IMG/VR virus record: IMGVR_UViG_2518645549_000001
Location: 1 to 64,000 of that record
Source: a virus
Taxonomy: Duplodnaviria > Caudoviricetes
Direction: 5' to 3' (one strand)
DNA: 64,000 nucleotides
A program made the translations under genes and the position numbers. Below the pieces are notes generated by a model. It made no database searches. It saw only the letters and a list, made by a program, of their open reading frames with translations, and had not been told where the DNA came from. This document shows, piece by piece, positions 1-64,000 of the stretch; position 1 is the stretch's first letter; each line of letters begins with the position of its first letter.

Positions 1-978
1 ATGGCCACTTACGAGCAGCGCCCAGGCGGCGCATGGCGGGCAAAGATCCGCCGGAAAGGATACCCGTCTCTCTCAGCGACCTTCGACACCAAGGCCGAGG
101 CCCAGCGCTGGGCAGCGGAGATCGAGGGCGACATGTCGCGCGCCCGTTTCGTCGATATGCGAGAGGCGGAGCGAACCACCCTGACTGAAGCCTTGGATCG
201 GTACTCCAGGGAAGTCAGCTCGACCAAGAAAGGCGCGAAGCAGGAGCAGACCCGGATCAACAAGTGGAAGAAGCATCCATTTGCCGGTAAAGGCCTGGCT
301 GCTTTGCGATCAAGTGATTTTGCGTCGTTCAGGGATGAAGAGCTCAAGGCCGGCAAGTCCACGGCCACAGTCAGGCTCGACCTGGCAATCATCAGCCACC
401 TGTTCACGGTAGCCATCAAGGACTGGGGTATTGAGGGGCTGAGCAACCCGATGATGAAACTGCGCATGCCCAAGGGGGCAAAGGAGAGGGATCGCCGGCC
501 GAAGAGCTTCGAGCTGGCCGGCGTTATCGAGAAGGCGGGAGCGATTCACGCCGAGATGCCGGCGATCATCCAGATTGCGGTAGAGACGGCGATGCGGCGA
601 AGCGAGCTGCTGGGCCTGCGCCGGGAGAATGTGAAGGCCAAGCATGTGCTGCTCGAGGACACCAAGAACGGTACCCGGCGCCTGGTCCCACTCTCCACCA
701 AGGCGCGGGCGCTCATTGACGGGTTGCCGGCGCGTCTGGATGGAAAAGTGTTCTCGCTGGCGCCGCACTCGGTGAGCCAGTATTTCAACCGGGCCTGCAA
801 AGCGGCCAAGGTAGAAGACCTGCACTTCCATGACCTGCGCCACGAAGGTACATCCAGGCTCTTCGAGAAGGGATTGTCGATCATGGAGGTGGCATCGATC
901 ACCGGCCACAAAACGATGAGCATGCTCAAACGATATACCCACCTTTGCCCCGACGCGCTGGCGGACAAGCTGGGTTAG
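1..978 (+). CDS. int: Tyrosine recombinase / phage integrase
   Basis: AMRRSEL (R), TKNG (K), FHDLRH (HxxR), TGHK, RYTH (Y) catalytic motifs. Confidence 0.95.
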   Translation: MATYEQRPGGAWRAKIRRKGYPSLSATFDTKAEAQRWAAEIEGDMSRARFVDMREAERTTLTEALDRYSREVSSTKKGAKQEQTRINKWKKHPFAGKGLAALRSSDFASFRDEELKAGKSTATVRLDLAIISHLFTVAIKDWGIEGLSNPMMKLRMPKGAKERDRRPKSFELAGVIEKAGAIHAEMPAIIQIAVETAMRRSELLGLRRENVKAKHVLLEDTKNGTRRLVPLSTKARALIDGLPARLDGKVFSLAPHSVSQYFNRACKAAKVEDLHFHDLRHEGTSRLFEKGLSIMEVASITGHKTMSMLKRYTHLCPDALADKLG

Positions 979-1220
979 CGGATGCTGGCAAGCGTAGGTG
1001 GCGCTTGGCGCTTTCTGCCTGGCTTGGCTGGCGCGTGCAGACCCTGTTCGAACTCCTGTAGAAACTCGCGCACAGTGCTGACCCTCCAGCACACGCGTGC
1101 GCCTTGCTTGAAAAAAGGTGGCAGCCACGCTGCGCCGGCCTGCCGGGCACTGCGTATGGCTGATTCGGAACGACCCAACAACTTGGCCAGTTCGGGGATG
1201 TGGATGATCTCTGGTTCCAT
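975..1220 (-). CDS. Excisionase-like / AlpA-type HTH protein
   Basis: Small wHTH-like ORF (IPELAKLLGRSESAIR...VCWRVSTVREFL) convergent on and overlapping the int stop. Confidence 0.7.
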   Translation of the reverse strand: MEPEIIHIPELAKLLGRSESAIRSARQAGAAWLPPFFKQGARVCWRVSTVREFLQEFEQGLHAPAKPGRKRQAPPTLASIR

Positions 1221-1248
1221 ATAGGGCTCCTGCCGCACCCGGCGGCGA

Positions 1249-1491
1249 TCAGTAGGATGCGACGATCTTCTTCCGCTGCTCGTGCAGCGCGTTTTCTTTA
1301 GCTAGCTGTGCCTCGCGGTCGGCCAGCCACTTACTGGCTTTTTCTTGAGCCGCCTTTGCGCTGGAGAACAGCTTCGGCTTGGGGTGCTTCATGCCTTTGC
1401 TGTCCACGCAGAACAGGCCTTTACGCACAATGGTGACCTCCCTGACAGCGAAGTCTTCGCCCAGGGTGTAGGCCTTGAATGGGATGGTCAT
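1249..1491 (-). CDS. Phage hypothetical protein
   Basis: 80 aa ORF, phage-like codon usage, AGGA upstream. Confidence 0.6.
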   Translation of the reverse strand: MTIPFKAYTLGEDFAVREVTIVRKGLFCVDSKGMKHPKPKLFSSAKAAQEKASKWLADREAQLAKENALHEQRKKIVASY

Positions 1492-1582
1492 GTCTGGTCC
1501 TCTAGCTTAGAAATGGTGCCCGACCTGCACCGCCGATGCGGTTTCCACAGTGCGGAAGATCGTCGGGTGTCACGCCTTTAGG

Positions 1583-1591
1583 TGATATACT
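1583..1591 (+). promoter_or_regulatory. Putative extended -10 promoter of the T1SS moron
   Basis: TGaTATACT about 40 bp upstream of ATG 1629. Confidence 0.4.
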
Positions 1592-1628
1592 GTCAGCCGT
1601 TTTTTGCCTTCGAAATAGTAGGGATGCC

Positions 1629-3417
1629 ATGGCTGATATTCAGGAAAATCAATTGCAGGTTGCTCTCGCCGCCTGCAAGAGCAGCTTTCTGTCAGTTGGT
1701 TTTTTCAGTATCTTCGTGAATGCCTTGATGCTTGTGCCGACTTTCTACATGATTCAAATTTCCGGAAGAGTGGTGCCCTCCAATAGCACCTCCACTTTGA
1801 TTGTAATTACTGCTGTTATGACTTGGCTCGTAGTTACGCAGGGCTTGCTTCAGTGGGTTAGATCTAAAATTATGGTTCGCGCTAGTAATCGAATGGATGT
1901 AATTTTGAGTCCGCACGTATACCGTGCGAGCTTCAATCGGGCATTGAAGAGCGGGGGTAGTGATGCTACCGCTCAGTCTTTGAATGACTTAACATCGCTT
2001 AGGCAATTTATTACTGGTCACGGCCTTTTCTCATTCTTTGATGCGCCATGGTTTCCAATATATACCGCAGTAATGTTCTATTTTCATCCGTGGCTGGGTT
2101 GGTTTACAATTTTTTTGCGGCGCAGTGCTTGTCGTATTGGCGTTTGTTAATAATCGGATCACCGGTAAGGCCCATGCTGATGTAAATAAGGATATCGTTG
2201 CAACTAATGTCACCACCCAGAAGACTCTGCGAAATGCAGAAGTGATCGAGTCTATGGGGATGCTTGAGAAACTGATGAATCGTTGGGCCAGCAGGCAGCA
2301 GGGCATCCTGAAACTTCAATCTGATGTTAGCGATCAGGGCAAAACAATAAGCTCGATTTCAAAGGCATTTCGCATTTGGTCCCAGTCGATATCGCTAGCA
2401 ATTACTGCATATCTTGTGGTCAAGCACGAAATTAACCCAGGATTGCTCATAGCCGGCTCGCTTCTCCTGTCAAGGGCGCTGGCGCCAGTTGATCAAATTA
2501 TTGCAAGCTGGAAGGGTTTTGTTCAGGCAAAAGTTCAGTATAAGCGACTGACCTCGGTGTTGGCTGAGCTTGGGGAAAAACCGAAAGGCGCAATGCATCC
2601 AGCCCCAGCAGGTGACATTGAGGTTAAGGATCTTGTGGTCACTCCCCCTGGTGGAAAGACACCCGTTCTTCACGAGGTAAGCTTTGATGTCCCCGCAGGC
2701 TCGATTGTAGGCGTAATCGGTCCTAGTGCCGCAGGTAAGTCTTCACTTGCGCGCGCACTTATGAACATCTGGCCCAAACAGAGCGGCGAGATCTTGCTCG
2801 ATGGAATTGAAATTAGCTCGTGGGATAAGCGGGCACTTGGGCCATACGTCGGTTATTTGCCGCAGGATATCGAGCTGTTTGAGGGCTCCATCAGTGAAAA
2901 TATTTCCCGCTTCGAGGAGGTTGACTCTGAAAAAGTAGTGGAGGCCGCAAAGACAGCTGGCGTGCACGAGATGATTCTTCTGCTTCCAGAAGGCTACGAC
3001 ACCGTAATTGGAAGCGAGGGAATCAATCTCTCAGGCGGCCAGCGTCAGCGCATTGGCCTTGCCCGTGCCATCTACCGAAATCCGAGACTGATCGTGCTCG
3101 ATGAGCCTAATTCAAACTTGGATGAAATCGGGGAGCGCGCTTTGAGCGTGGCTTTGCGTAAGCTTAAAGAGGCGGGTTCCACGATCTTCGTCGTATCGCA
3201 CAGGCCGAGCGTTCTTACTGTCGTCGATCGGATTTTGGTGATGGCAGACGGAAAGGTCTCGCTTTACGGCGACCGCGATGCGGTTATTGGCCAATTGGCA
3301 CGGCAGAACGCGGCAACCCAGAAGCGCGCCGCCCCACTTGCTGTAGTTGATGCACACACTGGACCGTCCTCGGTCACTAGCGGTCCATCCATGCCTGGCA
3401 ATGTCTCTCCGGTGTAG
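1629..3417 (+). pseudogene. Type I secretion ABC permease/ATPase (AprD/PrtD/HasD family), frameshifted at a T7 run
   Basis: TM domain plus Walker A GPSAAGKS, YLPQD, LSGGQ, LIVLDEP; T7 at 2110-2116 splits it into two ORFs, T6 would give one 595 aa frame. Confidence 0.85.
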
Positions 3418-3470
3418 TGTGGATTTGTAGAATGGAAGTGTGCAGCGCGCAGTATGTTGGCGAGGCCTCT

Positions 3471-3605
3471 GCTTTCTCTCAGCAATTTTGGCTTTCCCTT
3501 TGAGCCAAGAAAATCGCCACATTTCCGTTCCTCGAGCCAACACGTCTGGCTCTTGGGGCGGAGCCCTCCAGTCGTTTCGGCTACCGCATCAGGTGTGATG
3601 AATAT
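3471..3605 (-). pseudogene. Decayed DUF4224-type excisionase
   Basis: After GGAG, ATA-FITPDAVAETTGGLRPKSQTCWLEERKCGDFLGSKGKPKLLRE; same position as the intact DUF4224 gene of prophage 2. Confidence 0.6.
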
Positions 3606-3643
3606 GGTTATTCTCCACGCCGCCGGTGGCAGCAGGTTGGTGG

Positions 3644-4141
3644 TCAGGCTGGGGTCTTGGCCAACACTGCATCGGTGATCTTGATCGCGGCCTGGGCATC
3701 ATCGACGTAAGCTGGATCGAAGCCGCCGGCGTAGTGGATCACCCGCTGGCAGGCGTCCAGTTCTTTGCGAGCCAGGCGGAGTGCTTGAACCAGTTCTTCC
3801 TGCAGCGCTCCCTCGGCCCGGCCGATATTCCAAAACTCCTGACCCCAGTGATCAGCAGGCGGCGGGTTGCTGTTTTGCTTGCCGCAAGCCATGGCCCCGA
3901 TGATCGCGTCGCAGAGCAGGCGCTTGTAGATGTTCTCGCCATCAAGGCTCAGGCCACCGCGACGGCGCAGGGTGCTCACGACCTCGTCTACGTTGAGGCC
4001 GCTGTCCTTGAGCACGATATCGAGCTCAGGCTTTTCAGGGGTGTAGATGACTAGAGCCAGCTTGGCTTCCGGCCAGAGATCGGCCGCCAGGCGCTCCAGG
4101 CAGTCGTTCGCGGTATGGTGGAATCGTTCTGTTGCGGACAT
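3644..4141 (-). CDS. Phage hypothetical protein
   Basis: 165 aa ORF in the early-left operon, GAGGA upstream. Confidence 0.7.
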   Translation of the reverse strand: MSATERFHHTANDCLERLAADLWPEAKLALVIYTPEKPELDIVLKDSGLNVDEVVSTLRRRGGLSLDGENIYKRLLCDAIIGAMACGKQNSNPPPADHWGQEFWNIGRAEGALQEELVQALRLARKELDACQRVIHYAGGFDPAYVDDAQAAIKITDAVLAKTPA

Positions 4142-4192
4142 GGGGAATCCTCGCCCGCGCATGTCGGCGGGCTTGAGTTGTATGGGGAGGGG

Positions 4193-4384
4193 TTAGGCTT
4201 CTGGCTCGAAGCAGCGTTTGTAGCGGGACCGGTATTCCTCGCGGTCAAGGTTGGCGTGCAGTTCTTGCTCGCGACCGGCGGCCCACATCTGGTTATGGCG
4301 CTTGTTGCAGGTGAATCCGGTGTCCGATTCGTGCTCGCCGTCGACCCACTCCAGCCACTTGCAGGTGTTGCAGTTCTTGCTCAT
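4193..4384 (-). CDS. Small Cys-containing hypothetical protein
   Basis: MSKNCNTCKW..., coupled to the upstream peptide gene. Confidence 0.55.
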   Translation of the reverse strand: MSKNCNTCKWLEWVDGEHESDTGFTCNKRHNQMWAAGREQELHANLDREEYRSRYKRCFEPEA

Positions 4385-4440
4385 CGCGGCGCCTTCCATA
4401 CCAGGTAGGCCATGTACATCAGGGGCAGGATCATTGGCAT
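4381..4440 (-). CDS. Conserved hydrophobic micropeptide MPMILPLMYMAYLVWKAPR
   Basis: AAGGAG RBS; near-identical peptide in prophage 2 (52680-52733). Confidence 0.5.
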   Translation of the reverse strand: MPMILPLMYMAYLVWKAPR

Positions 4441-4763
4441 AGCTCCTTCGGCACGTTGATGGTTTCGCCACGGGCGTGGTGCACGACGGCCCGGGCTGCA
4501 GCTTCTGCCCGTGTATCGCCGGGCTGGCGGTCGAGAGGGTGACCCGACACACAGGCCAGCCAGGGCCAGCTGTACCCGCGCTCGATCCACATGCCATGCT
4601 TCTGGATCAGGTGCTCGCCGGTTGCGTCGTCGATGGCCTGACCACCGAGCGGCAGTTGCAGTTGGCCGGCGGCTTGCGGGATCGGACCGTCGACCATTTC
4701 GACGGCCCAGAGCAACGCCTTGCCGGCCAGGTCGCAGGTTGAAACCTTGATCATGCTGGGCAT
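4431..4763 (-). CDS. DUF2591/NinX-like protein
   Basis: DLAGKALLWAV N-terminus and VPKEL C-terminus shared with two paralogues. Confidence 0.65.
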   Translation of the reverse strand: MPSMIKVSTCDLAGKALLWAVEMVDGPIPQAAGQLQLPLGGQAIDDATGEHLIQKHGMWIERGYSWPWLACVSGHPLDRQPGDTRAEAAARAVVHHARGETINVPKELCQ

Positions 4764-5215
4764 GGGATCAGCTCCTTGGGCACTTGGACGATATCACCGA
4801 GCTCAAACTGGGCGATCGCCTGCATGGCGACAATCAGTGGGTTGTTGGGGTGGTGGAACGCGGTGCGGCGGTGCTTTCGCTCTTTGCCGAAGATCGTGCT
4901 ACTCCAAAGGCCCGACTCGTAGTAACCGTTGCGCTTGTCCATGTAGCCGAAGTTGCGGTGCACGGCGCTTGTCGGTGGCGACAGCGAAACCTGGTACTTC
5001 TCGATCAGCTTCCCGCCCAGCGCCCAGTCTTCCCACGGGTTGTAGCGCTCGGTACGCTCGGTCACCGTCGCGCGGTACCGGGCGAACACCCGCCATGGCA
5101 CGCCGTTGTACCCGGGAGGTTCCAGGTACACATCCAGCCCCTCGGCCTTGCCGACAGCCCACCCCAGAGCCTCGCCGGTCAAGTCGGCCGTCTTCACTTC
5201 GATCAGGTCGGTCAT
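4751..5215 (-). CDS. DUF2591/NinX-like protein
   Basis: MTDLIEVKTADLTGEALGWAV...YNPWEDWALGGKLIEKY...VQVPKEL. Confidence 0.75.
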   Translation of the reverse strand: MTDLIEVKTADLTGEALGWAVGKAEGLDVYLEPPGYNGVPWRVFARYRATVTERTERYNPWEDWALGGKLIEKYQVSLSPPTSAVHRNFGYMDKRNGYYESGLWSSTIFGKERKHRRTAFHHPNNPLIVAMQAIAQFELGDIVQVPKELIPCPA

Positions 5216-5520
5216 GGCGCCACCTGCTTGGCCTTGGCCGCTTTGGCGCGCTCGATGTTGCCGAACTTGCTCTTGCGCTGGATATCCTTGAAGTTGCGGC
5301 ATCCGGACATGAACAGGGTGGAGGTCAGGTCTTTGCGGCTCCGACCAACTTCCATAATCCCTTTCACACCGTGGCGGCACAGCACATAGGCCCTCTTGTA
5401 ATCTCCACTGCGCAGCATGGTTGTGTAGAACGCTAGGCGCATTGCTAGGCGCCAACTGTCGCTGTCGTCAGATGGGCGCATGCGGCGGGTGTACAGCTGA
5501 CCTTTACGATACTTGCTCAC
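5212..5520 (-). CDS. Phage hypothetical protein
   Basis: 102 aa ORF with 4-bp overlaps at both ends. Confidence 0.65.
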   Translation of the reverse strand: MSKYRKGQLYTRRMRPSDDSDSWRLAMRLAFYTTMLRSGDYKRAYVLCRHGVKGIMEVGRSRKDLTSTLFMSGCRNFKDIQRKSKFGNIERAKAAKAKQVAP

Positions 5521-5771
5521 AGCTGATACCTCTCATCAATCCAGCGCCCAGGCGCCAGTGCGGGTGTAGGTTCGGGTTGTGTTTCGTGCGGGGAGAGCTG
5601 GCGCTGGTTGCCGTCCTGCAGCTGGCTGTCGGGGATGCAGCTGATCCCGACCCCGTTGAGCAGGTAGCAGGTGACGCCGCGCTGGCTGTCGTGCTGCACG
5701 TCGATGACGTTCTCGGTTGCGCTGGTGCCGTTGGCCAGCAGAAGGAGGCAGAGGGCGAGGCGGGGTATCAT
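5517..5771 (-). CDS. Small secreted protein with signal peptide and two Cys
   Basis: RLALCLLLLA signal; near-identical to 53695-53946. Confidence 0.7.
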   Translation of the reverse strand: MIPRLALCLLLLANGTSATENVIDVQHDSQRGVTCYLLNGVGISCIPDSQLQDGNQRQLSPHETQPEPTPALAPGRWIDERYQL

Positions 5772-6121
5772 GGCCACTCCTTACTGGTCCGCTCGCATTG
5801 GGCAGCCAGCTTCAGCAGGTTGATGGTGGTTGGGCGGAACCCTTCAATGTTGGGATATCCCTCAAAGCGATGGCCGTTCGGGTAGGCCTCGAACGGCCCG
5901 TGCCAGCACCAGTTCATCTGCCAGTCATCCCAGACGGTGTAGGCGTCCTGGCCTTCGCCCCAGTAATCCAGGCCGCCGCCAACGCTCAGAACGTGCCGCA
6001 CGCTTGAGCCCTGGTCGTACGCCAGTTCCGTCGGCTCCTCATCACGCCAGGCCTTGCGGTAGACCGAAGGCAACAACTCGACCAAGCGTTTACTGAGTTT
6101 CTTCTCGATGCGTGCCTTCAT
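5768..6121 (-). CDS. Phage hypothetical protein
   Basis: 117 aa ORF, translationally coupled. Confidence 0.7.
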   Translation of the reverse strand: MKARIEKKLSKRLVELLPSVYRKAWRDEEPTELAYDQGSSVRHVLSVGGGLDYWGEGQDAYTVWDDWQMNWCWHGPFEAYPNGHRFEGYPNIEGFRPTTINLLKLAAQCERTSKEWP

Positions 6122-6480
6122 GGGTTCACCTTTTCAAAGTGGAACGCGACCTCGGCGCCGGTCTCGGCGATCAAGCCGTAGGTCTTGGCCAGGCGATAGA
6201 TGGGGTGGTACTGATTGAGGCTGTTCACGTGGCCGGCGAGCCAGCGGCGCCAGTCCTCCAGCTGCATGCGGGCCTTGCTCAGGTTGCAGGACACGCAGGC
6301 CGGCATCATGTTGGCCAGGTTGTGGTTCTGCAGATGCTCGGCCACCCGGTCATCAGGCAGGCGAATCACCGGAGCTAAGTGGTCGGCGTGCCAGCGGTCG
6401 CCCAGGGCATTGCCGCAGTAGGCGCAGAGGCCGCCGTACTTCATGCGGACCTGCTCGCGCTCAGCTTTCTTGAGGCGCAC
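6118..6480 (-). CDS. HNH endonuclease
   Basis: CAYCG...ADHLAP...NMMPACVSCNLSK. Confidence 0.85.
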   Translation of the reverse strand: MRLKKAEREQVRMKYGGLCAYCGNALGDRWHADHLAPVIRLPDDRVAEHLQNHNLANMMPACVSCNLSKARMQLEDWRRWLAGHVNSLNQYHPIYRLAKTYGLIAETGAEVAFHFEKVNP

Positions 6481-6560
6481 GAGTTCTCCTTGGCCGCCAT
6501 ATCGCGGCAGTGAATAGAGGGGAGAGGGGTTACAGCGAAAAGAGTACGGATGTACTCCTG

Positions 6561-7244
6561 TCAGGATCTGGCGGTGATCAGGGCGGTCTGGCCGGCACAG
6601 GCGTCACACGCTCGGTCAGTTGGTTGCTCCACCTGGCATGCTTGGCACGACCAGGTCGGCGAGCTTGGTCCGGCGCTGGCGGATAGGGCGTCAGCGATTC
6701 GGCGGAGTTCGTAGGCCGCATCCTTCAGCCTGGCGTCTGCTGTGTCGACAGCCTTGTCCACTCGGGCCCGGGTCATTTTCTTGTCTTCGTCCTGCAGGTC
6801 TTGCAGGGCGAATAGCGGCGCGCTGATCAGGTGGGCAGCCAAACGGATCAGCTTGCCTGAACTGTCGCGCAGCAGCTCATTCCGCTCGTCCAGCTGGGCG
6901 CGCAAGGTGGCGGTCTCCATTCTTGCAGCACGTAGTTCAGAGCTGTGAAGCTCAAGCAGCCTGGTGCCCGTGAGGGGCGCCGCACCTGATCCCAAAACCC
7001 GAGCCTCAATTGACGCCCAGGCAAGCTCATACTCGGGCCAGTCGCTTTCGATCACCAGAAACTGCCGAGGCGGGGCACCGGCGGCGAACATACGTTCATG
7101 CGCGACTCTGGAAGCTTTCGAAAACTCGATGCGTTGCTTTCCTGGAATTTTGTCCAGGTCGCTGCGCTTGATGACGATGTATCGGTCTTCGCGGTGGAGC
7201 ACGCTGACCATCTCTGTGTTGCTGGATCGGTTTTCTGTGGGCAT
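6561..7244 (-). CDS. Phage hypothetical protein with MPTENRSS leader and C-terminal zinc ribbon
   Basis: Coiled coil plus CQAC...CDAC; N-terminus shared with 54687-55046. Confidence 0.7.
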   Translation of the reverse strand: MPTENRSSNTEMVSVLHREDRYIVIKRSDLDKIPGKQRIEFSKASRVAHERMFAAGAPPRQFLVIESDWPEYELAWASIEARVLGSGAAPLTGTRLLELHSSELRAARMETATLRAQLDERNELLRDSSGKLIRLAAHLISAPLFALQDLQDEDKKMTRARVDKAVDTADARLKDAAYELRRIADALSASAGPSSPTWSCQACQVEQPTDRACDACAGQTALITARS

Positions 7245-7303
7245 GGGGATGCATCTCAAAAATAAGTTAACATCGCGCTATACGCGACCCAAGGTGGAAA
7301 GGA

Positions 7304-8074
7304 ATGACCTACGAAAAACGACTTCTTTGCTTCTTCGACTTGTTAGGGTTCTCTGCTGCAATTAAGCAAGCAGAGCAAGAGCCAAAGTTATTGGAGGCCA
7401 TGTCCCGTCTATTTGGAGAGTTCAAAAACGGTGGGCTAGAGACCGCCATGTATGGCGCAGTACCATACCTTGATGAGAATGGCGTTAAAACGTTGCAGGA
7501 GCATTTTGGAGACCTGCTTCTTGAGAAGGGCGATGAGGCTTACAAACTGGTGGCCACCCAATTCTCAGATTCTTTCGTAATATCCGCCCCTGCTGACAAT
7601 CCTGGTGCATGCAATCTACTGCTTCACGCTATTAAAATCGTGCATTTACAATTCTTCTTCGGCATAGGAATGCTAATGAGAGGAGGCGTTGCATTAGGTA
7701 ATGTCGTACATGAGCGCGGCGGGGCTCTTTTTGGGCCAGCTATGATTGAGGCCTACGAGCTTGAGAGCAGGCATGCAGTGTATTCGCGGGTTGTTGTTTC
7801 AAAAGACGCGGCTGATTTTATCAGTGAAAAACTATGGTTCTCCGATCTGAAAAGTGCATTTTTCAAAGGTTTCGATGGGCTGACTTCATTCGACCTTATC
7901 TCGGCCATGCTTCATCATAAGACATTCAGAAACGACAGAAATGGCGTTGAGGCTCAACTGCGAGCGGTAGAAACAGATATTCTTGAGAATGCCTCCGCTG
8001 CACATCCAAAAATTGCCTATTTACTGGACCGCTGGCAACGCGAATCTCATAATTTTGCGCAGAAGGCCAAGTAA
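7304..8074 (+). CDS. Class III nucleotide cyclase-like moron protein
   Basis: FFDLLGFS, QFSDSF, MRGGVALG, FGPAMIEAYELES motifs; lower GC; antisense to operon. Confidence 0.65.
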   Translation: MTYEKRLLCFFDLLGFSAAIKQAEQEPKLLEAMSRLFGEFKNGGLETAMYGAVPYLDENGVKTLQEHFGDLLLEKGDEAYKLVATQFSDSFVISAPADNPGACNLLLHAIKIVHLQFFFGIGMLMRGGVALGNVVHERGGALFGPAMIEAYELESRHAVYSRVVVSKDAADFISEKLWFSDLKSAFFKGFDGLTSFDLISAMLHHKTFRNDRNGVEAQLRAVETDILENASAAHPKIAYLLDRWQRESHNFAQKAK

Positions 8075-8124
8075 GTCCTCAATTGGTTCCTGAGCTCAGA
8101 AACCTAGCGGGCAGCGCCGGAGGG

Positions 8125-8541
8125 TCAGACGGCGGCGCGAACCTTGAAGCTCAGCATGGCGGTGGCGTCGTCGTTGAAGCACTCAGCCAGGTCTTGATAC
8201 ACCCGGTACTTGGCCTGGCTGCGGGTAGCTGCCCACACGCGCTGCACGTCATGGCGGGCATCGCCCAGCATATACCGGACGTCATACCAGTCGTACATAC
8301 CGTTGGTGAGCACCTCCCACTGCTTGAGCGGCAGCTTCTCGGCCATTTCGCCGTACTGCATTTTCCAGGTGGGGTGGTAGTTGCGGATTCGCTTCTTCGG
8401 GTCGCTGTCGAGGATGACGCCGATGTACTGACCGCGGTCGGCCATGATTACGCCAGGCTCGCCGTTGGCGATCACGCGGCGCCCAACCTCGGCAGGGACA
8501 TCGTAGGTGCGACGAACGTAGTCACAGTTATAGTTGCTCAT
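8125..8541 (-). CDS. Phage hypothetical protein
   Basis: DYVRRTYDVPAEVGRRV...YHPTW; GGAGG RBS. Confidence 0.75.
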   Translation of the reverse strand: MSNYNCDYVRRTYDVPAEVGRRVIANGEPGVIMADRGQYIGVILDSDPKKRIRNYHPTWKMQYGEMAEKLPLKQWEVLTNGMYDWYDVRYMLGDARHDVQRVWAATRSQAKYRVYQDLAECFNDDATAMLSFKVRAAV

Positions 8542-8647
8542 GGGGTCCTCCATGCATGTGCCGACAATGCGGGCAATTACGCGATAGTGGCAATTTGATG
8601 TCTTTAGGAGTATTTGTTGTCTTCCAGCCCAACGAGATGAACCCCCG

Positions 8648-8869
8648 ATGGACCGCGAGCCAACAAACCAGGAAGTCGCAGCAGTTCTCGGAATTGATAA
8701 GGATCAGGTTGATAAGTACCGTCAGGAGGCTGTGCTATTGGGCGACGGATCCTGGCTTATCCACTTTTCCTACGACATGCCGCGAGAGCTGCGGCACAGC
8801 TTCACCGGTAGCTTCACGGCGATCGTCGAATGCGTTGCAACTTGTGTTGACGCCCGCTCAGTCGACTGA
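8648..8869 (+). CDS. Small moron protein
   Basis: 73 aa antisense ORF downstream of a linker repeat. Confidence 0.6.
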   Translation: MDREPTNQEVAAVLGIDKDQVDKYRQEAVLLGDGSWLIHFSYDMPRELRHSFTGSFTAIVECVATCVDARSVD

Positions 8870-8892
8870 GGCTGGCGGGCAGCGAAGGACGG

Positions 8893-9654
8893 TCAGGCGG
8901 CTTTCGCTTCGGCCTGCTGAGCGACGATCGCCTTGGCGGCGTGGTTGATCAGGTACAGCCGATTGATCAGGCTGTCCCGAGGCTTGTCGATGGTGATCTC
9001 CCAGTAGTCGCAGCCCAGGCCAAGCACTTCGTGGTGCTCGCTCATGAGCATGCTGGCCTGTTCGACGCATTCGACGTGGTTGGCTTCGTACAGGCGATCA
9101 TTCAGGGCGTCCCAGAAGTCGTGCCCGTCTTCGCCGTACTCGAACGCTGCGAGCCGATCCTTGACCAGGCTGCGCAACTCATCCCACCGGCCTGCTTCAC
9201 CGGCACCGCCGTCATTCCGCATCCACTCGGGCAGGGCGGCGTACAGCTCGTCGTCATGGGTGTTTTCACAGATCTGGCTGCAGACGCCGGTTACCAGTGC
9301 TGCGCGGAAAGCTTCCTCATCGAACTCGCGCTCACGGCAATGCTCTTCGAGCTTCGAATGGATGTAGTAGCCGATGTCGTTCCCGGCCAGGAACTCGATG
9401 CCGTAGGACAGGCCAACGTTGAATGTCAGGCCATTGATGTCGCCGACGATGGCTATGCCGAAGCGGGTGATCAGGATGTCAAAGGCGTAACAGGTGGTGC
9501 CAGGGGCGTTGCAGCGCCATACCTTCAGCTGATCGGTGTCAGCCAGCACGGTGTATTCGTGGTCCTTCAGGCACTCGGCGGCGCGCTCCCGGCGATTCGC
9601 TTCTTCGGCTTTGCGCTGGGCGATCCATTCCTGGTGGCGTTGTTCGTCGTTCAT
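8893..9654 (-). CDS. Phage hypothetical protein
   Basis: 253 aa ORF with GGAG RBS, bracketed by linker repeats. Confidence 0.75.
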   Translation of the reverse strand: MNDEQRHQEWIAQRKAEEANRRERAAECLKDHEYTVLADTDQLKVWRCNAPGTTCYAFDILITRFGIAIVGDINGLTFNVGLSYGIEFLAGNDIGYYIHSKLEEHCREREFDEEAFRAALVTGVCSQICENTHDDELYAALPEWMRNDGGAGEAGRWDELRSLVKDRLAAFEYGEDGHDFWDALNDRLYEANHVECVEQASMLMSEHHEVLGLGCDYWEITIDKPRDSLINRLYLINHAAKAIVAQQAEAKAA

Positions 9655-9759
9655 GGCTTTCTCCATGCATGCGCCGCCCTCCGTGGCCGGATGCGGCATG
9701 GTGGCAAATTAGAAATTTATGGGGTAATTAGAGCTCTCCACCTTTTGAGGAAGAGAGAG

Positions 9760-10050
9760 ATGGCTGAATTGCTAGAGGACGTGGTCGGCGTAAATCAGGC
9801 CGGCCAGGTCTGTCATCCGTACAAGCTCACCCGCGGTAACAAGGCTGGCCAATACAGCTACACGCTTGAGACAGACAACAACCTCAACTACATCGGTGTA
9901 GACGAGGCTGGTCTGCGCTCATTGATTGAATCAGGTGCATTCAACGAAAAGGGCCGTATTCGCATGCTGCCTGCTGGCTGCCCGGCGGGCGCAGTCGGAA
10001 ACGCTTTGTCAGTCCGCCGCTACCAGGGAAAGCTGTTGCCGATTCGCTGA
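9760..10050 (+). CDS. Small moron protein
   Basis: 96 aa MAELLEDVVG..., purine-rich RBS; 3' part of the 8941-10050 track ORF. Confidence 0.65.
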   Translation: MAELLEDVVGVNQAGQVCHPYKLTRGNKAGQYSYTLETDNNLNYIGVDEAGLRSLIESGAFNEKGRIRMLPAGCPAGAVGNALSVRRYQGKLLPIR

Positions 10051-10128
10051 TACTTGACATGGTGGCAATTTGGTTTTGGATGGGGTATTACGGGTGACCG
10101 GCATGGGGCCGGGTCAAAGGAGTGAGCT

Positions 10129-10446
10129 GTGAAAAAGCCTGTTGTCGACCATATTTGGGCAAAGATCTACGACCAAGACAGCCTTGGTAAATCTGCAGCA
10201 CAGACCAAGCTGGATGAAGTGAAGGCTCTTCGCTTGCGGATACATGAGTCATACGGCAGTGAGGTTGCAAATAACGTGCTGAGTCATGGCCTGATTGAGC
10301 ACGCGCTTGCGCGCTGTATTGAAATACAAGACGGAAAATCCGGGCTTGATTACGATGATCTCCAGATTTATGCGACCTTCGCGACATCTGCAATGAATCA
10401 CTCCCAGACACTCATTGACAAAGAGCTAGGCGAGCTAGGCCTGTAA
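10129..10446 (+). CDS. Small moron protein
   Basis: 105 aa, AAGGAG RBS, GTG start. Confidence 0.65.
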   Translation: MKKPVVDHIWAKIYDQDSLGKSAAQTKLDEVKALRLRIHESYGSEVANNVLSHGLIEHALARCIEIQDGKSGLDYDDLQIYATFATSAMNHSQTLIDKELGELGL

Positions 10447-10956
10447 GCGAGGGGAGAGCACCTCGTCGCCCGGATCCTGCTGAATCATCAGCATGCTCTT
10501 CCGGTCGAAGGCCAGTGCCAGACGGGGCGATATCCTGATCTCGTGCCGCGGCGGGGTGAGAAACTTCGCTGCGTGCAGCCTGCCCAGGGCGTGTATTCCA
10601 TGGATCAGCCCCTCGATCATCTGGCTGTATGTAGCATCGGCCCAGCCGCAAATCGCCCGCAGGTGCTGGCCGGTTCGCTTCCTGGCTGACAGCCGCAGCG
10701 GCTCGACCCGCGCCACATTTCGGTGACCCTCGATTTCGTGGCGCGCGATCCTGAACAAGGCGTGATGCCCCAGCGCTTCGATGTGATGAATCATCAACGT
10801 CATCGCCTCGCCCTGTTCCTCGATCCCGGCCCACTCCATCAGTTCCAGCAGGGCCTGTTTAGTCCCTGGTCGAACCTTCAAACGCAGGTCTTCTTCCTGC
10901 AGCCGTGCGGCTTTGGCGCGTCGTTTCTCGTCGCGCTCCTTGGGTGACATCGCCAT
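10435..10956 (-). CDS. Putative DNA-binding protein with tandem RHH-like repeats
   Basis: Internal duplication LRL...W...IH...ALG; paralogue at 61148-61678. Confidence 0.7.
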   Translation of the reverse strand: MAMSPKERDEKRRAKAARLQEEDLRLKVRPGTKQALLELMEWAGIEEQGEAMTLMIHHIEALGHHALFRIARHEIEGHRNVARVEPLRLSARKRTGQHLRAICGWADATYSQMIEGLIHGIHALGRLHAAKFLTPPRHEIRISPRLALAFDRKSMLMIQQDPGDEVLSPRLQA

Positions 10957-11037
10957 ACGGCACCTCCATGATTCCGCTGGGCGGGATGTGTATGTGCAGC
11001 TGGCGGCGACGCTGCTGCGTGAGCTTCTGGATGCGTC

Positions 11038-11202
11038 TCATGGTTGGCACACCTCAATGGGCGTTTTCTTCGTCGAGCCAGACGGCATAACCACCAGTAG
11101 ACGCTTGTTTCCTCGGTATACGCCCCAAGGCTGACCAGTGGATCTGGCCATGGCCGCCGCGTACTTCACGGCGGGCACAGGCTGAGACATGGTGGCGATC
11201 AT
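11038..11202 (-). CDS. Small phage protein (MIATMSQPVPAVKYAAAM...)
   Basis: 54 aa, conserved in prophage 2. Confidence 0.55.
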   Translation of the reverse strand: MIATMSQPVPAVKYAAAMARSTGQPWGVYRGNKRLLVVMPSGSTKKTPIEVCQP

Positions 11203-11205
11203 GGC

Positions 11206-11718
11206 CTACCCCCGATTCCGCTGGAGCGGGAAGTCAATGTCGAACTCGGCAATGATGCGCGCGAACCTGCAGTTACCGATGCCCAGTTCCAAAGTCACGC
11301 CCCACCGGGACTTGCCGGCATCACGCAGAGCAATGATCTTGTCGGCGAGGTCACGATCCTCCTGGCTCGGTTCGGCCTTGGCCTTCGCCGGCCTAGCCGG
11401 CTTCGGCGGGCTGAAGAACCTGAATCCTCCCTGCGCCGCTACGCCCCAGAGAGCGGTCTTGGTTTCACCCAGGAGCTTTGCAACCTCGCCACAGGTCATG
11501 GTCTTGGCGAGCTCTTCTACCTGAGCTGTGCGTGCATTGGCGCGGCTTTTACGCTCGCCGCCGCGCTCCTGCTTGACTGGGGTGACCCGCTTTGGCGTCG
11601 GCTCAGGGTGATGGCGCTGCCGGAAGGGCACGTACTGGAACCCCTCAAGCACAATGATCTGCCCGCCAGACGCGAAAAAGGCCGCTTTGGCGGCCTCCAG
11701 GTCGATTGATGGGTTCAT
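11206..11718 (-). CDS. Phage HTH-containing protein
   Basis: Two HTH-like segments; paralogue at 61928-62446. Confidence 0.7.
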   Translation of the reverse strand: MNPSIDLEAAKAAFFASGGQIIVLEGFQYVPFRQRHHPEPTPKRVTPVKQERGGERKSRANARTAQVEELAKTMTCGEVAKLLGETKTALWGVAAQGGFRFFSPPKPARPAKAKAEPSQEDRDLADKIIALRDAGKSRWGVTLELGIGNCRFARIIAEFDIDFPLQRNRG

Positions 11719-11725
11719 GCTGACC

Positions 11726-12289
11726 TCACTTGATGCGGATTGAGCTCTCGCCGCGCTCCAAATGCGCCCAGGCTGGCTCAGGTATCAGTTCGTGTTCGCA
11801 GTCTTCGCCGGCGGCCATGCGCTTGCGGACGGCTTCGTTGTGCTCGCGATCGGCCTTGAGCTTTGCGGCGATGGCGTTCTTGTCCGGCGCGATCTTGGTT
11901 TGCACTGACGTCAGGTCGTCCGGCACCGCCTGCTCGTTGTCGACGATGACCCGCTCCTTGCCGGCGACCAGACTGATGGTGAACAGCGGGCGTTTGATCG
12001 ACTTGATGTTGGCTGCATCCATGTTGCGCCGCAGGTAGTCTGTGATCGCGGTCACGCTGTTGGCCTTGATGCGCTTTAGCTCGCTCAGGCGCTCGATTTC
12101 AGCGTCGATCGCACCGATGTCACCCTCGATGTTCCGACGCAGCATGACGATGTTGTCGGCCTTGACCTCGAATTCACCCTGGATGCCGGCCATGGTGTCC
12201 TGAATGGCCTGCTTGAGGCCTTCGTCGTCGGTGTCACACATGGCTGCCAGTTCGGCCATCTGGCCGGTGAGTGCGTAGAGTTGAGTCAT
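11726..12289 (-). CDS. Siphovirus Gp157 family protein
   Basis: MTQLYAL...KADNI...IDAEIERL...PDKNAI...AHLERGESSIRIK; next to an annealase. Confidence 0.8.
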   Translation of the reverse strand: MTQLYALTGQMAELAAMCDTDDEGLKQAIQDTMAGIQGEFEVKADNIVMLRRNIEGDIGAIDAEIERLSELKRIKANSVTAITDYLRRNMDAANIKSIKRPLFTISLVAGKERVIVDNEQAVPDDLTSVQTKIAPDKNAIAAKLKADREHNEAVRKRMAAGEDCEHELIPEPAWAHLERGESSIRIK

Positions 12290-13014
12290 GCTGCAGCCTC
12301 CTGCGGATTCCCGGCTTCGAGTTTCTTCAGTTCAAGCGAGATCCGTGCGGCTCCTTTCTCGTCCTTGCGGCCGATGAGCTTGCGCACGGCATGGTCGTGG
12401 ATTTTCTTGCGTTCATGCGGCGTTACCGCCTTCTGCATGGTCTCGATCGTTTCCTTGATGAAGTCCAGGCGCTCCTGTTGCTGGCGTTCAATCTCGGCCT
12501 GGCGGTCTTCGGCCTGCTCGATCGCCTGCTCGGCCTGCAGCTGCTGCACGTAGTTCACATCGTCGAACATGCCCAGGAACACGTCAGCGCTGAAGCCGAG
12601 CATGGAGAGGGCTTTCTTGATGGCGTCGGTCAGCGACTTCTTCGGCGCCTCGCCGTCGGTGGTGGTGCCGTACTTCGACTTGTAGAGATACTGCGTGCAG
12701 CCGTACTGCTCGATCTCGCCGCGCTGGCCATCCAGAACGAACCAGAACTTGATCTTGATCGTGTGGTTCAGTTCGAAGCCGAGGCTGATGCGCTTATCGC
12801 CTTCGCCGCTGAACATCTCGGCTCCCTTGTCGAAGCGCTCTTCAACCACGTTCCAGCCGAAGCCGATGCCGGCCGGCCCGAAGACCTCAGTGGCCTTCAT
12901 GATCATGGCGGTGCCGTTTAGGCTGGTGATCTGCTGGCCGCCGACCTTGGCGTCCTTGGTGAATCGGGTGTCGGTCGTCTGGACCTTTTCCCAGATGCTC
13001 ATGTTGTTGGTCAT
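12286..13014 (-). CDS. Rad52/Sak-like single-strand annealing protein
   Basis: TEVFGPAGIGFGW and KKSLTDAIKKALSMLGFSADVFLG. Confidence 0.75.
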   Translation of the reverse strand: MTNNMSIWEKVQTTDTRFTKDAKVGGQQITSLNGTAMIMKATEVFGPAGIGFGWNVVEERFDKGAEMFSGEGDKRISLGFELNHTIKIKFWFVLDGQRGEIEQYGCTQYLYKSKYGTTTDGEAPKKSLTDAIKKALSMLGFSADVFLGMFDDVNYVQQLQAEQAIEQAEDRQAEIERQQQERLDFIKETIETMQKAVTPHERKKIHDHAVRKLIGRKDEKGAARISLELKKLEAGNPQEAAA

Positions 13015-13030
13015 TTCAGGCTCCAGCAGC

Positions 13031-13465
13031 TTACGCCGTCAGCTTCTTGATGATTGCGTCGCCGATCTGCTCCTCGATCAGGCTGCGCAGCTCCTCGCTG
13101 TTGTACCTAGCGATGAGGTCGTGCACGCGCTGGTGGATCATCGGCTTGAGTTCGTCGAGGGCCGACTGCATATGCTCGAAGCCCTTGCTCGCTGCGCGAT
13201 CCCAGGCGTTCGGCGGGCTGAACACCGTCGACGAAGACAGGTTGTTGATGACGCTGATGGCTTTGTCTTTCAGCGTGGCCACCATGTTGCCGTCGAAGTG
13301 CTGGTCTACGATCTCGCCAACCAGGTAGTAGGCCGAGTTGCTGATGATGCGCTCGAAGTCCTTCTGGGCATGGGCGGCCGCGGCATTGCTGAAGGCATCG
13401 ATCACGATCCGGCGCTTATCCGACTCGCTCAGATAGTCGTCGACGTTTATGGTTAATTCGGACAT
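13031..13465 (-). CDS. Phage hypothetical protein
   Basis: 144 aa, GAGGT RBS. Confidence 0.7.
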   Translation of the reverse strand: MSELTINVDDYLSESDKRRIVIDAFSNAAAAHAQKDFERIISNSAYYLVGEIVDQHFDGNMVATLKDKAISVINNLSSSTVFSPPNAWDRAASKGFEHMQSALDELKPMIHQRVHDLIARYNSEELRSLIEEQIGDAIIKKLTA

Positions 13466-13642
13466 TGGGATACACCTCGCGCCAGGCCGGCGCCGTCAGT
13501 TGGGATAGGGAAATGCCAGGTCACCCAGGCACGGAGGTACGCTCCAGGCCCTGGCTGCGGTGGATGGTTGCGCGCTCTCGCCGCTTACGCTCCCGCATGG
13601 GGTACGGTTATCCCGAAGGGCCGCCGTGCTCGGCTACGTGAT

Positions 13643-13759
13643 TCAGGAAGTGATGCTGCCGGCCAGTGCGCTGGCGAGCATGAAGAAGGTGCAGGCGAAG
13701 AGCATCGAGAAGGAGCCGCGCCAAGCCGCGATGCGGCGGGCCCGCTGGTAGGAGGTCAC
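13643..13759 (-). CDS. Small membrane peptide
   Basis: 38 aa MTSYQRARRIAAWRGSFSMLFACTFFMLASALAGSITS, coupled to upstream gene. Confidence 0.5.
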   Translation of the reverse strand: MTSYQRARRIAAWRGSFSMLFACTFFMLASALAGSITS

Positions 13760-13977
13760 GCCCGAACCTCGTAGCCGACCGTCCACTCCCCGCAGATGCA
13801 GGCGCGGCACTTCCAGGCAGCGGGGTTCTCGATGCTGGCCAGCGCTGCCTCATTCACCGCGGCGGCGAATGTCGGACCCTTGAACAGCATCAGCACCCGG
13901 TCCGCTGGCATGGCCAGGGCCTCGGGAAGCTCTGAGACCTGCTCTTCAATGAGCGTCGTCACCATTGGCGCGGTCAT
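13756..13977 (-). CDS. Phage hypothetical protein
   Basis: 73 aa, coupled, AGGAGG RBS. Confidence 0.65.
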   Translation of the reverse strand: MTAPMVTTLIEEQVSELPEALAMPADRVLMLFKGPTFAAAVNEAALASIENPAAWKCRACICGEWTVGYEVRA

Positions 13978-14561
13978 GATGCCTCCTGCTTGCGGTAGCC
14001 GGCGGCCCAGAGATCGCGGGCAACATCCTCATGGATCATCAGCTGTTGCATGTGGCTGGCGCCGTGAGAGCCGCCAGGGTGATCCTTCATGTGGCGGATC
14101 ATTTCATTCAGGCCGGCGACTCGCTCTGCCTCAGCCTTTTCCTCTGGCGTCGGCACCGGCCTGGCCATCTCTGCGCGGAAGACCTCGCAGCCAAGCTCTG
14201 CGCCACCATCGACAGCGATCATGTCAACGCCACGGGCGGTCTGGAATACCGCGCAGACCGTGACCTCAGCGCCAATAAATTCGGCAGATTCTTCGCGGAT
14301 AGTCCAGCCGCCGCGCTGGATCTCAACCTCAGAACCAATCGGAGGCAGGCCTTCGCCGCTCCATTGCTGAGCCCTGGCGGAAAGGCTGGATACCTTCGGG
14401 AATACGCAGCTGTCGGTGGCTTCCCTCCACATGCTGCCGTCCTCGGTATAGGCAAGGATCTGCTCGCCCTCAACCTTGTACCAAGCAGAAAAGTAGAACT
14501 CGTTTTCAACGCCAAAGTGCGTAGCGCCTTCGGGCGCCTTACTCCAATCAATCTTGCTCAC
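13974..14561 (-). CDS. Phage hypothetical protein
   Basis: IDWSKAPEGATH and WSGEGLPPIG motifs typical of lambdoid early proteins. Confidence 0.75.
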   Translation of the reverse strand: MSKIDWSKAPEGATHFGVENEFYFSAWYKVEGEQILAYTEDGSMWREATDSCVFPKVSSLSARAQQWSGEGLPPIGSEVEIQRGGWTIREESAEFIGAEVTVCAVFQTARGVDMIAVDGGAELGCEVFRAEMARPVPTPEEKAEAERVAGLNEMIRHMKDHPGGSHGASHMQQLMIHEDVARDLWAAGYRKQEAS

Positions 14562-14752
14562 GCGACCTCCTTGCGCCCATCAACGATCTTGTTGAGGCGC
14601 CCGCAGTAGTGGTTGAACTCTTCGATGGTGATGCGCTGGTCGGCCAGCATTTCGGTGAGGAGCTTGAGGACCATGGCCTGCCAGGACAGTGGCGTCTCAG
14701 GGTGAGCCATGGCCTCAAGCTCTTCGTCGATCAGGACGTGAGGGCTTTTCAT
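14558..14752 (-). CDS. Phage hypothetical protein
   Basis: 64 aa, coupled. Confidence 0.65.
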   Translation of the reverse strand: MKSPHVLIDEELEAMAHPETPLSWQAMVLKLLTEMLADQRITIEEFNHYCGRLNKIVDGRKEVA

Positions 14753-15165
14753 AGGCGCGCCTCGTCTGCCTCGTACCGCAGACCCTGCTCGGCATACTGG
14801 TCGAGCATCGACTCAGCGATCTCGTACAGCTTGCCGCGGCAGTGATCGCTCTGGCCGACAACATCCTCGACCATGCTTTTCACTGGGCCGCCGGCCTGTG
14901 CCTGGAGCAGGAGGAGGGCCAAGGCGTTGAGGTCGTCCTTCTCAGCCTCTTGCAGAGCCCGAAGGTGCTCGGCCACCTTGACCACGAACTGGTCTTGGCG
15001 GACGCCTACCGGCCCACCAAAGCGTTGCGGGATCAGCACGTCGCAGCCGCCGACCAACTCTTCGGCCTTGCTCTCGATCCAGTTCTGCGCCGCTTCCTGG
15101 TGCGCCGAGTCGTCTTCCGGCTCAGCATGGTCATACCGCCATTGTGCTGCTCGAAGTGCGCCCAT
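14749..15165 (-). CDS. Phage hypothetical protein
   Basis: AGGAGG RBS before MGALRAAQW. Confidence 0.7.
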   Translation of the reverse strand: MGALRAAQWRYDHAEPEDDSAHQEAAQNWIESKAEELVGGCDVLIPQRFGGPVGVRQDQFVVKVAEHLRALQEAEKDDLNALALLLLQAQAGGPVKSMVEDVVGQSDHCRGKLYEIAESMLDQYAEQGLRYEADEARL

Positions 15166-15595
15166 GGCGTCCTCCTGGGGGTTGTGCGGCCGCATTGGTC
15201 GGGCACCAGGCGCAGTGACCAAACTGGGCGTGAAAAGCCAGCCTGGTGCCCGCCAATGCGGTCGTATGTGAAGGGAAGGGGATGCAGAGGCCGGGCGCCA
15301 CCCCGGCAGCTGGCTTGGCGTGGACCCATCCAGCGGCGCAATTCGTTTACCCCCAGTGCGAGAGAAGGGACGTCCACAGGTGCTTCGGTAACCGCGCCCT
15401 GAGCTGGGCGCTTCTCTGCATCGGGGTGTGATCTGTCGCGTCCAAGCCAGCCGCCAGGTTTAACGCCGCGTAACCGGTTTTCATCTACCCCCGCGCTGGG
15501 GCAGCTACTTACTTGGCAGATCACACTCCGATGCAGCCTGCAATGGGGAGCAGGGCATCGGGCAGTTAACGTCAGGCTGACGTGGCGCTGGCTGT

Positions 15596-15820
15596 CTACG
15601 GAAGCGGTTTCGCAAGGGCCAAGCGATCGAAGTACTGGGCGCGATATTTGTCCCACTGCGCACGGATGCTTGGGCGATCGGCGTAGCCCTTCGAGAGGCC
15701 GAACAGCTCGCGCTGCTCTTGAATCCAGGCCTGAATGTTCACGCAGACGCCGCGAGCGCGACGGGAACGGAACTGCTCAGTGGTTTCGCCTGGCTTGCGG
15801 AACTGGTTGATGTTGCGCAT
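15596..15820 (-). CDS. Arg-rich early protein (possible N-like position)
   Basis: GGAGG RBS; 74 aa with FRSRRARG; early gene downstream of pL. Confidence 0.5.
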   Translation of the reverse strand: MRNINQFRKPGETTEQFRSRRARGVCVNIQAWIQEQRELFGLSKGYADRPSIRAQWDKYRAQYFDRLALAKPLP

Positions 15821-16487
15821 CGGTTTGCCCTCCAGGGCGGTTGATTTCCCAGATGCCACTCATCGAATGGCACCTGGTGAAATCCCGGCCTCGCTACTGG
15901 CGACAGGCCGGGGCATTGCGTGAGCGATGTGATTGCCGGTTACGTTTCCGGCGCTGGAGCCAACAGCCGATCGAATCAGGGTCGCCATTCAGGCCTTCTG
16001 GCTAACGGGGCTGGCGGCACACCAGCGCACTCCGTGACCGATATTCTCTCGTCGGTCAAAGCGCCTGGCTCTGTAGCGGCCAGGTAGGCTGTCGCGCGGC
16101 GACGGTCAGTTACTTCCACATGTCGATGCCCTCCGTTGCTCGCTCACTGGGCAGGCAGTGGCCACCTATCGAATCTGGTGTTTCTCCCATTACCGCCGGG
16201 ATGGCGGGGCGCATTGCATACCCGGGTCGTTCTCTCGGTTTAGGCGTTTCACCTTCGTCAGCCGTACAGGGTTGTCCCTGTCGTGGGCAGCCTTTCGGGG
16301 CTGTCTGATCGCCGGTCGCCGGTAGAGGCAATGCGGTCTGTTCACCAGTTCCAGAGCTGGCATGGGGATCGAATTTATTGCTCGCGCTGTACCGTTGCCG
16401 GGATCGATCCGCGAGGTTCCCATCGATGTGAAAGAGCGGTGAGGCTTTAGGGCCTCCCGAGGGACTGTGTAGCGCCTCGATGAACAA

Positions 16488-16528
16488 AATATGCACCAGT
16501 GCAAATGGAGTGTCAATGCACCAGTGCA
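16488..16528 (-). promoter_or_regulatory. pL promoter with two operators
   Basis: Minus-strand TTGACA (16516-16511), 17 bp, CATATT; TGCACCAGTGCA palindromes at 16492-16503 and 16517-16528. Confidence 0.8.
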
Positions 16529-16549
16529 TAAATTTTTCCATAGGGAATG

Positions 16550-16573
16550 AAAAGGCCCGCGCTTGGCGGGCCT
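16550..16573 (-). terminator. Intrinsic terminator after cI
   Basis: AGGCCCGC/GCGGGCCT stem with minus-strand U tract. Confidence 0.65.
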
Positions 16574-16604
16574 CTATGGGATGGTTAGAGCGTCTTGGCC
16601 TGGC

Positions 16605-17450
16605 TTAGACGGGCTGACCGTTCCAGACGTATAGCACCCGCGCCAGGATGTGCGTGTCATCCACGCGAATATCCTCGGGATCATGGTGCTTGTTGTCCGA
16701 GATCATCTTGAAGCGGTCCTTCCCTTTCTTCTGCAAGCGCTTCACGTAGAGCATCTCGTCATGGGAGAAGAGGTAGATCCCGTCGCCCGTAAACTCACGA
16801 ATGGTGATATCGACCAGGAGTGGATCGCGGTCCTTAATCGTGGGCGCCATAGACTGGCCCCATCCGGTGATCATCTTCAGGTGGTAGTGCTCTTTGAACG
16901 TGACACCCATTTCGCGAAGGTGGCGGGGGCTGACCCTGATGTCTTGCAGCATTTCTGGATAGTCGTGAGGGATCTGGCCGCCACCCATTGCTGCCCGGAC
17001 GTCATAGTGAGCGATCCATACCTCGTCGCCGACCTGGCCGGGCCTCGAAAAGTCCACGGTGACCACGTTGGACGAAGCCTGCTGCTCAGCAGATTTTTCC
17101 TCGATAGCGTCGGCGATCTTCTGCCTGGCCTCCGAAGACAGGCCTTTGCCATGCTTCGCCAGCATCTGCTTGACGATATCTGCCGTAGATAGAGTTTCAC
17201 GTCGCTCCGCCTCTGGCTCACCTTCGCCCAGCGGTTCATACCCGCGTAACTGGTCGGTGGTGATCCCAAAGAACTCGGCCAAAGGTCTGACCTGCTTGTC
17301 GGTTGGCTCCTTGATGCCTTTTGGGCCTTGGGGCTTGAGGATCCTGGAAATGGTCGACTGGCCGACGCTAGTGCGGCTCGACAGCTCAACCTGAGATATG
17401 CCGTTTTCGGCCATGAGTTGAGCGAGAATTTTGTCTATCGATTTATGCAT
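16605..17450 (-). CDS. cI: CI repressor (HTH + S24 autopeptidase)
   Basis: SQVELSSRTSVGQSTISRIL HTH; AMG cleavage-site region; GQSMAP (Ser) and YVKRL (Lys). Confidence 0.92.
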   Translation of the reverse strand: MHKSIDKILAQLMAENGISQVELSSRTSVGQSTISRILKPQGPKGIKEPTDKQVRPLAEFFGITTDQLRGYEPLGEGEPEAERRETLSTADIVKQMLAKHGKGLSSEARQKIADAIEEKSAEQQASSNVVTVDFSRPGQVGDEVWIAHYDVRAAMGGGQIPHDYPEMLQDIRVSPRHLREMGVTFKEHYHLKMITGWGQSMAPTIKDRDPLLVDITIREFTGDGIYLFSHDEMLYVKRLQKKGKDRFKMISDNKHHDPEDIRVDDTHILARVLYVWNGQPV

Positions 17451-17498
17451 AGGTGCAATGCTGCCTCCCGGCAGTGCATAGGGCAATACAGCTGAGCG

Positions 17499-17527
17499 TT
17501 GACAGATATGCACCAGTGCATGATTAT
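17499..17527 (+). promoter_or_regulatory. pR promoter with operator
   Basis: TTGACA, 17 bp, GATTAT; TGCACCAGTGCA at 17509-17520 inside the spacer. Confidence 0.8.
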
Positions 17528-17552
17528 GTGCATATCTACAAAGGAGGCAGCC

Positions 17553-17774
17553 ATGAGCGCTACCGATCTTCCGAAAAAACTGGATGAGCTGCTGGGCTCA
17601 GGCATGACCTACAAGGCCATTGCTGAACGCGCCAAGTGCGACGTCTCGACCGTTTTCCGTATTCGCAACGGCCAGATCAGCAACCCCAGCTATGTAGCTG
17701 GTACCGCTATCGACCAAATGCACGCTGAGCTGACCAAGAACGGCAAGCAAAGCCTCAAGAAATCCGCCGCTTAA
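17553..17774 (+). CDS. cro: Cro-like repressor
   Basis: AAGGAGG RBS; HTH MTYKAIAERAKCDVSTVFRIRNG; divergent from cI. Confidence 0.85.
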   Translation: MSATDLPKKLDELLGSGMTYKAIAERAKCDVSTVFRIRNGQISNPSYVAGTAIDQMHAELTKNGKQSLKKSAA

Positions 17775-17803
17775 ACACTTTTCAATCACAAGGAAATCCC
17801 TGA

Positions 17804-18013
17804 ATGCACCTGGACCCCGCCAACAAACGCAGCGAAGTGATCAAGTCGCGCTGGAAGCCTGAAGAGGTTCGAAAGCTGCGCATGGAAGCCCGTATGGCTG
17901 GCATGCAGCTGGCCACCTACGTGCACGAACTGGCCAACCTCGGCCGTCGACTGGGCGCTGCTGATCTGCTCCGAGAAATGAACGGCGCTGGTGAGCAGGA
18001 TAAAACGGCCTGA
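17804..18013 (+). CDS. Small regulatory protein (CII position)
   Basis: 69 aa, RHH-like, AGGA RBS. Confidence 0.55.
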   Translation: MHLDPANKRSEVIKSRWKPEEVRKLRMEARMAGMQLATYVHELANLGRRLGAADLLREMNGAGEQDKTA

Positions 18014-18031
18014 AGCCCCTATGGAGGGCCT

Positions 18032-18244
18032 ATGCCTGAAACCACCTTCGAATTGCTGCCAATCGAGGTGAAGGCTGAGGTTCGACAGCTGGCTGCCGAC
18101 CTTGGCTGGAGCCTGGATAGATCGACGGATGAGTACTTGGAAATGAGTCGCTCACTCGCGGTGCAGGAGCAATTGAGACAAATGCGACACAAGGCCCCCG
18201 TGTTGGGGCTGGTAGGGCACAAAAAGGGCCTCGATGTTCCCTGA
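18032..18244 (+). CDS. Small regulatory protein
   Basis: 70 aa, GGAGG RBS. Confidence 0.55.
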   Translation: MPETTFELLPIEVKAEVRQLAADLGWSLDRSTDEYLEMSRSLAVQEQLRQMRHKAPVLGLVGHKKGLDVP

Positions 18245-18287
18245 TTGTTAAAACACAGAGGCCCTCTTTCGGGCTTCTTACAGGCAC

Positions 18288-18314
18288 AAAAAAAGCCGGG
18301 ATTGCGGCCCGGCT
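18288..18314 (-). terminator. Intrinsic terminator-like hairpin
   Basis: A7 followed by AGCCGGG/CCCGGCT stem. Confidence 0.55.
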
Positions 18315-18346
18315 CTCTGCTTCACATAAAACTCTTGAGGTGAATT

Positions 18347-19201
18347 ATGCATCTGCAGGAATCCAGTATACAAGCCCCCTCGAATCTCGCGCCACAAAAC
18401 GCGAAGTTCGATTTCGTGGCGCGCAACCAAATCGTAGCCATCGTCGACGGTGAGGCGGTGACCACCACCGGGACCATCGCTCACGAAACCGGTAATGAGC
18501 ACGCCAGCGTGATTGCCTTGGTTCGCAAGTACCAGGCCGACTTCAGCGAATTCGGAGGGGTGCGATTCCAAATCGAACCCTTCGAGACTGCTGGCGGCAT
18601 GCAATCCCGCGAGATCGCGCTGATGAACGAGCAGCAGGCGACCCTCCTGCTGACCTACATGCGTAACACGGCCATCGTCCGTGAGTTCAAGAAGCGCTTG
18701 GTGAAGGAGTTCTGGCGCCTGGCTAAATCCGGCCCGGCCCAGCCCGCCGACCTGAGCAAGCTGGAAATCCTCCAGATGGCCCTGGAGTCGGAGAAGGCCC
18801 GCGTGCTGCTCACAGTCCAAGTCGAGGCCCAGACCAAGAAGATCGATCACCTGGAAAACCTGTTCAAGGAGGGTATGAGCCACGTCCAGTTCTGCAAGGG
18901 CCTGAATGGGGTCAACGTGATGCAGGTGGGTCACTTCCTTGAAGGCCGAAGCTGGCTCTACAACGAGAGCAAGTCCGGCACCCGGTACCGCGTCGCCGCC
19001 TACGCCCGCGACAAGTACATGACCGAGCACCAGCAAACCATCACCCCTCATGGCAAAGAGGCCTTCATCAGCTTCACGCCGATCCTGCTGCGCAAAGGCG
19101 CCATACGCCTGTACGAGCTGTACCTGGCCGACGAGCTGCCCATGAAGAAGAACTGGGACGGCCTGCACACCCACGACAAGGCCGTGCGGGGTGCAGCATG
19201 A
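18347..19201 (+). CDS. Rha family regulator / antirepressor
   Basis: Rha-like N-domain (HASVIALVRKY...NEQQATLLLTYMRN...FKKRLVKEF) with antirepressor-like C-terminus. Confidence 0.8.
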   Translation: MHLQESSIQAPSNLAPQNAKFDFVARNQIVAIVDGEAVTTTGTIAHETGNEHASVIALVRKYQADFSEFGGVRFQIEPFETAGGMQSREIALMNEQQATLLLTYMRNTAIVREFKKRLVKEFWRLAKSGPAQPADLSKLEILQMALESEKARVLLTVQVEAQTKKIDHLENLFKEGMSHVQFCKGLNGVNVMQVGHFLEGRSWLYNESKSGTRYRVAAYARDKYMTEHQQTITPHGKEAFISFTPILLRKGAIRLYELYLADELPMKKNWDGLHTHDKAVRGAA

Positions 19202-19584
19202 GCACCATCAAGCGAAACCTCCAGAAGCTGGTTGATCGTGTGAAGTTGAATCGTCGCTTCTGTGCTGATGAGCACCACCATGCCCTGGCCGATGGAGTGC
19301 AGGATCTACTCGCTGAGATCGAGCAGCTTCGTGAAGCCAATGAGCAGGTGTGCACCAACTACAACCGCGTGAGCTTCACATCAGAGGAGCGCGGCAAGCA
19401 AATCGATCAGCTAAAGGCCGAGAACGAAGAGCTCAAGCAGAACATGTACTACAGCGACCAAATTATCGAGACCAGGACCCGTCTGCTGAAATTGATCCCA
19501 CCATGCCCTGTGCACGGCGAGGAGTGTGTTCCACATGCGATGGAATGGGTGTCCGCAGCTCTGGCCAAGGAGCGTGCTCAGTGA
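19198..19584 (+). CDS. Ead/Ea22-like hypothetical protein
   Basis: LLAEIEQLR coiled coil, CPVHG motif. Confidence 0.55.
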   Translation: MSTIKRNLQKLVDRVKLNRRFCADEHHHALADGVQDLLAEIEQLREANEQVCTNYNRVSFTSEERGKQIDQLKAENEELKQNMYYSDQIIETRTRLLKLIPPCPVHGEECVPHAMEWVSAALAKERAQ

Positions 19585-20366
19585 GCGTCCAATCCATGTC
19601 CTGGGCTTTGGAGCAGCGCGACATCGTAGACGCCACTGCGCGCTACGTGCTGCTGGTCCTGGCCAACTATGCCGACAAGAACGGCCGAGGGGCTTTTCCG
19701 TCCTCCGCAAGCATCAGCGATGACACTGGCCTGTCCATCCGCACGGTCAAGTACAAGCTCGACCACCTGCTGGAGATCGGCGTAATTCGCCTTGGAAATC
19801 AGGCAATTGCCGGCGCCTACATCGACCGTCACGACCGTCGCCCGACCGTCTACGACTTGTGCATAGAACGGGGTGCACCAGTTGCACCCGGTTCGGAACG
19901 GGGTGCAAATGACGACAGAACGGGGTGCAGCTCACGACAGAACGGGGTGCAAGCCACGATAGAACGGGGTGCAGGAGCTGCACCCAATCCATCAATAAAC
20001 CATCAAGGAACCATCAAAGAACCGAAGGGGCCAGTCGCTGACGCTCCTGCGGCTCCGAAGAATGGCCAGAAGTTCGACCCGTTGACTGCCAAGCCGGGCA
20101 ACGTGAGCAGCGCTGTTTGGGCTGACTGGTGCCAGCACCGCAAAGAGATCCGCAAGCCGCTGACCGCCACCACCTGCGCGAAGCAGGCCAAGACCCTGGC
20201 CGGCCACCACGCGCCTGACGCCGTGATCAACCAGTCAATCAGCAACGGCTGGACCGGCCTGTTCCCGGAGAAGGTGCTGCCGGGTGCACAGCAGCGCGGT
20301 ACCCGCTCCAACGAACCCGACTTCAACGACTCATCCTGGGCCGAAGGGCTGATGGTGCGCACATGA
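19581..20366 (+). CDS. Replication initiator (lambda O-like, HTH_36)
   Basis: VLLVLANYAD...FPSSASISDDTGLSIRTV wHTH, internal iterons, C-terminal SISNGWTGLF. Confidence 0.85.
   Translation: MSVQSMSWALEQRDIVDATARYVLLVLANYADKNGRGAFPSSASISDDTGLSIRTVKYKLDHLLEIGVIRLGNQAIAGAYIDRHDRRPTVYDLCIERGAPVAPGSERGANDDRTGCSSRQNGVQATIERGAGAAPNPSINHQGTIKEPKGPVADAPAAPKNGQKFDPLTAKPGNVSSAVWADWCQHRKEIRKPLTATTCAKQAKTLAGHHAPDAVINQSISNGWTGLFPEKVLPGAQQRGTRSNEPDFNDSSWAEGLMVRT
19866..19973 (+). repeat. Replication origin iterons
   Basis: GAACGGGGTGCA at 19866, 19896, 19918, 19940, 19962 (spacing 30,22,22,22) plus an inverted variant at 19883-19894. Confidence 0.85.
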
Positions 20367-21088
20367 AATCAGCAAACCAACTGATGGCGGCGATGCAGAA
20401 CCTACCGCCAGAGCTGCACGGCGGCCCGGTTGTTGTCTCGCTGGAGACGGCCGAGGTGGTCAATGGCCTGTTCCGCCGTCTGCGCGGCATCTTCCCTGCC
20501 TGGCGCCAAGCCTGGCCATCCACCGAGGCTCTGGCGGCCGCCAAGGAGGAGTGGATCAAGGAGTTCGCCGCCGAGGGCATCCGCACCATCGAGCAGATCG
20601 AGTTCGGCATCGAGAAGTGCCGCAAGCTCAAGAAGCCCTTTGCGCCGAGCGTTGGCGAGTTCATCGCCATGTGCCAGCCGACGCCTGAGGACTTCGGCAT
20701 GCCGGCGCCGGCCGCTGCCTGGGTCGAGGCCCTGCTGGGCGTCTATAGCCACGAGGGGGTGAAGATCGCCGCCGTGGCCACCGGGTTGTTCGACCTGCGC
20801 GCCGCACAGCAGAACGACAAGGGCCTGCAGGCGCGCTTCGACCGGGCCTACGAGATCGTGCTGCGCCGGGCAAAGGAAGGCCAGCCACTGGACGGCAAGA
20901 TCGCCACCGGCATCGGCCACGACAGCCAGAAGAGCCTGAGCGATCTGGCAGACGAATACGCAAGCCAACGCCAGGCCCGCCTGCTGGACCTTCAGCAGAT
21001 CCCGTCGAGCGTCGCCGCGTGCCGTGCACACCTGCTGGCCAAGTTGAACATCAAGCGCGCCGGGCAGCCGGCCGGGGAGGGGGTGTGA
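20363..21088 (+). CDS. Replication protein P-like helicase loader
   Basis: LFRRLRGIFPAW...KEEWIKEF...PFAPSVGEFIAMC, directly after O-like gene. Confidence 0.8.
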   Translation: MKSANQLMAAMQNLPPELHGGPVVVSLETAEVVNGLFRRLRGIFPAWRQAWPSTEALAAAKEEWIKEFAAEGIRTIEQIEFGIEKCRKLKKPFAPSVGEFIAMCQPTPEDFGMPAPAAAWVEALLGVYSHEGVKIAAVATGLFDLRAAQQNDKGLQARFDRAYEIVLRRAKEGQPLDGKIATGIGHDSQKSLSDLADEYASQRQARLLDLQQIPSSVAACRAHLLAKLNIKRAGQPAGEGV

Positions 21089-21297
21089 TGCGTACCTACC
21101 TCAAAGCCGTGCTGATGATCGTGCTGGCACCGACCGTGATCATCGCGGCATCTGCGGCCTTCACCCTGTGGGTCAGGTTCGCCGTGTCACTGGATCTGTC
21201 GTGGCCCGCGAAGCTGGCGATCATGGTAGGCCCGTCGATCCTGCTGGCCGCCATCCCCTCCGCCTGGCTGATGAACAAGCTCGAGGAGAAGCACTGA
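21088..21297 (+). CDS. Small two-TM protein
   Basis: 69 aa, hydrophobic, coupled. Confidence 0.55.
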   Translation: MRTYLKAVLMIVLAPTVIIAASAAFTLWVRFAVSLDLSWPAKLAIMVGPSILLAAIPSAWLMNKLEEKH

Positions 21298-21578
21298 TGG
21301 ACACCAACAAGATGCGCGAGCAGTTCGAGCAATGGGCCAAGAATCGATACAGCTGGCACCTGCATGACGATGCCCGTGATCCAGAAGAGCGGACCCTGGC
21401 CAGCTGGAATGGCGATGCTTACGGCAACCGGATTGTTGAAGGCATGTGGCAAGCCTGGCAGGCCTCCCGCGAGGCCGTGGTGGTGGAGCTGCTCGCAGAT
21501 GACGGCATGGATGGCCATCTGTGGGCGCCCGATGTAGTCGCAGCCATCGAGGCCCAAGGTCTGAAGGTGGCGCCATGA
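21297..21578 (+). CDS. Phage hypothetical protein
   Basis: MDTNKMREQFEQW...MWQAWQASR. Confidence 0.7.
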   Translation: MDTNKMREQFEQWAKNRYSWHLHDDARDPEERTLASWNGDAYGNRIVEGMWQAWQASREAVVVELLADDGMDGHLWAPDVVAAIEAQGLKVAP

Positions 21579-22045
21579 CCGAGAAAATATCTGTCAACAG
21601 CCAGGCCAAGCTGTCCGAGGCAATCACCATGATGACCCGGCTGTTCCGCGATAAGAAGTTCGTCGTGGTCAGCATGCGCCCGGGCAGGGACCGCACCCTT
21701 GACCAGAACGCCCTGTGGTGGGCGATGTACGACCGGATCGCCAAGAGCACCGAGATGGGCGAAATCGAGGATGTCCGCCGGTACTGCAAGCTGCACTTCG
21801 GCGTGCCGATCATGCGCGCCGGCTGTGAAGAGTTCCGCACCGGCTGGGCCGAGTCGTTCATCCATCTGCCGTATGAGGTGAAGCTGCGCCTGATGGGGCC
21901 GTGCGCGATGTTCGGTCCGGATGGCTTCCCGGTGACCCGGCTGTTCGACCGGGCCCAGGGCTGCCAGTACACAGACCGCATCGTGGCAGAGTTCGCGCCG
22001 CAGGGCGTGTTCTTTGGTGACCTGCTGAGCGAGGAGGCGGCATGA
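21575..22045 (+). CDS. NinB-like protein
   Basis: RTLDQNALWWAM motif in the nin region. Confidence 0.7.
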   Translation: MTEKISVNSQAKLSEAITMMTRLFRDKKFVVVSMRPGRDRTLDQNALWWAMYDRIAKSTEMGEIEDVRRYCKLHFGVPIMRAGCEEFRTGWAESFIHLPYEVKLRLMGPCAMFGPDGFPVTRLFDRAQGCQYTDRIVAEFAPQGVFFGDLLSEEAA

Positions 22046-22407
22046 GACCAGTCAACAAAGTCGCAGCTCGAGTTGTTGCAAATGGAGAGTCTTTCGAGTT
22101 TCGGGCTCTGCCTACGGAAGTCTGCTCTGGCCTGCCGCTGCCAACAAAGCCAGTTCCCGGTGGCGTTGAAGATCTGAGCGGCCGAAAGTTCGGGCGGCTC
22201 ACCGTCATCGGTCTGAGCGCCGACTTGCGCGGGCGCTGGGTTTGTCGCTGCACCTGCAGTAACTACGTGATTCGCCGAACAGCAGCGGTCCTGAATGCTG
22301 CCCCTGACTCGTCGTGCCCGCAATGCTATTTGCTGGCTGTGGCCAAGCGTCACGAGTTCATCCGCCGCACCGGGAAGGAGCGACACACCAGGGAGTTCAT
22401 GGCATGA
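22042..22407 (+). CDS. Hypothetical protein with homing-endonuclease-like N-terminal motif
   Basis: DLSGRKFGRLTVIG...WVCRCTCSN. Confidence 0.55.
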   Translation: MRPVNKVAARVVANGESFEFRALPTEVCSGLPLPTKPVPGGVEDLSGRKFGRLTVIGLSADLRGRWVCRCTCSNYVIRRTAAVLNAAPDSSCPQCYLLAVAKRHEFIRRTGKERHTREFMA

Positions 22408-23003
22408 GGACAGAGATCAAGCCGAAGAAGTGCAAGGCGCCAGGTTGTGGAAAGCACTTCACGCCGACCATGACCACGCAGAAGGTGTGCAGCATCGCAT
22501 GTGCCAAGGCCATCGCCAAAGATCCGAAGCTGCAGAAGGTTGCGGCCAAGGCTATCACCAAGCAGGCCCGCCAGGACCTGCAGGAGCGCCGGGAGAAGCT
22601 GAAGACTCGCCGCGAGCACATGGCTGAGGCACAGACCGCGTTCAATGCCTACATCCGCGAGCGCGACGCCGGCCTGCCGTGTATCAGCTGCGACGCGAAC
22701 CCAAGCGACCACGACCTCATCACCGGCAGCCGCTGGGACGCTGGCCATTACCGGTCGGTGGGCGCCTGCCCGGAGTTGCGGTTCGAGCCGCTCAACGTCC
22801 ACCGGCAGTGCGTTAAGTGTAACCGGAACCTTTCGGGTAACGCGGTCGAGTACCGCATTCGCTTGGTCAAGCGCATCGGCGCCGACCAGGTTGAATGGCT
22901 CGAAGGGCCTCATAAGCCCCAGCGCCTGACCATCGAAGACCTGCAGGCCATCAAGGCACTGTACAGGCAGAAGCTCAAAGACCTGAGGAGGGCTGCAGCA
23001 TGA
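22404..23003 (+). CDS. ninG: NinG/Rap Holliday junction endonuclease
   Basis: FNAYIRERD, CISC, DAGHYRS, NVHRQCVKCN. Confidence 0.9.
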   Translation: MRTEIKPKKCKAPGCGKHFTPTMTTQKVCSIACAKAIAKDPKLQKVAAKAITKQARQDLQERREKLKTRREHMAEAQTAFNAYIRERDAGLPCISCDANPSDHDLITGSRWDAGHYRSVGACPELRFEPLNVHRQCVKCNRNLSGNAVEYRIRLVKRIGADQVEWLEGPHKPQRLTIEDLQAIKALYRQKLKDLRRAAA

Positions 23004-23131
23004 ACTGGACACCAATCGACAGCGCCCAGCTGCTGGCTCTGGGCATTTTCATCTTCGCCGGATACTGCATCGTGCGTGGAATGGTGCTCAAGGCGCGTCG
23101 CAAGCGCGAGGAGGGTGGCCCATGCAACTGA
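23000..23131 (+). CDS. Small membrane peptide
   Basis: 43 aa, single TM, coupled to ninG. Confidence 0.5.
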   Translation: MNWTPIDSAQLLALGIFIFAGYCIVRGMVLKARRKREEGGPCN

Positions 23132-23712
23132 ACAGCGCGCGTCAGGCCTGGCACGACTGCTACCACGTCGCCTGGGACAGCCAGGGGTCGTTCATCGAGC
23201 AGCTTGGGCTGCTGGGGGCCATGGTCCAGACCACGGAACGGCAGCGCCACGCCGGCCACGCCGCACACCAGGTCATCGCCGGCCAGGTGCAGTCGGCGAT
23301 CGGCAAGCTAACCGCGCACGTGAAGGCCTTCGGCAACTTCATGTACTCACCGCGGCTCGATGTCGACACCAAGGAGACGGCCGAAGAATCGGTTTTCATC
23401 ATGGTGATGCAGCGCTCTCCGCGCATGACCGCCGCCAAGCGCGAAAAGCTCGAGTACGTGGTCAAGGGCGTCATGGCCCGGTACCGGTACATGCACCAGG
23501 GCGGCCAGTCGGCCAACGAGGACCCGCTGGTGTCTCCTGAGGGGTTCCGCGCATGGATGGATGCCCATTACGGGGTAGCGCTGGATTCGCGCAACTGGGA
23601 GCGCGATTGGGGTGATGTGATCCGCGTTGCCTTCGAGTGCTGCGAGGATCTGGACAGGGATGCACTGAGCCCGGTGGCAGCGGCAATTTACGAAATGCGC
23701 AGGGCCGCTTGA
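23122..23712 (+). CDS. Late antiterminator (Q-like)
   Basis: Last early-right gene, followed by promoter-terminator pair. Confidence 0.65.
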   Translation: MQLNSARQAWHDCYHVAWDSQGSFIEQLGLLGAMVQTTERQRHAGHAAHQVIAGQVQSAIGKLTAHVKAFGNFMYSPRLDVDTKETAEESVFIMVMQRSPRMTAAKREKLEYVVKGVMARYRYMHQGGQSANEDPLVSPEGFRAWMDAHYGVALDSRNWERDWGDVIRVAFECCEDLDRDALSPVAAAIYEMRRAA

Positions 23713-23719
23713 GGCCCTA

Positions 23720-23748
23720 TTGCGTTCCCGTGCGGGTGGTGGCATGAT
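23720..23748 (+). promoter_or_regulatory. Late promoter pR'
   Basis: TTGCGT, 17 bp, CATGAT just after Q. Confidence 0.55.
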
Positions 23749-23790
23749 TTCGCCATCCTGATAATTTTGCCTTCGGCAAACACCCACATG

Positions 23791-23817
23791 AACCCGGCCA
23801 TTGCGCCGGGTTTTTTG
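23791..23817 (+). terminator. tR'-like intrinsic terminator
   Basis: AACCCGGC/GCCGGGTT stem followed by T run. Confidence 0.8.
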
Positions 23818-23839
23818 TTGCCTGTCGGGTGAGCTGGGA

Positions 23840-24034
23840 CCCACTGCCAGTGTGGCCCGAAAGGGATAACTGGACGCGGATAAGCCGGTAGTGCCGCGAT
23901 GCAGGAAAACACCGGCAGCCCGCGCACCCTTACCTCACATGCTCCGGGGTGGCGCGAGATCTGACCGGCGAGACCAGTGCAGTAGGGCGCTGGCGTCGGG
24001 AGGGTCTTCGGCGGACAGGTGGGGAAAGACCCAC
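23840..24034 (+). ncRNA. Putative structured RNA in the late leader
   Basis: Several stems, a CCC-GAAA-GGG tetraloop and a possible pseudoknot; no convincing ORF. Confidence 0.45.
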
Positions 24035-24039
24035 GCATA

Positions 24040-24113
24040 GCGGGCAAGCAGCAGGTTTGCCGCCAGCCTTCCAAGCTGAGCAGAGAAGGGTTCGATTCCC
24101 TCTGCCCGCCCCA
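24040..24113 (+). tRNA. Atypical tRNA-Gly(TCC), possibly pseudo
   Basis: GCGGGCA/TGCCCGC acceptor, CT-TCC-AA loop, GGTTCGATTCC T arm, CCA end; A at position 8, weak D arm, C discriminator. Confidence 0.7.
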
Positions 24114-24193
24114 ATTTCGTTATGTGCTGCTCCGCACGCTTGCCCGGTCCCTCAATAGGGATTCCCCGGGCCCTTTATTCCAAGGACACCCCT

Positions 24194-24517
24194 ATGGCCG
24201 AACCAACAAGCGCCGCTGCCAGCGTAGTGCTGGGCAAATACGGGTTGGTGATGGCTGCTTTCATCGGCTCGATCCTCTCTCTGGGCTTCCTGAAGGATCT
24301 GACCCGCTTCCAGGCCGCTACTGCGGTCGCCACTGGCTTCGGCTTCTCGGTCTACCTGACCCAGCCCGTCACCGCCTGGCTTGCCCCAAAGCTTGAGCTT
24401 GCGGTAACCGATGATCTGCTGTGCGGGGTAGCGTTCGTACTCGGCCTCACCGCCATGAACATCATCCCCGCGATCAAGGCTGCCATGGGGTCGTTCGTCA
24501 CGGCGCGAGGTGCCTGA
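24194..24517 (+). CDS. Holin
   Basis: 107 aa, three hydrophobic segments, first late gene, AAGGA RBS. Confidence 0.7.
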   Translation: MAEPTSAAASVVLGKYGLVMAAFIGSILSLGFLKDLTRFQAATAVATGFGFSVYLTQPVTAWLAPKLELAVTDDLLCGVAFVLGLTAMNIIPAIKAAMGSFVTARGA

Positions 24518-24518
24518 T

Positions 24519-24782
24519 ATGAACAACATCCTGGTTTCAGCGCTGACGGCCTTGGACGTGTTCCTGTGCGTCATGGTCGTGCTCGCTGCCTGCGACTACC
24601 TGCGCAAGGTTCGCCCGGTGGATCAGCCGCTGCTGAGCATCGCCTTCTACCTGGTAGCCATCGGCGGGTTCGGCGCATTCATCACCGCCCTTCAAGGGCA
24701 TTGGGTGAACCCCTTTGGTGTGGTGCTCCACGCCGGGGTGGTTGCCTATGCCTGGGCCCGTCGCGGTCACGTCTTTAGCTGA
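24519..24782 (+). CDS. Second holin-like / antiholin membrane protein
   Basis: 87 aa, three TM segments, basic C-terminus. Confidence 0.6.
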   Translation: MNNILVSALTALDVFLCVMVVLAACDYLRKVRPVDQPLLSIAFYLVAIGGFGAFITALQGHWVNPFGVVLHAGVVAYAWARRGHVFS

Positions 24783-24832
24783 TCCGCGCCACAAAACAAT
24801 GAAGTGCCATTTCGTGGCGCGGAGACAAATCT

Positions 24833-26233
24833 GTGACCACATCAAAACCGCGAATTCAAGTGCCATCTGGCGGGATTGTCACATCGGACAGTCTTTCCAA
24901 CCTGGTCGCCAACATCGGCACCAACCGCGACAAGCGCATGCACAACCGGTTCGGGTTTCAGTTCGTCACCCCGTACGAACTGGAGGCGGCGTATCAGTCC
25001 AACTGGCTGGCCCGGCGCATCGTGGACAAGCCCAACGAAGATGCATTGCGCGAGTGGCGCACCTTCAGCGGCAAGGACGCGAAGAAGATCGCAGCCGAAG
25101 AGCGCCGACTTGGTGTGCAGCAGAAATACCTGGATGCATGCTGCTGGGCTGACCTGTACGGCGGCGCAGCCATGCTGATGATCACCGGCCAGGATTTGAG
25201 CAAGCCGCTCAACCTGGACAAGGTGAAGAAAGGCGGACTCAAGAACATCGTCGTGTTCGACCGTTGGGACATTCAGCCGAGCCAGTTCAACTTCACCGAT
25301 CCTCTGGCGCCCAACTGGATGCTGCCCGAGGTGTACACGGTCGTGAATGGCCAGCAGCCCATCCACTACTCGCACGTCATCCGCCGCACTGGCGCCCGCC
25401 TGCCTCGCCGCATGGCTCAGTTCGAACAGGGCTGGGGTGATAGCCGCCTTCGTCGCTGCATGGAAGATCTGCGCGATGTGGTGGCGACCAAGGGCGGTAT
25501 CGCATCGCTGGTGCTTGAGGCGAACGTCGACACCATCAGCGTGAAGGGGCTGCAGGGTGCATTGTCCAGCGCGCAGTGTGATCAGATCACTGAACGCTAC
25601 CGCTTGTTCGGCATGCTCAAGGGGATCATCAACCTTGGCCTGCTGGACCAGGACAACGAGGTCTATGACCGCAAGAGCATCGCCTTCTCCGGCCTGAGCC
25701 AGATCATGGAGCAGTTCATGGTCTGGACTGCCGGCGCCGCAGAGATGCCGGTGACCGAGCTATGGGGGCAGTCTGCCGCTGGCCTGAGCGCTACCGGTGA
25801 CGGCGACCTCAAGACCTATCACGGCACCATCAAGGGCAAACAGGATGGCCAGATGCGCCGAGACCTTGAGCGCCTGGATGAGGTGATGATCCGCTCCGCG
25901 CTGGGCACATACCCCGAAGACATCGAGTTCGAGTGGAATCCGCTCTACCAGAAGTCGAGCGTGGAAGAGGCTCAGGAGGACCTGGCAGACGCCCAGGCCG
26001 ATCAGCTCAATATCGAGAGCCGCATCATTCGCCCGAGCCATGCCATGCGCCGCGCTCAGGCCAAGGGCCGATACGCCATCACCGACGAGCAGATCGCCGC
26101 CCAAGAGCAGCGTGAGAAGGACGAAGACAATGGCCTTGGCAGCGAAGAAGACCTCGACGCCTTCACCCTTGGAGGCCCTGACGGCGACAAACAAGACCCT
26201 GCTGGCGAGAAAGAGAAAACCCCGGGAGCCTGA
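24833..26233 (+). CDS. Portal protein (DUF1073/HI1409 family)
   Basis: YQSNWLARRIVDKPNEDALREW; MPVTELWGQSAAGLSATGDGD; EFEWNPL. Confidence 0.85.
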   Translation: MTTSKPRIQVPSGGIVTSDSLSNLVANIGTNRDKRMHNRFGFQFVTPYELEAAYQSNWLARRIVDKPNEDALREWRTFSGKDAKKIAAEERRLGVQQKYLDACCWADLYGGAAMLMITGQDLSKPLNLDKVKKGGLKNIVVFDRWDIQPSQFNFTDPLAPNWMLPEVYTVVNGQQPIHYSHVIRRTGARLPRRMAQFEQGWGDSRLRRCMEDLRDVVATKGGIASLVLEANVDTISVKGLQGALSSAQCDQITERYRLFGMLKGIINLGLLDQDNEVYDRKSIAFSGLSQIMEQFMVWTAGAAEMPVTELWGQSAAGLSATGDGDLKTYHGTIKGKQDGQMRRDLERLDEVMIRSALGTYPEDIEFEWNPLYQKSSVEEAQEDLADAQADQLNIESRIIRPSHAMRRAQAKGRYAITDEQIAAQEQREKDEDNGLGSEEDLDAFTLGGPDGDKQDPAGEKEKTPGA

Positions 26234-27092
26234 TCCGGTACGGCCAAGCGGTGACGCTGAGCGCTTCTACCGTGGCAGCCTCAATCAGCTGATCCGCACC
26301 ATGTCGCAGCAGCTGTATGCGGTCCTTGGTCCTGAGCTGGCCCGTCTGAAGCCGCAGTACACCGCCGACAGCAAGGTCACCTTGGATGGCTGGACTGACG
26401 ACATCCTCGCAGTAATCCGCCGGGTGTCGTCGACGTTCACAACCAGCCTGTTCGATCAGCAGGCCCGCCGGGTAGCGGCCGGCACCATAAGCCGGGCCGA
26501 AGCCGACAACGCCGAGGACTTCCGCAAGTCGGTCAACCGGGCCGTGGGAGTGGACTTCGATCTGATCACCAAGCCCAAGGGCATGGTCGACTATCTCGAA
26601 GCCTCCACCGCCGAGAACGTCAACCTGATCAAGTCCATCCCCGCCGAGTATTTCCAGCGGGTCGAGACGATCGTGCTGGGCGGCATGAAGAGCGGTCTCG
26701 CTCCCACGGCCATCGCCAAGCAGATTCAAGAGCAGACCGGTGTCAGCGCCCGGCGGGCCAAGCTCATCGCCCGGGACCAGGTCTCGCAACTGAACAGTGA
26801 CCTCACCCGCCAGCGGCAGGCAGCAGCCGGCATCGAGTTCTACCGCGTTGAGACGGCCAAGGATCAGCGCGTCTCTGGTGACCCCAGTGGCAAGTACCCC
26901 AACGCAAAGATCAGCTGCTACGGCATCGCCAAGCAGGACATCGGCTACGGCCCGGGCGTTTACAAGGTATCCGAGGGCGCTACCTGGCGCGGCGTGACCA
27001 ACCTGCACCCAGGCAAGCACCACCCGCTCTGCCGGTGCGTAGGGATATCCCTGATACCCGGCGTGAACTACTTCCCCGACAAGAACGGGTAG
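26130..27092 (+). CDS. Head morphogenesis protein (SPP1 gp7 / Mu F-like)
   Basis: RAKLIARDQ, HPG...CRC; start estimated. Confidence 0.8.
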   Translation: MALAAKKTSTPSPLEALTATNKTLLARKRKPREPDPVRPSGDAERFYRGSLNQLIRTMSQQLYAVLGPELARLKPQYTADSKVTLDGWTDDILAVIRRVSSTFTTSLFDQQARRVAAGTISRAEADNAEDFRKSVNRAVGVDFDLITKPKGMVDYLEASTAENVNLIKSIPAEYFQRVETIVLGGMKSGLAPTAIAKQIQEQTGVSARRAKLIARDQVSQLNSDLTRQRQAAAGIEFYRVETAKDQRVSGDPSGKYPNAKISCYGIAKQDIGYGPGVYKVSEGATWRGVTNLHPGKHHPLCRCVGISLIPGVNYFPDKNG

Positions 27093-27095
27093 CAC

Positions 27096-28202
27096 ATGAA
27101 AAGAATGACCATCGACGCGGCCTTCACGCCGACGTCGCGCACTCGCACGCCTGAGGGTTACCTATGCGTGAAGGGCATTGCGGCCCGCACGGGGGTGTAC
27201 CAGTACGTTTCGACTGAACTGGACCTGCCGGGACCGGCCCGCATCGTGAACGTCTACAAGCCCGCCGAAGAGCTGTTCAGCCCTGAGTCGATGGCCACGT
27301 ACGTCGACAAGGACGTAACCAACGACCATCCCGAAGACTTGGTCGACTCGACCACCTTCCGCGAGGTCTCCGTCGGCCACGTTCGCGGCGTTGAGCAGGA
27401 CGGCGAGAACCTCGTCGTCGACATGATCATCAAGGATCAGTCGGCCATCGATGACATCGAGTCGGGCAAGGCCGAGCTATCGCCGGGCTACACCGCTGAA
27501 TACGTGGAAGAGCCTGGCGTTGCGCCAGGCGGCCAGTCCTACGAGTACACCCAGCGCACCATTCTGAACAACCACATGGCGGTTGTAGAGGCAGCACGGG
27601 CCGGAAAGGTCGCCCGTATTTTTGACCACAAACCGAAAGGTACCCCAACCATGGCGACCCGGAAGCTCTTTCTGGACTCCAACAAAACCCTCTCCGTCGT
27701 GCTGGACGAAGAGCAGGCAGTGATCGTCGAGGACGGCATTGCAAAGCTCATGAAGTCCCTCGACGAAGCCAATGAACGCGCCGACAAGGCCGAAGCCACC
27801 AAGGACGAAGCCGAGGAGAAGTTGGAAGAGGCCAAAAAGGCCACCTCCGACGCTGCCATCGGCGTTCGCGTCAAGCAGACCTTGGACACCATCGCTTCCG
27901 CCTCGAAGATCGTGAAGAACTTCGACAGCAAGGGCCTGGTATCCCCGCTGGAGATCAAGCGCGCCGCGCTGACCCAGCTGAAGCCCACCCGAGACTGGGC
28001 CGGCAAGTCCGAGGCCTACATCACCGCCGCCTTCGACTCCGCCGAGGAGGATGCGAAGGAAACCAACGACGAGGATGACGACGAGGACGCTCAGGCGACC
28101 AAGGACAGCCTCGCCGGCCTGGCCAAGGACCTGAAGAATCGTCCGAAGCTGACCAATGACGGCTCCGATGCCTACAACAAGTTCCTGCGGGGTGAAAAGT
28201 AA
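27096..28202 (+). CDS. DUF2213 prohead protease/scaffold
   Basis: TPEGYL...ARTGVYQY, VTNDHP, ELSPGY, NHMAVVEAARAG; acidic coiled-coil C-terminus. Confidence 0.85.
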   Translation: MKRMTIDAAFTPTSRTRTPEGYLCVKGIAARTGVYQYVSTELDLPGPARIVNVYKPAEELFSPESMATYVDKDVTNDHPEDLVDSTTFREVSVGHVRGVEQDGENLVVDMIIKDQSAIDDIESGKAELSPGYTAEYVEEPGVAPGGQSYEYTQRTILNNHMAVVEAARAGKVARIFDHKPKGTPTMATRKLFLDSNKTLSVVLDEEQAVIVEDGIAKLMKSLDEANERADKAEATKDEAEEKLEEAKKATSDAAIGVRVKQTLDTIASASKIVKNFDSKGLVSPLEIKRAALTQLKPTRDWAGKSEAYITAAFDSAEEDAKETNDEDDDEDAQATKDSLAGLAKDLKNRPKLTNDGSDAYNKFLRGEK

Positions 28203-28711
28203 TGGCTACCGCTTTCGATACCTTCGACCAGTACGCCGGCAAGGCCTACGAAGGCCAGATCAACGACCTGTCCATGGCCGACATCACCTCGGGCGTGGCT
28301 GACGTTGCCATCCCGTTCGCCCGTGCCGTCGTTTCCGGCTCGGCCGCCAAGCGTGACGCATTGCCCGGCGCCGGTGCTGGCTTCTTCCTGGGCATCTCGG
28401 TGCGCAAGACCGTAGGAGTCAGCTCCAGCTACATCAGCGGCCAGGGCAACGGCACTTCGAACGTGGTCGGCAGCTACCGCGCTGGCGAAGAGACCTCGCG
28501 CGTCTCCCATGGCCGCGTTTGGGTAAAGACCATCGACGGCGCCACTGTTGGCGCTCAGGTCTACGCCAAGCCCACCACAGGCGAGCTGACCAATGCCGCA
28601 ACTGCTGGCAACCATCTGCTCCAGGGCTGCACCTTCCTGACCGCTGCGGCGGCCGGTGAGCTGGCACTGATGCAAGTCAAGGCCATTGGCCTCACCACCA
28701 TCGCCGCGTAA
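28202..28711 (+). CDS. Capsid decoration/cement protein
   Basis: Gly/Ala-rich beta protein between protease and capsid genes. Confidence 0.7.
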   Translation: MATAFDTFDQYAGKAYEGQINDLSMADITSGVADVAIPFARAVVSGSAAKRDALPGAGAGFFLGISVRKTVGVSSSYISGQGNGTSNVVGSYRAGEETSRVSHGRVWVKTIDGATVGAQVYAKPTTGELTNAATAGNHLLQGCTFLTAAAAGELALMQVKAIGLTTIAA

Positions 28712-28722
28712 GGAGCGATCAC

Positions 28723-29700
28723 ATGCGAACTATGGACGCACAGGCCCAGGCGCAACTGGGCTTCCTGGTCGGTAACCTGACCTACATCGAGCAAGAGGTG
28801 CTGCGTCAGCCGTACGCGGAGATCATGTATCCCCGCATTCTCGCCGTTGACACTTCGGCTCCGGACTATACCGAGTCCATCGGATTCAAGGTTCTGGACT
28901 ACAAAGGTGAACCGGCACCGATCGGCGACCTCTCGCACGACTTCCCGGTTGCCGAGATCGGCTCGAAAATCGGCGGCGTTGACGTCGTCCAGGCTGGCCT
29001 GGGCTACTTCTACACCCAGATCGAAGTCGGCAAAGCCATGGAAATGGCCAATGCCCAGGGCTTCGGCGGCGCGATCAACTACCTGGCCGAGAAGCCAATC
29101 GCGACCCGCACCCTGACCGAGCAGTGGCTGGACCGTGTTGCCTTCGTCGGTGATGCGCGCTGGCCTTCGCTGGCTACTGGCGGCCTGCTGAAATACCCGG
29201 GCGTGCCTGTGGTGTCCAGTGGCACCCTGCTGGGCGGCGCCAACAAGACAATCGCCCAGATCCTGGCCGGTGGAGGCGAGACCGCTGCCAACGAGATCCT
29301 CACGCTGCTGAACAACGCGATCCTGCGCGTTTACGCCACTCAGACCAACTCGATCTTCCGTCCAACTCATATCCTGATGCCGCTCATCGAGTACGGCCTG
29401 CTGACCACCTTCCGAATCCCGAATACCTCGGAAACCTTGATCAGCTACCTGGAGAGAGTGCTGAAGATCACCATCGAGCCGATCTTGCAGGCGGCCACGG
29501 CGGGCGCCGGCGGCGGCAACCGCATGATGATCTACACCAAGAACCCTCAGTTCGCGAAGTTCCACCTGCCGATGCCGTACCAGCTCAATGCGCCGATCCC
29601 GTCACATGGCGGCCTGCGCTTCGAAGCTGCCGGCGTGGTTCGTACCGCGGGCACCGAGCTGCGCGTGCCGCTCTCCCACCTCTACGTCGACAACATCTAA
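28723..29700 (+). CDS. Major capsid protein (DUF2184)
   Basis: 325 aa, LDRVAFVGD...GLL, PTHILMP, YVDNI end; position. Confidence 0.85.
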   Translation: MRTMDAQAQAQLGFLVGNLTYIEQEVLRQPYAEIMYPRILAVDTSAPDYTESIGFKVLDYKGEPAPIGDLSHDFPVAEIGSKIGGVDVVQAGLGYFYTQIEVGKAMEMANAQGFGGAINYLAEKPIATRTLTEQWLDRVAFVGDARWPSLATGGLLKYPGVPVVSSGTLLGGANKTIAQILAGGGETAANEILTLLNNAILRVYATQTNSIFRPTHILMPLIEYGLLTTFRIPNTSETLISYLERVLKITIEPILQAATAGAGGGNRMMIYTKNPQFAKFHLPMPYQLNAPIPSHGGLRFEAAGVVRTAGTELRVPLSHLYVDNI

Positions 29701-29709
29701 GGGGGTCAC

Positions 29710-30069
29710 ATGGCCAAGCCGAAGAAAGACGACGATGCGAAGGTGTGGACCAATGTCAGTGCCAACCCGGTGATCCTGAGCGACGGCAGCACTGTCGCGC
29801 CGGGCGAGGCTACCACCGAAGCCCAGGCCGCGCTGGTGCCGGGATCCTGTTGGGAGGAGTGGCGGGTTCTGGTGCCAGGCTCCGCCGAGCAGAGCTTCGC
29901 CGCTGACCAGCAGATTGACGAACTCCGCCAGGAGAACGCTCAGCTTCGCCAGCAGCTCGCCGACGCCGCCACCGCTGCCTCCAGTGCTGCCACTGAGCAC
30001 GGCGAGGCTGTCGCCAAGCTCAATCAGGAGATCGAAGCCCTCAAGGCTCAGATCAAGCCGGCTGAGTAA
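29710..30069 (+). CDS. Virion-associated hypothetical protein
   Basis: 119 aa, C-terminal coiled coil. Confidence 0.65.
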   Translation: MAKPKKDDDAKVWTNVSANPVILSDGSTVAPGEATTEAQAALVPGSCWEEWRVLVPGSAEQSFAADQQIDELRQENAQLRQQLADAATAASSAATEHGEAVAKLNQEIEALKAQIKPAE

Positions 30070-30111
30070 CGAGAGTGCCCCTGCTCTGCGGGGGCAGTCC
30101 TGGAGCATCCG

Positions 30112-30303
30112 ATGGCTTCCATCACGAATATCAGCTCGCATCGCATCGACCTGGCCGACCTTTCGTTGGCGCCGGGCGAAGCGATCGAGCACTTCGACGA
30201 CCGAGAGGCCGAGCGCCTGAAGTCGACGAATTTCTACCGGGCCGGCTGGATCAAGGTTGGCCCATCGCCCGAGCCAGAACAGGAAGAGCAGACCGATGAG
30301 TAA
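30112..30303 (+). CDS. Small hypothetical protein
   Basis: GGAG RBS; N-terminus resembles that of 29710. Confidence 0.6.
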   Translation: MASITNISSHRIDLADLSLAPGEAIEHFDDREAERLKSTNFYRAGWIKVGPSPEPEQEEQTDE

Positions 30304-30469
30304 CGAAGAGCAAGCCGTGCTGATGCTCAAGGGCCTGGTCAGTGACCTGTCGGCCGAGGAGCAGGAGCAGTACCGGGATGCGAGGGATCGCATTCTGGCA
30401 ATCATCAAAGAAGGTCAACCAGCAGGCCTTGCCCTGATCGTGGTCGCCGCAGAAATTTCCGCCAGTTAA
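30296..30469 (+). CDS. Small hypothetical protein
   Basis: 57 aa, overlaps previous stop. Confidence 0.55.
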   Translation: MSNEEQAVLMLKGLVSDLSAEEQEQYRDARDRILAIIKEGQPAGLALIVVAAEISAS

Positions 30470-30485
30470 TCGAGGTGCGCCCGCC

Positions 30486-30923
30486 ATGGCCGAACTGAAC
30501 ATCCCAGTGACGTCAGAGATGGTCGCTGAATTCCGCGAGTTCTACGAAGAGTTCGCCGACCCGGCCAAGTGGTCCGACGCCAAGATCACCAAGGCGCTGA
30601 ACATCGCCAAGGGCGAATTCGGCACCTGTGGCAACTGGGGCATCTATGGCCCTTATTCGTTCCTGCAGCGCGGATGGTTCGCCCTGGCGGCCCACTACCT
30701 GACCTGGAATGCGGCCACCACTGCCGCGACCGGCGCCGATGGTAGCGCCACCACGCCCTACGCCGTGGCCAGCAAGAGCGTTCGCGATGAGTCGGTGTCA
30801 TACGCCGTCCCAGGCGCGAACGCATCGCTGACGGCATGGGAGGCGGCAGTGGCACTCACCCCGTACGGGCTTGAGTATCTACACCTGCGGCAGCGGGCCG
30901 GCATGGGGGCGATCTGCGTATGA
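30486..30923 (+). CDS. Head-tail adaptor (DUF4054)
   Basis: FREFYEEF, AAHYLT, SVSYA, TPYGLEYLHL. Confidence 0.8.
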   Translation: MAELNIPVTSEMVAEFREFYEEFADPAKWSDAKITKALNIAKGEFGTCGNWGIYGPYSFLQRGWFALAAHYLTWNAATTAATGADGSATTPYAVASKSVRDESVSYAVPGANASLTAWEAAVALTPYGLEYLHLRQRAGMGAICV

Positions 30924-31540
30924 TCCGGCCGACCGTCAGCATGATCGGCACACAGCAGGTGGAGAAGGCTCTCAAGGACCTTCAGAAGAAATTGGAGGGC
31001 AAGGAGCGCGTACTTGTTGGCGTTCCAAGCGGTGCGGGAGTCTATGAAGATGGGTTGACCATCGCCACCATCGCCGCAGTGAACGAGTTCGGCGCCAAGG
31101 ACATCAAGCACAAGGGTGGTGTCTCGTATGGGTACAACACTCAGAAGGACGCCGAGGAAGGCCGGGTACGCTTCCTGAAGTCCGGCGAAGGATTCATGGA
31201 GCTTGGCAAGACCGGAGCGTACTCCGGCAGCATCCCGGCCAGGCCATTCCTGCGCCCAGGCGTCGAGAATGTTGCTCCTACCCTGGTGCTGTTGGCCGAG
31301 GTGCAAATCCCCAAGGTGCTTTCCGGGGAGTTCACCATGCTCCAGATACTTCAGCAGATGGGGCAGATGGCAGAGGATGGCGTGAGGACGCAGATAACCA
31401 ACCTGAAAGACCCGCCCAACGCCAAATCCACCATACGCAAGAAGGGTTCAGACAATCCGCTTATCGACACCGGCAACCTTCGCCAGTCGATCCGCTATGT
31501 CATTGGCGGTAAGGATGAGCCTATCGAGGAGGGTATCTGA
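30920..31540 (+). CDS. Neck / tail completion protein
   Basis: IAAVNEFG, IPARPFLRP, PPNAKSTIRKKG, PLIDTGNL. Confidence 0.8.
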   Translation: MIRPTVSMIGTQQVEKALKDLQKKLEGKERVLVGVPSGAGVYEDGLTIATIAAVNEFGAKDIKHKGGVSYGYNTQKDAEEGRVRFLKSGEGFMELGKTGAYSGSIPARPFLRPGVENVAPTLVLLAEVQIPKVLSGEFTMLQILQQMGQMAEDGVRTQITNLKDPPNAKSTIRKKGSDNPLIDTGNLRQSIRYVIGGKDEPIEEGI

Positions 31541-31959
31541 TGGGCCTGAACATGCGCGGCCACGTCAGCGGCCCTTTCGTGTCGCATCGCAGCGTGCAGC
31601 GGATGCGCTACAGCAGCGAGATCATCGACTTTGAACCGAAGCTGACCATGACGCTGCTCGACACATTCGATGCCAACGTCCAGCCGGCCAGCGACAAGGA
31701 AATCGAGTTTCTCCAGATCGGCGCCGAGCGGGTCAACGATATTCGGGTCATCCATCGCAACGACGGCAAGGGCATTGAGGTATCAACCCCGGGCAACCTG
31801 GCCGACATCCTCGTCTTCGCCGAGACCCCGGACAAGCCCGCCACCTGGTGGAAGGCCATGGCGACCGACTACCGCCCTCGGCACAACTTCTGCCGCGCGG
31901 TGATCGCCAAGCTGGACCCGGCCGAGATCGAGAAGCTGCAGGGGTACGCCAATGCATAA
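31540..31959 (+). CDS. Head-closure-like protein
   Basis: Position in neck module; ANVQPAS motif. Confidence 0.6.
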   Translation: MGLNMRGHVSGPFVSHRSVQRMRYSSEIIDFEPKLTMTLLDTFDANVQPASDKEIEFLQIGAERVNDIRVIHRNDGKGIEVSTPGNLADILVFAETPDKPATWWKAMATDYRPRHNFCRAVIAKLDPAEIEKLQGYANA

Positions 31960-32464
31960 GTTGCGCGGCGATCTGATCGCACTCTTCCGGCAGGGTCACT
32001 TCGATGTGATCGTCCATGGACAGAACTGCCACTGCAACATGGATGACGGCATCGCCAAAACGATTGCCTCATTCTTCCCTGAGGCTCTCTTGGCAGACAT
32101 GGCGACCAAGCCATATGACCGATCAAAGCTCGGGACGTACACCAAAGCCGTGGTCCCCCATGGCGTCATCATCAATGCCTATACCCAATACGACTGGTGC
32201 GGGTCTCGACCGGGCGGACTTCCCCTCACGGAATATCAGGCGCTGCGCGATGCATTCCGGGCGGCGATGGGCGAGTTTGGCGGACAGGGCCGGCGATGGG
32301 GGGTACCTGCTATAGGTGCAGCCCGAGGTGGCGGTGACTGGGGCGTTATCAGCGAAATCATCGATGAGGAACTGGCGGGTGAAAACGTCACCTTTGTCGA
32401 GTTCGATGGGCCAGACAGCGCCTATGGCGACTACCGGCGAAACATGAGGCGACCCCATGGTTGA
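31952..32464 (+). CDS. Macro domain (ADP-ribose binding/processing) protein
   Basis: GDL...DVIVHGQNC..M..GIA...NAYTQY...P.IG..GGGDW..I..II. Confidence 0.85.
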   Translation: MHKLRGDLIALFRQGHFDVIVHGQNCHCNMDDGIAKTIASFFPEALLADMATKPYDRSKLGTYTKAVVPHGVIINAYTQYDWCGSRPGGLPLTEYQALRDAFRAAMGEFGGQGRRWGVPAIGAARGGGDWGVISEIIDEELAGENVTFVEFDGPDSAYGDYRRNMRRPHG

Positions 32465-33014
32465 TACCGTCGCATTGACCAAGGTCGTGTGCCAGGTCGT
32501 GGTCGAGGCCACTGGGCTGCCGGCCAACAAGGTGATCGTCGGCGACCCGGGCACATCGGCACCATCAGGCACCTACGCCGCCGTACGCATCGACAGCCCT
32601 GCCCAGTTCGGTCAGGCGCTCAAGACGCAGCGCAACGTGCCCGCCACCGATGACCCGCGCTTCGAGGACATCATCGAGCGCGTGGCCACCCAGTTCACCA
32701 TCGGGTTCAGCGTCAACATCTACCGCGCCGGCGCCATGGGCATGGCCATGTCCCTGTGCGAGGCGAACAAGCGCGAGCCGATCAAGACCATACTGCGCCG
32801 CGCCAAGCTGGGCTGGTCCCGCGTATCTCCCATCAACAACCTGACCGGCCTCTACCAAGCGGCTATGGAAGAGCGTTCGCAGGTCACCCTGTACCTCTAC
32901 GGCGAATCCGTAGCTGAAGACCGCATCCAGCGGATCTACCGCGTCGGCTTCGAGGTTCAAACCGAACAATCTGGCGCCATCGCGCAAGGGGAAGTAAATG
33001 CCTTATCCGGCTGA
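32457..33014 (+). CDS. Tail terminator / neck protein
   Basis: Directly upstream of sheath; 185 aa. Confidence 0.65.
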   Translation: MVDTVALTKVVCQVVVEATGLPANKVIVGDPGTSAPSGTYAAVRIDSPAQFGQALKTQRNVPATDDPRFEDIIERVATQFTIGFSVNIYRAGAMGMAMSLCEANKREPIKTILRRAKLGWSRVSPINNLTGLYQAAMEERSQVTLYLYGESVAEDRIQRIYRVGFEVQTEQSGAIAQGEVNALSG

Positions 33015-34125
33015 GAACATCATCAACATCGTCACGAACATCCGTGCGGCCGGCCTGGGCACTGCCAACTTTGGCGCGGGCATGGTCTTCGCGGACTTCG
33101 ACTCGTCCACGGACGCGACCTTTGCCGAGGGCTCGTACCGAGACTACGGCGGGGTCTCGGCGGTCGCAGCTAACTTCAGTATCGCGTCCGACCCATACCT
33201 CGCTGCGCTGGCCTGGTTCTCGGCGGTGCCGAAGCCTCGGTCCCTGCGCATCTACCTGCGCCAGGAGAATGACAGCCCGGTCGAATCTCTCAATGACGCC
33301 ATCAACAAGCGCATCTGGTTCTACTGGTTCGAGTTCGAGACCACCATCCGCGCGAACGACGCCGATGTGCTGGCCCTGATTGCCGCCGGCGATGCAGCCG
33401 GCAAGTTCTACGCGGGCACCACCAACCAGGCGGATGTGCGCACTCCAGGCCTGGCCACCGACATCGTCAGCAAGGCCAAGCTGCAGGGTTCGCGCCGGGC
33501 TTTCCTGCTCAGCCATGCCACCGCCCCGTACGCCGGTTTCGAGCTGGGCGCAGTGTTCAGCCGGGTCAACTTCAACGCCGCGAACTCGACCATCACCGGC
33601 GAGTTCAAGAAGCTGCCCGGCATCGTTGCCGAAGACCTGACGAACACCGCCTACAGCGCGATGAAAGAGAAAGGCGCGCCGTTCTATACGATCGTCGAAA
33701 CCGGTGGCCAAGTGGATGCCGGCCGGGTGATCAACTCCAAGTCGACCTCCAGCTACGGCGAGTTCATCGACGACGTGTTCAACCTGGACGGCTTCGTCAA
33801 CACGCTGACCGTCAACGTGTACAACGCCTTGGCCAATGCCAAGAAGCTTGGGCAGACTCCGGACGGGCAGCAGGTACTGATTGATGCCGCATCCCAAGTT
33901 GGGCAGCGCTACATCGACAACGGATATCTGGGTCCTCGCACCTACACCGACGACGAAACCGGCGAAGAGAAGCTCAGCGATGGCTGGCTGATGCTCAGCA
34001 AAGCTGAAGACATTCTCAGCATTTTGGACGCAGAGCGGTCAGGTCGTTTCTCGGCCCCAATACGCATGCGGGTATTCCGTGCCGGCGCAATTCACGCCGT
34101 AGACATCACCGTCGACGTCGAATAA
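32998..34125 (+). CDS. Tail sheath protein (DUF3383)
   Basis: NFNAANSTITGEFKKLPGI, FIDDVFNLD, AGAIHAVDITV. Confidence 0.85.
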   Translation: MPYPAENIINIVTNIRAAGLGTANFGAGMVFADFDSSTDATFAEGSYRDYGGVSAVAANFSIASDPYLAALAWFSAVPKPRSLRIYLRQENDSPVESLNDAINKRIWFYWFEFETTIRANDADVLALIAAGDAAGKFYAGTTNQADVRTPGLATDIVSKAKLQGSRRAFLLSHATAPYAGFELGAVFSRVNFNAANSTITGEFKKLPGIVAEDLTNTAYSAMKEKGAPFYTIVETGGQVDAGRVINSKSTSSYGEFIDDVFNLDGFVNTLTVNVYNALANAKKLGQTPDGQQVLIDAASQVGQRYIDNGYLGPRTYTDDETGEEKLSDGWLMLSKAEDILSILDAERSGRFSAPIRMRVFRAGAIHAVDITVDVE

Positions 34126-34137
34126 GGAGTTTGAAAA

Positions 34138-34542
34138 ATGGCAGTAGCTGATTTCTCTGCGGAGAACTGCGTCCACGTCATTACCGGTGTTGGCGTAATC
34201 GATGACTGGGGCCGCACGGACCCACCCGCCACGATCGAGTACATCGATGAAAACGGGGTTTTGATTCGAGGCCTGGGCGGCAACGCTGTGCGATTTCACC
34301 GCAAAAATCCTGGCGTCCGCGTCACCTACAACCTGATGCCAGGTAGTCCTCAGGCGCTTGCGCTGCAAGCTCAGGTCAATGCCAAGTCGGAGATATCGGG
34401 GTCCTACGCCTCTATCGCAGGTTTAGAGGGCGCTGTTTTCTCCGAGGGCATCATCACACGTGGCAAGTCCATGGCGCGCAGCGGGCCTGGACTCAACGAT
34501 GCAACCTTCGTCCTGGAGTTTAACAAGGCGAAAATCGTATGA
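34138..34542 (+). CDS. Tail tube protein
   Basis: 134 aa after sheath, AAGGAG RBS. Confidence 0.75.
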   Translation: MAVADFSAENCVHVITGVGVIDDWGRTDPPATIEYIDENGVLIRGLGGNAVRFHRKNPGVRVTYNLMPGSPQALALQAQVNAKSEISGSYASIAGLEGAVFSEGIITRGKSMARSGPGLNDATFVLEFNKAKIV

Positions 34543-35018
34543 CCCAGGCTAAGGACTACATCCGCAAGATAGAGCACGAGGGTGTGACCTACACCTTTGG
34601 TATGCCCAGCGCTGAAAAGCAGCGCGCGGTGCTGTTCCGTCTCGGAAAGTACGGGGTCGAGCCACTAATTCGTGGCCTGGCGCAGGCCGAGCTCGGCGCC
34701 GCATCTTCGGTAGCCATCGCCGGACAGATCGTTGGGGTAATGCTGTCTCGCATCCCAGAGGATGATTTCAACTTCATCTGCGACACGATGCTTTGCCAGC
34801 TTCACGCCGGCGGCGAGCTGCAGTCGATCAACCACTTTTCAGGTCGCCTGAAGACCTACTTCACCCTGGTGGTTCTGGCCCTCGGGAACGTGTTCGAGGA
34901 TTTTACCGGACTCCTGACCCTCTTCCAGAGCTCTACCGGTTCAGCCGGGGAGCCCGGGGCGAGTCAGGAGAACGCCTCAACCCAGCCATCGACTGGGATC
35001 TCTGGCGACCCTGCGTAG
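34539..35018 (+). CDS. Tail assembly chaperone (G-like)
   Basis: Between tube and tape measure; G GAT TTT slippery site at 34898-34904. Confidence 0.75.
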   Translation: MTQAKDYIRKIEHEGVTYTFGMPSAEKQRAVLFRLGKYGVEPLIRGLAQAELGAASSVAIAGQIVGVMLSRIPEDDFNFICDTMLCQLHAGGELQSINHFSGRLKTYFTLVVLALGNVFEDFTGLLTLFQSSTGSAGEPGASQENASTQPSTGISGDPA

Positions 35019-35170
35019 GGATCCCCGGGGTTTGCCCTCCGCTCTGCACCTACAAAGACCTCACTGACGGCACCTACTCGCTGGGCTGGGTCAAGCGCGC
35101 CAACCTGGCGATGGATGAAATGCTGTACGTGCGGCAGCTGCACGACGAGAGCCGGAGAGCGAACCCGTGA
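34898..35170 (+). CDS. Tail assembly chaperone extension (T-like), -1 frame
   Basis: Open -1 frame with no good own start, ending in a GTGA overlap with the TMP start. Confidence 0.65.
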   Translation, partial: GFYRTPDPLPELYRFSRGARGESGERLNPAIDWDLWRPCVGIPGVCPPLCTYKDLTDGTYSLGWVKRANLAMDEMLYVRQLHDESRRANP

Positions 35171-36969
35171 AAGTACTTGAGAGCTTCCTGATCGCCCTAG
35201 GCATCAAGGTCGATGAGAAATCGTTCCAGAAGGCCGACGCGGCTTTCGGCGGGCTCACCAAGTCAGCGCTGCAGTTCGGCGCCGTGCTGGCAAGCAAGCT
35301 GGCCATCGACAAGGTGGTGGGCGACTTCAAGAACGCCGGCACCGAGCTGAACAACTTCAACCGACTGACCGGGCTCAGCACCCAGAATGTGCAGGCCCTG
35401 GGCCAGGCTCTGGCCGCTCAGGGTGGGAATGCGCAAGACGCCTTCGCAGCCATGCAGAAGATCCAGGACCTTATGGCATCCCCAATCACGGGAAATGTCG
35501 GCTGGTTTGGCGATGTGGCCAAGCTGGGGCTCGATCCGAACGCCATCATCGGCGCTCAGGACACGGCCGAGGCACTGGCCAACATCGCGGGTGCCTTCGA
35601 GAAAATGACGCCGCTGAATCAGCGCCTCGCCGGCCAGGCCTTGGGCTTCGACGAGAACACCATACGCCTGCTGATGAAGGGGCGCGACGAGGTCGAGAAG
35701 CAGCTGGATTCCCGCAGCAAGCTGGGGATCATGACTCAGAAGCAGGTAGAAGACGCCGCACGCCTTACCAAGGCGAACGCTGAGCTCAACCTGGTGTTCA
35801 CCGACATGGGTAACACGATCGCGGGCGAGCTGGTGCCTGCCTTTGCCGAGCTGGCTGAGGACTTCACCGCCTTCTACCGCGACAACAAGGACCTAGTGGA
35901 CTCGGGGCTTGAGGCCTTCTTCGGGACCCTGGCCAAGAACGTCGAACTGGTTTCAGCAGCCCTGATCCTTATGGGTGGCGCCAGCGCATTGAAGGGCCTT
36001 GCGGCGCTTCGGGCGCTTGTCGGCCTTGGCGGCGTAGCTGGTGCAGCCGGTGCTGCTGGCGGTTCGGCAGCGGCTACAGCTGGCGCCTCGGGCCTTGCCA
36101 TCGCGGGAGGCAGCGCGGCTGCGCTTCTGTACTCCTCCAGCCTGAACGAGGGCGAAGACAAGGAGTTAATCAACAACCGGATTAGGCGGGGCCAGTCCGA
36201 GGCAGCTGCCGCGACCATCGACTTCTTTCGCGCGAAAGGCTGGTCAGAGGATCAGGCCAAGGGAATTGCCGCCAATCTGGAGCAGGAAAGCAACTTCCAG
36301 CCAGATGCAGTCGGTGACGGCGGAAACGCCTACGGCATGGCGCAGTGGCACCCCGACCGGCAAGCCAACTTCGCCAAGTTCTCCGGCAAGGACATTCGCC
36401 AATCAACCGCGCAGGAGCAGCTGGAGTTCATCCACTACGAGCTCACGCGCGGGGGTGAGAAATCGGCCGGTGAAAAACTGAAGATGGCCACCAGCGCCCC
36501 GGAAGCTGCCGGAATCGTCTCCCAGTACTACGAGCGCCCAGCTGATACCAACGGTGAGATAACCCGCCGCGCGGCCATTGCCGAGTCATATGGCGGATCG
36601 CCAGAGCCTAAGCCAGAGGCTGCGCCTGTCATTGATCTGAGCAAGCCCGAAGAGTGGAAGAAGATCCAGGGCGAGCTGAGCAAGTCCTCGAACAATGGCC
36701 CTGGACTTATCGAGCAGCTGGAGTCATGGGCTAAGGCCCAGCGAAAGGCGCCTGAACAGTACAGCGCTAGCGACGTTGTAACGCCAGTAGCTGCCCCTGC
36801 CGCTGCGCAGGACGCGCCCGCACGGCCCGCGCAGCAGGTCCAGAACGTGGATAACCGCCAGTTCCATATCCATGGGGCCGACATTGGCAAGGTGAAGCAG
36901 GTGCTTAACGAAGAAATGGCCACGCTGATTAATCACACCTCTGAAAACTTCAAGAGTGCAGAAAAATGA
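35167..36969 (+). CDS. Tape measure protein with tail lysozyme domain
   Basis: Ala/Gly-rich helical N-half; GIAANLEQES...AYGMAQW...YYERPA. Confidence 0.85.
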   Translation: MKVLESFLIALGIKVDEKSFQKADAAFGGLTKSALQFGAVLASKLAIDKVVGDFKNAGTELNNFNRLTGLSTQNVQALGQALAAQGGNAQDAFAAMQKIQDLMASPITGNVGWFGDVAKLGLDPNAIIGAQDTAEALANIAGAFEKMTPLNQRLAGQALGFDENTIRLLMKGRDEVEKQLDSRSKLGIMTQKQVEDAARLTKANAELNLVFTDMGNTIAGELVPAFAELAEDFTAFYRDNKDLVDSGLEAFFGTLAKNVELVSAALILMGGASALKGLAALRALVGLGGVAGAAGAAGGSAAATAGASGLAIAGGSAAALLYSSSLNEGEDKELINNRIRRGQSEAAAATIDFFRAKGWSEDQAKGIAANLEQESNFQPDAVGDGGNAYGMAQWHPDRQANFAKFSGKDIRQSTAQEQLEFIHYELTRGGEKSAGEKLKMATSAPEAAGIVSQYYERPADTNGEITRRAAIAESYGGSPEPKPEAAPVIDLSKPEEWKKIQGELSKSSNNGPGLIEQLESWAKAQRKAPEQYSASDVVTPVAAPAAAQDAPARPAQQVQNVDNRQFHIHGADIGKVKQVLNEEMATLINHTSENFKSAEK

Positions 36970-37610
36970 GTATCGCCGATGGGGTCATGAGCATCTTTTC
37001 CAAAACGCTGCCCATGCTTGGCCCCATTGAGTTCGATGCCAAGCTTGAGGGTGCAACCAGCAAGTCCGTGCAGTTGACTGAATTTCCAGTTGAGTTCGGA
37101 ACTAACGGTATTGACCACGCTAGACTTCGCCCGGACCGATATCTTCTGACCGGCGCCGTTTCCAATACTCCTCTAGGGCTATCGCTGGGCGAGATAGGAG
37201 TAATGGGTGACCTTGGCGCGGCTCTTGGCGGCGCCTCCCCATCGACGAGCATTGGGGGTGCAATAGGCTCATCTGTGGCAGCCTATCTTTTAGCGGGAAG
37301 TGAAAATACCAGGGCAGCGACTGCCTGGGCTGCACTGACTGCGCTGCTCAAGTCTCGATCAAGGTTTGATCTAGTGACTGAGTACGAAACTCTGGCGAAC
37401 ATGGTTCTGATTAGACTGGATCAGCGGACCCGGCCCGATGACGAAGACGGTTTGGTTTTCGTGGCTGAATTACAGCAAGCCCCGGTCGTCAAGTCGCAGG
37501 TCACGCGCGGCGTCACCTCTGCCGAGCAGCTTCTGCAACAGGACCCTGTGGCAACCCAAGGCGCACCGATGGTTACCTCGGGCTATGCCTCGGTTGAGGT
37601 GATGCCATGA
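36966..37610 (+). CDS. Baseplate / tube initiator protein
   Basis: LTEFPVEFG...IDHA motif after TMP. Confidence 0.7.
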   Translation: MSIADGVMSIFSKTLPMLGPIEFDAKLEGATSKSVQLTEFPVEFGTNGIDHARLRPDRYLLTGAVSNTPLGLSLGEIGVMGDLGAALGGASPSTSIGGAIGSSVAAYLLAGSENTRAATAWAALTALLKSRSRFDLVTEYETLANMVLIRLDQRTRPDDEDGLVFVAELQQAPVVKSQVTRGVTSAEQLLQQDPVATQGAPMVTSGYASVEVMP

Positions 37611-37909
37611 GCCGCTACAGGGTCCAATTGCAGGCGCTCCCAGCTCAAACGTTCACCGCCCAGCTTGGTGCGAACACCCTGACGGTCGAGCTCCAATGGG
37701 CCGCTCGCCTGCAGGTGTTCCAGGTGAACATCCGGGCGGCGTCAGGCGCTCTGCTTACGGCTGGGCGGTACCTGCTGCCTGGAGTTGATCTTCTGGCCGG
37801 GCTCTACCCGCCGTCAAAGGTCGAATACGGATCGCTGACGCTGGAAGGCGCTCAGCCGACGCCGGACAACCTCGGAAAAGACAACCTCTTGGTGTGGTCG
37901 GATGAGTGA
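37607..37909 (+). CDS. Baseplate small protein
   Basis: PAQTFTAQLG...NLGKDNLLVW. Confidence 0.65.
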   Translation: MSRYRVQLQALPAQTFTAQLGANTLTVELQWAARLQVFQVNIRAASGALLTAGRYLLPGVDLLAGLYPPSKVEYGSLTLEGAQPTPDNLGKDNLLVWSDE

Positions 37910-38837
37910 AGAAATCTACCTGCGCCGGTACCGCCTGAAGCTTGGGCGTGACTCAGGCGGCCGCGTGTACGAGATGAACCCTGACGGCGACGGCCTGCGG
38001 ATCACCTTTCAGATAATTCACTTCGCCGGCAATGCCTTCAGCGTGGCCGAGATCACGATCTACAACACCTCTGCCTACTCCACCCGCCAGATGCTTGGCG
38101 ACGGTATCGCCAAGAAATACGAGTTCATCTCGCTGGAGGCTGGTTATGCCAGCACCTTCGGCAGTGTGTTCCTGGGGCAGATCACCAACGTCCAGAAAGT
38201 CATGGAGGACGGCGGATCAACAAGGGGCGTGAAGTTCTTCTGCCGCTCGCAGGCCAAGGAGCGGGACGAGCGGATCATCAACCTGACCCTTTCGCCTGAA
38301 ACCGACCCCGTCCAGATCATCGAGGAGTGTGCGCAGCGTTTCGGCGGAGAGATTCAGTTTTTCGGTGATTTCGCAGACCTCAAGCGCAGGTCAGGCGGCA
38401 CCGTGCTTCAAGGCAGCCCTGTCGCCTGCATGAACGAACTGGCCGGCACCTGGGAGTTCGATTGGATGATCGAGAACGGCGCCACCAAGATCATCAAGAA
38501 AGGCTTCGCCATGCCCAACGAGGTGTTCGTCATAAACGCAGCCAGCGGAATGATCGGCTCCCCGGTGGTGACCGACACAGAGGTGGGAATCAGGTGCGCG
38601 CTCAACCCCAAGCTCAAGCTGGGCAACACAATCAAGCTCGAATCCATGGCCCCGCAGTTTGAATTCTCCGGGGCTTTTTTCTATGAGGTCCCACGCACCA
38701 TCGGCGAGGGCTTCTACCGAATCAACTCCCTGGCCATCCTCGGTGACTCACACGGCGACGAGTGGGAAACCCAGATCAGCTGCTTGCGGCTGGACACCAT
38801 GGCCCAGGCCGGCATATCCGAAAGGGCTACCCGATGA
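37902..38837 (+). CDS. Baseplate hub protein
   Basis: AEITIYN, LEAGY, SGMIGSP, GDSHGDEW. Confidence 0.75.
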   Translation: MSEEIYLRRYRLKLGRDSGGRVYEMNPDGDGLRITFQIIHFAGNAFSVAEITIYNTSAYSTRQMLGDGIAKKYEFISLEAGYASTFGSVFLGQITNVQKVMEDGGSTRGVKFFCRSQAKERDERIINLTLSPETDPVQIIEECAQRFGGEIQFFGDFADLKRRSGGTVLQGSPVACMNELAGTWEFDWMIENGATKIIKKGFAMPNEVFVINAASGMIGSPVVTDTEVGIRCALNPKLKLGNTIKLESMAPQFEFSGAFFYEVPRTIGEGFYRINSLAILGDSHGDEWETQISCLRLDTMAQAGISERATR

Positions 38838-39520
38838 GCGACCCGTTAGCATCCCGCACGCGGGAGCAGTTCGCGAAGATGCTGCGCGATATCTTCGGCG
38901 AGTACCTCAAGGACAACGTTCGCACCAGCGTCCCCGGCCACGTCCTGAGCTTCGACCCGGCCAACCAGCTGGCCGAGGTGCAGATCGGGCTGATGATCGA
39001 GGACAGACAAGGCAACGCAGAGGCCCGCCGCCCCATCGTCCGGGTGCCAGTGCAGTTCTGGGGAGCCTCTGGCGGCACGCTAGAGTGCCGAGTCTCCCAA
39101 GGCACCGAGGGCTCCATCATGTTCTCGCAGGAGTGCATCGACTCCTGGGTAGATCAGGGCGGCGTGGCTGCCAAGTCCGAGCCGCGGCGCTTCTCCATCA
39201 ACGACGCCTACTTCATGCCTGGTGTCCGATCTGTACCGGGGGCGATCAAAGATTTCGCCAATGACGGCATCCGGCTTCGAAACAACAGCGGGTCGATGTA
39301 CGCCTGGCTGAAGGATGACACGTCAATTTCACTGAGCAACGGCGCCGGGTTCATCACCATCGGTGCCGACGGCACGGTGAATATCAACGGTGTGACCATC
39401 AGCCCAGCAAGCCTCGTTACGACCCCGAACGACGTTGTAGCGGGCGAGATCAGCCTCAGGCTGCATCGGACCTCTGGCGTCCAGCAAGGCACGCAGATCA
39501 GTGGAGTACCCGTCCCATGA
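38834..39520 (+). CDS. Gp138-like baseplate spike
   Basis: TSVPGHVLSFDP, VPVQF, RRFSINDA, C-terminal LHRTSGV. Confidence 0.8.
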   Translation: MSDPLASRTREQFAKMLRDIFGEYLKDNVRTSVPGHVLSFDPANQLAEVQIGLMIEDRQGNAEARRPIVRVPVQFWGASGGTLECRVSQGTEGSIMFSQECIDSWVDQGGVAAKSEPRRFSINDAYFMPGVRSVPGAIKDFANDGIRLRNNSGSMYAWLKDDTSISLSNGAGFITIGADGTVNINGVTISPASLVTTPNDVVAGEISLRLHRTSGVQQGTQISGVPVP

Positions 39521-39882
39521 CCGTGCGCAAGCTAGACGCCAACGGCGACTTGGCCATGGGTCAGGACAAGCTGCTGACCGGCTACTCAGCCGAAGAGGTA
39601 GCTCAGAACGTCCGTACCCGGCTCAAGCTCTTCCTGGGCGAGTGGTTCCTGAATACGGCGGACGGCACCGACTGGTTCGGCGGCGTGCTAGGCAAAGGCT
39701 CGCGCCTGGCCACCCGAGAATCGATCATCCGCCGCCGCATCCTGCTCACACCTGGCTGCGTCGGTATGACGGCCTTCAGCGTCACCTCGGATGCAGTAAC
39801 CCGCCAACTCACCGTGGCCGCGACCATCATCAGCGCCTCAGGCGAGAGCGCCGACATCAACTTCGTACAGGCAATCGTCTAA
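39517..39882 (+). CDS. Baseplate wedge (gpW/gp46-like)
   Basis: VAQNVRTRLKLFLGEWFLNTADGTDW. Confidence 0.75.
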   Translation: MTVRKLDANGDLAMGQDKLLTGYSAEEVAQNVRTRLKLFLGEWFLNTADGTDWFGGVLGKGSRLATRESIIRRRILLTPGCVGMTAFSVTSDAVTRQLTVAATIISASGESADINFVQAIV

Positions 39883-41141
39883 TGGCCGAAATCAATGACC
39901 AGGGCATCACGGGCACTTCGCTGAATGAGTACTTGGCCGACCTGCAGACCCGGACGCTCGCGATAGACCCGGATTGGAACCTTGACCCTGATACGCCGGA
40001 TGGCGAAAAGCTCGGTATCGACGCCGAGATGCTGGCCAACCTGGACGAAGGCATCGTGGCCGCCTACCGGGCCAAGGACCCGGACAGCGCGACGGGTGAG
40101 GCCTTGCGCAACATCGGCAAGATCTCCGGCGTTGCCATCCGCGATGCAACCTACTCGGTCGCGCCGATCACCATTACCGGCCCGGCCGGAACCGTTCTGC
40201 CGGCAAACTCGCAGATTCGCAGCAAGGTCGACAACACACTCTGGCTGACCACCGCTGCGATCGTGATCGGTGTCTCGCAGAGCGCCACCGGCTTCGCTAC
40301 CTGTGTTACTCCCGGTCGCGTGCTGGCTGCAGCCGGAGAGCTGACAGTGATCGGCACCCCATACCCTGGTTGGTCATCGGTGACCAATGCCGCCGCCGCC
40401 CCGGGCGAAGATGCTGAATCGGACGTTGAATTCCGTGCCCGGAGAAACAATTCGGTGTCGCTGCCTGGCAGCAACATGAAGGACAACATGAAGGCCGCCA
40501 TCGCTAATGTTCCTGGTGTAACGGCTGTAGAAGTCCTGGAGAACAACAGCGATGAGCCGGTCGACCCGGACGGCATTCCTTACACAGCCATCGCGGTCAT
40601 CGTGAACGGCGGTACCGACCAGGGTATCGGCCAGGCCATGTATTCGAAGTACAATCCTGGCACCCCGATGTACCCGCGCTACAGCACCAAGACCGATACC
40701 TGGGTGGACCCGCCAGGCACGACAGGCGCCAAAGTCCAGATCACTTCGCCCGCAACGGGCAACATCGAGACGATGACCTTTCAGCGTGCAGTGGCCCTAC
40801 CGATCTACGTTACGGTCGCGGTGCAGCGCAAGGGAAACCTGCCAAGCGACATTGAGCAGCGGATCAAGGACGCCATCGTCGAGGATTCGACCAAGAAGCT
40901 GTTCTCCGATGACCAGGTGAAGGGCTTCAACCAGGGCGGCTATGACATTGGCGAGGTGGTGCCCGTTGGGCGCCTGTACACCCCAGTAAACAAGGTGCTG
41001 GGCCAGTACGGCGACAGCTACATCACCAGTTTGACCATCGGCTTGAGCGCCGGCAGTCAGGGTGTAACGCCCATCCAGCCGGGTATAGCAGAGCTGGCCA
41101 CCTTCGACCCTGACAACATCACGGTATCGGTGCCGCTATGA
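39882..41141 (+). CDS. Baseplate J/gp47 protein
   Basis: DSATGEAL, GEDAESDVEFRAR, NVPGV. Confidence 0.85.
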   Translation: MAEINDQGITGTSLNEYLADLQTRTLAIDPDWNLDPDTPDGEKLGIDAEMLANLDEGIVAAYRAKDPDSATGEALRNIGKISGVAIRDATYSVAPITITGPAGTVLPANSQIRSKVDNTLWLTTAAIVIGVSQSATGFATCVTPGRVLAAAGELTVIGTPYPGWSSVTNAAAAPGEDAESDVEFRARRNNSVSLPGSNMKDNMKAAIANVPGVTAVEVLENNSDEPVDPDGIPYTAIAVIVNGGTDQGIGQAMYSKYNPGTPMYPRYSTKTDTWVDPPGTTGAKVQITSPATGNIETMTFQRAVALPIYVTVAVQRKGNLPSDIEQRIKDAIVEDSTKKLFSDDQVKGFNQGGYDIGEVVPVGRLYTPVNKVLGQYGDSYITSLTIGLSAGSQGVTPIQPGIAELATFDPDNITVSVPL

Positions 41142-41797
41142 AAATGGACCACGTAGCGCGCGCCAAGAAGCGGATCATCAACCAGTACCGCGGCAAGCAG
41201 CGTATGACTCGCTGGCTCACGCTGACGCCGACCATAGCCAATGAGAAGCTTGAGCAGCCGATAAGCCAGATCTACTCGGCCTACGACGTCGACACCGTCA
41301 CCGGTGAGGATCTGGACGTCATTGGCCGGATCGTCGGAGTGCCCCGGCCAATACTGCGCGGCGCAGCCTACGACGTCTTCGGCTACGCCGGGAACGACAA
41401 CTACACCAACTACAACGTCGCGCCCTACATCGGCGACGGCGCTGCGGTGGACGCTCCGCTGAACAATGATCTCTACCGCAAGCTGATCAAAGCGAAGATC
41501 GCCCGCAACGTCAGCGACGGGACAAGCGACAGCATCATCAAGCTGCTGGAAGGTGTTATAGGCGTCAAGGTCACCGCCCTGAACAGTAATGGCGATAGCT
41601 CCTTCGACATTGGCATCGCCTCGGAGCTCGACAACACCACACAGTTCCTGCTGGAAAACTTCGACCTTATCCCAAGGCCGCAGGGCAAACGAATCGGCCA
41701 GATCTACATCCTGCCGACCAACATCGGCGAGATCGAGCGCACATCCAGCCTGATCTTCAACTATGCCAACTTCACCCTGCCTGGAGACGTTTCCTGA
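41138..41797 (+). CDS. DUF2612 baseplate protein
   Basis: IINQY, GEDLDVIGRIVGVPR, YRKLIKAKIARN. Confidence 0.8.
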   Translation: MKMDHVARAKKRIINQYRGKQRMTRWLTLTPTIANEKLEQPISQIYSAYDVDTVTGEDLDVIGRIVGVPRPILRGAAYDVFGYAGNDNYTNYNVAPYIGDGAAVDAPLNNDLYRKLIKAKIARNVSDGTSDSIIKLLEGVIGVKVTALNSNGDSSFDIGIASELDNTTQFLLENFDLIPRPQGKRIGQIYILPTNIGEIERTSSLIFNYANFTLPGDVS

Positions 41798-42672
41798 TGG
41801 CACGAGAGGCTTTCAATACGCGATGGGCGCAAGGCGTCGAGACCCAGGACAACGACAACACCTTCAAGGTGCCCGACAACACCAGGCAGAATACTGGATG
41901 GGAAGGCGGCCAGGACAAGGACGCGCCTCGTGCTGGCCAGGAGAACTGGTGGCACAACCGGGTCGATTCTGCCCTGCAGGACCTGGAACGACGCGGTGTA
42001 ATGGCCTACCACCCTCAGGCGGTGTATTCCTCCGGAGCGCCGTGTTACACGCCTGAAGACGGGTTGTTCTACGAGTCGATAGCAAACGCCAATACAGGCA
42101 ATGCGCCGGCCAGCAGCCCGACGTTCTGGCGATTGATAGGGACAAGCCTCTATTCGTCGTTCAGTGTGGGCGAATACAAGGATGTTGCTCACAACGGTTC
42201 GCCCGACCCCGGCTGGCTGAAGTGCACCGGAACCACTTTGAGCCGTGCCGCCTATCCAAAGCTGTTCGCGGTAATTGGCACCAGATTCAATACCGGCGGC
42301 GAATCTAGCCTTGAATTCAGGCTGCCAGATTGGCGCGGGATGTTCCCTCGGTGCCTTGATGACGGGAGAGGGGTTGATACCGGGCGAACAATGGATGGCG
42401 TGCCGCAGCCCAGTCAAAACTTGGCGCACGGACACAGCGGCTCAGCATCCAGCACGGGGCAGCACAATCATACCCTTGCCCTTCTGCGGGACCGAGCAGG
42501 AACATTAAGCGAGAACAACGCAGTTTATGGTGATGAAAACTATTTCGGTCAAGACACCAAAACTACGTCGAACGCGGGCAACCACACCCACACCATCAGC
42601 ATCGGCTCCAGTGGTGGCACTGAAGCACGATCGGTGAACCTGACCCAGGTACGTTGGATTCGCTATCTATGA
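41797..42672 (+). CDS. Tail fibre with collar domain
   Basis: GWLKCTG..LSRAAYPKLFAVIG, FRLPDWRGMFPR, His-x-His motifs. Confidence 0.85.
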   Translation: MAREAFNTRWAQGVETQDNDNTFKVPDNTRQNTGWEGGQDKDAPRAGQENWWHNRVDSALQDLERRGVMAYHPQAVYSSGAPCYTPEDGLFYESIANANTGNAPASSPTFWRLIGTSLYSSFSVGEYKDVAHNGSPDPGWLKCTGTTLSRAAYPKLFAVIGTRFNTGGESSLEFRLPDWRGMFPRCLDDGRGVDTGRTMDGVPQPSQNLAHGHSGSASSTGQHNHTLALLRDRAGTLSENNAVYGDENYFGQDTKTTSNAGNHTHTISIGSSGGTEARSVNLTQVRWIRYL

Positions 42673-42860
42673 ACCAGAAAACCGTCTACCAGTACGACGC
42701 CAACGGCTTCTATGTCGGAGAGGCCATTGCCGAACGTGACCCTCAAGTCCCCGGGAACTGGCTACTTCCTGCCGGCTGCACAGAGACAAAACCTCCGATT
42801 TTCACAGCCGGCAGGCTGCCGAAGTGGGTCGGCTACAAGTGGAAATTGATCAGCCCGTAG
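42669..42860 (+). CDS. Small tail fibre assembly protein
   Basis: VYQYDANGFYVG...WLLPAGCTETKPP. Confidence 0.7.
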   Translation: MNQKTVYQYDANGFYVGEAIAERDPQVPGNWLLPAGCTETKPPIFTAGRLPKWVGYKWKLISP

Positions 42861-42867
42861 GTGACAT

Positions 42868-43311
42868 ATGGAACGCAAGGCCAAGAGACGCTTCACCGAC
42901 AAGATGGAGCTCTTCTGCCTCGCCTATGTCGAGACCGGCAACGCCTCCGAGGCGTACCGCAGGTCCTACAACACCACGAACATGGCTGAGAAGACAGCCC
43001 AGCGCGAGGGCTACAACACCCTCCAGAAGCCGCAGGTGCAGGCCCGGATCGAAGAGTTAAGGAATCAGGTCATGGATCGCCATGAAATCACCGTCGACAC
43101 GCTGCTACTCGAGCTTGAGCAGGCGCGGAGACTGGCCCTGGAGACCAAGAAAGCTGCGGCTGCTGTCACCGCCACCATGGGCAAGGCCAAGCTTCTGGGG
43201 CTGGACAAGCAGATCGTCGAACTGACCGGCAAGGGTGGCGCGCCGATCGAGACCCAGTCCACGATCAAGGTCGATCAGGAAGCGCTGGACGCGGTCCTGG
43301 GCTGCCTATGA
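42868..43311 (+). CDS. terS: Terminase small subunit
   Basis: TDKMELFCLAYVETGNASEAYRRSY, LQKPQVQARI, ELTGKGGAPI. Confidence 0.9.
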   Translation: MERKAKRRFTDKMELFCLAYVETGNASEAYRRSYNTTNMAEKTAQREGYNTLQKPQVQARIEELRNQVMDRHEITVDTLLLELEQARRLALETKKAAAAVTATMGKAKLLGLDKQIVELTGKGGAPIETQSTIKVDQEALDAVLGCL

Positions 43312-44921
43312 ATGACCTGCTCGACTGGGAGGCAATGAGCAGCGCAGAAAGGCAGGCAGCAAGGCTCATCAGCGAGCATTCGCCGCTGTCGTTCATGCGC
43401 GTTTGGTTCCAACTCAACCAGGGCATGAAGTTCCTCTGCAACTGGCATCACCGATACATGGATCACACGGCCCTGCAGGTTCTCCAGGGCAAACTCAAGA
43501 ACGTCGTCTTCAACATGCCACCCGGCGGTACCAAGACCGAATACTGGTCGATCCATCTGCCGGCCTACGTAATGACGAAGTACGACCGTACTCGAAACCT
43601 CAGCGTCTCTTACTCGAAGGCACTGGTGGAAGAGAACTCCAACCGGATCAAGTCGATTGTCGAGAGCAGTGAATACCAGGATCTCTGGCCCTGCTCGCTG
43701 GGCAAGGCCGACGTGGCCAACTGGATCATCTGTGACGAAGACGGTCGCAACAAGCACCAGATGTTCAGCCGCTCAACGGGCGGGCAGATCACCGGCGTGC
43801 GGGGCGGCTACATCTCCGAGGGATTCTCGGGCTTCATCAACCTGGACGACCCGGAGAAGGCCGACAGCGCGTTTTCGGCGACCATGCGGGCCAAGGCCCA
43901 GCGCATCGTCACAAACACGCTGCGCAGCCGCCGCGCATCGCCTGACACGCCTGTCATCTGCACTCAGCAGCGCCTGCACACCGACGATGTGTCGGGCTTT
44001 CTGCTCAAGGGCGGCATGGGCCTGGACTTTGCGCATATCAAGGTTCCTGCCCTGGTGACCCGCGACTACATCGCCAGCCTGCCGCCTGAGATCAGGGAGC
44101 ACGCAGAGCGCGATGTCTTCTGTGGCCCGTCCGTGATACGCGGCGGGGTGGAGTACTGGTCCTACTGGCCGGCCAAGGAATCGGTCCACGACCTGATGGC
44201 GCTGTGGGACAAGGACGCGTACACCATGGTCAGCCAGTACCAGCAGGAACCGGTAGCGCTCACTGGCGGCATGATCGACGCGGACTGGTTCAAGACTTAC
44301 GAGCAGCTGCCGTTCCTCGTCTGGCGCGGTGTTTACGTGGACACCGCCCAAAAGACGGACGAACAGCACGACTTCTCAGTCTTCGCCCACTGCGGCCTGG
44401 GTATCGACGGAAACCTCTACATCATCGAGATCGTGCGCGGCAAGTGGGATGCAGGCGACCTTGAAGCAGAGGCCCTGAGAGTCTGGGCGCGCTGGAAGCC
44501 CTGGGATCAGTTCCGGCCTGCAGCTCTGCGTTACATGCGCGTCGAGGACAAGTCCAGCGGAACCGGCCTGATCCAGACCATCAGCAAAAAGGGCTCCATC
44601 CAGATCGAGCCGCAACCACGCGGACCAGCCTCCAACAAGGTCACCCGCTGTATGGACGCCGTCCCGTGGTTCAAGTCTGGTCGAGTGTTCGTTCCGGCCA
44701 TCTACGACGAGCAGGGCCGGCCTATCACGCACGTTAAAGATCACAGAGGCGAGGCCTTGGGCACCACTGAGTGGGTAACGACCTTCCTCACCGAGGCTGC
44801 AGCTTTCACAGCTGACGACACGCACGACCACGACGACCAGGTAGACACCATCTTCGACGCCGTCGCCGACATGCTCATCAACAACACCGGCAGCTTCTTC
44901 TCCAGCGGCTGGATCTCGTAA
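43308..44921 (+). CDS. terL: Terminase large subunit
   Basis: NWHH, NMPPGGTKT (Walker A variant), LDDP, QRLH, YQQEP, VDTA, VEDKSSG, HDDQVD. Confidence 0.92.
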   Translation: MNDLLDWEAMSSAERQAARLISEHSPLSFMRVWFQLNQGMKFLCNWHHRYMDHTALQVLQGKLKNVVFNMPPGGTKTEYWSIHLPAYVMTKYDRTRNLSVSYSKALVEENSNRIKSIVESSEYQDLWPCSLGKADVANWIICDEDGRNKHQMFSRSTGGQITGVRGGYISEGFSGFINLDDPEKADSAFSATMRAKAQRIVTNTLRSRRASPDTPVICTQQRLHTDDVSGFLLKGGMGLDFAHIKVPALVTRDYIASLPPEIREHAERDVFCGPSVIRGGVEYWSYWPAKESVHDLMALWDKDAYTMVSQYQQEPVALTGGMIDADWFKTYEQLPFLVWRGVYVDTAQKTDEQHDFSVFAHCGLGIDGNLYIIEIVRGKWDAGDLEAEALRVWARWKPWDQFRPAALRYMRVEDKSSGTGLIQTISKKGSIQIEPQPRGPASNKVTRCMDAVPWFKSGRVFVPAIYDEQGRPITHVKDHRGEALGTTEWVTTFLTEAAAFTADDTHDHDDQVDTIFDAVADMLINNTGSFFSSGWIS

Positions 44922-44978
44922 TCCCCGATTCGCTGACCGCGCCTGGCGCGCTCTCCAAACTCGCCCAAAGGAAATGAC

Positions 44979-47609
44979 ATGGCTGATCAAACTCAGCGCC
45001 TTGAAATCGCGACCGTGCGCGCGGAAGTCGGCAGCAACATCGTTTACCGCTTTGCAAATGATGCGGCCGCCGCCGGCCCGATACCAACTGAGTCGGGCGG
45101 CATCCAGAACCTCAAGCAGGTCATTCTGGAAATCCAGGCTGAAGCGGCTGAGAAAATCAGCATTTCGACCACTATCTACCCGACTGTGGCCGCCGGCCTG
45201 GGTGCGACTGCGAACCAAGGGATTTTCCTGGTTCAGTCGGATGACGCCAACGAGATCTATGCAGTTTGGAAAAATGAGGAAGGCACGGCGGTAAACACAG
45301 GCAAGACAGCATTGTCAGCGACCGCCATCCAGACGGCGCTGGACGCTTCTAATGAGGCGGCTCAGGCAGCTGAAGACGCGGCAGACGTCGCAACTACCAG
45401 AACCGCTCGCTACCTCGCGCCATCAGCGACTCCGCCAGTTGTGCGCGACGACGGACTTCCTCTCCAGGTCGGTGACGTCTGGTTCAATACTGTCGATCAA
45501 TCCGAATATCGCTACACCGATAATGGGTGGCGGGCCAACGACAGCCTCCAGGCTGTTGCGGACCTCAGAGAAGAATTAGAGCCAGACCAAGTCAGAAAAC
45601 TCGCAACATACTCTGCATTGCGGAACTACACAGGTTCTTACAAGTTTGTAGAGATAACTCAGAAAGGAATCGACGGCCTTTTCGTTGCGTTGCCATTTGA
45701 TCCCAAGGACGTAGATGATGGAGCTACGAAGATTGTCAGCGCTGACGGCCTAATTACATGGGTTAGATCCTTTTCAGGTGCCGCATACGCAAGCTGGTGG
45801 GGCCTAAACGGTTCAGGAGATGAGACGTCAAAGCTTCAGCAAGCGTTCGATAACTCTGGGGGGTGGCTTGAATTCGAATTCGGTAAAACCTACAGATACA
45901 ACCCTGCGATTGGCATCAACGTAAGCAAGCCACTGCGACTGGTAACCAACGGCTCCATATTTAGGGAGACCGCTGCAAACACCGATTTTTCTTTCAATAT
46001 AACCGCAAGCCCATTCCATGCTGACAGCATGAAGTTTGAGTTTGTTGGATCCGGCAATGCTAGATTCAATGAGCGCGGCGTGACTATCAGCGGTTCGAAT
46101 ATCAGAATTGGATCAATCTCCATCACTGCAGAAAATTCGCAGACTGGGGCCAACAACTCCGCATATTGCGGCATCAAGATTGGTCCCGAGACTAATGATG
46201 TGCTGTCCTCGTCAGTGGAGATAGGTTCAATAAGTTCGAAAAATTGGGACCGTCCGGTCATGTTCCAGAATCTCAGTGCGTGGCAGGTTGGCTCAATTGA
46301 TATTCAGGTTTACCGACGCGGGATCTATGTCAAGGACTGCAAGTACGGGAAGATTCTTGGCGGCAGCGCGAAGGGAATGAGCCCGACGTCAACTGGAAAG
46401 GCAGGTGAGAATGCGATTCTCCTAGAGTCGGTGGCAGCGGATTACGCCACCGAAGAAATCAGGATTTATGGGTTCGCGGGCGAGGATTCTGGTGAACATG
46501 GGTTCCGCGTCGGTGGGCAGAAGATTATGCGCAATATTTGGCATATCGGCTGCTCAACCAGGAACACTGGGCTGGGCTATGGTACGGCCCCGCTACCGAA
46601 CGATGATGACCACGGCGGATGCGGATTCAAGGCGCTCGGACCGACCTCTGTCCCGGGGGCAATGCATCAAGGCATTCACTACCTAAGCTGTACTGTTGAG
46701 AATGCAATTATCGAAGAAGGGAAGGGGTTTAACTTTGCCGGGTTCAATATCGGAAAAGTGTACGGCGGATCTATTGCTGACTGCAGTGTCATACCTCCTG
46801 AGGGCAATCTGTCGGCGATCAGCTGCGGTAATGGGATTGAGTTAATTGGATGCGAGAATACGCAAGTTTCTAACCCGACTATCATAAGCCCGAAGTTCAA
46901 CGGCATACTGTTCTACGACAGTGCTGACTCTGACGGGCAGTATTGGGGCAGCAACAACAACATCAGCGTAGATGGCGGCCGTGTGCGCGGAGCTTCGGTG
47001 GCTGCCGTGAAGGCTACCGCATTCTCGAAAAACATGCGTAAGCTTGCGGTGAAAGGGCTAAAAGTCGAGGCTTGCGCGTATGCACTTAATGCCGAGAAGT
47101 CTGGATCTGGTCTATTCACTGGATGTACATTCGACGGAGACTGCTGGGGAGTAACGACTGAGCTTTTCTATGGGGCTGCAGACTGGCTGATTTCCGGGAA
47201 GGGCGAGTGGATCGGCGCGAACGTTGTTCAGCGTGGATCAATATTCCAAGACTGGTCCAGCAAGGCGCTCAAGCAGTACGCGGCGTCAGGCTGGATCAGC
47301 GTTGATGGATCCTTCACAATCTCGCTTGCGGATGATGCTTTTTTTTCCTGGACGCCCAAGAAGAGCGATATGTGGGTTCTGATATCTACCGGGGGTACCA
47401 CCTACTATGGGCAGCTCTGGGTTCGCACCACATCTTCACCGGCATCCGTCAAGGTAGCTGGCGGCACCAACCTAGCTGTGATGAACTCAGCCCTTTCCGG
47501 AACAACAGGAGTTGATGGAAACATTACTGTCGGGGTCCAGTCGGGTACACTATATATCGAGAACAGGGCGGGGAATAATCAGACGATTACCATAACTCAA
47601 CTTGGTTAG
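44979..47609 (+). CDS. Tailspike / beta-helix depolymerase
   Basis: High-GC N-terminal anchor then lower-GC DETSKLQQAFD and Gly/Ser/Asn/Ile-rich beta-helix region. Confidence 0.75.
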   Translation: MADQTQRLEIATVRAEVGSNIVYRFANDAAAAGPIPTESGGIQNLKQVILEIQAEAAEKISISTTIYPTVAAGLGATANQGIFLVQSDDANEIYAVWKNEEGTAVNTGKTALSATAIQTALDASNEAAQAAEDAADVATTRTARYLAPSATPPVVRDDGLPLQVGDVWFNTVDQSEYRYTDNGWRANDSLQAVADLREELEPDQVRKLATYSALRNYTGSYKFVEITQKGIDGLFVALPFDPKDVDDGATKIVSADGLITWVRSFSGAAYASWWGLNGSGDETSKLQQAFDNSGGWLEFEFGKTYRYNPAIGINVSKPLRLVTNGSIFRETAANTDFSFNITASPFHADSMKFEFVGSGNARFNERGVTISGSNIRIGSISITAENSQTGANNSAYCGIKIGPETNDVLSSSVEIGSISSKNWDRPVMFQNLSAWQVGSIDIQVYRRGIYVKDCKYGKILGGSAKGMSPTSTGKAGENAILLESVAADYATEEIRIYGFAGEDSGEHGFRVGGQKIMRNIWHIGCSTRNTGLGYGTAPLPNDDDHGGCGFKALGPTSVPGAMHQGIHYLSCTVENAIIEEGKGFNFAGFNIGKVYGGSIADCSVIPPEGNLSAISCGNGIELIGCENTQVSNPTIISPKFNGILFYDSADSDGQYWGSNNNISVDGGRVRGASVAAVKATAFSKNMRKLAVKGLKVEACAYALNAEKSGSGLFTGCTFDGDCWGVTTELFYGAADWLISGKGEWIGANVVQRGSIFQDWSSKALKQYAASGWISVDGSFTISLADDAFFSWTPKKSDMWVLISTGGTTYYGQLWVRTTSSPASVKVAGGTNLAVMNSALSGTTGVDGNITVGVQSGTLYIENRAGNNQTITITQLG

Positions 47610-47611
47610 CG

Positions 47612-47642
47612 ATAAGCCAGAGGGGTTATCCCTCTGGCTTAT
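47612..47642. terminator. Bidirectional terminator-like hairpin
   Basis: 13-bp perfect stem ATAAGCCAGAGGG/CCCTCTGGCTTAT between convergent genes. Confidence 0.75.
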
Positions 47643-47652
47643 TTCGATGAAA

Positions 47653-49173
47653 TTAGCTTATTGTAAACTTGAACGTTGTTTTCGTATCTCCATGGGATCT
47701 AAATATAACCCGCATGGTGTGCGATATCTCGCTTCTGTTGGCTGGAATGTAGTTGATTCTTGATATGGCCCATTCACCGTGAGTGCTGTCGCACTCTAGT
47801 GAACCAATCAGCCTGTATCCTTTGTATAGAAAGAGTGCGCTGTTTCGTATCCTTACCTCTATGAGTGGGGATAGAACGAACCCGTGCTCTACTTGTTCTT
47901 TGGCTTCTGAAATAACTTCGTCGGTTATGGTGAGTTTTTTGCCGGAAAGGACAAAGTCTCGTGAAACTTTAACCCCTGGTATTCTCTGATGACTGCCAGA
48001 GAGGATAAATCCTGATGAATCTACTGATGACTTTTTAAATAGTGACTTGTGGTTTGTTTTGTTTCTAGGTAAATATGGTTTGCCAGATATTGTAACGACG
48101 CTGTGATGGCAAGATGAGCGCAGGTAGTCATTAGTTACGCGGTCTGCTTGGTCCGAGTACCCTGGGTCATCAAAAATCAGATCTCCATCTAACTCAAGAC
48201 AGAAAGATAAGTCGTCGTCTTGCTTGTGATGTGACGAATTCCACGAGCAGCAAGATGTGAAGTGGAAGCGTTTTCCCTCAATGGTGTTAATGTACGCGAA
48301 GAACCCATTTTTAAAATATGATTTTGGAGTCGATCCGTCCACATGGACTGACTGGGGCGCAGAATCAATCTCTGGGTGGTCCGACCTGATGTTCTTATTT
48401 GGAAGCCTAAATGAGTCACCTACCGGGAAATACTCGCCGTTACTTCTCGTGAAAAATGACAAAATCTCTTTGCAAGCCTCGGGCAGGCCTTGCGTCGGCA
48501 CCTGACTAATTTGTTCTTTGTATTTTTCTGATGCATTAAGGAATTTAATGGCGACCGGATAGTTGTATTCTTGGTACGAAATCGAATGCTCTTGTGTTAC
48601 GCCTTCGGAATCAAATATTGACGCTAGAGATTTTGCCCCCCTAATTGCTACGGATCTTAATTTTTCATCGTCTAAGTAACCGAGTCTTTCAGATGACTCT
48701 AGGATTGCCGTGTCGGCCATTACACCGTGATTATGCCCGTGCCGATATACTTCAGCGGATAGCAAGGTATTAACATCGGCAATCATAAGCTCTTTGCATA
48801 GAGCTACTGCCTCTGTCTCTCCCGCCAGATCGAAATCATCTATCATTTTATCTATATGTGACAAACGAATAGAGGTTGTGTGATCGCCAAGCCGAGTGCC
48901 AATCATATCGTTTTGATTTTTGTTTTTATAATGAAATTCAAAGAAGTCCATCAATACCAGGTGTCGTTTTTTTAATGGTATTGATTTCGTGAGCCATCTC
49001 AGGCTTAGAAGGTTGTGGCGCCAGTTTAGAACCTGAAATGGGTTCATCGACCAGTTTACTGGCGACTCTATTGTTACCTCTTTAAATCGACCATATTTTA
49101 TGGTGTGAGTAAATCCTTTTGTATTCATGACAGTATCTGTATGCGAGTTATCGTCCATGCGTTCGGGTGCCAT
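47653..49173 (-). CDS. Heparinase II/III-like polysaccharide lyase (moron)
   Basis: HNHG, QEHSISYQEY, HKQDDDLSF, DPGY, YLRSSCHHS; AT-rich; start uncertain. Confidence 0.75.
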   Translation of the reverse strand: MAPERMDDNSHTDTVMNTKGFTHTIKYGRFKEVTIESPVNWSMNPFQVLNWRHNLLSLRWLTKSIPLKKRHLVLMDFFEFHYKNKNQNDMIGTRLGDHTTSIRLSHIDKMIDDFDLAGETEAVALCKELMIADVNTLLSAEVYRHGHNHGVMADTAILESSERLGYLDDEKLRSVAIRGAKSLASIFDSEGVTQEHSISYQEYNYPVAIKFLNASEKYKEQISQVPTQGLPEACKEILSFFTRSNGEYFPVGDSFRLPNKNIRSDHPEIDSAPQSVHVDGSTPKSYFKNGFFAYINTIEGKRFHFTSCCSWNSSHHKQDDDLSFCLELDGDLIFDDPGYSDQADRVTNDYLRSSCHHSVVTISGKPYLPRNKTNHKSLFKKSSVDSSGFILSGSHQRIPGVKVSRDFVLSGKKLTITDEVISEAKEQVEHGFVLSPLIEVRIRNSALFLYKGYRLIGSLECDSTHGEWAISRINYIPANRSEISHTMRVIFRSHGDTKTTFKFTIS

Positions 49174-49285
49174 GTTCTGCGTGTCCTGATTAAAGATGAA
49201 AACCTAGCTTGTCGTGGCGGCGAATCCTTTCGATTCACATCGTCACTTTATACATCATATCCTCGATTATTTCATGGAGAAGACC

Positions 49286-49774
49286 ATGGCTCGGATTCCT
49301 TCCGAAAGTGCCAAAGGGGCGAACGTGCTCCGCTTCCTGGATCTGATCGCCTTCTCGGAAGGCACTTCTACCATCAAAGCCAGCGATGACGGCTACAACG
49401 TGCTGTACGGCGGCGGCCTGTTTCAGGGCTATGCCGATCACCCGCGGCGCAAGCTGACTTTTCCCATCAACGGCAAGCCGGTCACCAGCACCGCCGCTGG
49501 CCGGTACCAGTTGCTCGAGCGTTACTGGGATGCATACAGGGTCAGCCTTCGCCTGGCTGGCGGCTTCACGCCGGAGAACCAGGACCGCATCGCCATGCAG
49601 CAAATCCGTGAGCGCAGTGCGCTTGGCGACATCAAGTCCGGCCGTATAGAGCAGGCAATCGCCAAGTGCTCGAACATCTGGGCATCGCTGCCAGGGAACA
49701 ACTACGGGCAAAACCCGCACAAGCTGGAGAAGTTGCTGGCCCAGTGGCAAAAGCTCGGCGGGGCGCTGTCATGA
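49286..49774 (+). CDS. Endolysin, lambda R-like transglycosylase (GH104)
   Basis: FLDLIAFSEGT, GYNVLYGG, STAAGRYQLL, IWASLPG; GGAG RBS. Confidence 0.9.
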   Translation: MARIPSESAKGANVLRFLDLIAFSEGTSTIKASDDGYNVLYGGGLFQGYADHPRRKLTFPINGKPVTSTAAGRYQLLERYWDAYRVSLRLAGGFTPENQDRIAMQQIRERSALGDIKSGRIEQAIAKCSNIWASLPGNNYGQNPHKLEKLLAQWQKLGGALS

Positions 49775-50289
49775 TCTGGCTGGCTGCGGTACCGGCCTGG
49801 TGCTGGTGGCTGATTGCCCTGTTGCTGGTCGCGGGTGGCCAGCAGTATCGAGTGGTGGTGGCTCAGGGCGATACCGAGACGGCACGCAGCGATCTGGCCG
49901 ACTACCGGCTCGAGGTATCTGAGCGCGACCGCCGCGCCGCCGCCCAAGTCAGAAGCGAAGAACAGCGCCGCCAAGCCGTGGCGGACAAGGAGGGCGAGAG
50001 TGCACGACGGAAACTGGAACTGGCCGAAAGCCGTGCCGCTGATGCTGAATCTGCTGCTGGCGGGCTGCGCGGGGAAATCGAACGACTGCGCGCCGGCCGA
50101 GCAGCAACCTGCGGTGTCATCGCTACCCAGCAGCGCCAGGCAGGAACCTCTGCCGTCGTGGTGCTCGGGGGATTGCTTGAAGAGTCTGACCGAATGGCGG
50201 GAGACCTCGCGAAAGCGCTTGAGCGAAGTAGAATAGCCGGGCTGGCGTGCGAGGCTGTGGTCGATGGAATCCGCCGGGGCGGTGAGTAG
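49771..50289 (+). CDS. Rz-like i-spanin (DUF2514)
   Basis: N-terminal TM, coiled coil, RIAGLACE end. Confidence 0.8.
   Translation: MIWLAAVPAWCWWLIALLLVAGGQQYRVVVAQGDTETARSDLADYRLEVSERDRRAAAQVRSEEQRRQAVADKEGESARRKLELAESRAADAESAAGGLRGEIERLRAGRAATCGVIATQQRQAGTSAVVVLGGLLEESDRMAGDLAKALERSRIAGLACEAVVDGIRRGGE
50000..50236 (+). CDS. Rz1-like o-spanin lipoprotein nested in Rz
   Basis: AAGGAGG RBS, GTG start, lipobox LLAGC, Pro-rich, alternative frame. Confidence 0.75.
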   Translation: MHDGNWNWPKAVPLMLNLLLAGCAGKSNDCAPAEQQPAVSSLPSSARQEPLPSWCSGDCLKSLTEWRETSRKRLSEVE

Positions 50290-50344
50290 CTATATAAAGG
50301 AAGGGAAACGGTCGGCAGAACGCCGGTAGAGGGGGCAGGAGGCG

Positions 50345-50374
50345 TGGGACAAAACTGGGACATTTAATGTCCCA
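50345..50374. repeat. Putative integrase arm-type sites, prophage 1 side
   Basis: TGGGACA at 50345 and 50356, inverted TGTCCCA at 50368. Confidence 0.55.
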
Positions 50375-50467
50375 AATGATGATGAATCAAGATGCAGGAA
50401 AATGACGCTAAACCCAATAGATACAGGGGCTTGAGCGATTGAACCTAGCAAAATAGCAGGTTCGTAC

Positions 50468-50518
50468 CGGATTGCAAATCCGTCTACGCCGGTTCGATTC
50501 CGACCTCGGCCTCCACCA
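50468..50518 (+). other. att core: 3' fragment of tRNA-Cys(GCA)
   Basis: CGGA-TTGCAAA-TCCG anticodon arm, GGTTCGATTCC, CTCGGCCTCCA; no 5' GGCCGAG acceptor strand upstream. Confidence 0.85.
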
Positions 50519-50523
50519 TTCGA

Positions 50524-50555
50524 AAGCCCCGCAGATTAACGTCTGCGGGGTTTTT
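50524..50555 (+). terminator. Intrinsic terminator after the tRNA fragment
   Basis: CCCCGCAGA/TCTGCGGGG stem then T run. Confidence 0.8.
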
Positions 50556-50579
50556 CTTTGCGCGCAGAAAAACCGGATA

Positions 50580-50611
50580 GTTTCCGCATCCTGAGGCTTC
50601 GTTTCCGCATC
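50580..50611. repeat. Putative integrase arm-type sites, prophage 2 side
   Basis: GTTTCCGCATC direct repeat at 50580 and 50601. Confidence 0.55.
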
Positions 50612-50617
50612 AGCGAT

Positions 50618-51682
50618 TTACTTGGTAGGGGAAACCACCTCGCCGACTCGGCGATAAACCCGCTTGGTGATCTCCTCCTTGGAGTGGCCCAGCAGCCGGC
50701 TGGCGTGACTGATGTCCTCTATTTCCGAGGCCGCCTTGGGTCGGATATCACGGAACTGGAACTGCCGCACCTTGGTGGCCAGGTCAGTGTTGCCGTCGGC
50801 GATGAGCTTCCGAGCAGCCTTGTCACGCGCCTCGCTGAAGCGGTTCCTTAACATCTCCCAGCTCATTCGCAGACCCGAGTCGTTGGTGATCAGTCGCGTG
50901 TTGCGCACTCCCTGCAGCTTGCGGCGCTCGAGTAGCGCCTCGATGAACAGCCCAAGGCCGGTCAGTTCGCCATTGACGTGCCGGCGGATGCGGAGTTTCT
51001 TGTCGGTCTTGTTCTGATCGACCCACAGATAGTCCTCGTCCAGGTCGACGGTGCTGAATTTCAGGGTGTCCGCAGGGCGCTGGCCAGCCAGGTAGGCCAG
51101 GTCCATGGCATCCTTGAGCCCCTGGTCGCCCTCGGCATAAACCGCATCCCAGATTTCGTCAGCCGCGTAGAAATCGCGCACTTTCTCTTTGTTGCGACGC
51201 ACCGCCAGGCAGGGGTTGCGTTCGGCAAAGCCCCATTCCATTGCCATGGTGAAAACGTGCGAGAGCAGGGCGATCTCCCGGTTTGCCCGAGTCTTGGCAG
51301 TGCGGGCATCCCGGTACTGGGCAATGACCGGCGGGTTGATAGCCTCGATCGGCGCATCAGCGAACGCCTTGCGCAGGCGCTCCAGCTCATATTTGTTGTC
51401 CTTCTGAGTGCGTGGCGACTTGGTTGGTATGATGTCCCGCTCGTACCGGTCAAACAGTTCGCCCATCGTCGCCATCACCTTCGGCTTCGCCTTATGTTCC
51501 AGGCGGGCCCATTCCAGCTTGGCCTCTGCGAGATCAGTCCCCAGCGGTACCTCTTGCCGCTTCCCGTCTGCATCCCTCCCGTCGTAGTAATAACCAACCC
51601 ACAGCTTCCCGCTTTACAACTTGCGGACCCGCCGCAACATCCGCGGCGGCAGGTCCTTGTTCGATGCCTTCCTGGTGCGCAT
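50618..51682 (-). pseudogene. int: Phage integrase with in-frame TAA at codon 23
   Basis: MRTRKASNKDLPPRMLRRVRKL*SGKLWVGYYYDGR... in frame with 50618-51478 (GQRPAD, QNKT, FRDIRPK, LLGHS, VY). Confidence 0.8.
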
Positions 51683-51685
51683 CTG

Positions 51686-51922
51686 TTACCCCACGCGCGA
51701 TAAGTCCAATGTCCATGTCTCGGCCGTGGCATTCGTTGCCGTCGGCTTCACTCCTGCCATCTTCATCCGGAAGTACATCCGGCCAATGATGGGGCGCCTG
51801 GCCCGGGTAAGCGTGTACTGCCAGCCATTGTTGGCAAGCCAGGCGATTTGCTTGCTCGGGATCTGGTACCCAGTCAGCCGCACCACTTCCTCCTCCTCGA
51901 GGATCTCGCTTGTATGTTCCAT
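51686..51922 (-). CDS. DUF4224 excisionase-like protein
   Basis: EVVRLTGYQIPSKQIAWLANNGW...RPIIGR, directly upstream of int. Confidence 0.8.
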   Translation of the reverse strand: MEHTSEILEEEEVVRLTGYQIPSKQIAWLANNGWQYTLTRARRPIIGRMYFRMKMAGVKPTATNATAETWTLDLSRVG

Positions 51923-51961
51923 GGGATGGTCTCCACGCCGCCGATGGCGGCAGGTTGGTGG

Positions 51962-52285
51962 TCAGTCGACCTGGTAGTAGACGTAGCAATTGACGCCTTG
52001 GTCCTTCAGCGACTTGTGCATGGCTTGCACGCCGGCGCTGTGCATATTTCCCTGGCCTGGCCAAGGCGTGTCTAGATGAATGCCCTGCTGGTGATAGCGG
52101 CTTTTCTTCTGGACATAGCCCGGCAGAGTTGGCAACTGGTTAGGGCGTAGGCCCGGTACCGGAATCACGACTCGATCAAGGTTGGCGCTGCCACCATCAT
52201 CGGTGCAGGCAGCTGCTGCAGCCTTGCCAGCCTCCGTGGCGATGCGCACTTTCGCCGGCAGGCTGGCCAGTTCTTCTTTCGTCAT
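51962..52285 (-). CDS. Phage hypothetical protein
   Basis: 107 aa, DDGGSANLD, GGAG RBS. Confidence 0.7.
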   Translation of the reverse strand: MTKEELASLPAKVRIATEAGKAAAAACTDDGGSANLDRVVIPVPGLRPNQLPTLPGYVQKKSRYHQQGIHLDTPWPGQGNMHSAGVQAMHKSLKDQGVNCYVYYQVD

Positions 52286-52340
52286 GGCAATAGCTCTCCA
52301 TGCCCGTGCATGTCGGCGGGCTTGAGTGGAATGGGAGGGG

Positions 52341-52682
52341 TTACAGCTGCGGTGCAAGTAGCTCTTCGACTACCTGACCGGTGTCGTGGAAGTACCAGTC
52401 GCTGTCGGTGAGGTTGTTGATCATGAAGGCGGCGAATCTTTCGGTCGTCATTCCCTTCATCAAGCGCTCGAGCTTCGGCGGAGGTCCTTTCCAGGTTGGC
52501 TCGGCGCCGATGAGTCGGGCTGCCGCCAAGTTGTGATGGCCATCAAGGATGATGCGATAGAGCTTTCCGCGCATCTCCAGATCGATTGTTCGAACCACGA
52601 ATACCTTGAACTTGGCTACCTTCTTGGCGATAACATCGCGGTTCAAGTATCGCTGGCTGCTGATGAGTGGCGGTGTGCTCAT
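52341..52682 (-). CDS. ParB/Srx-like domain protein
   Basis: IILDGHHNLAAARL motif. Confidence 0.65.
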   Translation of the reverse strand: MSTPPLISSQRYLNRDVIAKKVAKFKVFVVRTIDLEMRGKLYRIILDGHHNLAAARLIGAEPTWKGPPPKLERLMKGMTTERFAAFMINNLTDSDWYFHDTGQVVEELLAPQL

Positions 52683-52728
52683 CGCGGCCCCCTGTAGATC
52701 AGGTAGGCCATGTACATCAGTGGCAGGA

Positions 52729-52914
52729 TCATGGCTGAATGCTCCAGGTGATTGCCATCGTGATCACCCCAAGCCATCCGGCGATGGCTAGGGCTCGGTA
52801 AACGATTCGCTCACGCTCAGCCTTCAAGGCCCTGCGCAGCCATTCGGACTTCTCCGTGATCAGCTGATCTGCGAACTCGCATGCGCGCTGGAAGTGCTCT
52901 TCAGAAATGCTCAT
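52729..52914 (-). CDS. Small protein with C-terminal TM
   Basis: MSISEEHF..., AAGGAG RBS. Confidence 0.55.
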   Translation of the reverse strand: MSISEEHFQRACEFADQLITEKSEWLRRALKAERERIVYRALAIAGWLGVITMAITWSIQP

Positions 52915-53309
52915 GGCATCAGCTCCTTCGGCACCTGGATGGTATCGCTGAGCTTGTAGTGGACCAGGCCCCGGCAGAACGCGACCAGAGCGGTGGGGCC
53001 ATAGCACCAGACCCCGGCACCGGCCGGGCCGCCTGCATAGCAGGTATCTTCGGGCAGGCCGGGTATGTGCTGAGCGGTGCCTTGGTGCTTGTCGATCAGC
53101 ACACCGCCGTGGCCCCAGTGAGAAGAAGGGCGATAGCCGAAACCTTCAGTTACGCCGCGGATGCTGATGCTGATGGGGTCAGTTGGCGTAAGCCATACCG
53201 TCGTTCGGCATACAGGATCTGCTTCGAAACCCTCGGCCCTTGCCACGGCCCAGTCCAGCGGGGCGCCGACCAGGTTGGATACCCTTACCTCGATCAGGTC
53301 GGTCATCAT
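52911..53309 (-). CDS. DUF2591/NinX-like protein
   Basis: MTDLIEVRVSNLVGAPLDWAV...IQVPKELMP. Confidence 0.75.
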   Translation of the reverse strand: MMTDLIEVRVSNLVGAPLDWAVARAEGFEADPVCRTTVWLTPTDPISISIRGVTEGFGYRPSSHWGHGGVLIDKHQGTAQHIPGLPEDTCYAGGPAGAGVWCYGPTALVAFCRGLVHYKLSDTIQVPKELMP

Positions 53310-53698
53310 CGGCGCTCCTTTTTCCGCTCGACCTCGATCTGGTCGTAGAGTGCATCCACTCGCTTTTGCTTGCGGTTGATCGCCTCGGAGCGGTTCAGGT
53401 GTTCTCTCAGGGCCTTGTCATAAGGCTCGATCTTCTCGACCAGTCGAAGCCGCTCACTTGGATCTTTTGACGCGTTGAACTGTCGAGCCAGTCGATCCCG
53501 CTCGCTGAAGTCCAGATGGTCAATCGCGCGGTTCTCCTTCTCCATTTCGGCCAGAACGTCTGCCGATTGCCGCTTCCAGCGCAGATACAGCACATCGCTC
53601 TTCTTGGGCTTCATGAAAAAGTGCTGAGATCTGATCCACTCCACCAAGTCTTCCTTGGTCATCTCGTCGAGCATATCTTTCCGGGCGGCTTTGCTCAC
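53306..53698 (-). CDS. Phage hypothetical protein
   Basis: 130 aa, charged helical, coupled. Confidence 0.7.
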   Translation of the reverse strand: MSKAARKDMLDEMTKEDLVEWIRSQHFFMKPKKSDVLYLRWKRQSADVLAEMEKENRAIDHLDFSERDRLARQFNASKDPSERLRLVEKIEPYDKALREHLNRSEAINRKQKRVDALYDQIEVERKKERR

Positions 53699-53946
53699 AG
53701 CTGATACCTCTCATCAATCCAGCGCCCAGGCGCCAGTGCGGGTGTAGGTTCGGGTTGTGTTTCGTGCGGGAAGAGCTGGCGCTGGTTGCCGGCCTGCAGC
53801 TGGCTGTCGGGGATGCAGCTGATGCCGACTCCGTTGAGCAGGTAGCAGGTGACGCCGCGCTGGCTGTCGTGCTGCACGTCGATGACGTTCTCGGTTGCGC
53901 TGGCGCTGGTGGCCAGCAGCAGGAGGCAGAGGGCGAGGCGGGTCAT
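53695..53946 (-). CDS. Small secreted protein
   Basis: Near-identical to 5517-5771. Confidence 0.7.
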   Translation of the reverse strand: MTRLALCLLLLATSASATENVIDVQHDSQRGVTCYLLNGVGISCIPDSQLQAGNQRQLFPHETQPEPTPALAPGRWIDERYQL

Positions 53947-54368
53947 CAGCAGTCCACCCAGTTGAGCTCTTTGATGTAATCACCGCCGGCGCACAGGTGC
54001 TCGTCGTTGATCGCCTCCAGATCCTTTATATCTGCCAGGGCGGCCTTTGCGCGTTCCAATGCCAGCTCGGCATGGCTTAGCTGGTGGCGTTTGCGGGCTT
54101 TGTAGCTGCGCAGCGCTTCCTCTTTGTCGGGGTAGGCGAACCGGCGCCAAGAGCTTTTCGATACACGCTTGGCGTTGCCCCAGACTTTCCCGGTGGCTTC
54201 CTGACGCGCCACGGCGTAACCCTCGCTGCCTTCGGGCACAAGCCAGTAGCAGTGCTCGCTTTCGCGGATCACCACGTAGCGCCGGCACACGATCGTGACG
54301 CCTTCGGGTCCGATGGAATCGATATAACGGAAGTGGTCCGGCCAAGCCGGTTGCTTTTCTGTGGGCAT
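53946..54368 (-). CDS. Phage hypothetical protein
   Basis: MPTEKQP... start, RRFAYPDKEEALRSY. Confidence 0.7.
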   Translation of the reverse strand: MPTEKQPAWPDHFRYIDSIGPEGVTIVCRRYVVIRESEHCYWLVPEGSEGYAVARQEATGKVWGNAKRVSKSSWRRFAYPDKEEALRSYKARKRHQLSHAELALERAKAALADIKDLEAINDEHLCAGGDYIKELNWVDC

Positions 54369-54528
54369 GACTTCGTCCTTGGCTGCCATTTCGCGGCAGT
54401 GAATAGAGGGGAGAGGGGTTACAGCGGGGTGGAGTACAAATGTGATCTGATTAAAAAACGTACAAAATCATGCGGGCTATGTTCTAGATCCGGTATTCTC
54501 GGTTGTCACCAATCAAAGAGAGGTGGTT

Positions 54529-54690
54529 ATGAAATATCGAATCAAAGAGTTGAAGCTGGATAACGACGTAACCGTCGAATACGTCGAATGCGTGAAGCAA
54601 GAAGGAAGAGTCAGCGTTTGTCAGCTCATTTCCCTGTGGCGCTTTACCGAAGCGCAGATCCAATCAATACGCGCCAAGGGCACCATCTAG
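54529..54690 (+). CDS. Small moron protein (53 aa)
   Basis: GAGGT RBS; MKYRIKELKLDNDVTVEYVEC...; AT-rich; below the track cut-off. Confidence 0.5.
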   Translation: MKYRIKELKLDNDVTVEYVECVKQEGRVSVCQLISLWRFTEAQIQSIRAKGTI

Positions 54691-55046
54691 ACATGTTGGC
54701 CGCCGACCAGCTCGGCTTGTCGTTGGTCGGCCGGCCACCCAAGATCCAGTAGCGGTCCTATAGGAATCAATGGCTGCACAGTCGCCGCCGCATCCCGCTC
54801 TGCCTCTTCTTTGGTCCACCAGAAGGCAGTACCAACCATCCAGGCTATAGGGTCGGGGTGGGGCTGAGGGGCTGACTGCGGTGCATTCTTCAGCAGTGCA
54901 CTCCAAAGAGACCTTGCGAGGTCCGGGTGCATGCATACCCCATTGAGCATTTCACGCGTCAACACGCGCGGTACGCTGACCATATCGATGATCCCCTCGA
55001 TATGGTCATGCTGCTCGATGGTGCTGGATCGGTTTTCTGTGGGCAT
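54687..55046 (-). CDS. Hypothetical protein with MPTENRSS leader
   Basis: N-terminus shared with 6561-7244. Confidence 0.6.
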   Translation of the reverse strand: MPTENRSSTIEQHDHIEGIIDMVSVPRVLTREMLNGVCMHPDLARSLWSALLKNAPQSAPQPHPDPIAWMVGTAFWWTKEEAERDAAATVQPLIPIGPLLDLGWPADQRQAELVGGQHV

Positions 55047-55122
55047 GGGAAAGCTTTTCCTGATTCAGTAAATGTGGTGACTGCTATTATTGTTTTGGGG
55101 TCAAATAAGTTGGGGGATTACT

Positions 55123-55353
55123 ATGAGAATGCTGCTCAGCTTGAGTGTCGTTATCTTCACTATTTGGCTGTCTGGCTGTGATGCTGAGGCACAACTTGTA
55201 GCGCCCCCAGCATGTTCATGCACGACGTCAACGATTGCAGACAGGTCCGCAATGATCTCGAACTGCACCTGCGGAGCGTTGCAATGTGTAACCGTAATGG
55301 GAGCAAACACCTCAGGTTATAACCCAGACCCTAGAGCGCTCTACTGCAAGTAA
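55123..55353 (+). CDS. Cys-rich lipoprotein moron
   Basis: Signal peptide with lipobox LSGC; six further Cys. Confidence 0.7.
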   Translation: MRMLLSLSVVIFTIWLSGCDAEAQLVAPPACSCTTSTIADRSAMISNCTCGALQCVTVMGANTSGYNPDPRALYCK

Positions 55354-55416
55354 CTTCACAGTGAGATGCGCCATGGCTTGCTTCTGGGGAAGCGCTTCTC
55401 TATGAGCATTGGCACC

Positions 55417-56763
55417 TCAAGCGATGCGTTCAAGTTGTTGTTGGATGCGAAGGCCAATCCAGCGGACCACAAAGACGGCCTTGCTGTTGCCGATCGCCTT
55501 GTAGCGCGGGCCGTCCGGGCATTCATCGGCGGACTTGCCGCGATAGGGGATGCGGGTGTGGTCGCCGGGAAAACCCTGAAGCCATTCGCACTCTCGCGGG
55601 GTGAGTCGCCGAACGCCGGTGGAGGCCTGAACCATTGGCTGGCCCCGGCCGGTGCCGTCCTCGCTGGCGTCAAAGCCCTCGGCCTTCAGCGTGTGCGTGA
55701 TATCGCCAGTGATGCACACTGCTACCTGGCCACCGGCATTGGGATAGCTGGCGCCATGGCCCATTGCGCGTAACGTTGGCGCCACATCTCCAGCGTCGGC
55801 GCCGTGGTCCTTGCAGCTGAAGGCGAGCAGGGCGTTTTCTTGGCCGCTGTTCCGGCCTAGGGCGAAGGCCTGATCATCAAGGACGCATGGATCCTGCGTG
55901 CCATGGACAACGAAGCTTTCGACCTCGAAATCACACTTCTGACCTTTGGCAACCAGAGTCGCTGCGACATCAATCGAGCCTCCGGTCCTCCCCCCGCCAA
56001 ATGCAGATGTTTGAAGGTATCCGGCTAGGGCTTCGTCTGTGCCGGGAAAGCCTCCGCCTTCAGTGCGAGAAGCAAGGGTTCCGGCAATATCTTGCCCCTC
56101 GCCTCGGCGCGGCGGAGTATCCCGACGCAGGCCTTCGCGCTCAAAAAGTACTTCGAGGGGATCGAACCCAGCTCTAGCACTTGCGACAACGAACACACGG
56201 CGGCGTCGTTGGGCCAGGCCGAAATATTGGGCATCCAGAATCCGCCATGCGGCTGTTCGCGTGGGTCCATACACACAACCAGCGTCCTTCCATTTGCCCC
56301 CTGGCGGTTGGAGTTCTTCGGATTCGCCCACCAGGGCGCCGAGGAAGCAGCCAAACGCGTTGCCTTTGTCGGAGAGGACGCCGGGGACGTTTTCCCAGGT
56401 GCAGATGGCTTCGGGCTCGCCGCGCATGGTTCGAACATGGTCAATTGCATCGAGGAGCTCCACGTATTTGATGGTGAGGGCGCCGCGGGGATCGGCCAGG
56501 CCTTCGCGCATGCCGGCCACGCTGAAGGCTTGGCAGGGTGTGCCGCCGACCAGAACTTCGGGCGCCGGGATCTTGCCGGACAGCACCATGGCCGCCAGGC
56601 GGGTCATGTCGCCGTGGTTCGGCGTCTCCGGGTAGTGGTAGGCCAGCACGGCGCAGGGGAATGGTTCGATCTCGGCGTACCAATCGGCACGCCAGCCCAG
56701 CGGGTGCCAGGCTACGGTCGCAGCTTCAATTCCGCTGCAGACGCTTCCGTAGGTGATGGGCAT
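55417..56763 (-). CDS. DNA (cytosine-5) methyltransferase
   Basis: SVCSGIE (I), GGTPCQAFS (IV), WENVPG (VI), QRRRRVF (VIII), RRLTPREC (IX), KAIGNS (X). Confidence 0.92.
   Translation of the reverse strand: MPITYGSVCSGIEAATVAWHPLGWRADWYAEIEPFPCAVLAYHYPETPNHGDMTRLAAMVLSGKIPAPEVLVGGTPCQAFSVAGMREGLADPRGALTIKYVELLDAIDHVRTMRGEPEAICTWENVPGVLSDKGNAFGCFLGALVGESEELQPPGGKWKDAGCVYGPTRTAAWRILDAQYFGLAQRRRRVFVVASARAGFDPLEVLFEREGLRRDTPPRRGEGQDIAGTLASRTEGGGFPGTDEALAGYLQTSAFGGGRTGGSIDVAATLVAKGQKCDFEVESFVVHGTQDPCVLDDQAFALGRNSGQENALLAFSCKDHGADAGDVAPTLRAMGHGASYPNAGGQVAVCITGDITHTLKAEGFDASEDGTGRGQPMVQASTGVRRLTPRECEWLQGFPGDHTRIPYRGKSADECPDGPRYKAIGNSKAVFVVRWIGLRIQQQLERIA
56025..56450 (-). CDS. Out-of-frame gene nested in the MTase (M.EcoHK31I beta-like)
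   Basis: +1 frame, GGAG 7 nt before ATG, C-terminal SLSQVLE..IPSKYFLSAKACVGILRRAEARGK.LP..L..AL. Confidence 0.6.
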   Translation of the reverse strand: MQLTMFEPCAASPKPSAPGKTSPASSPTKATRLAASSAPWWANPKNSNRQGANGRTLVVCMDPREQPHGGFWMPNISAWPNDAAVCSLSQVLELGSIPSKYFLSAKACVGILRRAEARGKILPEPLLLALKAEAFPAQTKP

Positions 56764-56778
56764 GATGATCCTCTCGAG

Positions 56779-57729
56779 CTACTCGCACAGCCCGTAGGAT
56801 GAGGAGCAACTGTTCTGGTTATCGGTGCGGGCGATCAAGTCGACCATGTCGAACTGGCGCCCGCCGCGAGCGGTGTTGGCCCAGTCGACCATTCGGTCAA
56901 TGCCGTGGGTGTCGGCGGTTATGTTGTCGTTGGCGCGAACGGTGGGATCGTTGGTAGAAGTGAAGAACGTGGCCGATCCTCGCTTACATGCGATGCTGAC
57001 CAATCGTTCCCACTCCCGCACCCTAGCGACTTCTTCTGGCCACCTGGCGGCGATCTCTCGCAGCTCATCCTTCGCGCACATGATGCAGGGCATGCAGCCG
57101 ACTCGATTGCAGCCCTGTAGATAAAGCGGATTTGGCTTGATGCCGGCTGCACGGTGCGCCTCGAATACTGCTTCCACCGGCCATTTCAGAATGGGGCGGT
57201 AGTTGAACAGGCCGCCGCCGACCTCATCGCACTCAGGCAGGTATCTCCTGCTCAGCGACTCATCAGCTCGCACGCCCTGCCAAGACAGCACAAGGTTCTC
57301 GCCGGTCATCAGCGGCATGAAAACGTCCTCAATGATCGGGTTTCGCTTCAGCTCGTCCGTGCAAAATCGGGCCTTGGTGCTGGGGAACCGGCCTTTCCAG
57401 AGGCACATGTCGAGGAACGGGTTGCCCGTGGGGTGCAGCACTTCCAGGGCGGCCAGAACCACCGGCTCTGGCACTCCCTTTTCGCGCCACTTGGTTTCGA
57501 TGAACTTGCGCTTGCTGGCGATCTGCCGGGCAAAGTCGGCCTTTACCCAGCGGATGGGCACACCGACGGCCTCGGCCAGGTAGTGCACGTAGTCATAGGT
57601 GGCAGGGTGTTCGTGCCCGGTATCTGCAAACACGGCGCTGAGGTTCGGCACCTCCAGCTCGCGGGCGACCAGTAGGGTGGCCGTGCTGTCTTTACCGCCA
57701 CTCATGCTGACGATGTTGTATTCGGCCAT
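56779..57729 (-). CDS. PAPS reductase family (PP-loop, Fe-S) protein
   Basis: SGGKDS, DTGHE, RFCTDELK, GVRADES, NPLY..G..RVGCMPC. Confidence 0.88.
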   Translation of the reverse strand: MAEYNIVSMSGGKDSTATLLVARELEVPNLSAVFADTGHEHPATYDYVHYLAEAVGVPIRWVKADFARQIASKRKFIETKWREKGVPEPVVLAALEVLHPTGNPFLDMCLWKGRFPSTKARFCTDELKRNPIIEDVFMPLMTGENLVLSWQGVRADESLSRRYLPECDEVGGGLFNYRPILKWPVEAVFEAHRAAGIKPNPLYLQGCNRVGCMPCIMCAKDELREIAARWPEEVARVREWERLVSIACKRGSATFFTSTNDPTVRANDNITADTHGIDRMVDWANTARGGRQFDMVDLIARTDNQNSCSSSYGLCE

Positions 57730-57818
57730 CGTGTGGTCCTTGCGTGCAGGCGCCGCTCTCGCCGAGGAGGCGCAATTCTGATTGGGCTACAGTTGAGCTG
57801 TTGATTGGAGGGCAGCTG

Positions 57819-58202
57819 ATGCTGAAAATCGGTGAAGACACAGCCTGGATAGGCGATTACTACGACTACATCCGTGACGGGTGCGCAAAAGAGGCGTACG
57901 CATTGCTGATCGGAACCCTCGTCTGCATGAAATCGGTCACCTGCTACCGGAAGCGTCAGGGTGAAGTGCGCTCAGTAGGAATCGAAGTTGATGGAGAGTG
58001 CTGGTTTGCACTCATGCCGACCCAGGGTTGGCTGACATTCCAATGGCGACCGCCTGTGACTAGGGCAAAAAGGTACAGCGCGGCTCATGTTCGTGCACAA
58101 TTCCCGGACAGCTTCACACTCCCCCAGGATGAGCACTGGGCGGTGCGGGTCAACACGATCGAGGATGCTTTGCTGTTGCTTCTGATCCTCGACCTGAGCT
58201 GA
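57819..58202 (+). CDS. Moron hypothetical protein
   Basis: GGAGG RBS, 127 aa. Confidence 0.65.
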   Translation: MLKIGEDTAWIGDYYDYIRDGCAKEAYALLIGTLVCMKSVTCYRKRQGEVRSVGIEVDGECWFALMPTQGWLTFQWRPPVTRAKRYSAAHVRAQFPDSFTLPQDEHWAVRVNTIEDALLLLLILDLS

Positions 58203-58267
58203 TGCCGGGAGGCGTTATCGTTGAATAGGGGTGATATGCTTCGCCGCTTACCAGAAGGAGAGTGGTG

Positions 58268-58465
58268 ATGCTTTTGCGTGAGGGGCTTCGAACGTTCCAG
58301 CTATGGTTCAATCCGAAGCGCAGACGGTGGACTGGCGTGATGCTGATCGCGCTTGGGGTGGTCGGGATGTTTCTCAACCCGGAAAGCCGGTGGACCGTGG
58401 TGTTAGGAACAGGGATCTATTGGTTCTTCACGGCTTTACCACCAGTACTTGGCGGCAAGCGCTAA
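58268..58465 (+). CDS. Small two-TM moron protein
   Basis: AAGGAG RBS; two hydrophobic helices. Confidence 0.6.
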   Translation: MLLREGLRTFQLWFNPKRRRWTGVMLIALGVVGMFLNPESRWTVVLGTGIYWFFTALPPVLGGKR

Positions 58466-58570
58466 GGCACCGATAGCTGAAGTACGAGAACTTTGAACTT
58501 CTGAGAAGCCTGATGGCTCTGAGCCAGTCCCGCTAAGCACAGGGCAAGGCGGCCTCTCAGAGATTCAGTC

Positions 58571-58669
58571 ATGTTTTCGGAAGACTTCTACGGCGTGTTC
58601 CTGGTTGCCGAATCGGTATTGGCATTCACCGTGCTGGCAGTCGCATACCATTGGAACCGAGGCGCTTAA
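58571..58669 (+). CDS. Putative 32 aa membrane peptide
   Basis: MFSEDFYGVFLVAESVLAFTVLAVAYHWNRGA; weak RBS. Confidence 0.35.
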   Translation: MFSEDFYGVFLVAESVLAFTVLAVAYHWNRGA

Positions 58670-58737
58670 GCCCCTGGAGTTATCCAAGATGAGGGCGCCC
58701 CTCTTTCGGGTGGTGGCATTTTGATGTCGTATCGTGT

Positions 58738-59028
58738 TTGATGCTGCACAGGCCTTCTATGGAGAGAACCGGAGTGCTGACTATTGGCGTGGTTGAAAGG
58801 ATTAACCAGGATCGTATCGCAATCTGGGTGGAGGAGCAGAGCGCCTACACCGTCATTGCGTTGCAGTCGACTGCCCAGATCGAGCAGGGCGATGTCATGT
58901 GCTGGCGTGATCGATCCTCTACGGGATCATGTAATTACTGGAACGCGACCAAAGGCTGGAATGCTGAGGTGAGCGTGCAGGCTCAGGATGTCGCGATTGA
59001 TCTGCTAGGACAGCATCTCAACTGGTGA
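58738..59028 (+). CDS. Moron hypothetical protein (beta-rich)
   Basis: ORF downstream of a GTGGCATTTTG linker; start uncertain. Confidence 0.55.
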   Translation: MMLHRPSMERTGVLTIGVVERINQDRIAIWVEEQSAYTVIALQSTAQIEQGDVMCWRDRSSTGSCNYWNATKGWNAEVSVQAQDVAIDLLGQHLNW

Positions 59029-59224
59029 CATTGGCGTGTGCTGGAGTGTTCCAATCCTGCCACCTACGGAGAAGCGTTGTCGTTGAATATGGGCAGGCGC
59101 TGACGGGCGGCGCCGTCTGGGTGAATGTGGCAGGCAGGTGATATGCTTCGCCGCTCACCAAACAAGGATGGTGGTAATGGGGTTGCGAGATCGAGGAAGA
59201 TCGCCAAGATCAGGAGCTGCCGCG

Positions 59225-59632
59225 ATGAAGACCCGAACGGCATCATTCATAGGGCTCGCGATTTGGATAGCGTTTCTTTGGCTGGGAAAGCCATCTGCGT
59301 CGTTGATCAGCTATTCTGTGCCGTTTGGAATTGCTCTGATCGCCACAGGCCCCCTCGAACTGATCCCAGATCGTTGGCACAGGCTTAATTTCCTCGTCAA
59401 TGCCCTGGCGACTGGATTCTTCTTTGTCAGCATAATGTTTGCGATAGTGGCAATCTCTTTCGCCCTGTCATTGAGCACAAGCGAGCGTTCGATTTTCTGC
59501 CTTGCTGGATGGGCAACGCTGTTGATTGTCTACCATTTCGCAATCCCTCGGCTGAAGCGGTCGCCGTTTCACCGACTCAGCCAGGATAGAGGGATGTACA
59601 GCTCTCCAACGGATGACGATAAACGGAACTGA
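59225..59632 (+). CDS. Four-TM moron protein
   Basis: AGGAG RBS; four hydrophobic segments. Confidence 0.6.
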   Translation: MKTRTASFIGLAIWIAFLWLGKPSASLISYSVPFGIALIATGPLELIPDRWHRLNFLVNALATGFFFVSIMFAIVAISFALSLSTSERSIFCLAGWATLLIVYHFAIPRLKRSPFHRLSQDRGMYSSPTDDDKRN

Positions 59633-59687
59633 GATCAGATAGGCCAATGCCTGAGCAGATTAGTCGCTGGCGGGCAGCGCAGGAGGG

Positions 59688-60285
59688 TCAGGCCGCGCGT
59701 CGAATTTTTTCGGCGCGGCGCTCAGCCAGCTTGAGTCGAAGCGCTTCCTTGTAGCTGGCCTTGGCCGCTTTCATGGTACGAGCCCACTCGCCTGCGACCT
59801 CAACAGTCTCGTAGGGCGACCAGTGCGCGAAACGGGTAGGCCTGCGATGCTCGCAGTAGGCGCTGCCGCGTGGGTAGCGCACCATCCGGTATTCATAGTC
59901 TCCCCAGGTGCCGCGCTGCTGGATCTGGGGCTGGTTGATCCCGAGGAAGTGGGCGAAGCCGTCATAGCATTCGCACTCGTCGAGATAGGCATCGAACTTG
60001 GTGTACTTTCGCGGAGGCGGCGGCGGGGGAAGCTTGGCCAGCGCAAACTGCTTCCCTTCAGGCGTTGCCCGGTACACCACGTCATTAGCATCACAGAAGG
60101 CCGGCGCCTTGCCGCGCGTCATCAGTCCAGCCTCTACGAGTACATCCAGGTTATTGGCGTCGTCATAGCCTGGGCTGGTGAGGAAGTGGTTTCTTCCGCC
60201 AGTTCGGCAGCTTGGATTTAGTCCCAGGGTGTGCCAGAGCAGGTTGAGCTGCTTCTCGGTGGCTTCGATCATGACTTTCTCCATG
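59688..60285 (-). CDS. Phage hypothetical protein
   Basis: LLWHTLG...RNHF...LVEAGLM; bracketed by linker repeats. Confidence 0.7.
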
Positions 60286-60376
60286 CATGCGCCGCCCTCC
60301 GTGGCCGGATGCGGCATGGTGGCAATTTGGTTTGGGATGGGGTATTGGTATCTATTTAAATCGGGACTGGTAAAGC

Positions 60377-61167
60377 ATGAATAACGCTGCGCGGAGCCTA
60401 GATGTCGAATCCTTCCAGCAGTTCCAAGGCTTTTTGGAGGGGTGCTCTGGCCGGACAAAGTGGGCCTCAGTTAACGCAATTTCCCACCTTCGAAAGTCCG
60501 TAGAAATTTCGAGCATTGACCCGGCTATGGCTGCGTTTCGAGCCGTGTGCGCGGAAGAAGAGGCCGCGACTGCATTGATAAACTCACTGAAAGAGGTGGG
60601 CTATGAGGGCGCAGAAAAACTCTACTTCCGAAAACACGAAGATAAGCATGCCGTAGTTCTATTTGTAGGTACGGTCATGCAGTGGTTTCAAAACCGTAAG
60701 GCGCAGGCAGGCGATCAGTTTGGCCAGCACCGAATTTTTTTGATGACATTGATGGCCGCAACGGCCTACGTTTAGCTATACAACTCGGCCGCTCGAATAC
60801 GGCGGTTCATCCGACACCCCCTTTGCATCTCGTGGTGCAAGGGGCGAGGACGCTAGCGGAAGAATTTCAGGATGAGATGAAGTATCTCCTAGGGCTTGAG
60901 AAGACCCACGAGATCAGACGGCTAATAGATCAACGAGCGAATTTCAGGAACACGCTCTTATATGCAACTCCTACAGGCATTCCGAAACCTGTTGGGGACG
61001 TTAAAGGGTTCATAGATAATCAAATTGGGATCGTTAACCATCTGCTGATAGCCTTGGCATTGATTGACCCATGGCGGCTGCCGAAGTACCCCCTATCGGG
61101 AATAGTTTCCGTGTCAATCGATGTTTTTGTGGATCTCATGGATCGAGTCAGAAAAGACAAGGCCTGA
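60377..61167 (+). pseudogene. AbiV/HEPN-like moron, frameshifted at a T7 run
   Basis: AEEEAA, KHEDK, RNTLLYA motifs; T7 at 60735-60741, T8 would join 60377-60775 to the 60823-61167 frame. Confidence 0.55.
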
Positions 61168-61678
61168 GCTCGGGCCTAAGAATCTCGTCCCCTGGATCCT
61201 GCTGAATCATCAGCATGCTCTTCTGGTCGAAGGCCCGGGCCAACTTTGGCGAGATGCTGATCTTATGCCGCGGCGGGGTGAGAAACTTCGCCGCGTGCAG
61301 CGCGCCCAGGGCGTGAATGCCGTTGATCAGCGCCTCGATCATCTGGCTGTATGTGGCGTCGGCCCAGCCGCAGATAGCTCTCAGGTGCTGTCCGGTTCTC
61401 TTCCGGGCTGACAGCCGCAGCGGCTCATTCCGCGCCACAGAACGGTGAGCCTCGATTTCGTGGCGCGCAATCCGGAACAGCGCGTGATGCCCGAGCGCTT
61501 CGATGTGATGAATCATCAGCGTCATCGCCTCGCCCTGTTCCTCGATCCCGGCCCACTCCATCAGCTCCAGCAGGGCCTGCTTAGTCCCTGGTCGAACCTT
61601 CAAGCGCAGGTCTTCTTCCTGCAGGCGCTCGGCCTTCTCGCGCCGTCGCTTGTCGCGCTCTTGCGATGTCATCGCCAT
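61148..61678 (-). CDS. Tandem RHH-like protein
   Basis: Paralogue of 10435-10956. Confidence 0.7.
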   Translation of the reverse strand: MAMTSQERDKRRREKAERLQEEDLRLKVRPGTKQALLELMEWAGIEEQGEAMTLMIHHIEALGHHALFRIARHEIEAHRSVARNEPLRLSARKRTGQHLRAICGWADATYSQMIEALINGIHALGALHAAKFLTPPRHKISISPKLARAFDQKSMLMIQQDPGDEILRPELRPCLF

Positions 61679-61927
61679 ACGGCACCTCCTTCAATCCGCT
61701 GGGCGGGATGTGTATGTGCAGCTGGCGGCGACGCTGCTGCGTTAGCTTCTGGATGCGTCTCATGGGTGGCACACCTCAATGGGCGTTTTCTTCGTCGAGC
61801 CAGACGGCATAACCACCAGTAGACGCTTGTTTCCTCGGTATACGCCCCAAGGCTGACCAGTGGATCTGGCCATGGCCGCCGCGTACTTCACGGCGGGCAC
61901 AGGTTGCGACATCGTGGCGATCATGGC

Positions 61928-62446
61928 CTACCCTCGATTCCGCTGGAGCGGGAAGTCAATGTCGAACTCGGCAATGATGCGCGCGAACCTGCAGTTACCG
62001 ATGCCCAGCTCCAAAGTCACGCCCCACCGGGACTTGCCGGCATCACGCAGGGCAATGATCTTGTCGGCGAGTTCACGATCCTCCTGGCTCGGTTCGGCCT
62101 TTACCTTCGTCGGTCTGTCCGGCTTCGGTGGAGTGAAGAACCTGAATCCTCCCCGCGCTGCTACGCCCCAGAGAGCGGTCTTGGTTTCGCCCAGGAGCTT
62201 TGCGACCTCGCCACAGGTCATGGTCTTGGCGAGCTCTTCTACCTGAGCTGTGCGCGCCTTGGCGCGGCTTTTACGCTCGCCGCCGCGCTCCTGCTTGACT
62301 GGCTTGACCCGCTTCGGCTTCGGCTCAGGGTGATGGCGCTGCCGGAATGGCACGTACTGGAACCCCTCCAGCACAATGATCCGGCCGCCAGACGAGAAGA
62401 AGGCCGCTTTAGCGGCCTCCAGGTCGATTGATTGGTTCATGGTCAC
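61928..62446 (-). CDS. Phage HTH-containing protein
   Basis: Paralogue of 11206-11718. Confidence 0.7.
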   Translation of the reverse strand: MTMNQSIDLEAAKAAFFSSGGRIIVLEGFQYVPFRQRHHPEPKPKRVKPVKQERGGERKSRAKARTAQVEELAKTMTCGEVAKLLGETKTALWGVAARGGFRFFTPPKPDRPTKVKAEPSQEDRELADKIIALRDAGKSRWGVTLELGIGNCRFARIIAEFDIDFPLQRNRG

Positions 62447-62447
62447 C

Positions 62448-63065
62448 TCATGCAGCGATTCCGAGCACGCGATTCATGCGCTCGTCGAGGATTTCGTAGA
62501 AGGTCTTCACGCGCTCGGACAGCTTGCGGATCATCGCCTCGTCACGGTAGGCGCGCTTCACGAACAGAGGCATGCCCGGCCAGTAGCAGATAAAGTCGAT
62601 CCACTCGCGCTCCGATACCCACAGGCCGCCCTGGCACTGGGCAACGTGCTCTTTCGGGATCTCGCCGCCCAGGATCACGTCCACCTGCAGCTTCGGCAGC
62701 TTGGTCTTGATCTCGGTCAGGCCCTTGTCGCCTACCAGGGCGTCCGGCGAGTAGCCCATTCCGTGGTTGAGTATTATTCCGACCTCGGTCGTTTCGACCT
62801 CCTCGCTGTCGCGGTAGAGGTTGCGAGCAACGCCTTCCAGCTCATGGCCTCGCTCGGTATGCCGATTGCCACTGAACGGATCGGCCGCTTCGCCGGTGAT
62901 ACGTTCGCCGATCAGCGTGTTCATGTAGGTGAATGCGCCGGCGCCGAAGCCGGCTTCACCCTTGCCGTTCACGAGCAGGCAGTCCAGTTCACTGCAGGTG
63001 ATGATGCCCAGGCGCAGGTCTAGCCAGGCCTGAGTGCCTTGTTCGACATCTGAGATGATCTGCAT
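62448..63065 (-). CDS. YqaJ / lambda exonuclease family
   Basis: QGTQAWLDLRLG, RGHELE, YSPDALV, EIKT, QCQGGLW. Confidence 0.9.
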   Translation of the reverse strand: MQIISDVEQGTQAWLDLRLGIITCSELDCLLVNGKGEAGFGAGAFTYMNTLIGERITGEAADPFSGNRHTERGHELEGVARNLYRDSEEVETTEVGIILNHGMGYSPDALVGDKGLTEIKTKLPKLQVDVILGGEIPKEHVAQCQGGLWVSEREWIDFICYWPGMPLFVKRAYRDEAMIRKLSERVKTFYEILDERMNRVLGIAA

Positions 63066-63068
63066 GGT

Positions 63069-63827
63069 TTACTCCTGCGGCCGGCTGGCCGACTTGGTGA
63101 GGCGAGCGAGCACAACGTCGAACTCGGATTTGTAGACGTTGGCAGCGCAGCCGTACTTGGCGGTGAAGTTGTCGACCAGGACTTGGCTGCATTTTTTCAG
63201 CAGCCCATCGAGTTGGGCGGCTTGGCGCGGTGTGATGACCGGCTCATCAGGCACTTGCATCGGTACGGCTCCTTGGCCGTCATCGTCTTCGCCAGTAGTG
63301 GTGAAGTTCAGAAGAGCGCCGGCCGTGTAGCGCTTCCCGTAGCTGACAGAACTGGCAACGGCCTGGACGGCATTCTTGCTGCCGGTAGCATCGGCTGGCA
63401 GGAGGATTGATGTGGTTTCCCTGTGGCCGTCTCGATGACTAAGCACGCCCTCAACCTCGATGCCTTTGTCGGTGCGTGGAATTCGGAAGGTGAGAGCAAA
63501 GCCGTGCTTCGCCAGGATGGGCTTCAACTCTTCGTTGATGTCCTCCCATAGGGCGTAGGTAGATTGGACGTTCTTGTACTTGTCCTTGATTGCGCCGCGC
63601 TCACGGATAACCGGAAGCTCTTCCTGCATGGCGGCTAGCGCGGCATCGAACGCTTGCTGCGCCTGTTGTGCTTGGTGCTGGCGGTGCATCGCCATCAATC
63701 GCTCCATCTTGTCGATGTCTGCATTGGGGGACATTGCGACTTGCTGGATGATCTGCAGGATGGTCGCCGACTCGGCGGCTACAGCCTGTGGCTGGGAATG
63801 GGTTTCGACCCTGGCTACTTGGCTCAT
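63069..63827 (-). CDS. erf: ERF family annealing protein
   Basis: PILAKHG, QAVASSVSYGKRY, EDDDG. Confidence 0.88.
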   Translation of the reverse strand: MSQVARVETHSQPQAVAAESATILQIIQQVAMSPNADIDKMERLMAMHRQHQAQQAQQAFDAALAAMQEELPVIRERGAIKDKYKNVQSTYALWEDINEELKPILAKHGFALTFRIPRTDKGIEVEGVLSHRDGHRETTSILLPADATGSKNAVQAVASSVSYGKRYTAGALLNFTTTGEDDDGQGAVPMQVPDEPVITPRQAAQLDGLLKKCSQVLVDNFTAKYGCAANVYKSEFDVVLARLTKSASRPQE

Positions 63828-63834
63828 GGCGACC

Positions 63835-64000
63835 TCAGAAGTTGATGGTGATGTTCGGGACTTCGCGGCGGGCGATCTTGAGAACGATGGCCCTGGCCAG
63901 CTCCTCGGTGATGTTCAGTGACATCAACGCTGTTTTGGCCTCGCCCATGACCTTTGCCTTGTGGGCTTGGTCGCGCTCGCGGGCCTCTTGCTGGCGGAGG
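63835..64000 (-). CDS. Coiled-coil phage protein, 3' end only
   Basis: ...ARERDQAHKAKV...IARREVPNITINF stop. Confidence 0.65.
   Translation of the reverse strand, partial: LRQQEARERDQAHKAKVMGEAKTALMSLNITEELARAIVLKIARREVPNITINF

Follow-up and report, generated by a model that had tools for sequence, protein, structure and literature searches.

The 64,000 nucleotides analysed here (positions 1 to 64,000 of the Caudoviricetes record IMGVR_UViG_2518645549_000001, hereafter the window) carry what is probably a hypervariable hotspot of lambdoid prophages from the Pseudomonas putida group, situated in their leftward early (PL-type) operon. We observed directly the anatomy of this hotspot, its spread, the variability of both of its gene slots and the reassortment of genes across its linkers. 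A cI-like repressor gene lies at 16605-17513 on the minus strand and a cro-like gene at 17499-17774 on the plus strand, with O-like and P-like replication genes downstream of the latter on the same strand, and an exonuclease gene and a Gp157/Gam-like gene occupy the minus strand at 11.7-13 kb; from this layout it follows that the minus-strand genes of the hotspot are genes of the early-left operon.

Read in the sense of the operon, the stop codon of one gene is followed directly by a predicted GC hairpin (linker B, GCGCUG-CCCGC-CAGCGC) and a C-rich stretch, after which come a second predicted GC hairpin and a ribosome-binding site on the side of linker A, and then the next operon gene. Both linkers are non-coding and hardly vary; together they form the ends of a single spacer of about 85 bp, and in about four cases out of ten this spacer is interrupted by at least one gene on the opposite strand. 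To the left of linker B we found the intact spacer at 54 of 93 sites, the stop of a plus-strand ORF at 35 and another arrangement at 4, and the antisense genes stop 0-40 nt before hairpin B.

Linkers and genes in the window

The linkers, boxes and spacer-like elements of the window are the following.

8104-8128, no strand: linker B copy 1, repeat family D6, stop TCA at 8125-8127
8549-8616, no strand: linker A copy 1, with minus-strand ribosome-binding site, GTGGCA at 8587-8592 and -10-like TATTTG at 8611-8616; families D4 and D9
8872-8896, no strand: linker B copy 2, stop TCA at 8893-8895
9655-9730, no strand: linker A copy 2, with minus-strand ribosome-binding site, GC hairpin at 9671-9697, GTGGCA at 9701-9706 and -10-like TAATTA at 9725-9730; family D8
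10058-10128, plus: box-alone cassette, with GTGGCA at 10062-10067, TATTAC at 10086-10091, leader hairpin at 10098-10112, ribosome-binding site and GTG start at 10129
58219-58267, plus: mid-portion of the spacer, then a leader of the second kind (TGATATGCTTCGCCGC...); a short plus-strand gene comes next, ATG at 58268
58709-58742, plus: box without linker A, GTGGCA at 58713-58718 and TTTGAT at 58737-58742; family D4
59081-59632, plus: spacer-like stretch, with B-like hairpin at 59096-59114, second kind of leader at 59139-59154 and a membrane-protein gene from ATG 59177 to 59632
59667-59691, no strand: linker B copy 3, stop TCA at 59688-59690
60273-60348, no strand: linker A copy 3, GTGGCA at 60319-60324 and -10-like TATTGG at 60343-60348; family D8

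Linker B, GCGGGCAGCGNNGGANGGTCAG, matches the window at 8107, 8875 and 59670, three matches where 0.07 were expected, and none of 100 shuffled sequences gave at least three. As the initial annotation had described, in all three copies the TCA of GGTCAG reads on the other strand as the TGA stop of an ORF (8125-8553, 8893-9654 and 59688-60272). The left arm of the hairpin is degenerate in copy 1, and hairpin B has no U tract. The membrane-protein gene at 59177-59632 also stands before linker B in seven other loci (L005, L012, L046, L056, L060, L070 and L083).

As repeats (families D8 and D9), copies of linker A lie at 8533-8563, 9646-9726 and 60264-60344. The same annotation had placed the ribosome-binding sites of the minus-strand genes in this linker, and on reading the sequence GGAG is indeed found 6-8 nt before the minus-strand ATG in every copy. 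Copies 2 and 3 are 88% identical over 80 nt; copy 1 (8549-8600) differs strongly from both, and its variant of the linker also precedes the same 73-aa gene in locus L012. Raw reads of an RNA run from another organism (X24) cover exactly 9661-9705, with unlike flanks on both sides, and coverage in that run is limited to this segment and 7200-7247; run X21 gave no reads. The stretch is also present as contigs in 20 RNA runs, contigs being a form of data that shows neither starts, strand nor level; in runs X1 and X9 the contigs end at linker A, a repeat, or close to it.

Folding of single sequences of linkers A and B and of the leader gave structures no better than shuffled controls (z -0.7 to +1.0), and none of 13 predicted pairs was compensatory over 32 aligned spacers, because the spacer sequence hardly varies. 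A search of Rfam with the region 7000-11200, at E up to 1, gave no matches.

The genes of the two hotspot copies are listed below.

7304-8074, plus: low-GC gene (GC 0.47), 256 aa, adjoining linker B copy 1
8125-8553, minus: variable early-operon gene, 142 aa, phrog_16342 (E 6.7e-71, a family with no assigned function), GC3 0.83
8648-8869, plus: antisense cargo gene 1, 73 aa, stop 4 nt before linker B
8893-9654, minus: variable early-operon gene, 253 aa, 81.8% identical DNA in Pseudomonas phage PseuP_222
9760-10050, plus: antisense cargo gene 2, 96 aa, no family match
10129-10446, plus: antisense cargo gene 3, 105 aa, phrog_29878 (E 9.6e-33, a family with no assigned function)
10435-10956, minus: conserved early-operon gene, phrog_5439, right bound of the variable region
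58759-59028, plus: ORF after the 58713 box, 89 aa, start uncertain because no clear ribosome-binding site precedes it
59688-60272, minus: variable early-operon gene, 194 aa, phrog_21796 (E 5.1e-56, a family with no assigned function)
60377-61167, plus: antisense cargo gene split in two ORFs, 60377-60775 and 60823-61167

The conserved gene at the right edge of this region (10435-10956) is homologous to 61148-61678 (repeat family D1, 86% over 300 nt). The three minus-strand proteins and the plus-strand proteins of the window have no significant pairwise similarity by BLASTP (best E 0.025), which agrees with their earlier description as unrelated; two of the minus-strand proteins match different parts of one weak PHROG, phrog_2730. 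In PseuP_222 the counterpart of 8893-9654 has identical kinds of linker on both sides, and a homologue of cargo gene 2 follows a box in locus L005 beside a different minus-strand gene. Pfam and PADLOC assigned no family to the cargo genes of the window, bar a weak helix-turn-helix-like match of cargo gene 1 to Sigma70_r3 (E 3.7e-4) that falls below the curated cut-off. The split cargo gene at 60377-61167 is represented in locus L123 by an intact ORF of 256 aa.

The gene at 7304-8074 has no GTGGCA box upstream, and none of the 107 homologues of its protein has a Pfam family. Its AlphaFold model (pLDDT 94.9) has as top Foldseek matches in the PDB only adenylyl/guanylyl cyclase domains (E from 4e-5), and the protein is thus predicted to have a class III nucleotidyl-cyclase-like fold. 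No homology of this protein to the 256-aa gene of L123 was found (E 0.31). A methylase gene and a PAPS-reductase-like gene adjoin the early-operon genes, and because of these neighbours the early-operon genes may have counter-defence functions.

Spread, variability and reassortment

Exact matches to linker B were found in 89 IMG/VR stretches, and linker A with the box in 42 genome stretches, 37 of which name Pseudomonas in their titles, mostly species of the putida group; as loci were recruited by these exact matches, the sample is a biased one. With one mismatch at most, a 16-mer of the box was found in 64 of 401 sampled genomes of Pseudomonas species (about 80 matches, against about 17 for a reversed-pattern control), and three whole genomes of 5.8-6.1 Mb held 1-2 copies each. 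A search of a phage collection at near identity returned only 2 records for each of two window queries, among them PseuP_222 over 18% and PseuP_224 over 5% of the length of the first and UFJF_PfDIW6 over 2% of the second.

When 91 loci (878 kb) were oriented by linker B, forward matches far outnumbered reverse ones for the core of linker A (67 versus 3), the box (67 versus 1), the leader hairpin (38 versus 4) and linker B (101 versus 0). A single locus holds at most three A cores, four boxes and three B sites, and usually one of each, and so with 1-4 elements per locus this is a hotspot rather than a long array.

Both slots are variable. The minus-strand ORFs ending in linker B fall into 23 clusters (78 proteins), and the 79 cargo ORFs that lie 55-80 nt from a box fall into 50; median GC of the cargo is 0.50, versus about 0.61 for the backbone, with the minus-strand genes at 0.59-0.65. 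Linker A stands at the start of 48 of the 93 minus-strand ORFs that end in B, and in an independent set of genomes 20 of 36 complete minus-strand ORFs beside linker A end in B. The initial annotation had the linkers flanking different genes in two prophages, and this was borne out; the linkers are moreover widespread, many alternative genes stand beside them, and the combinations of genes reassort. The annotation had also proposed defence genes as cargo, and here the outcome was divided: up to five of 51 cargo genes (four identified and one unidentified member) match defence models, those found elsewhere including an HNH nuclease (PDC-M68A, 1.9e-23), TIR-TM (5.5e-17) and PD-T7-4 (2e-13), but PADLOC matched none of the six plus-strand genes of the window.

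One family of minus-strand genes may stand with three to five cargo families, and one cargo with up to four minus-strand families. Comparison of pairs of loci places the change of partner at the linker itself. Locus L089 and locus L050 share all 57 positions of the linker with left and right flanks that match at only 97 and 98 of 300; the window and L012 likewise share 57/57, with 287/300 matches in the left flank and 78/300 in the right; and L089 and L042 match at 77/300 to the left, 51/57 in the linker and 273/300 to the right. Across an identical linker, then, the operon genes and the antisense genes combine freely.

We infer recombination at the linkers from these mosaic boundaries. Identical linkers of 45-85 bp probably serve as substrates for homologous recombination between co-resident phages and prophages, and phage or host recombinases would then swap, insert or delete gene cassettes, as has been proposed for the promoter-early stem-loops (PeSLs) of T4-like phages. 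Added roles of the linkers in translation start, RNA structure and promotion probably keep them identical. The annealase of the Sak/ERF type to which the exchange had been ascribed was not found among the ORFs scanned, which hold the exonuclease and the Gp157/Gam-like protein.

The GTGGCA box as a promoter-like element

The string GTGGCAWWT matches the window five times, always on the plus strand, at 8587, 9701, 10062, 58713 and 60319. This 9-mer is not significant alone (2.12 matches are expected, and 9 of 100 shuffles gave at least five), and it is on account of the 32-nt repeat family D4 and the cross-genome data that we regard the box as real. By inspection every copy has a -10-like hexamer whose start lies exactly 18 nt beyond GTGGCA, equivalent to 17 nt beyond TGGCAW (TATTTG at 8611, TAATTA at 9725, TATTAC at 10086, TTTGAT at 58737 and TATTGG at 60343), confirming the fixed spacing of 17 bp after TGGCA(A/T) that had been reported for five boxes. 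The full cassette, which is portable, opens with the box, GTGGCAAT, as its -35-like element and has the -10-like hexamer at a distance of 18 bp; in many copies a predicted leader hairpin comes next, and a ribosome-binding site then precedes the start codon, some 70 nt from the box. The copy at 58713 is the weakest, with no clear ribosome-binding site before the ATG at 58759.

Across loci, a ribosome-binding site and an ORF of at least 40 aa follow 55-80 nt after 49 of 67 boxes, compared to 1327 of 20000 random positions (6.6%), and the distance from the start of the box to the start codon peaks at 68-71 nt (49 of 93 ORFs). A cassette of about 55 nt, the one in the box-alone copy at 10058-10128, is common to 24 of the 50 cargo families. 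In 56 variants of the box with differing -10 regions, the mean match to TATAAT is 2.98 of 6 at offset 18 and about 1.5 elsewhere, and a match of at least 4 of 6 occurs in 54% at offset 18 and in at most 12% at any other offset. Of 42 variants with a cargo ORF, 29 have the hexamer, as against 6 of the 19 that lack such an ORF (Fisher p = 0.011). This positional behaviour fits the promoter that the initial annotation had seen in the linker A box, and supports the box as a promoter-like element for plus-strand genes.

A simple scan for the sigma-70 consensus calls none of the boxes, and the commonest -10-like hexamer, TATTAC, is without the usual final T; the box is probably a promoter of sigma-70 type but of non-consensus sequence. 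A sigma-54 promoter was considered and rejected, as TGGCA is present but, on reading, no window copy has GC at -12. As a promoter the box would drive the antisense genes in the manner of morons, probably while the prophage is repressed. Should transcription begin directly downstream of the -10-like hexamer, the predicted stem-loop would be found in the transcript at its 5' end or close to it.

Alternative explanations and known systems

The arrangement had initially been interpreted as an integron-like, expandable array of two-gene units (linker B, minus-strand gene, linker A, cargo gene) that needs no dedicated recombinase and is dedicated to defence cargo expressed in the lysogen. Prophage 1 does have two units side by side and prophage 2 has one, genes vary between the conserved linkers, and some cargo elsewhere matches the HNH, TIR-TM and PD-T7-4 models, but we consider this account improbable, as most loci hold one of each element and none exceeds three A cores, four boxes and three B sites, A and B are halves of a spacer that is intact at 54 of 93 sites, and 24 of 67 boxes are without linker A, and therefore the two-gene unit is not the unit of exchange. 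Moreover the genes alternate in strand and a promoter-like cassette of its own precedes each cargo gene, whereas integron cassettes are promoterless and co-oriented, and defence matches come to none of six in the window and four identified plus one unidentified of 51 overall. Sites of a dedicated phage nuclease with homing-like repair would offer another origin for the exchange, given that an HNH/endonuclease VII-like gene (6118-6480) lies some 1.7 kb away from the hotspot and that the linkers have hairpin-forming GC repeats; HNH genes are, however, common in phage early regions, and we give this idea very little credence.

It is also conceivable, though unlikely, that the linkers are conserved purely as regulatory and translational signals and that the genes turn over by illegitimate recombination with selection for working junctions. 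The linkers do hold ribosome-binding sites, hairpins and the promoter-like box, and the near-invariance of the spacer in 32 sequences with different neighbours fits a strong sequence-specific function; against this, some 60 invariant bases are more than a ribosome-binding site and a hairpin call for, and the joints fall at the same few positions inside 45-57 identical bp in many independent combinations, which illegitimate joining would not lead one to expect. That the GTGGCA box is a regulator binding site, or the -35 element (TTGCCA) of the minus-strand gene, and not a plus-strand promoter, seems very unlikely to us. The sequence from box to hexamer (ATTTGGTTTGGGATGGGG) is more conserved than a promoter spacer requires, ATGG(T/G)GG can be read three times, 21-23 bp apart, in the copy at 10058-10110, and TTGCCA on the minus strand matches TTGACA at 5 of 6 positions. 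However, no -10-like hexamer is seen by eye 16-18 bp after TTGCCA on that strand, the box-alone copies (24 of 67) have no adjoining minus-strand gene, the window has no box in its cI/cro region, and the plus-strand hexamer survives divergence of the spacer at its fixed spacing and tracks the presence of cargo.

We tentatively propose, as a possible reading of the hotspot, a two-faced gene-exchange platform, in which the linkers would let any co-resident phages swap early-operon and antisense genes by homologous recombination, maybe via small circles like those of PeSLs, and the antisense genes, each joined to the standard promoter-leader cassette, would be expressed in the lysogen as defence or conversion functions. 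If the hotspot is as we describe it, temperate Pseudomonas phages would share with T4-like phages the trick of regulatory cassettes that double as recombination handles, at least 50 unrelated gene families would have a standard antisense expression cassette in common, prophage accessory genes, candidate defence genes included, could be found by promoter rather than by protein family, and a natural system would be at hand in which to measure the homology that phage recombination needs in the wild. If the exchange platform itself proves true, hundreds of uncharacterised genes expressed in lysogens could be sought by means of the box alone.

Within the body of papers searched, the motif strings gave only two unrelated matches and no relevant paper. 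With integrons the hotspot shares a site at which many alternative genes stand between repeated sequences. It differs from them in that the ORFs scanned (3.6-17.8 kb and 55.4-61.7 kb) gave no integrase family match or attI, in that, as far as reading of the sequence shows, no attC-type palindrome follows each cassette (A and B differ and bracket genes on both sides), and in that the cassettes do not form a promoterless series of one orientation read from a common promoter, with no more than 3-4 elements per array. Boundary or linker sequences of lambdoid phages reportedly figure in Susskind and Botstein's modular theory, and Clark et al. (2001) are said to have described linker sequences at lambdoid gene boundaries in HK620. 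Such sequences resemble ours as short conserved gene boundaries that coincide with mosaic joints, but the present linkers are longer (45-85 bp), near-invariant, equipped with hairpins and a promoter-like box, and found in Pseudomonas and not in enteric phages.

Among known systems the hotspot comes closest to the PeSLs of T4-like phages and to the morons of lambdoid phages. Morons, a concept reviewed by Cumby et al. 2012 (PMC3594210), are extra genes with their own transcription signals and deviant composition between otherwise adjacent genes, and the cargo is like them in that a plus-strand ORF fills the spacer at 35 of 93 B sites, with the spacer intact at 54, and in its median GC of 0.50 against 0.59-0.65 in the minus-strand genes. 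Morons are usually described as individual insertions with unrelated signals, whereas here 50 or more families share one cassette and one insertion spacer. PeSLs are described, in the sections of Arbiol et al. 2010 (PMC2839356) and Comeau et al. 2014 (PMC4122927) that deal with them, as repeated intergenic composites in which the stop codon of the neighbouring gene, a promoter and a GC stem-loop are combined with a ribosome-binding site and start codon. A lytic T4-like genome has about 50 of them; they match the sigma-70 consensus and have a shown capacity to promote and terminate transcription, and mini-circles were detected. On that description the likeness is close, since the present elements too are short composites of stop, promoter-like box, predicted stem-loop, ribosome-binding site and start, they stand upstream of orphan genes in a hyperplastic region, and the places where related phages differ by an insertion, a deletion or a replacement have their joints at copies of them. 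The differences, to the same extent, are that PeSL activity has been shown while the promoter here is putative and non-consensus, that a temperate lambdoid prophage holds 1-4 copies where a lytic T4-like genome holds about 50, and that the present cassette is two-faced, its two strands serving an operon gene and an antisense gene respectively.

Setting and layout of the hotspot

The provirus record is 112 kb long, the window being its first 64 kb, and two related prophages lie within it (repeats D1, D2 and D16-D18). Prophage 1 has a lambdoid layout because it carries a cI-like repressor (16605-17513, minus strand), a cro-like gene and O-like and P-like replication genes. Its leftward early operon spans about 16.5 to 3.6 kb, is made up of the minus genes in that stretch and includes an exonuclease, a Gp157/Gam-like protein and an HNH endonuclease, and the same operon in prophage 2 includes a C5 methylase and a PAPS-reductase-like gene. 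From this context, the hotspot lies within the leftward early operon, to which its plus-strand genes run antisense. The layout described in the initial annotation, with linker B holding the stop of a minus gene, linker A on its RBS side, and cargo genes mostly following the GTGGCA motif (the box), was seen on reading 7500-11000 and 57800-61500 and in ORF lists.

Features of the hotspot in the window

Prophage 1
7304-8074, plus: plus-strand gene
8107: linker B
8125-8553, minus: minus gene
8587: GTGGCA, in linker A
8648-8869, plus: cargo gene
8875: second linker B
8893-9654, minus: minus gene
9701: GTGGCA, in linker A
9760-10050, plus: cargo gene
10062: box without linker A
10129-10446, plus: cargo gene
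10435-10956, minus: minus gene
Prophage 2
58713: box
58759-59028, plus: plus-strand ORF
59177-59632, plus: plus-strand gene
59670: linker B
59688-60272, minus: minus gene
60319: GTGGCA, in linker A
60377-61167, plus: cargo gene split into two ORFs
61148-61678, minus: minus gene

A repeat finder recovered the same element families (D4, D6, D8 and D9); the cassette layout is tandem in prophage 1 and present in prophage 2. Matches to linker B in the window are far beyond chance (3 against 0.07 expected), and those to the bare 9-mer GTGGCAWWT are not (5 against 2.12). The fixed hexamer spacing claimed earlier holds, since in each of the five window copies a -10-like hexamer follows GTGGCA at exactly 18 nt, and so does the unrelatedness of the linker-flanked genes, the window proteins being mutually unrelated in pairwise BLASTP comparison. 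G+C is 0.47-0.56 in the plus-strand genes of the window against about 0.61 in the minus genes.

Other junctions in the same operon (3610-3650, 4150-4205 and 6487-6537; also 54376-54426) have a similar grammar without the linker sequence, namely a stop, a plus-strand G-rich tract, a GC hairpin, an RBS and a start. Near the left end of prophage 1, a low-GC overlapping ORF pair (1536-3417, plus strand; 204 and 430 aa) together resembles one ABC transporter/ATPase (PADLOC mad3, 1.1e-29; PHROG, ABC transporter), possibly one gene that has been split. Another element, of 39 nt, has ends that are inverted (CGCGCCAC...GTGGCGCG); its four copies (10707-10745, 18385-18423, 24783-24821 and 61429-61467) fall within, or at the start of, various genes of either strand. 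Three tandem 22-bp repeats (GAACGGGGTGCA...) at 19896-19974 in the O-like replication initiator gene are probably origin iterons.

Anatomy of the spacer and probable exchange at the linkers

In 91 loci oriented by linker B the elements were co-oriented (forward/reverse: A core 67/3, box 67/1, leader hairpin 38/4, B 101/0). To the left of linker B, an intact conserved spacer extending as far as the next minus gene's start codon was found at 54 of 93 sites, in the order CAT, RBS, GC hairpin, ...CGTTGAATAGGGGAAGGCGCT, then B. At 35 others the stop of a plus-strand ORF lies no more than 60 nt from B, and 4 sites have neither. Because of this flank of B, and because the intact spacer starts with GCGCCGCCCTC just as linker A does, a single intercistronic spacer of about 85 bp has A at one end and B at the other, with the antisense genes within it. 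By eye, the mid-spacer can be aligned with the box region. The B hairpin (GCGCTG-GCGGG-CAGCGC) begins directly after the stop of the minus gene, and the spacer is C-rich in the operon sense (C 29, G 15 of 63).

The minus ORFs that end in B group into 23 clusters and those adjoining linker A into 21 families; 48/65 of the latter ORFs end in B, as do 20/36 in an independent genome set. One minus family pairs with 3-5 cargo families and one cargo with up to 4 minus families, and this free pairing, with 50 cargo clusters, bears out the claim that the linkers flank changing genes and recur with different cargo. Mosaic boundaries are sharp at the linker in aligned pairs of loci (WIN, the window; L numbers, loci from other records).

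Identities at the linker and its flanks

L089 and L050: left flank 97/300, linker 57/57, right flank 98/300
WIN and L012: left flank 287/300, linker 57/57, right flank 78/300
L089 and L042: left flank 77/300, linker 51/57, right flank 273/300

Only 9661-9705 is matched by raw RNA reads of another organism, which continue into unlike sequence at either end; these reads show the same mosaic edges independently. From these alignments we infer that homologous exchange occurs at the linkers. PMC3945230 describes relaxed recombination by phage Rad52-like recombinases in enteric temperate phages; among the prophage ORFs scanned here no Rad52-like recombinase was identified, and the proposal of a Sak/ERF-type annealase behind the exchange was not supported.

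The box and the antisense genes

An RBS and an ORF of at least 40 aa lie 55-80 nt after 49/67 boxes, compared to 6.6% of 20000 random positions, and the distance from box to start codon peaks at 68-71 nt (49/93). Among 56 variants differing in the -10 region, the match to TATAAT is 2.98/6 at offset 18 against about 1.5 elsewhere, and a match of at least 4/6 is found in 54% at offset 18 and in at most 12% at any other offset. The hexamer is kept in 29/42 variants with a cargo ORF but in 6/19 without one (p = 0.011). These positional signals favour the box as a putative promoter of the antisense genes, as had been proposed, but a consensus promoter scan calls none of the boxes; TATTAC, the commonest hexamer, is without the final T. 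A cassette of about 55 nt is identical across 24/50 cargo families and ends in a hairpin, which would stand at or near the transcript 5' end if the start lies just after the hexamer. Linker A is absent from 24/67 boxes, such as that at 10062 between two plus-strand genes. Other plus-strand genes, mostly small membrane-protein genes, follow a second leader, also portable (TGATATGCTTCGCCGC...ACCAAACAAGGAG...ATG), whose extended -10-like motif reads TGnTATGCT. This leader comes right behind the spacer or hairpin B (22 forward, 0 reverse in 133 loci; 58232-58267 and 59139-59176, plus strand, in the window).

In all, 79 ORFs lie 55-80 nt from a box, and they fall into 50 clusters with a median GC of 0.50. 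The cargo scan covered 51 proteins, being 46/50 cluster representatives (L001, L057, L086 and L129 omitted; 10129-10446 already included) and five window genes (7304-8074, which has no box, 8648-8869, 9760-10050, 58759-59028 and 59138-59632). Pfam named 3/51. PADLOC matched an HNH-nuclease protein, a TIR-TM fragment, a PD-T7-4-like protein and, weakly, PDC-S31, with one further weak match; three of these are cargo genes behind a box in other genomes.

L105 3-143, minus: TIR-TM model match
L094 4321-5175, plus: HNH nuclease (PDC-M68A-like) match
L131 6591-7265, minus: PD-T7-4 match

The suggestion of defence cargo thus finds candidates in a few proteins of other genomes, but not among the six plus-strand window genes tested, of which 0/6 matched in PADLOC. 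Several cargo proteins begin, on reading, with signal-peptide-like or membrane-like segments. The consecutive ORFs at 60377-61167 (plus strand; 132 and 114 aa) together correspond to an intact 256-aa gene after the same box (L123 6223-6993), which suggests either a frameshift in this copy or an error in sequencing.

The low-GC gene at 7304-8074 (plus strand; 256 aa) is confidently predicted, from a modelled fold with a pLDDT of 94.9, to encode a class III nucleotidyl (adenylyl/guanylyl)-cyclase-like domain. It has 107 homologues, all unnamed. An invariant F-x-D-x-x-G-F stretch resembles the metal-binding motif of class III cyclases. The gene had no Pfam or PADLOC match and no obvious effector gene beside it.

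Spread and comparison with known systems

The Pseudomonas phage PseuP_222 carries the same 253-aa gene, both linkers and two more boxes before plus-strand genes. An exact scan of IMG/VR for linker B gave 89 stretches, and a scan for linker A plus box, with one genome per species, gave 42, of which 37 are titled Pseudomonas, mostly putida-group species. The 16-mer box (at most 1 mismatch) occurs in 64/401 sampled Pseudomonas species genomes, a tally that takes in the unpublished genome G102, with about 80 matches against about 17 for a reversed-pattern control. Three whole genomes hold only 1-2 copies each, which marks the box as belonging to phages and not as a promoter in general use by the host.

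The hotspot is real, widespread and well structured, and is read from its sequence as a recombination and regulatory hotspot with a putative promoter, putative lysogen expression and a putative exchange mechanism. The integron-like capture array first proposed is unlikely, as the analogy fails on the features tested and A and B are halves of one spacer. The motif strings of the elements were not found in any relevant paper of the library searched. The closest known kind is the promoter-early stem-loop (PeSL) of T4-like phages. PMC2839356 and PMC4122927 present PeSLs as intergenic composites of a stop codon, sigma-70 promoter, GC stem-loop, RBS and start codon, enriched in hyperplastic regions just ahead of orphan genes. 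Both promotion and termination of transcription by PeSLs were demonstrated, along with a role in shuffling and in mini-circles. The hotspot elements, described here from sequence, have the anatomy and comparative signature in common with PeSLs. They belong to another type of host phage and have another copy number, and promoter quality and the two-strand design also set them apart. The antisense genes agree with the concept of morons, extra phage genes with their own transcription signals, and the hotspot is a variant of the PeSL kind with new features.
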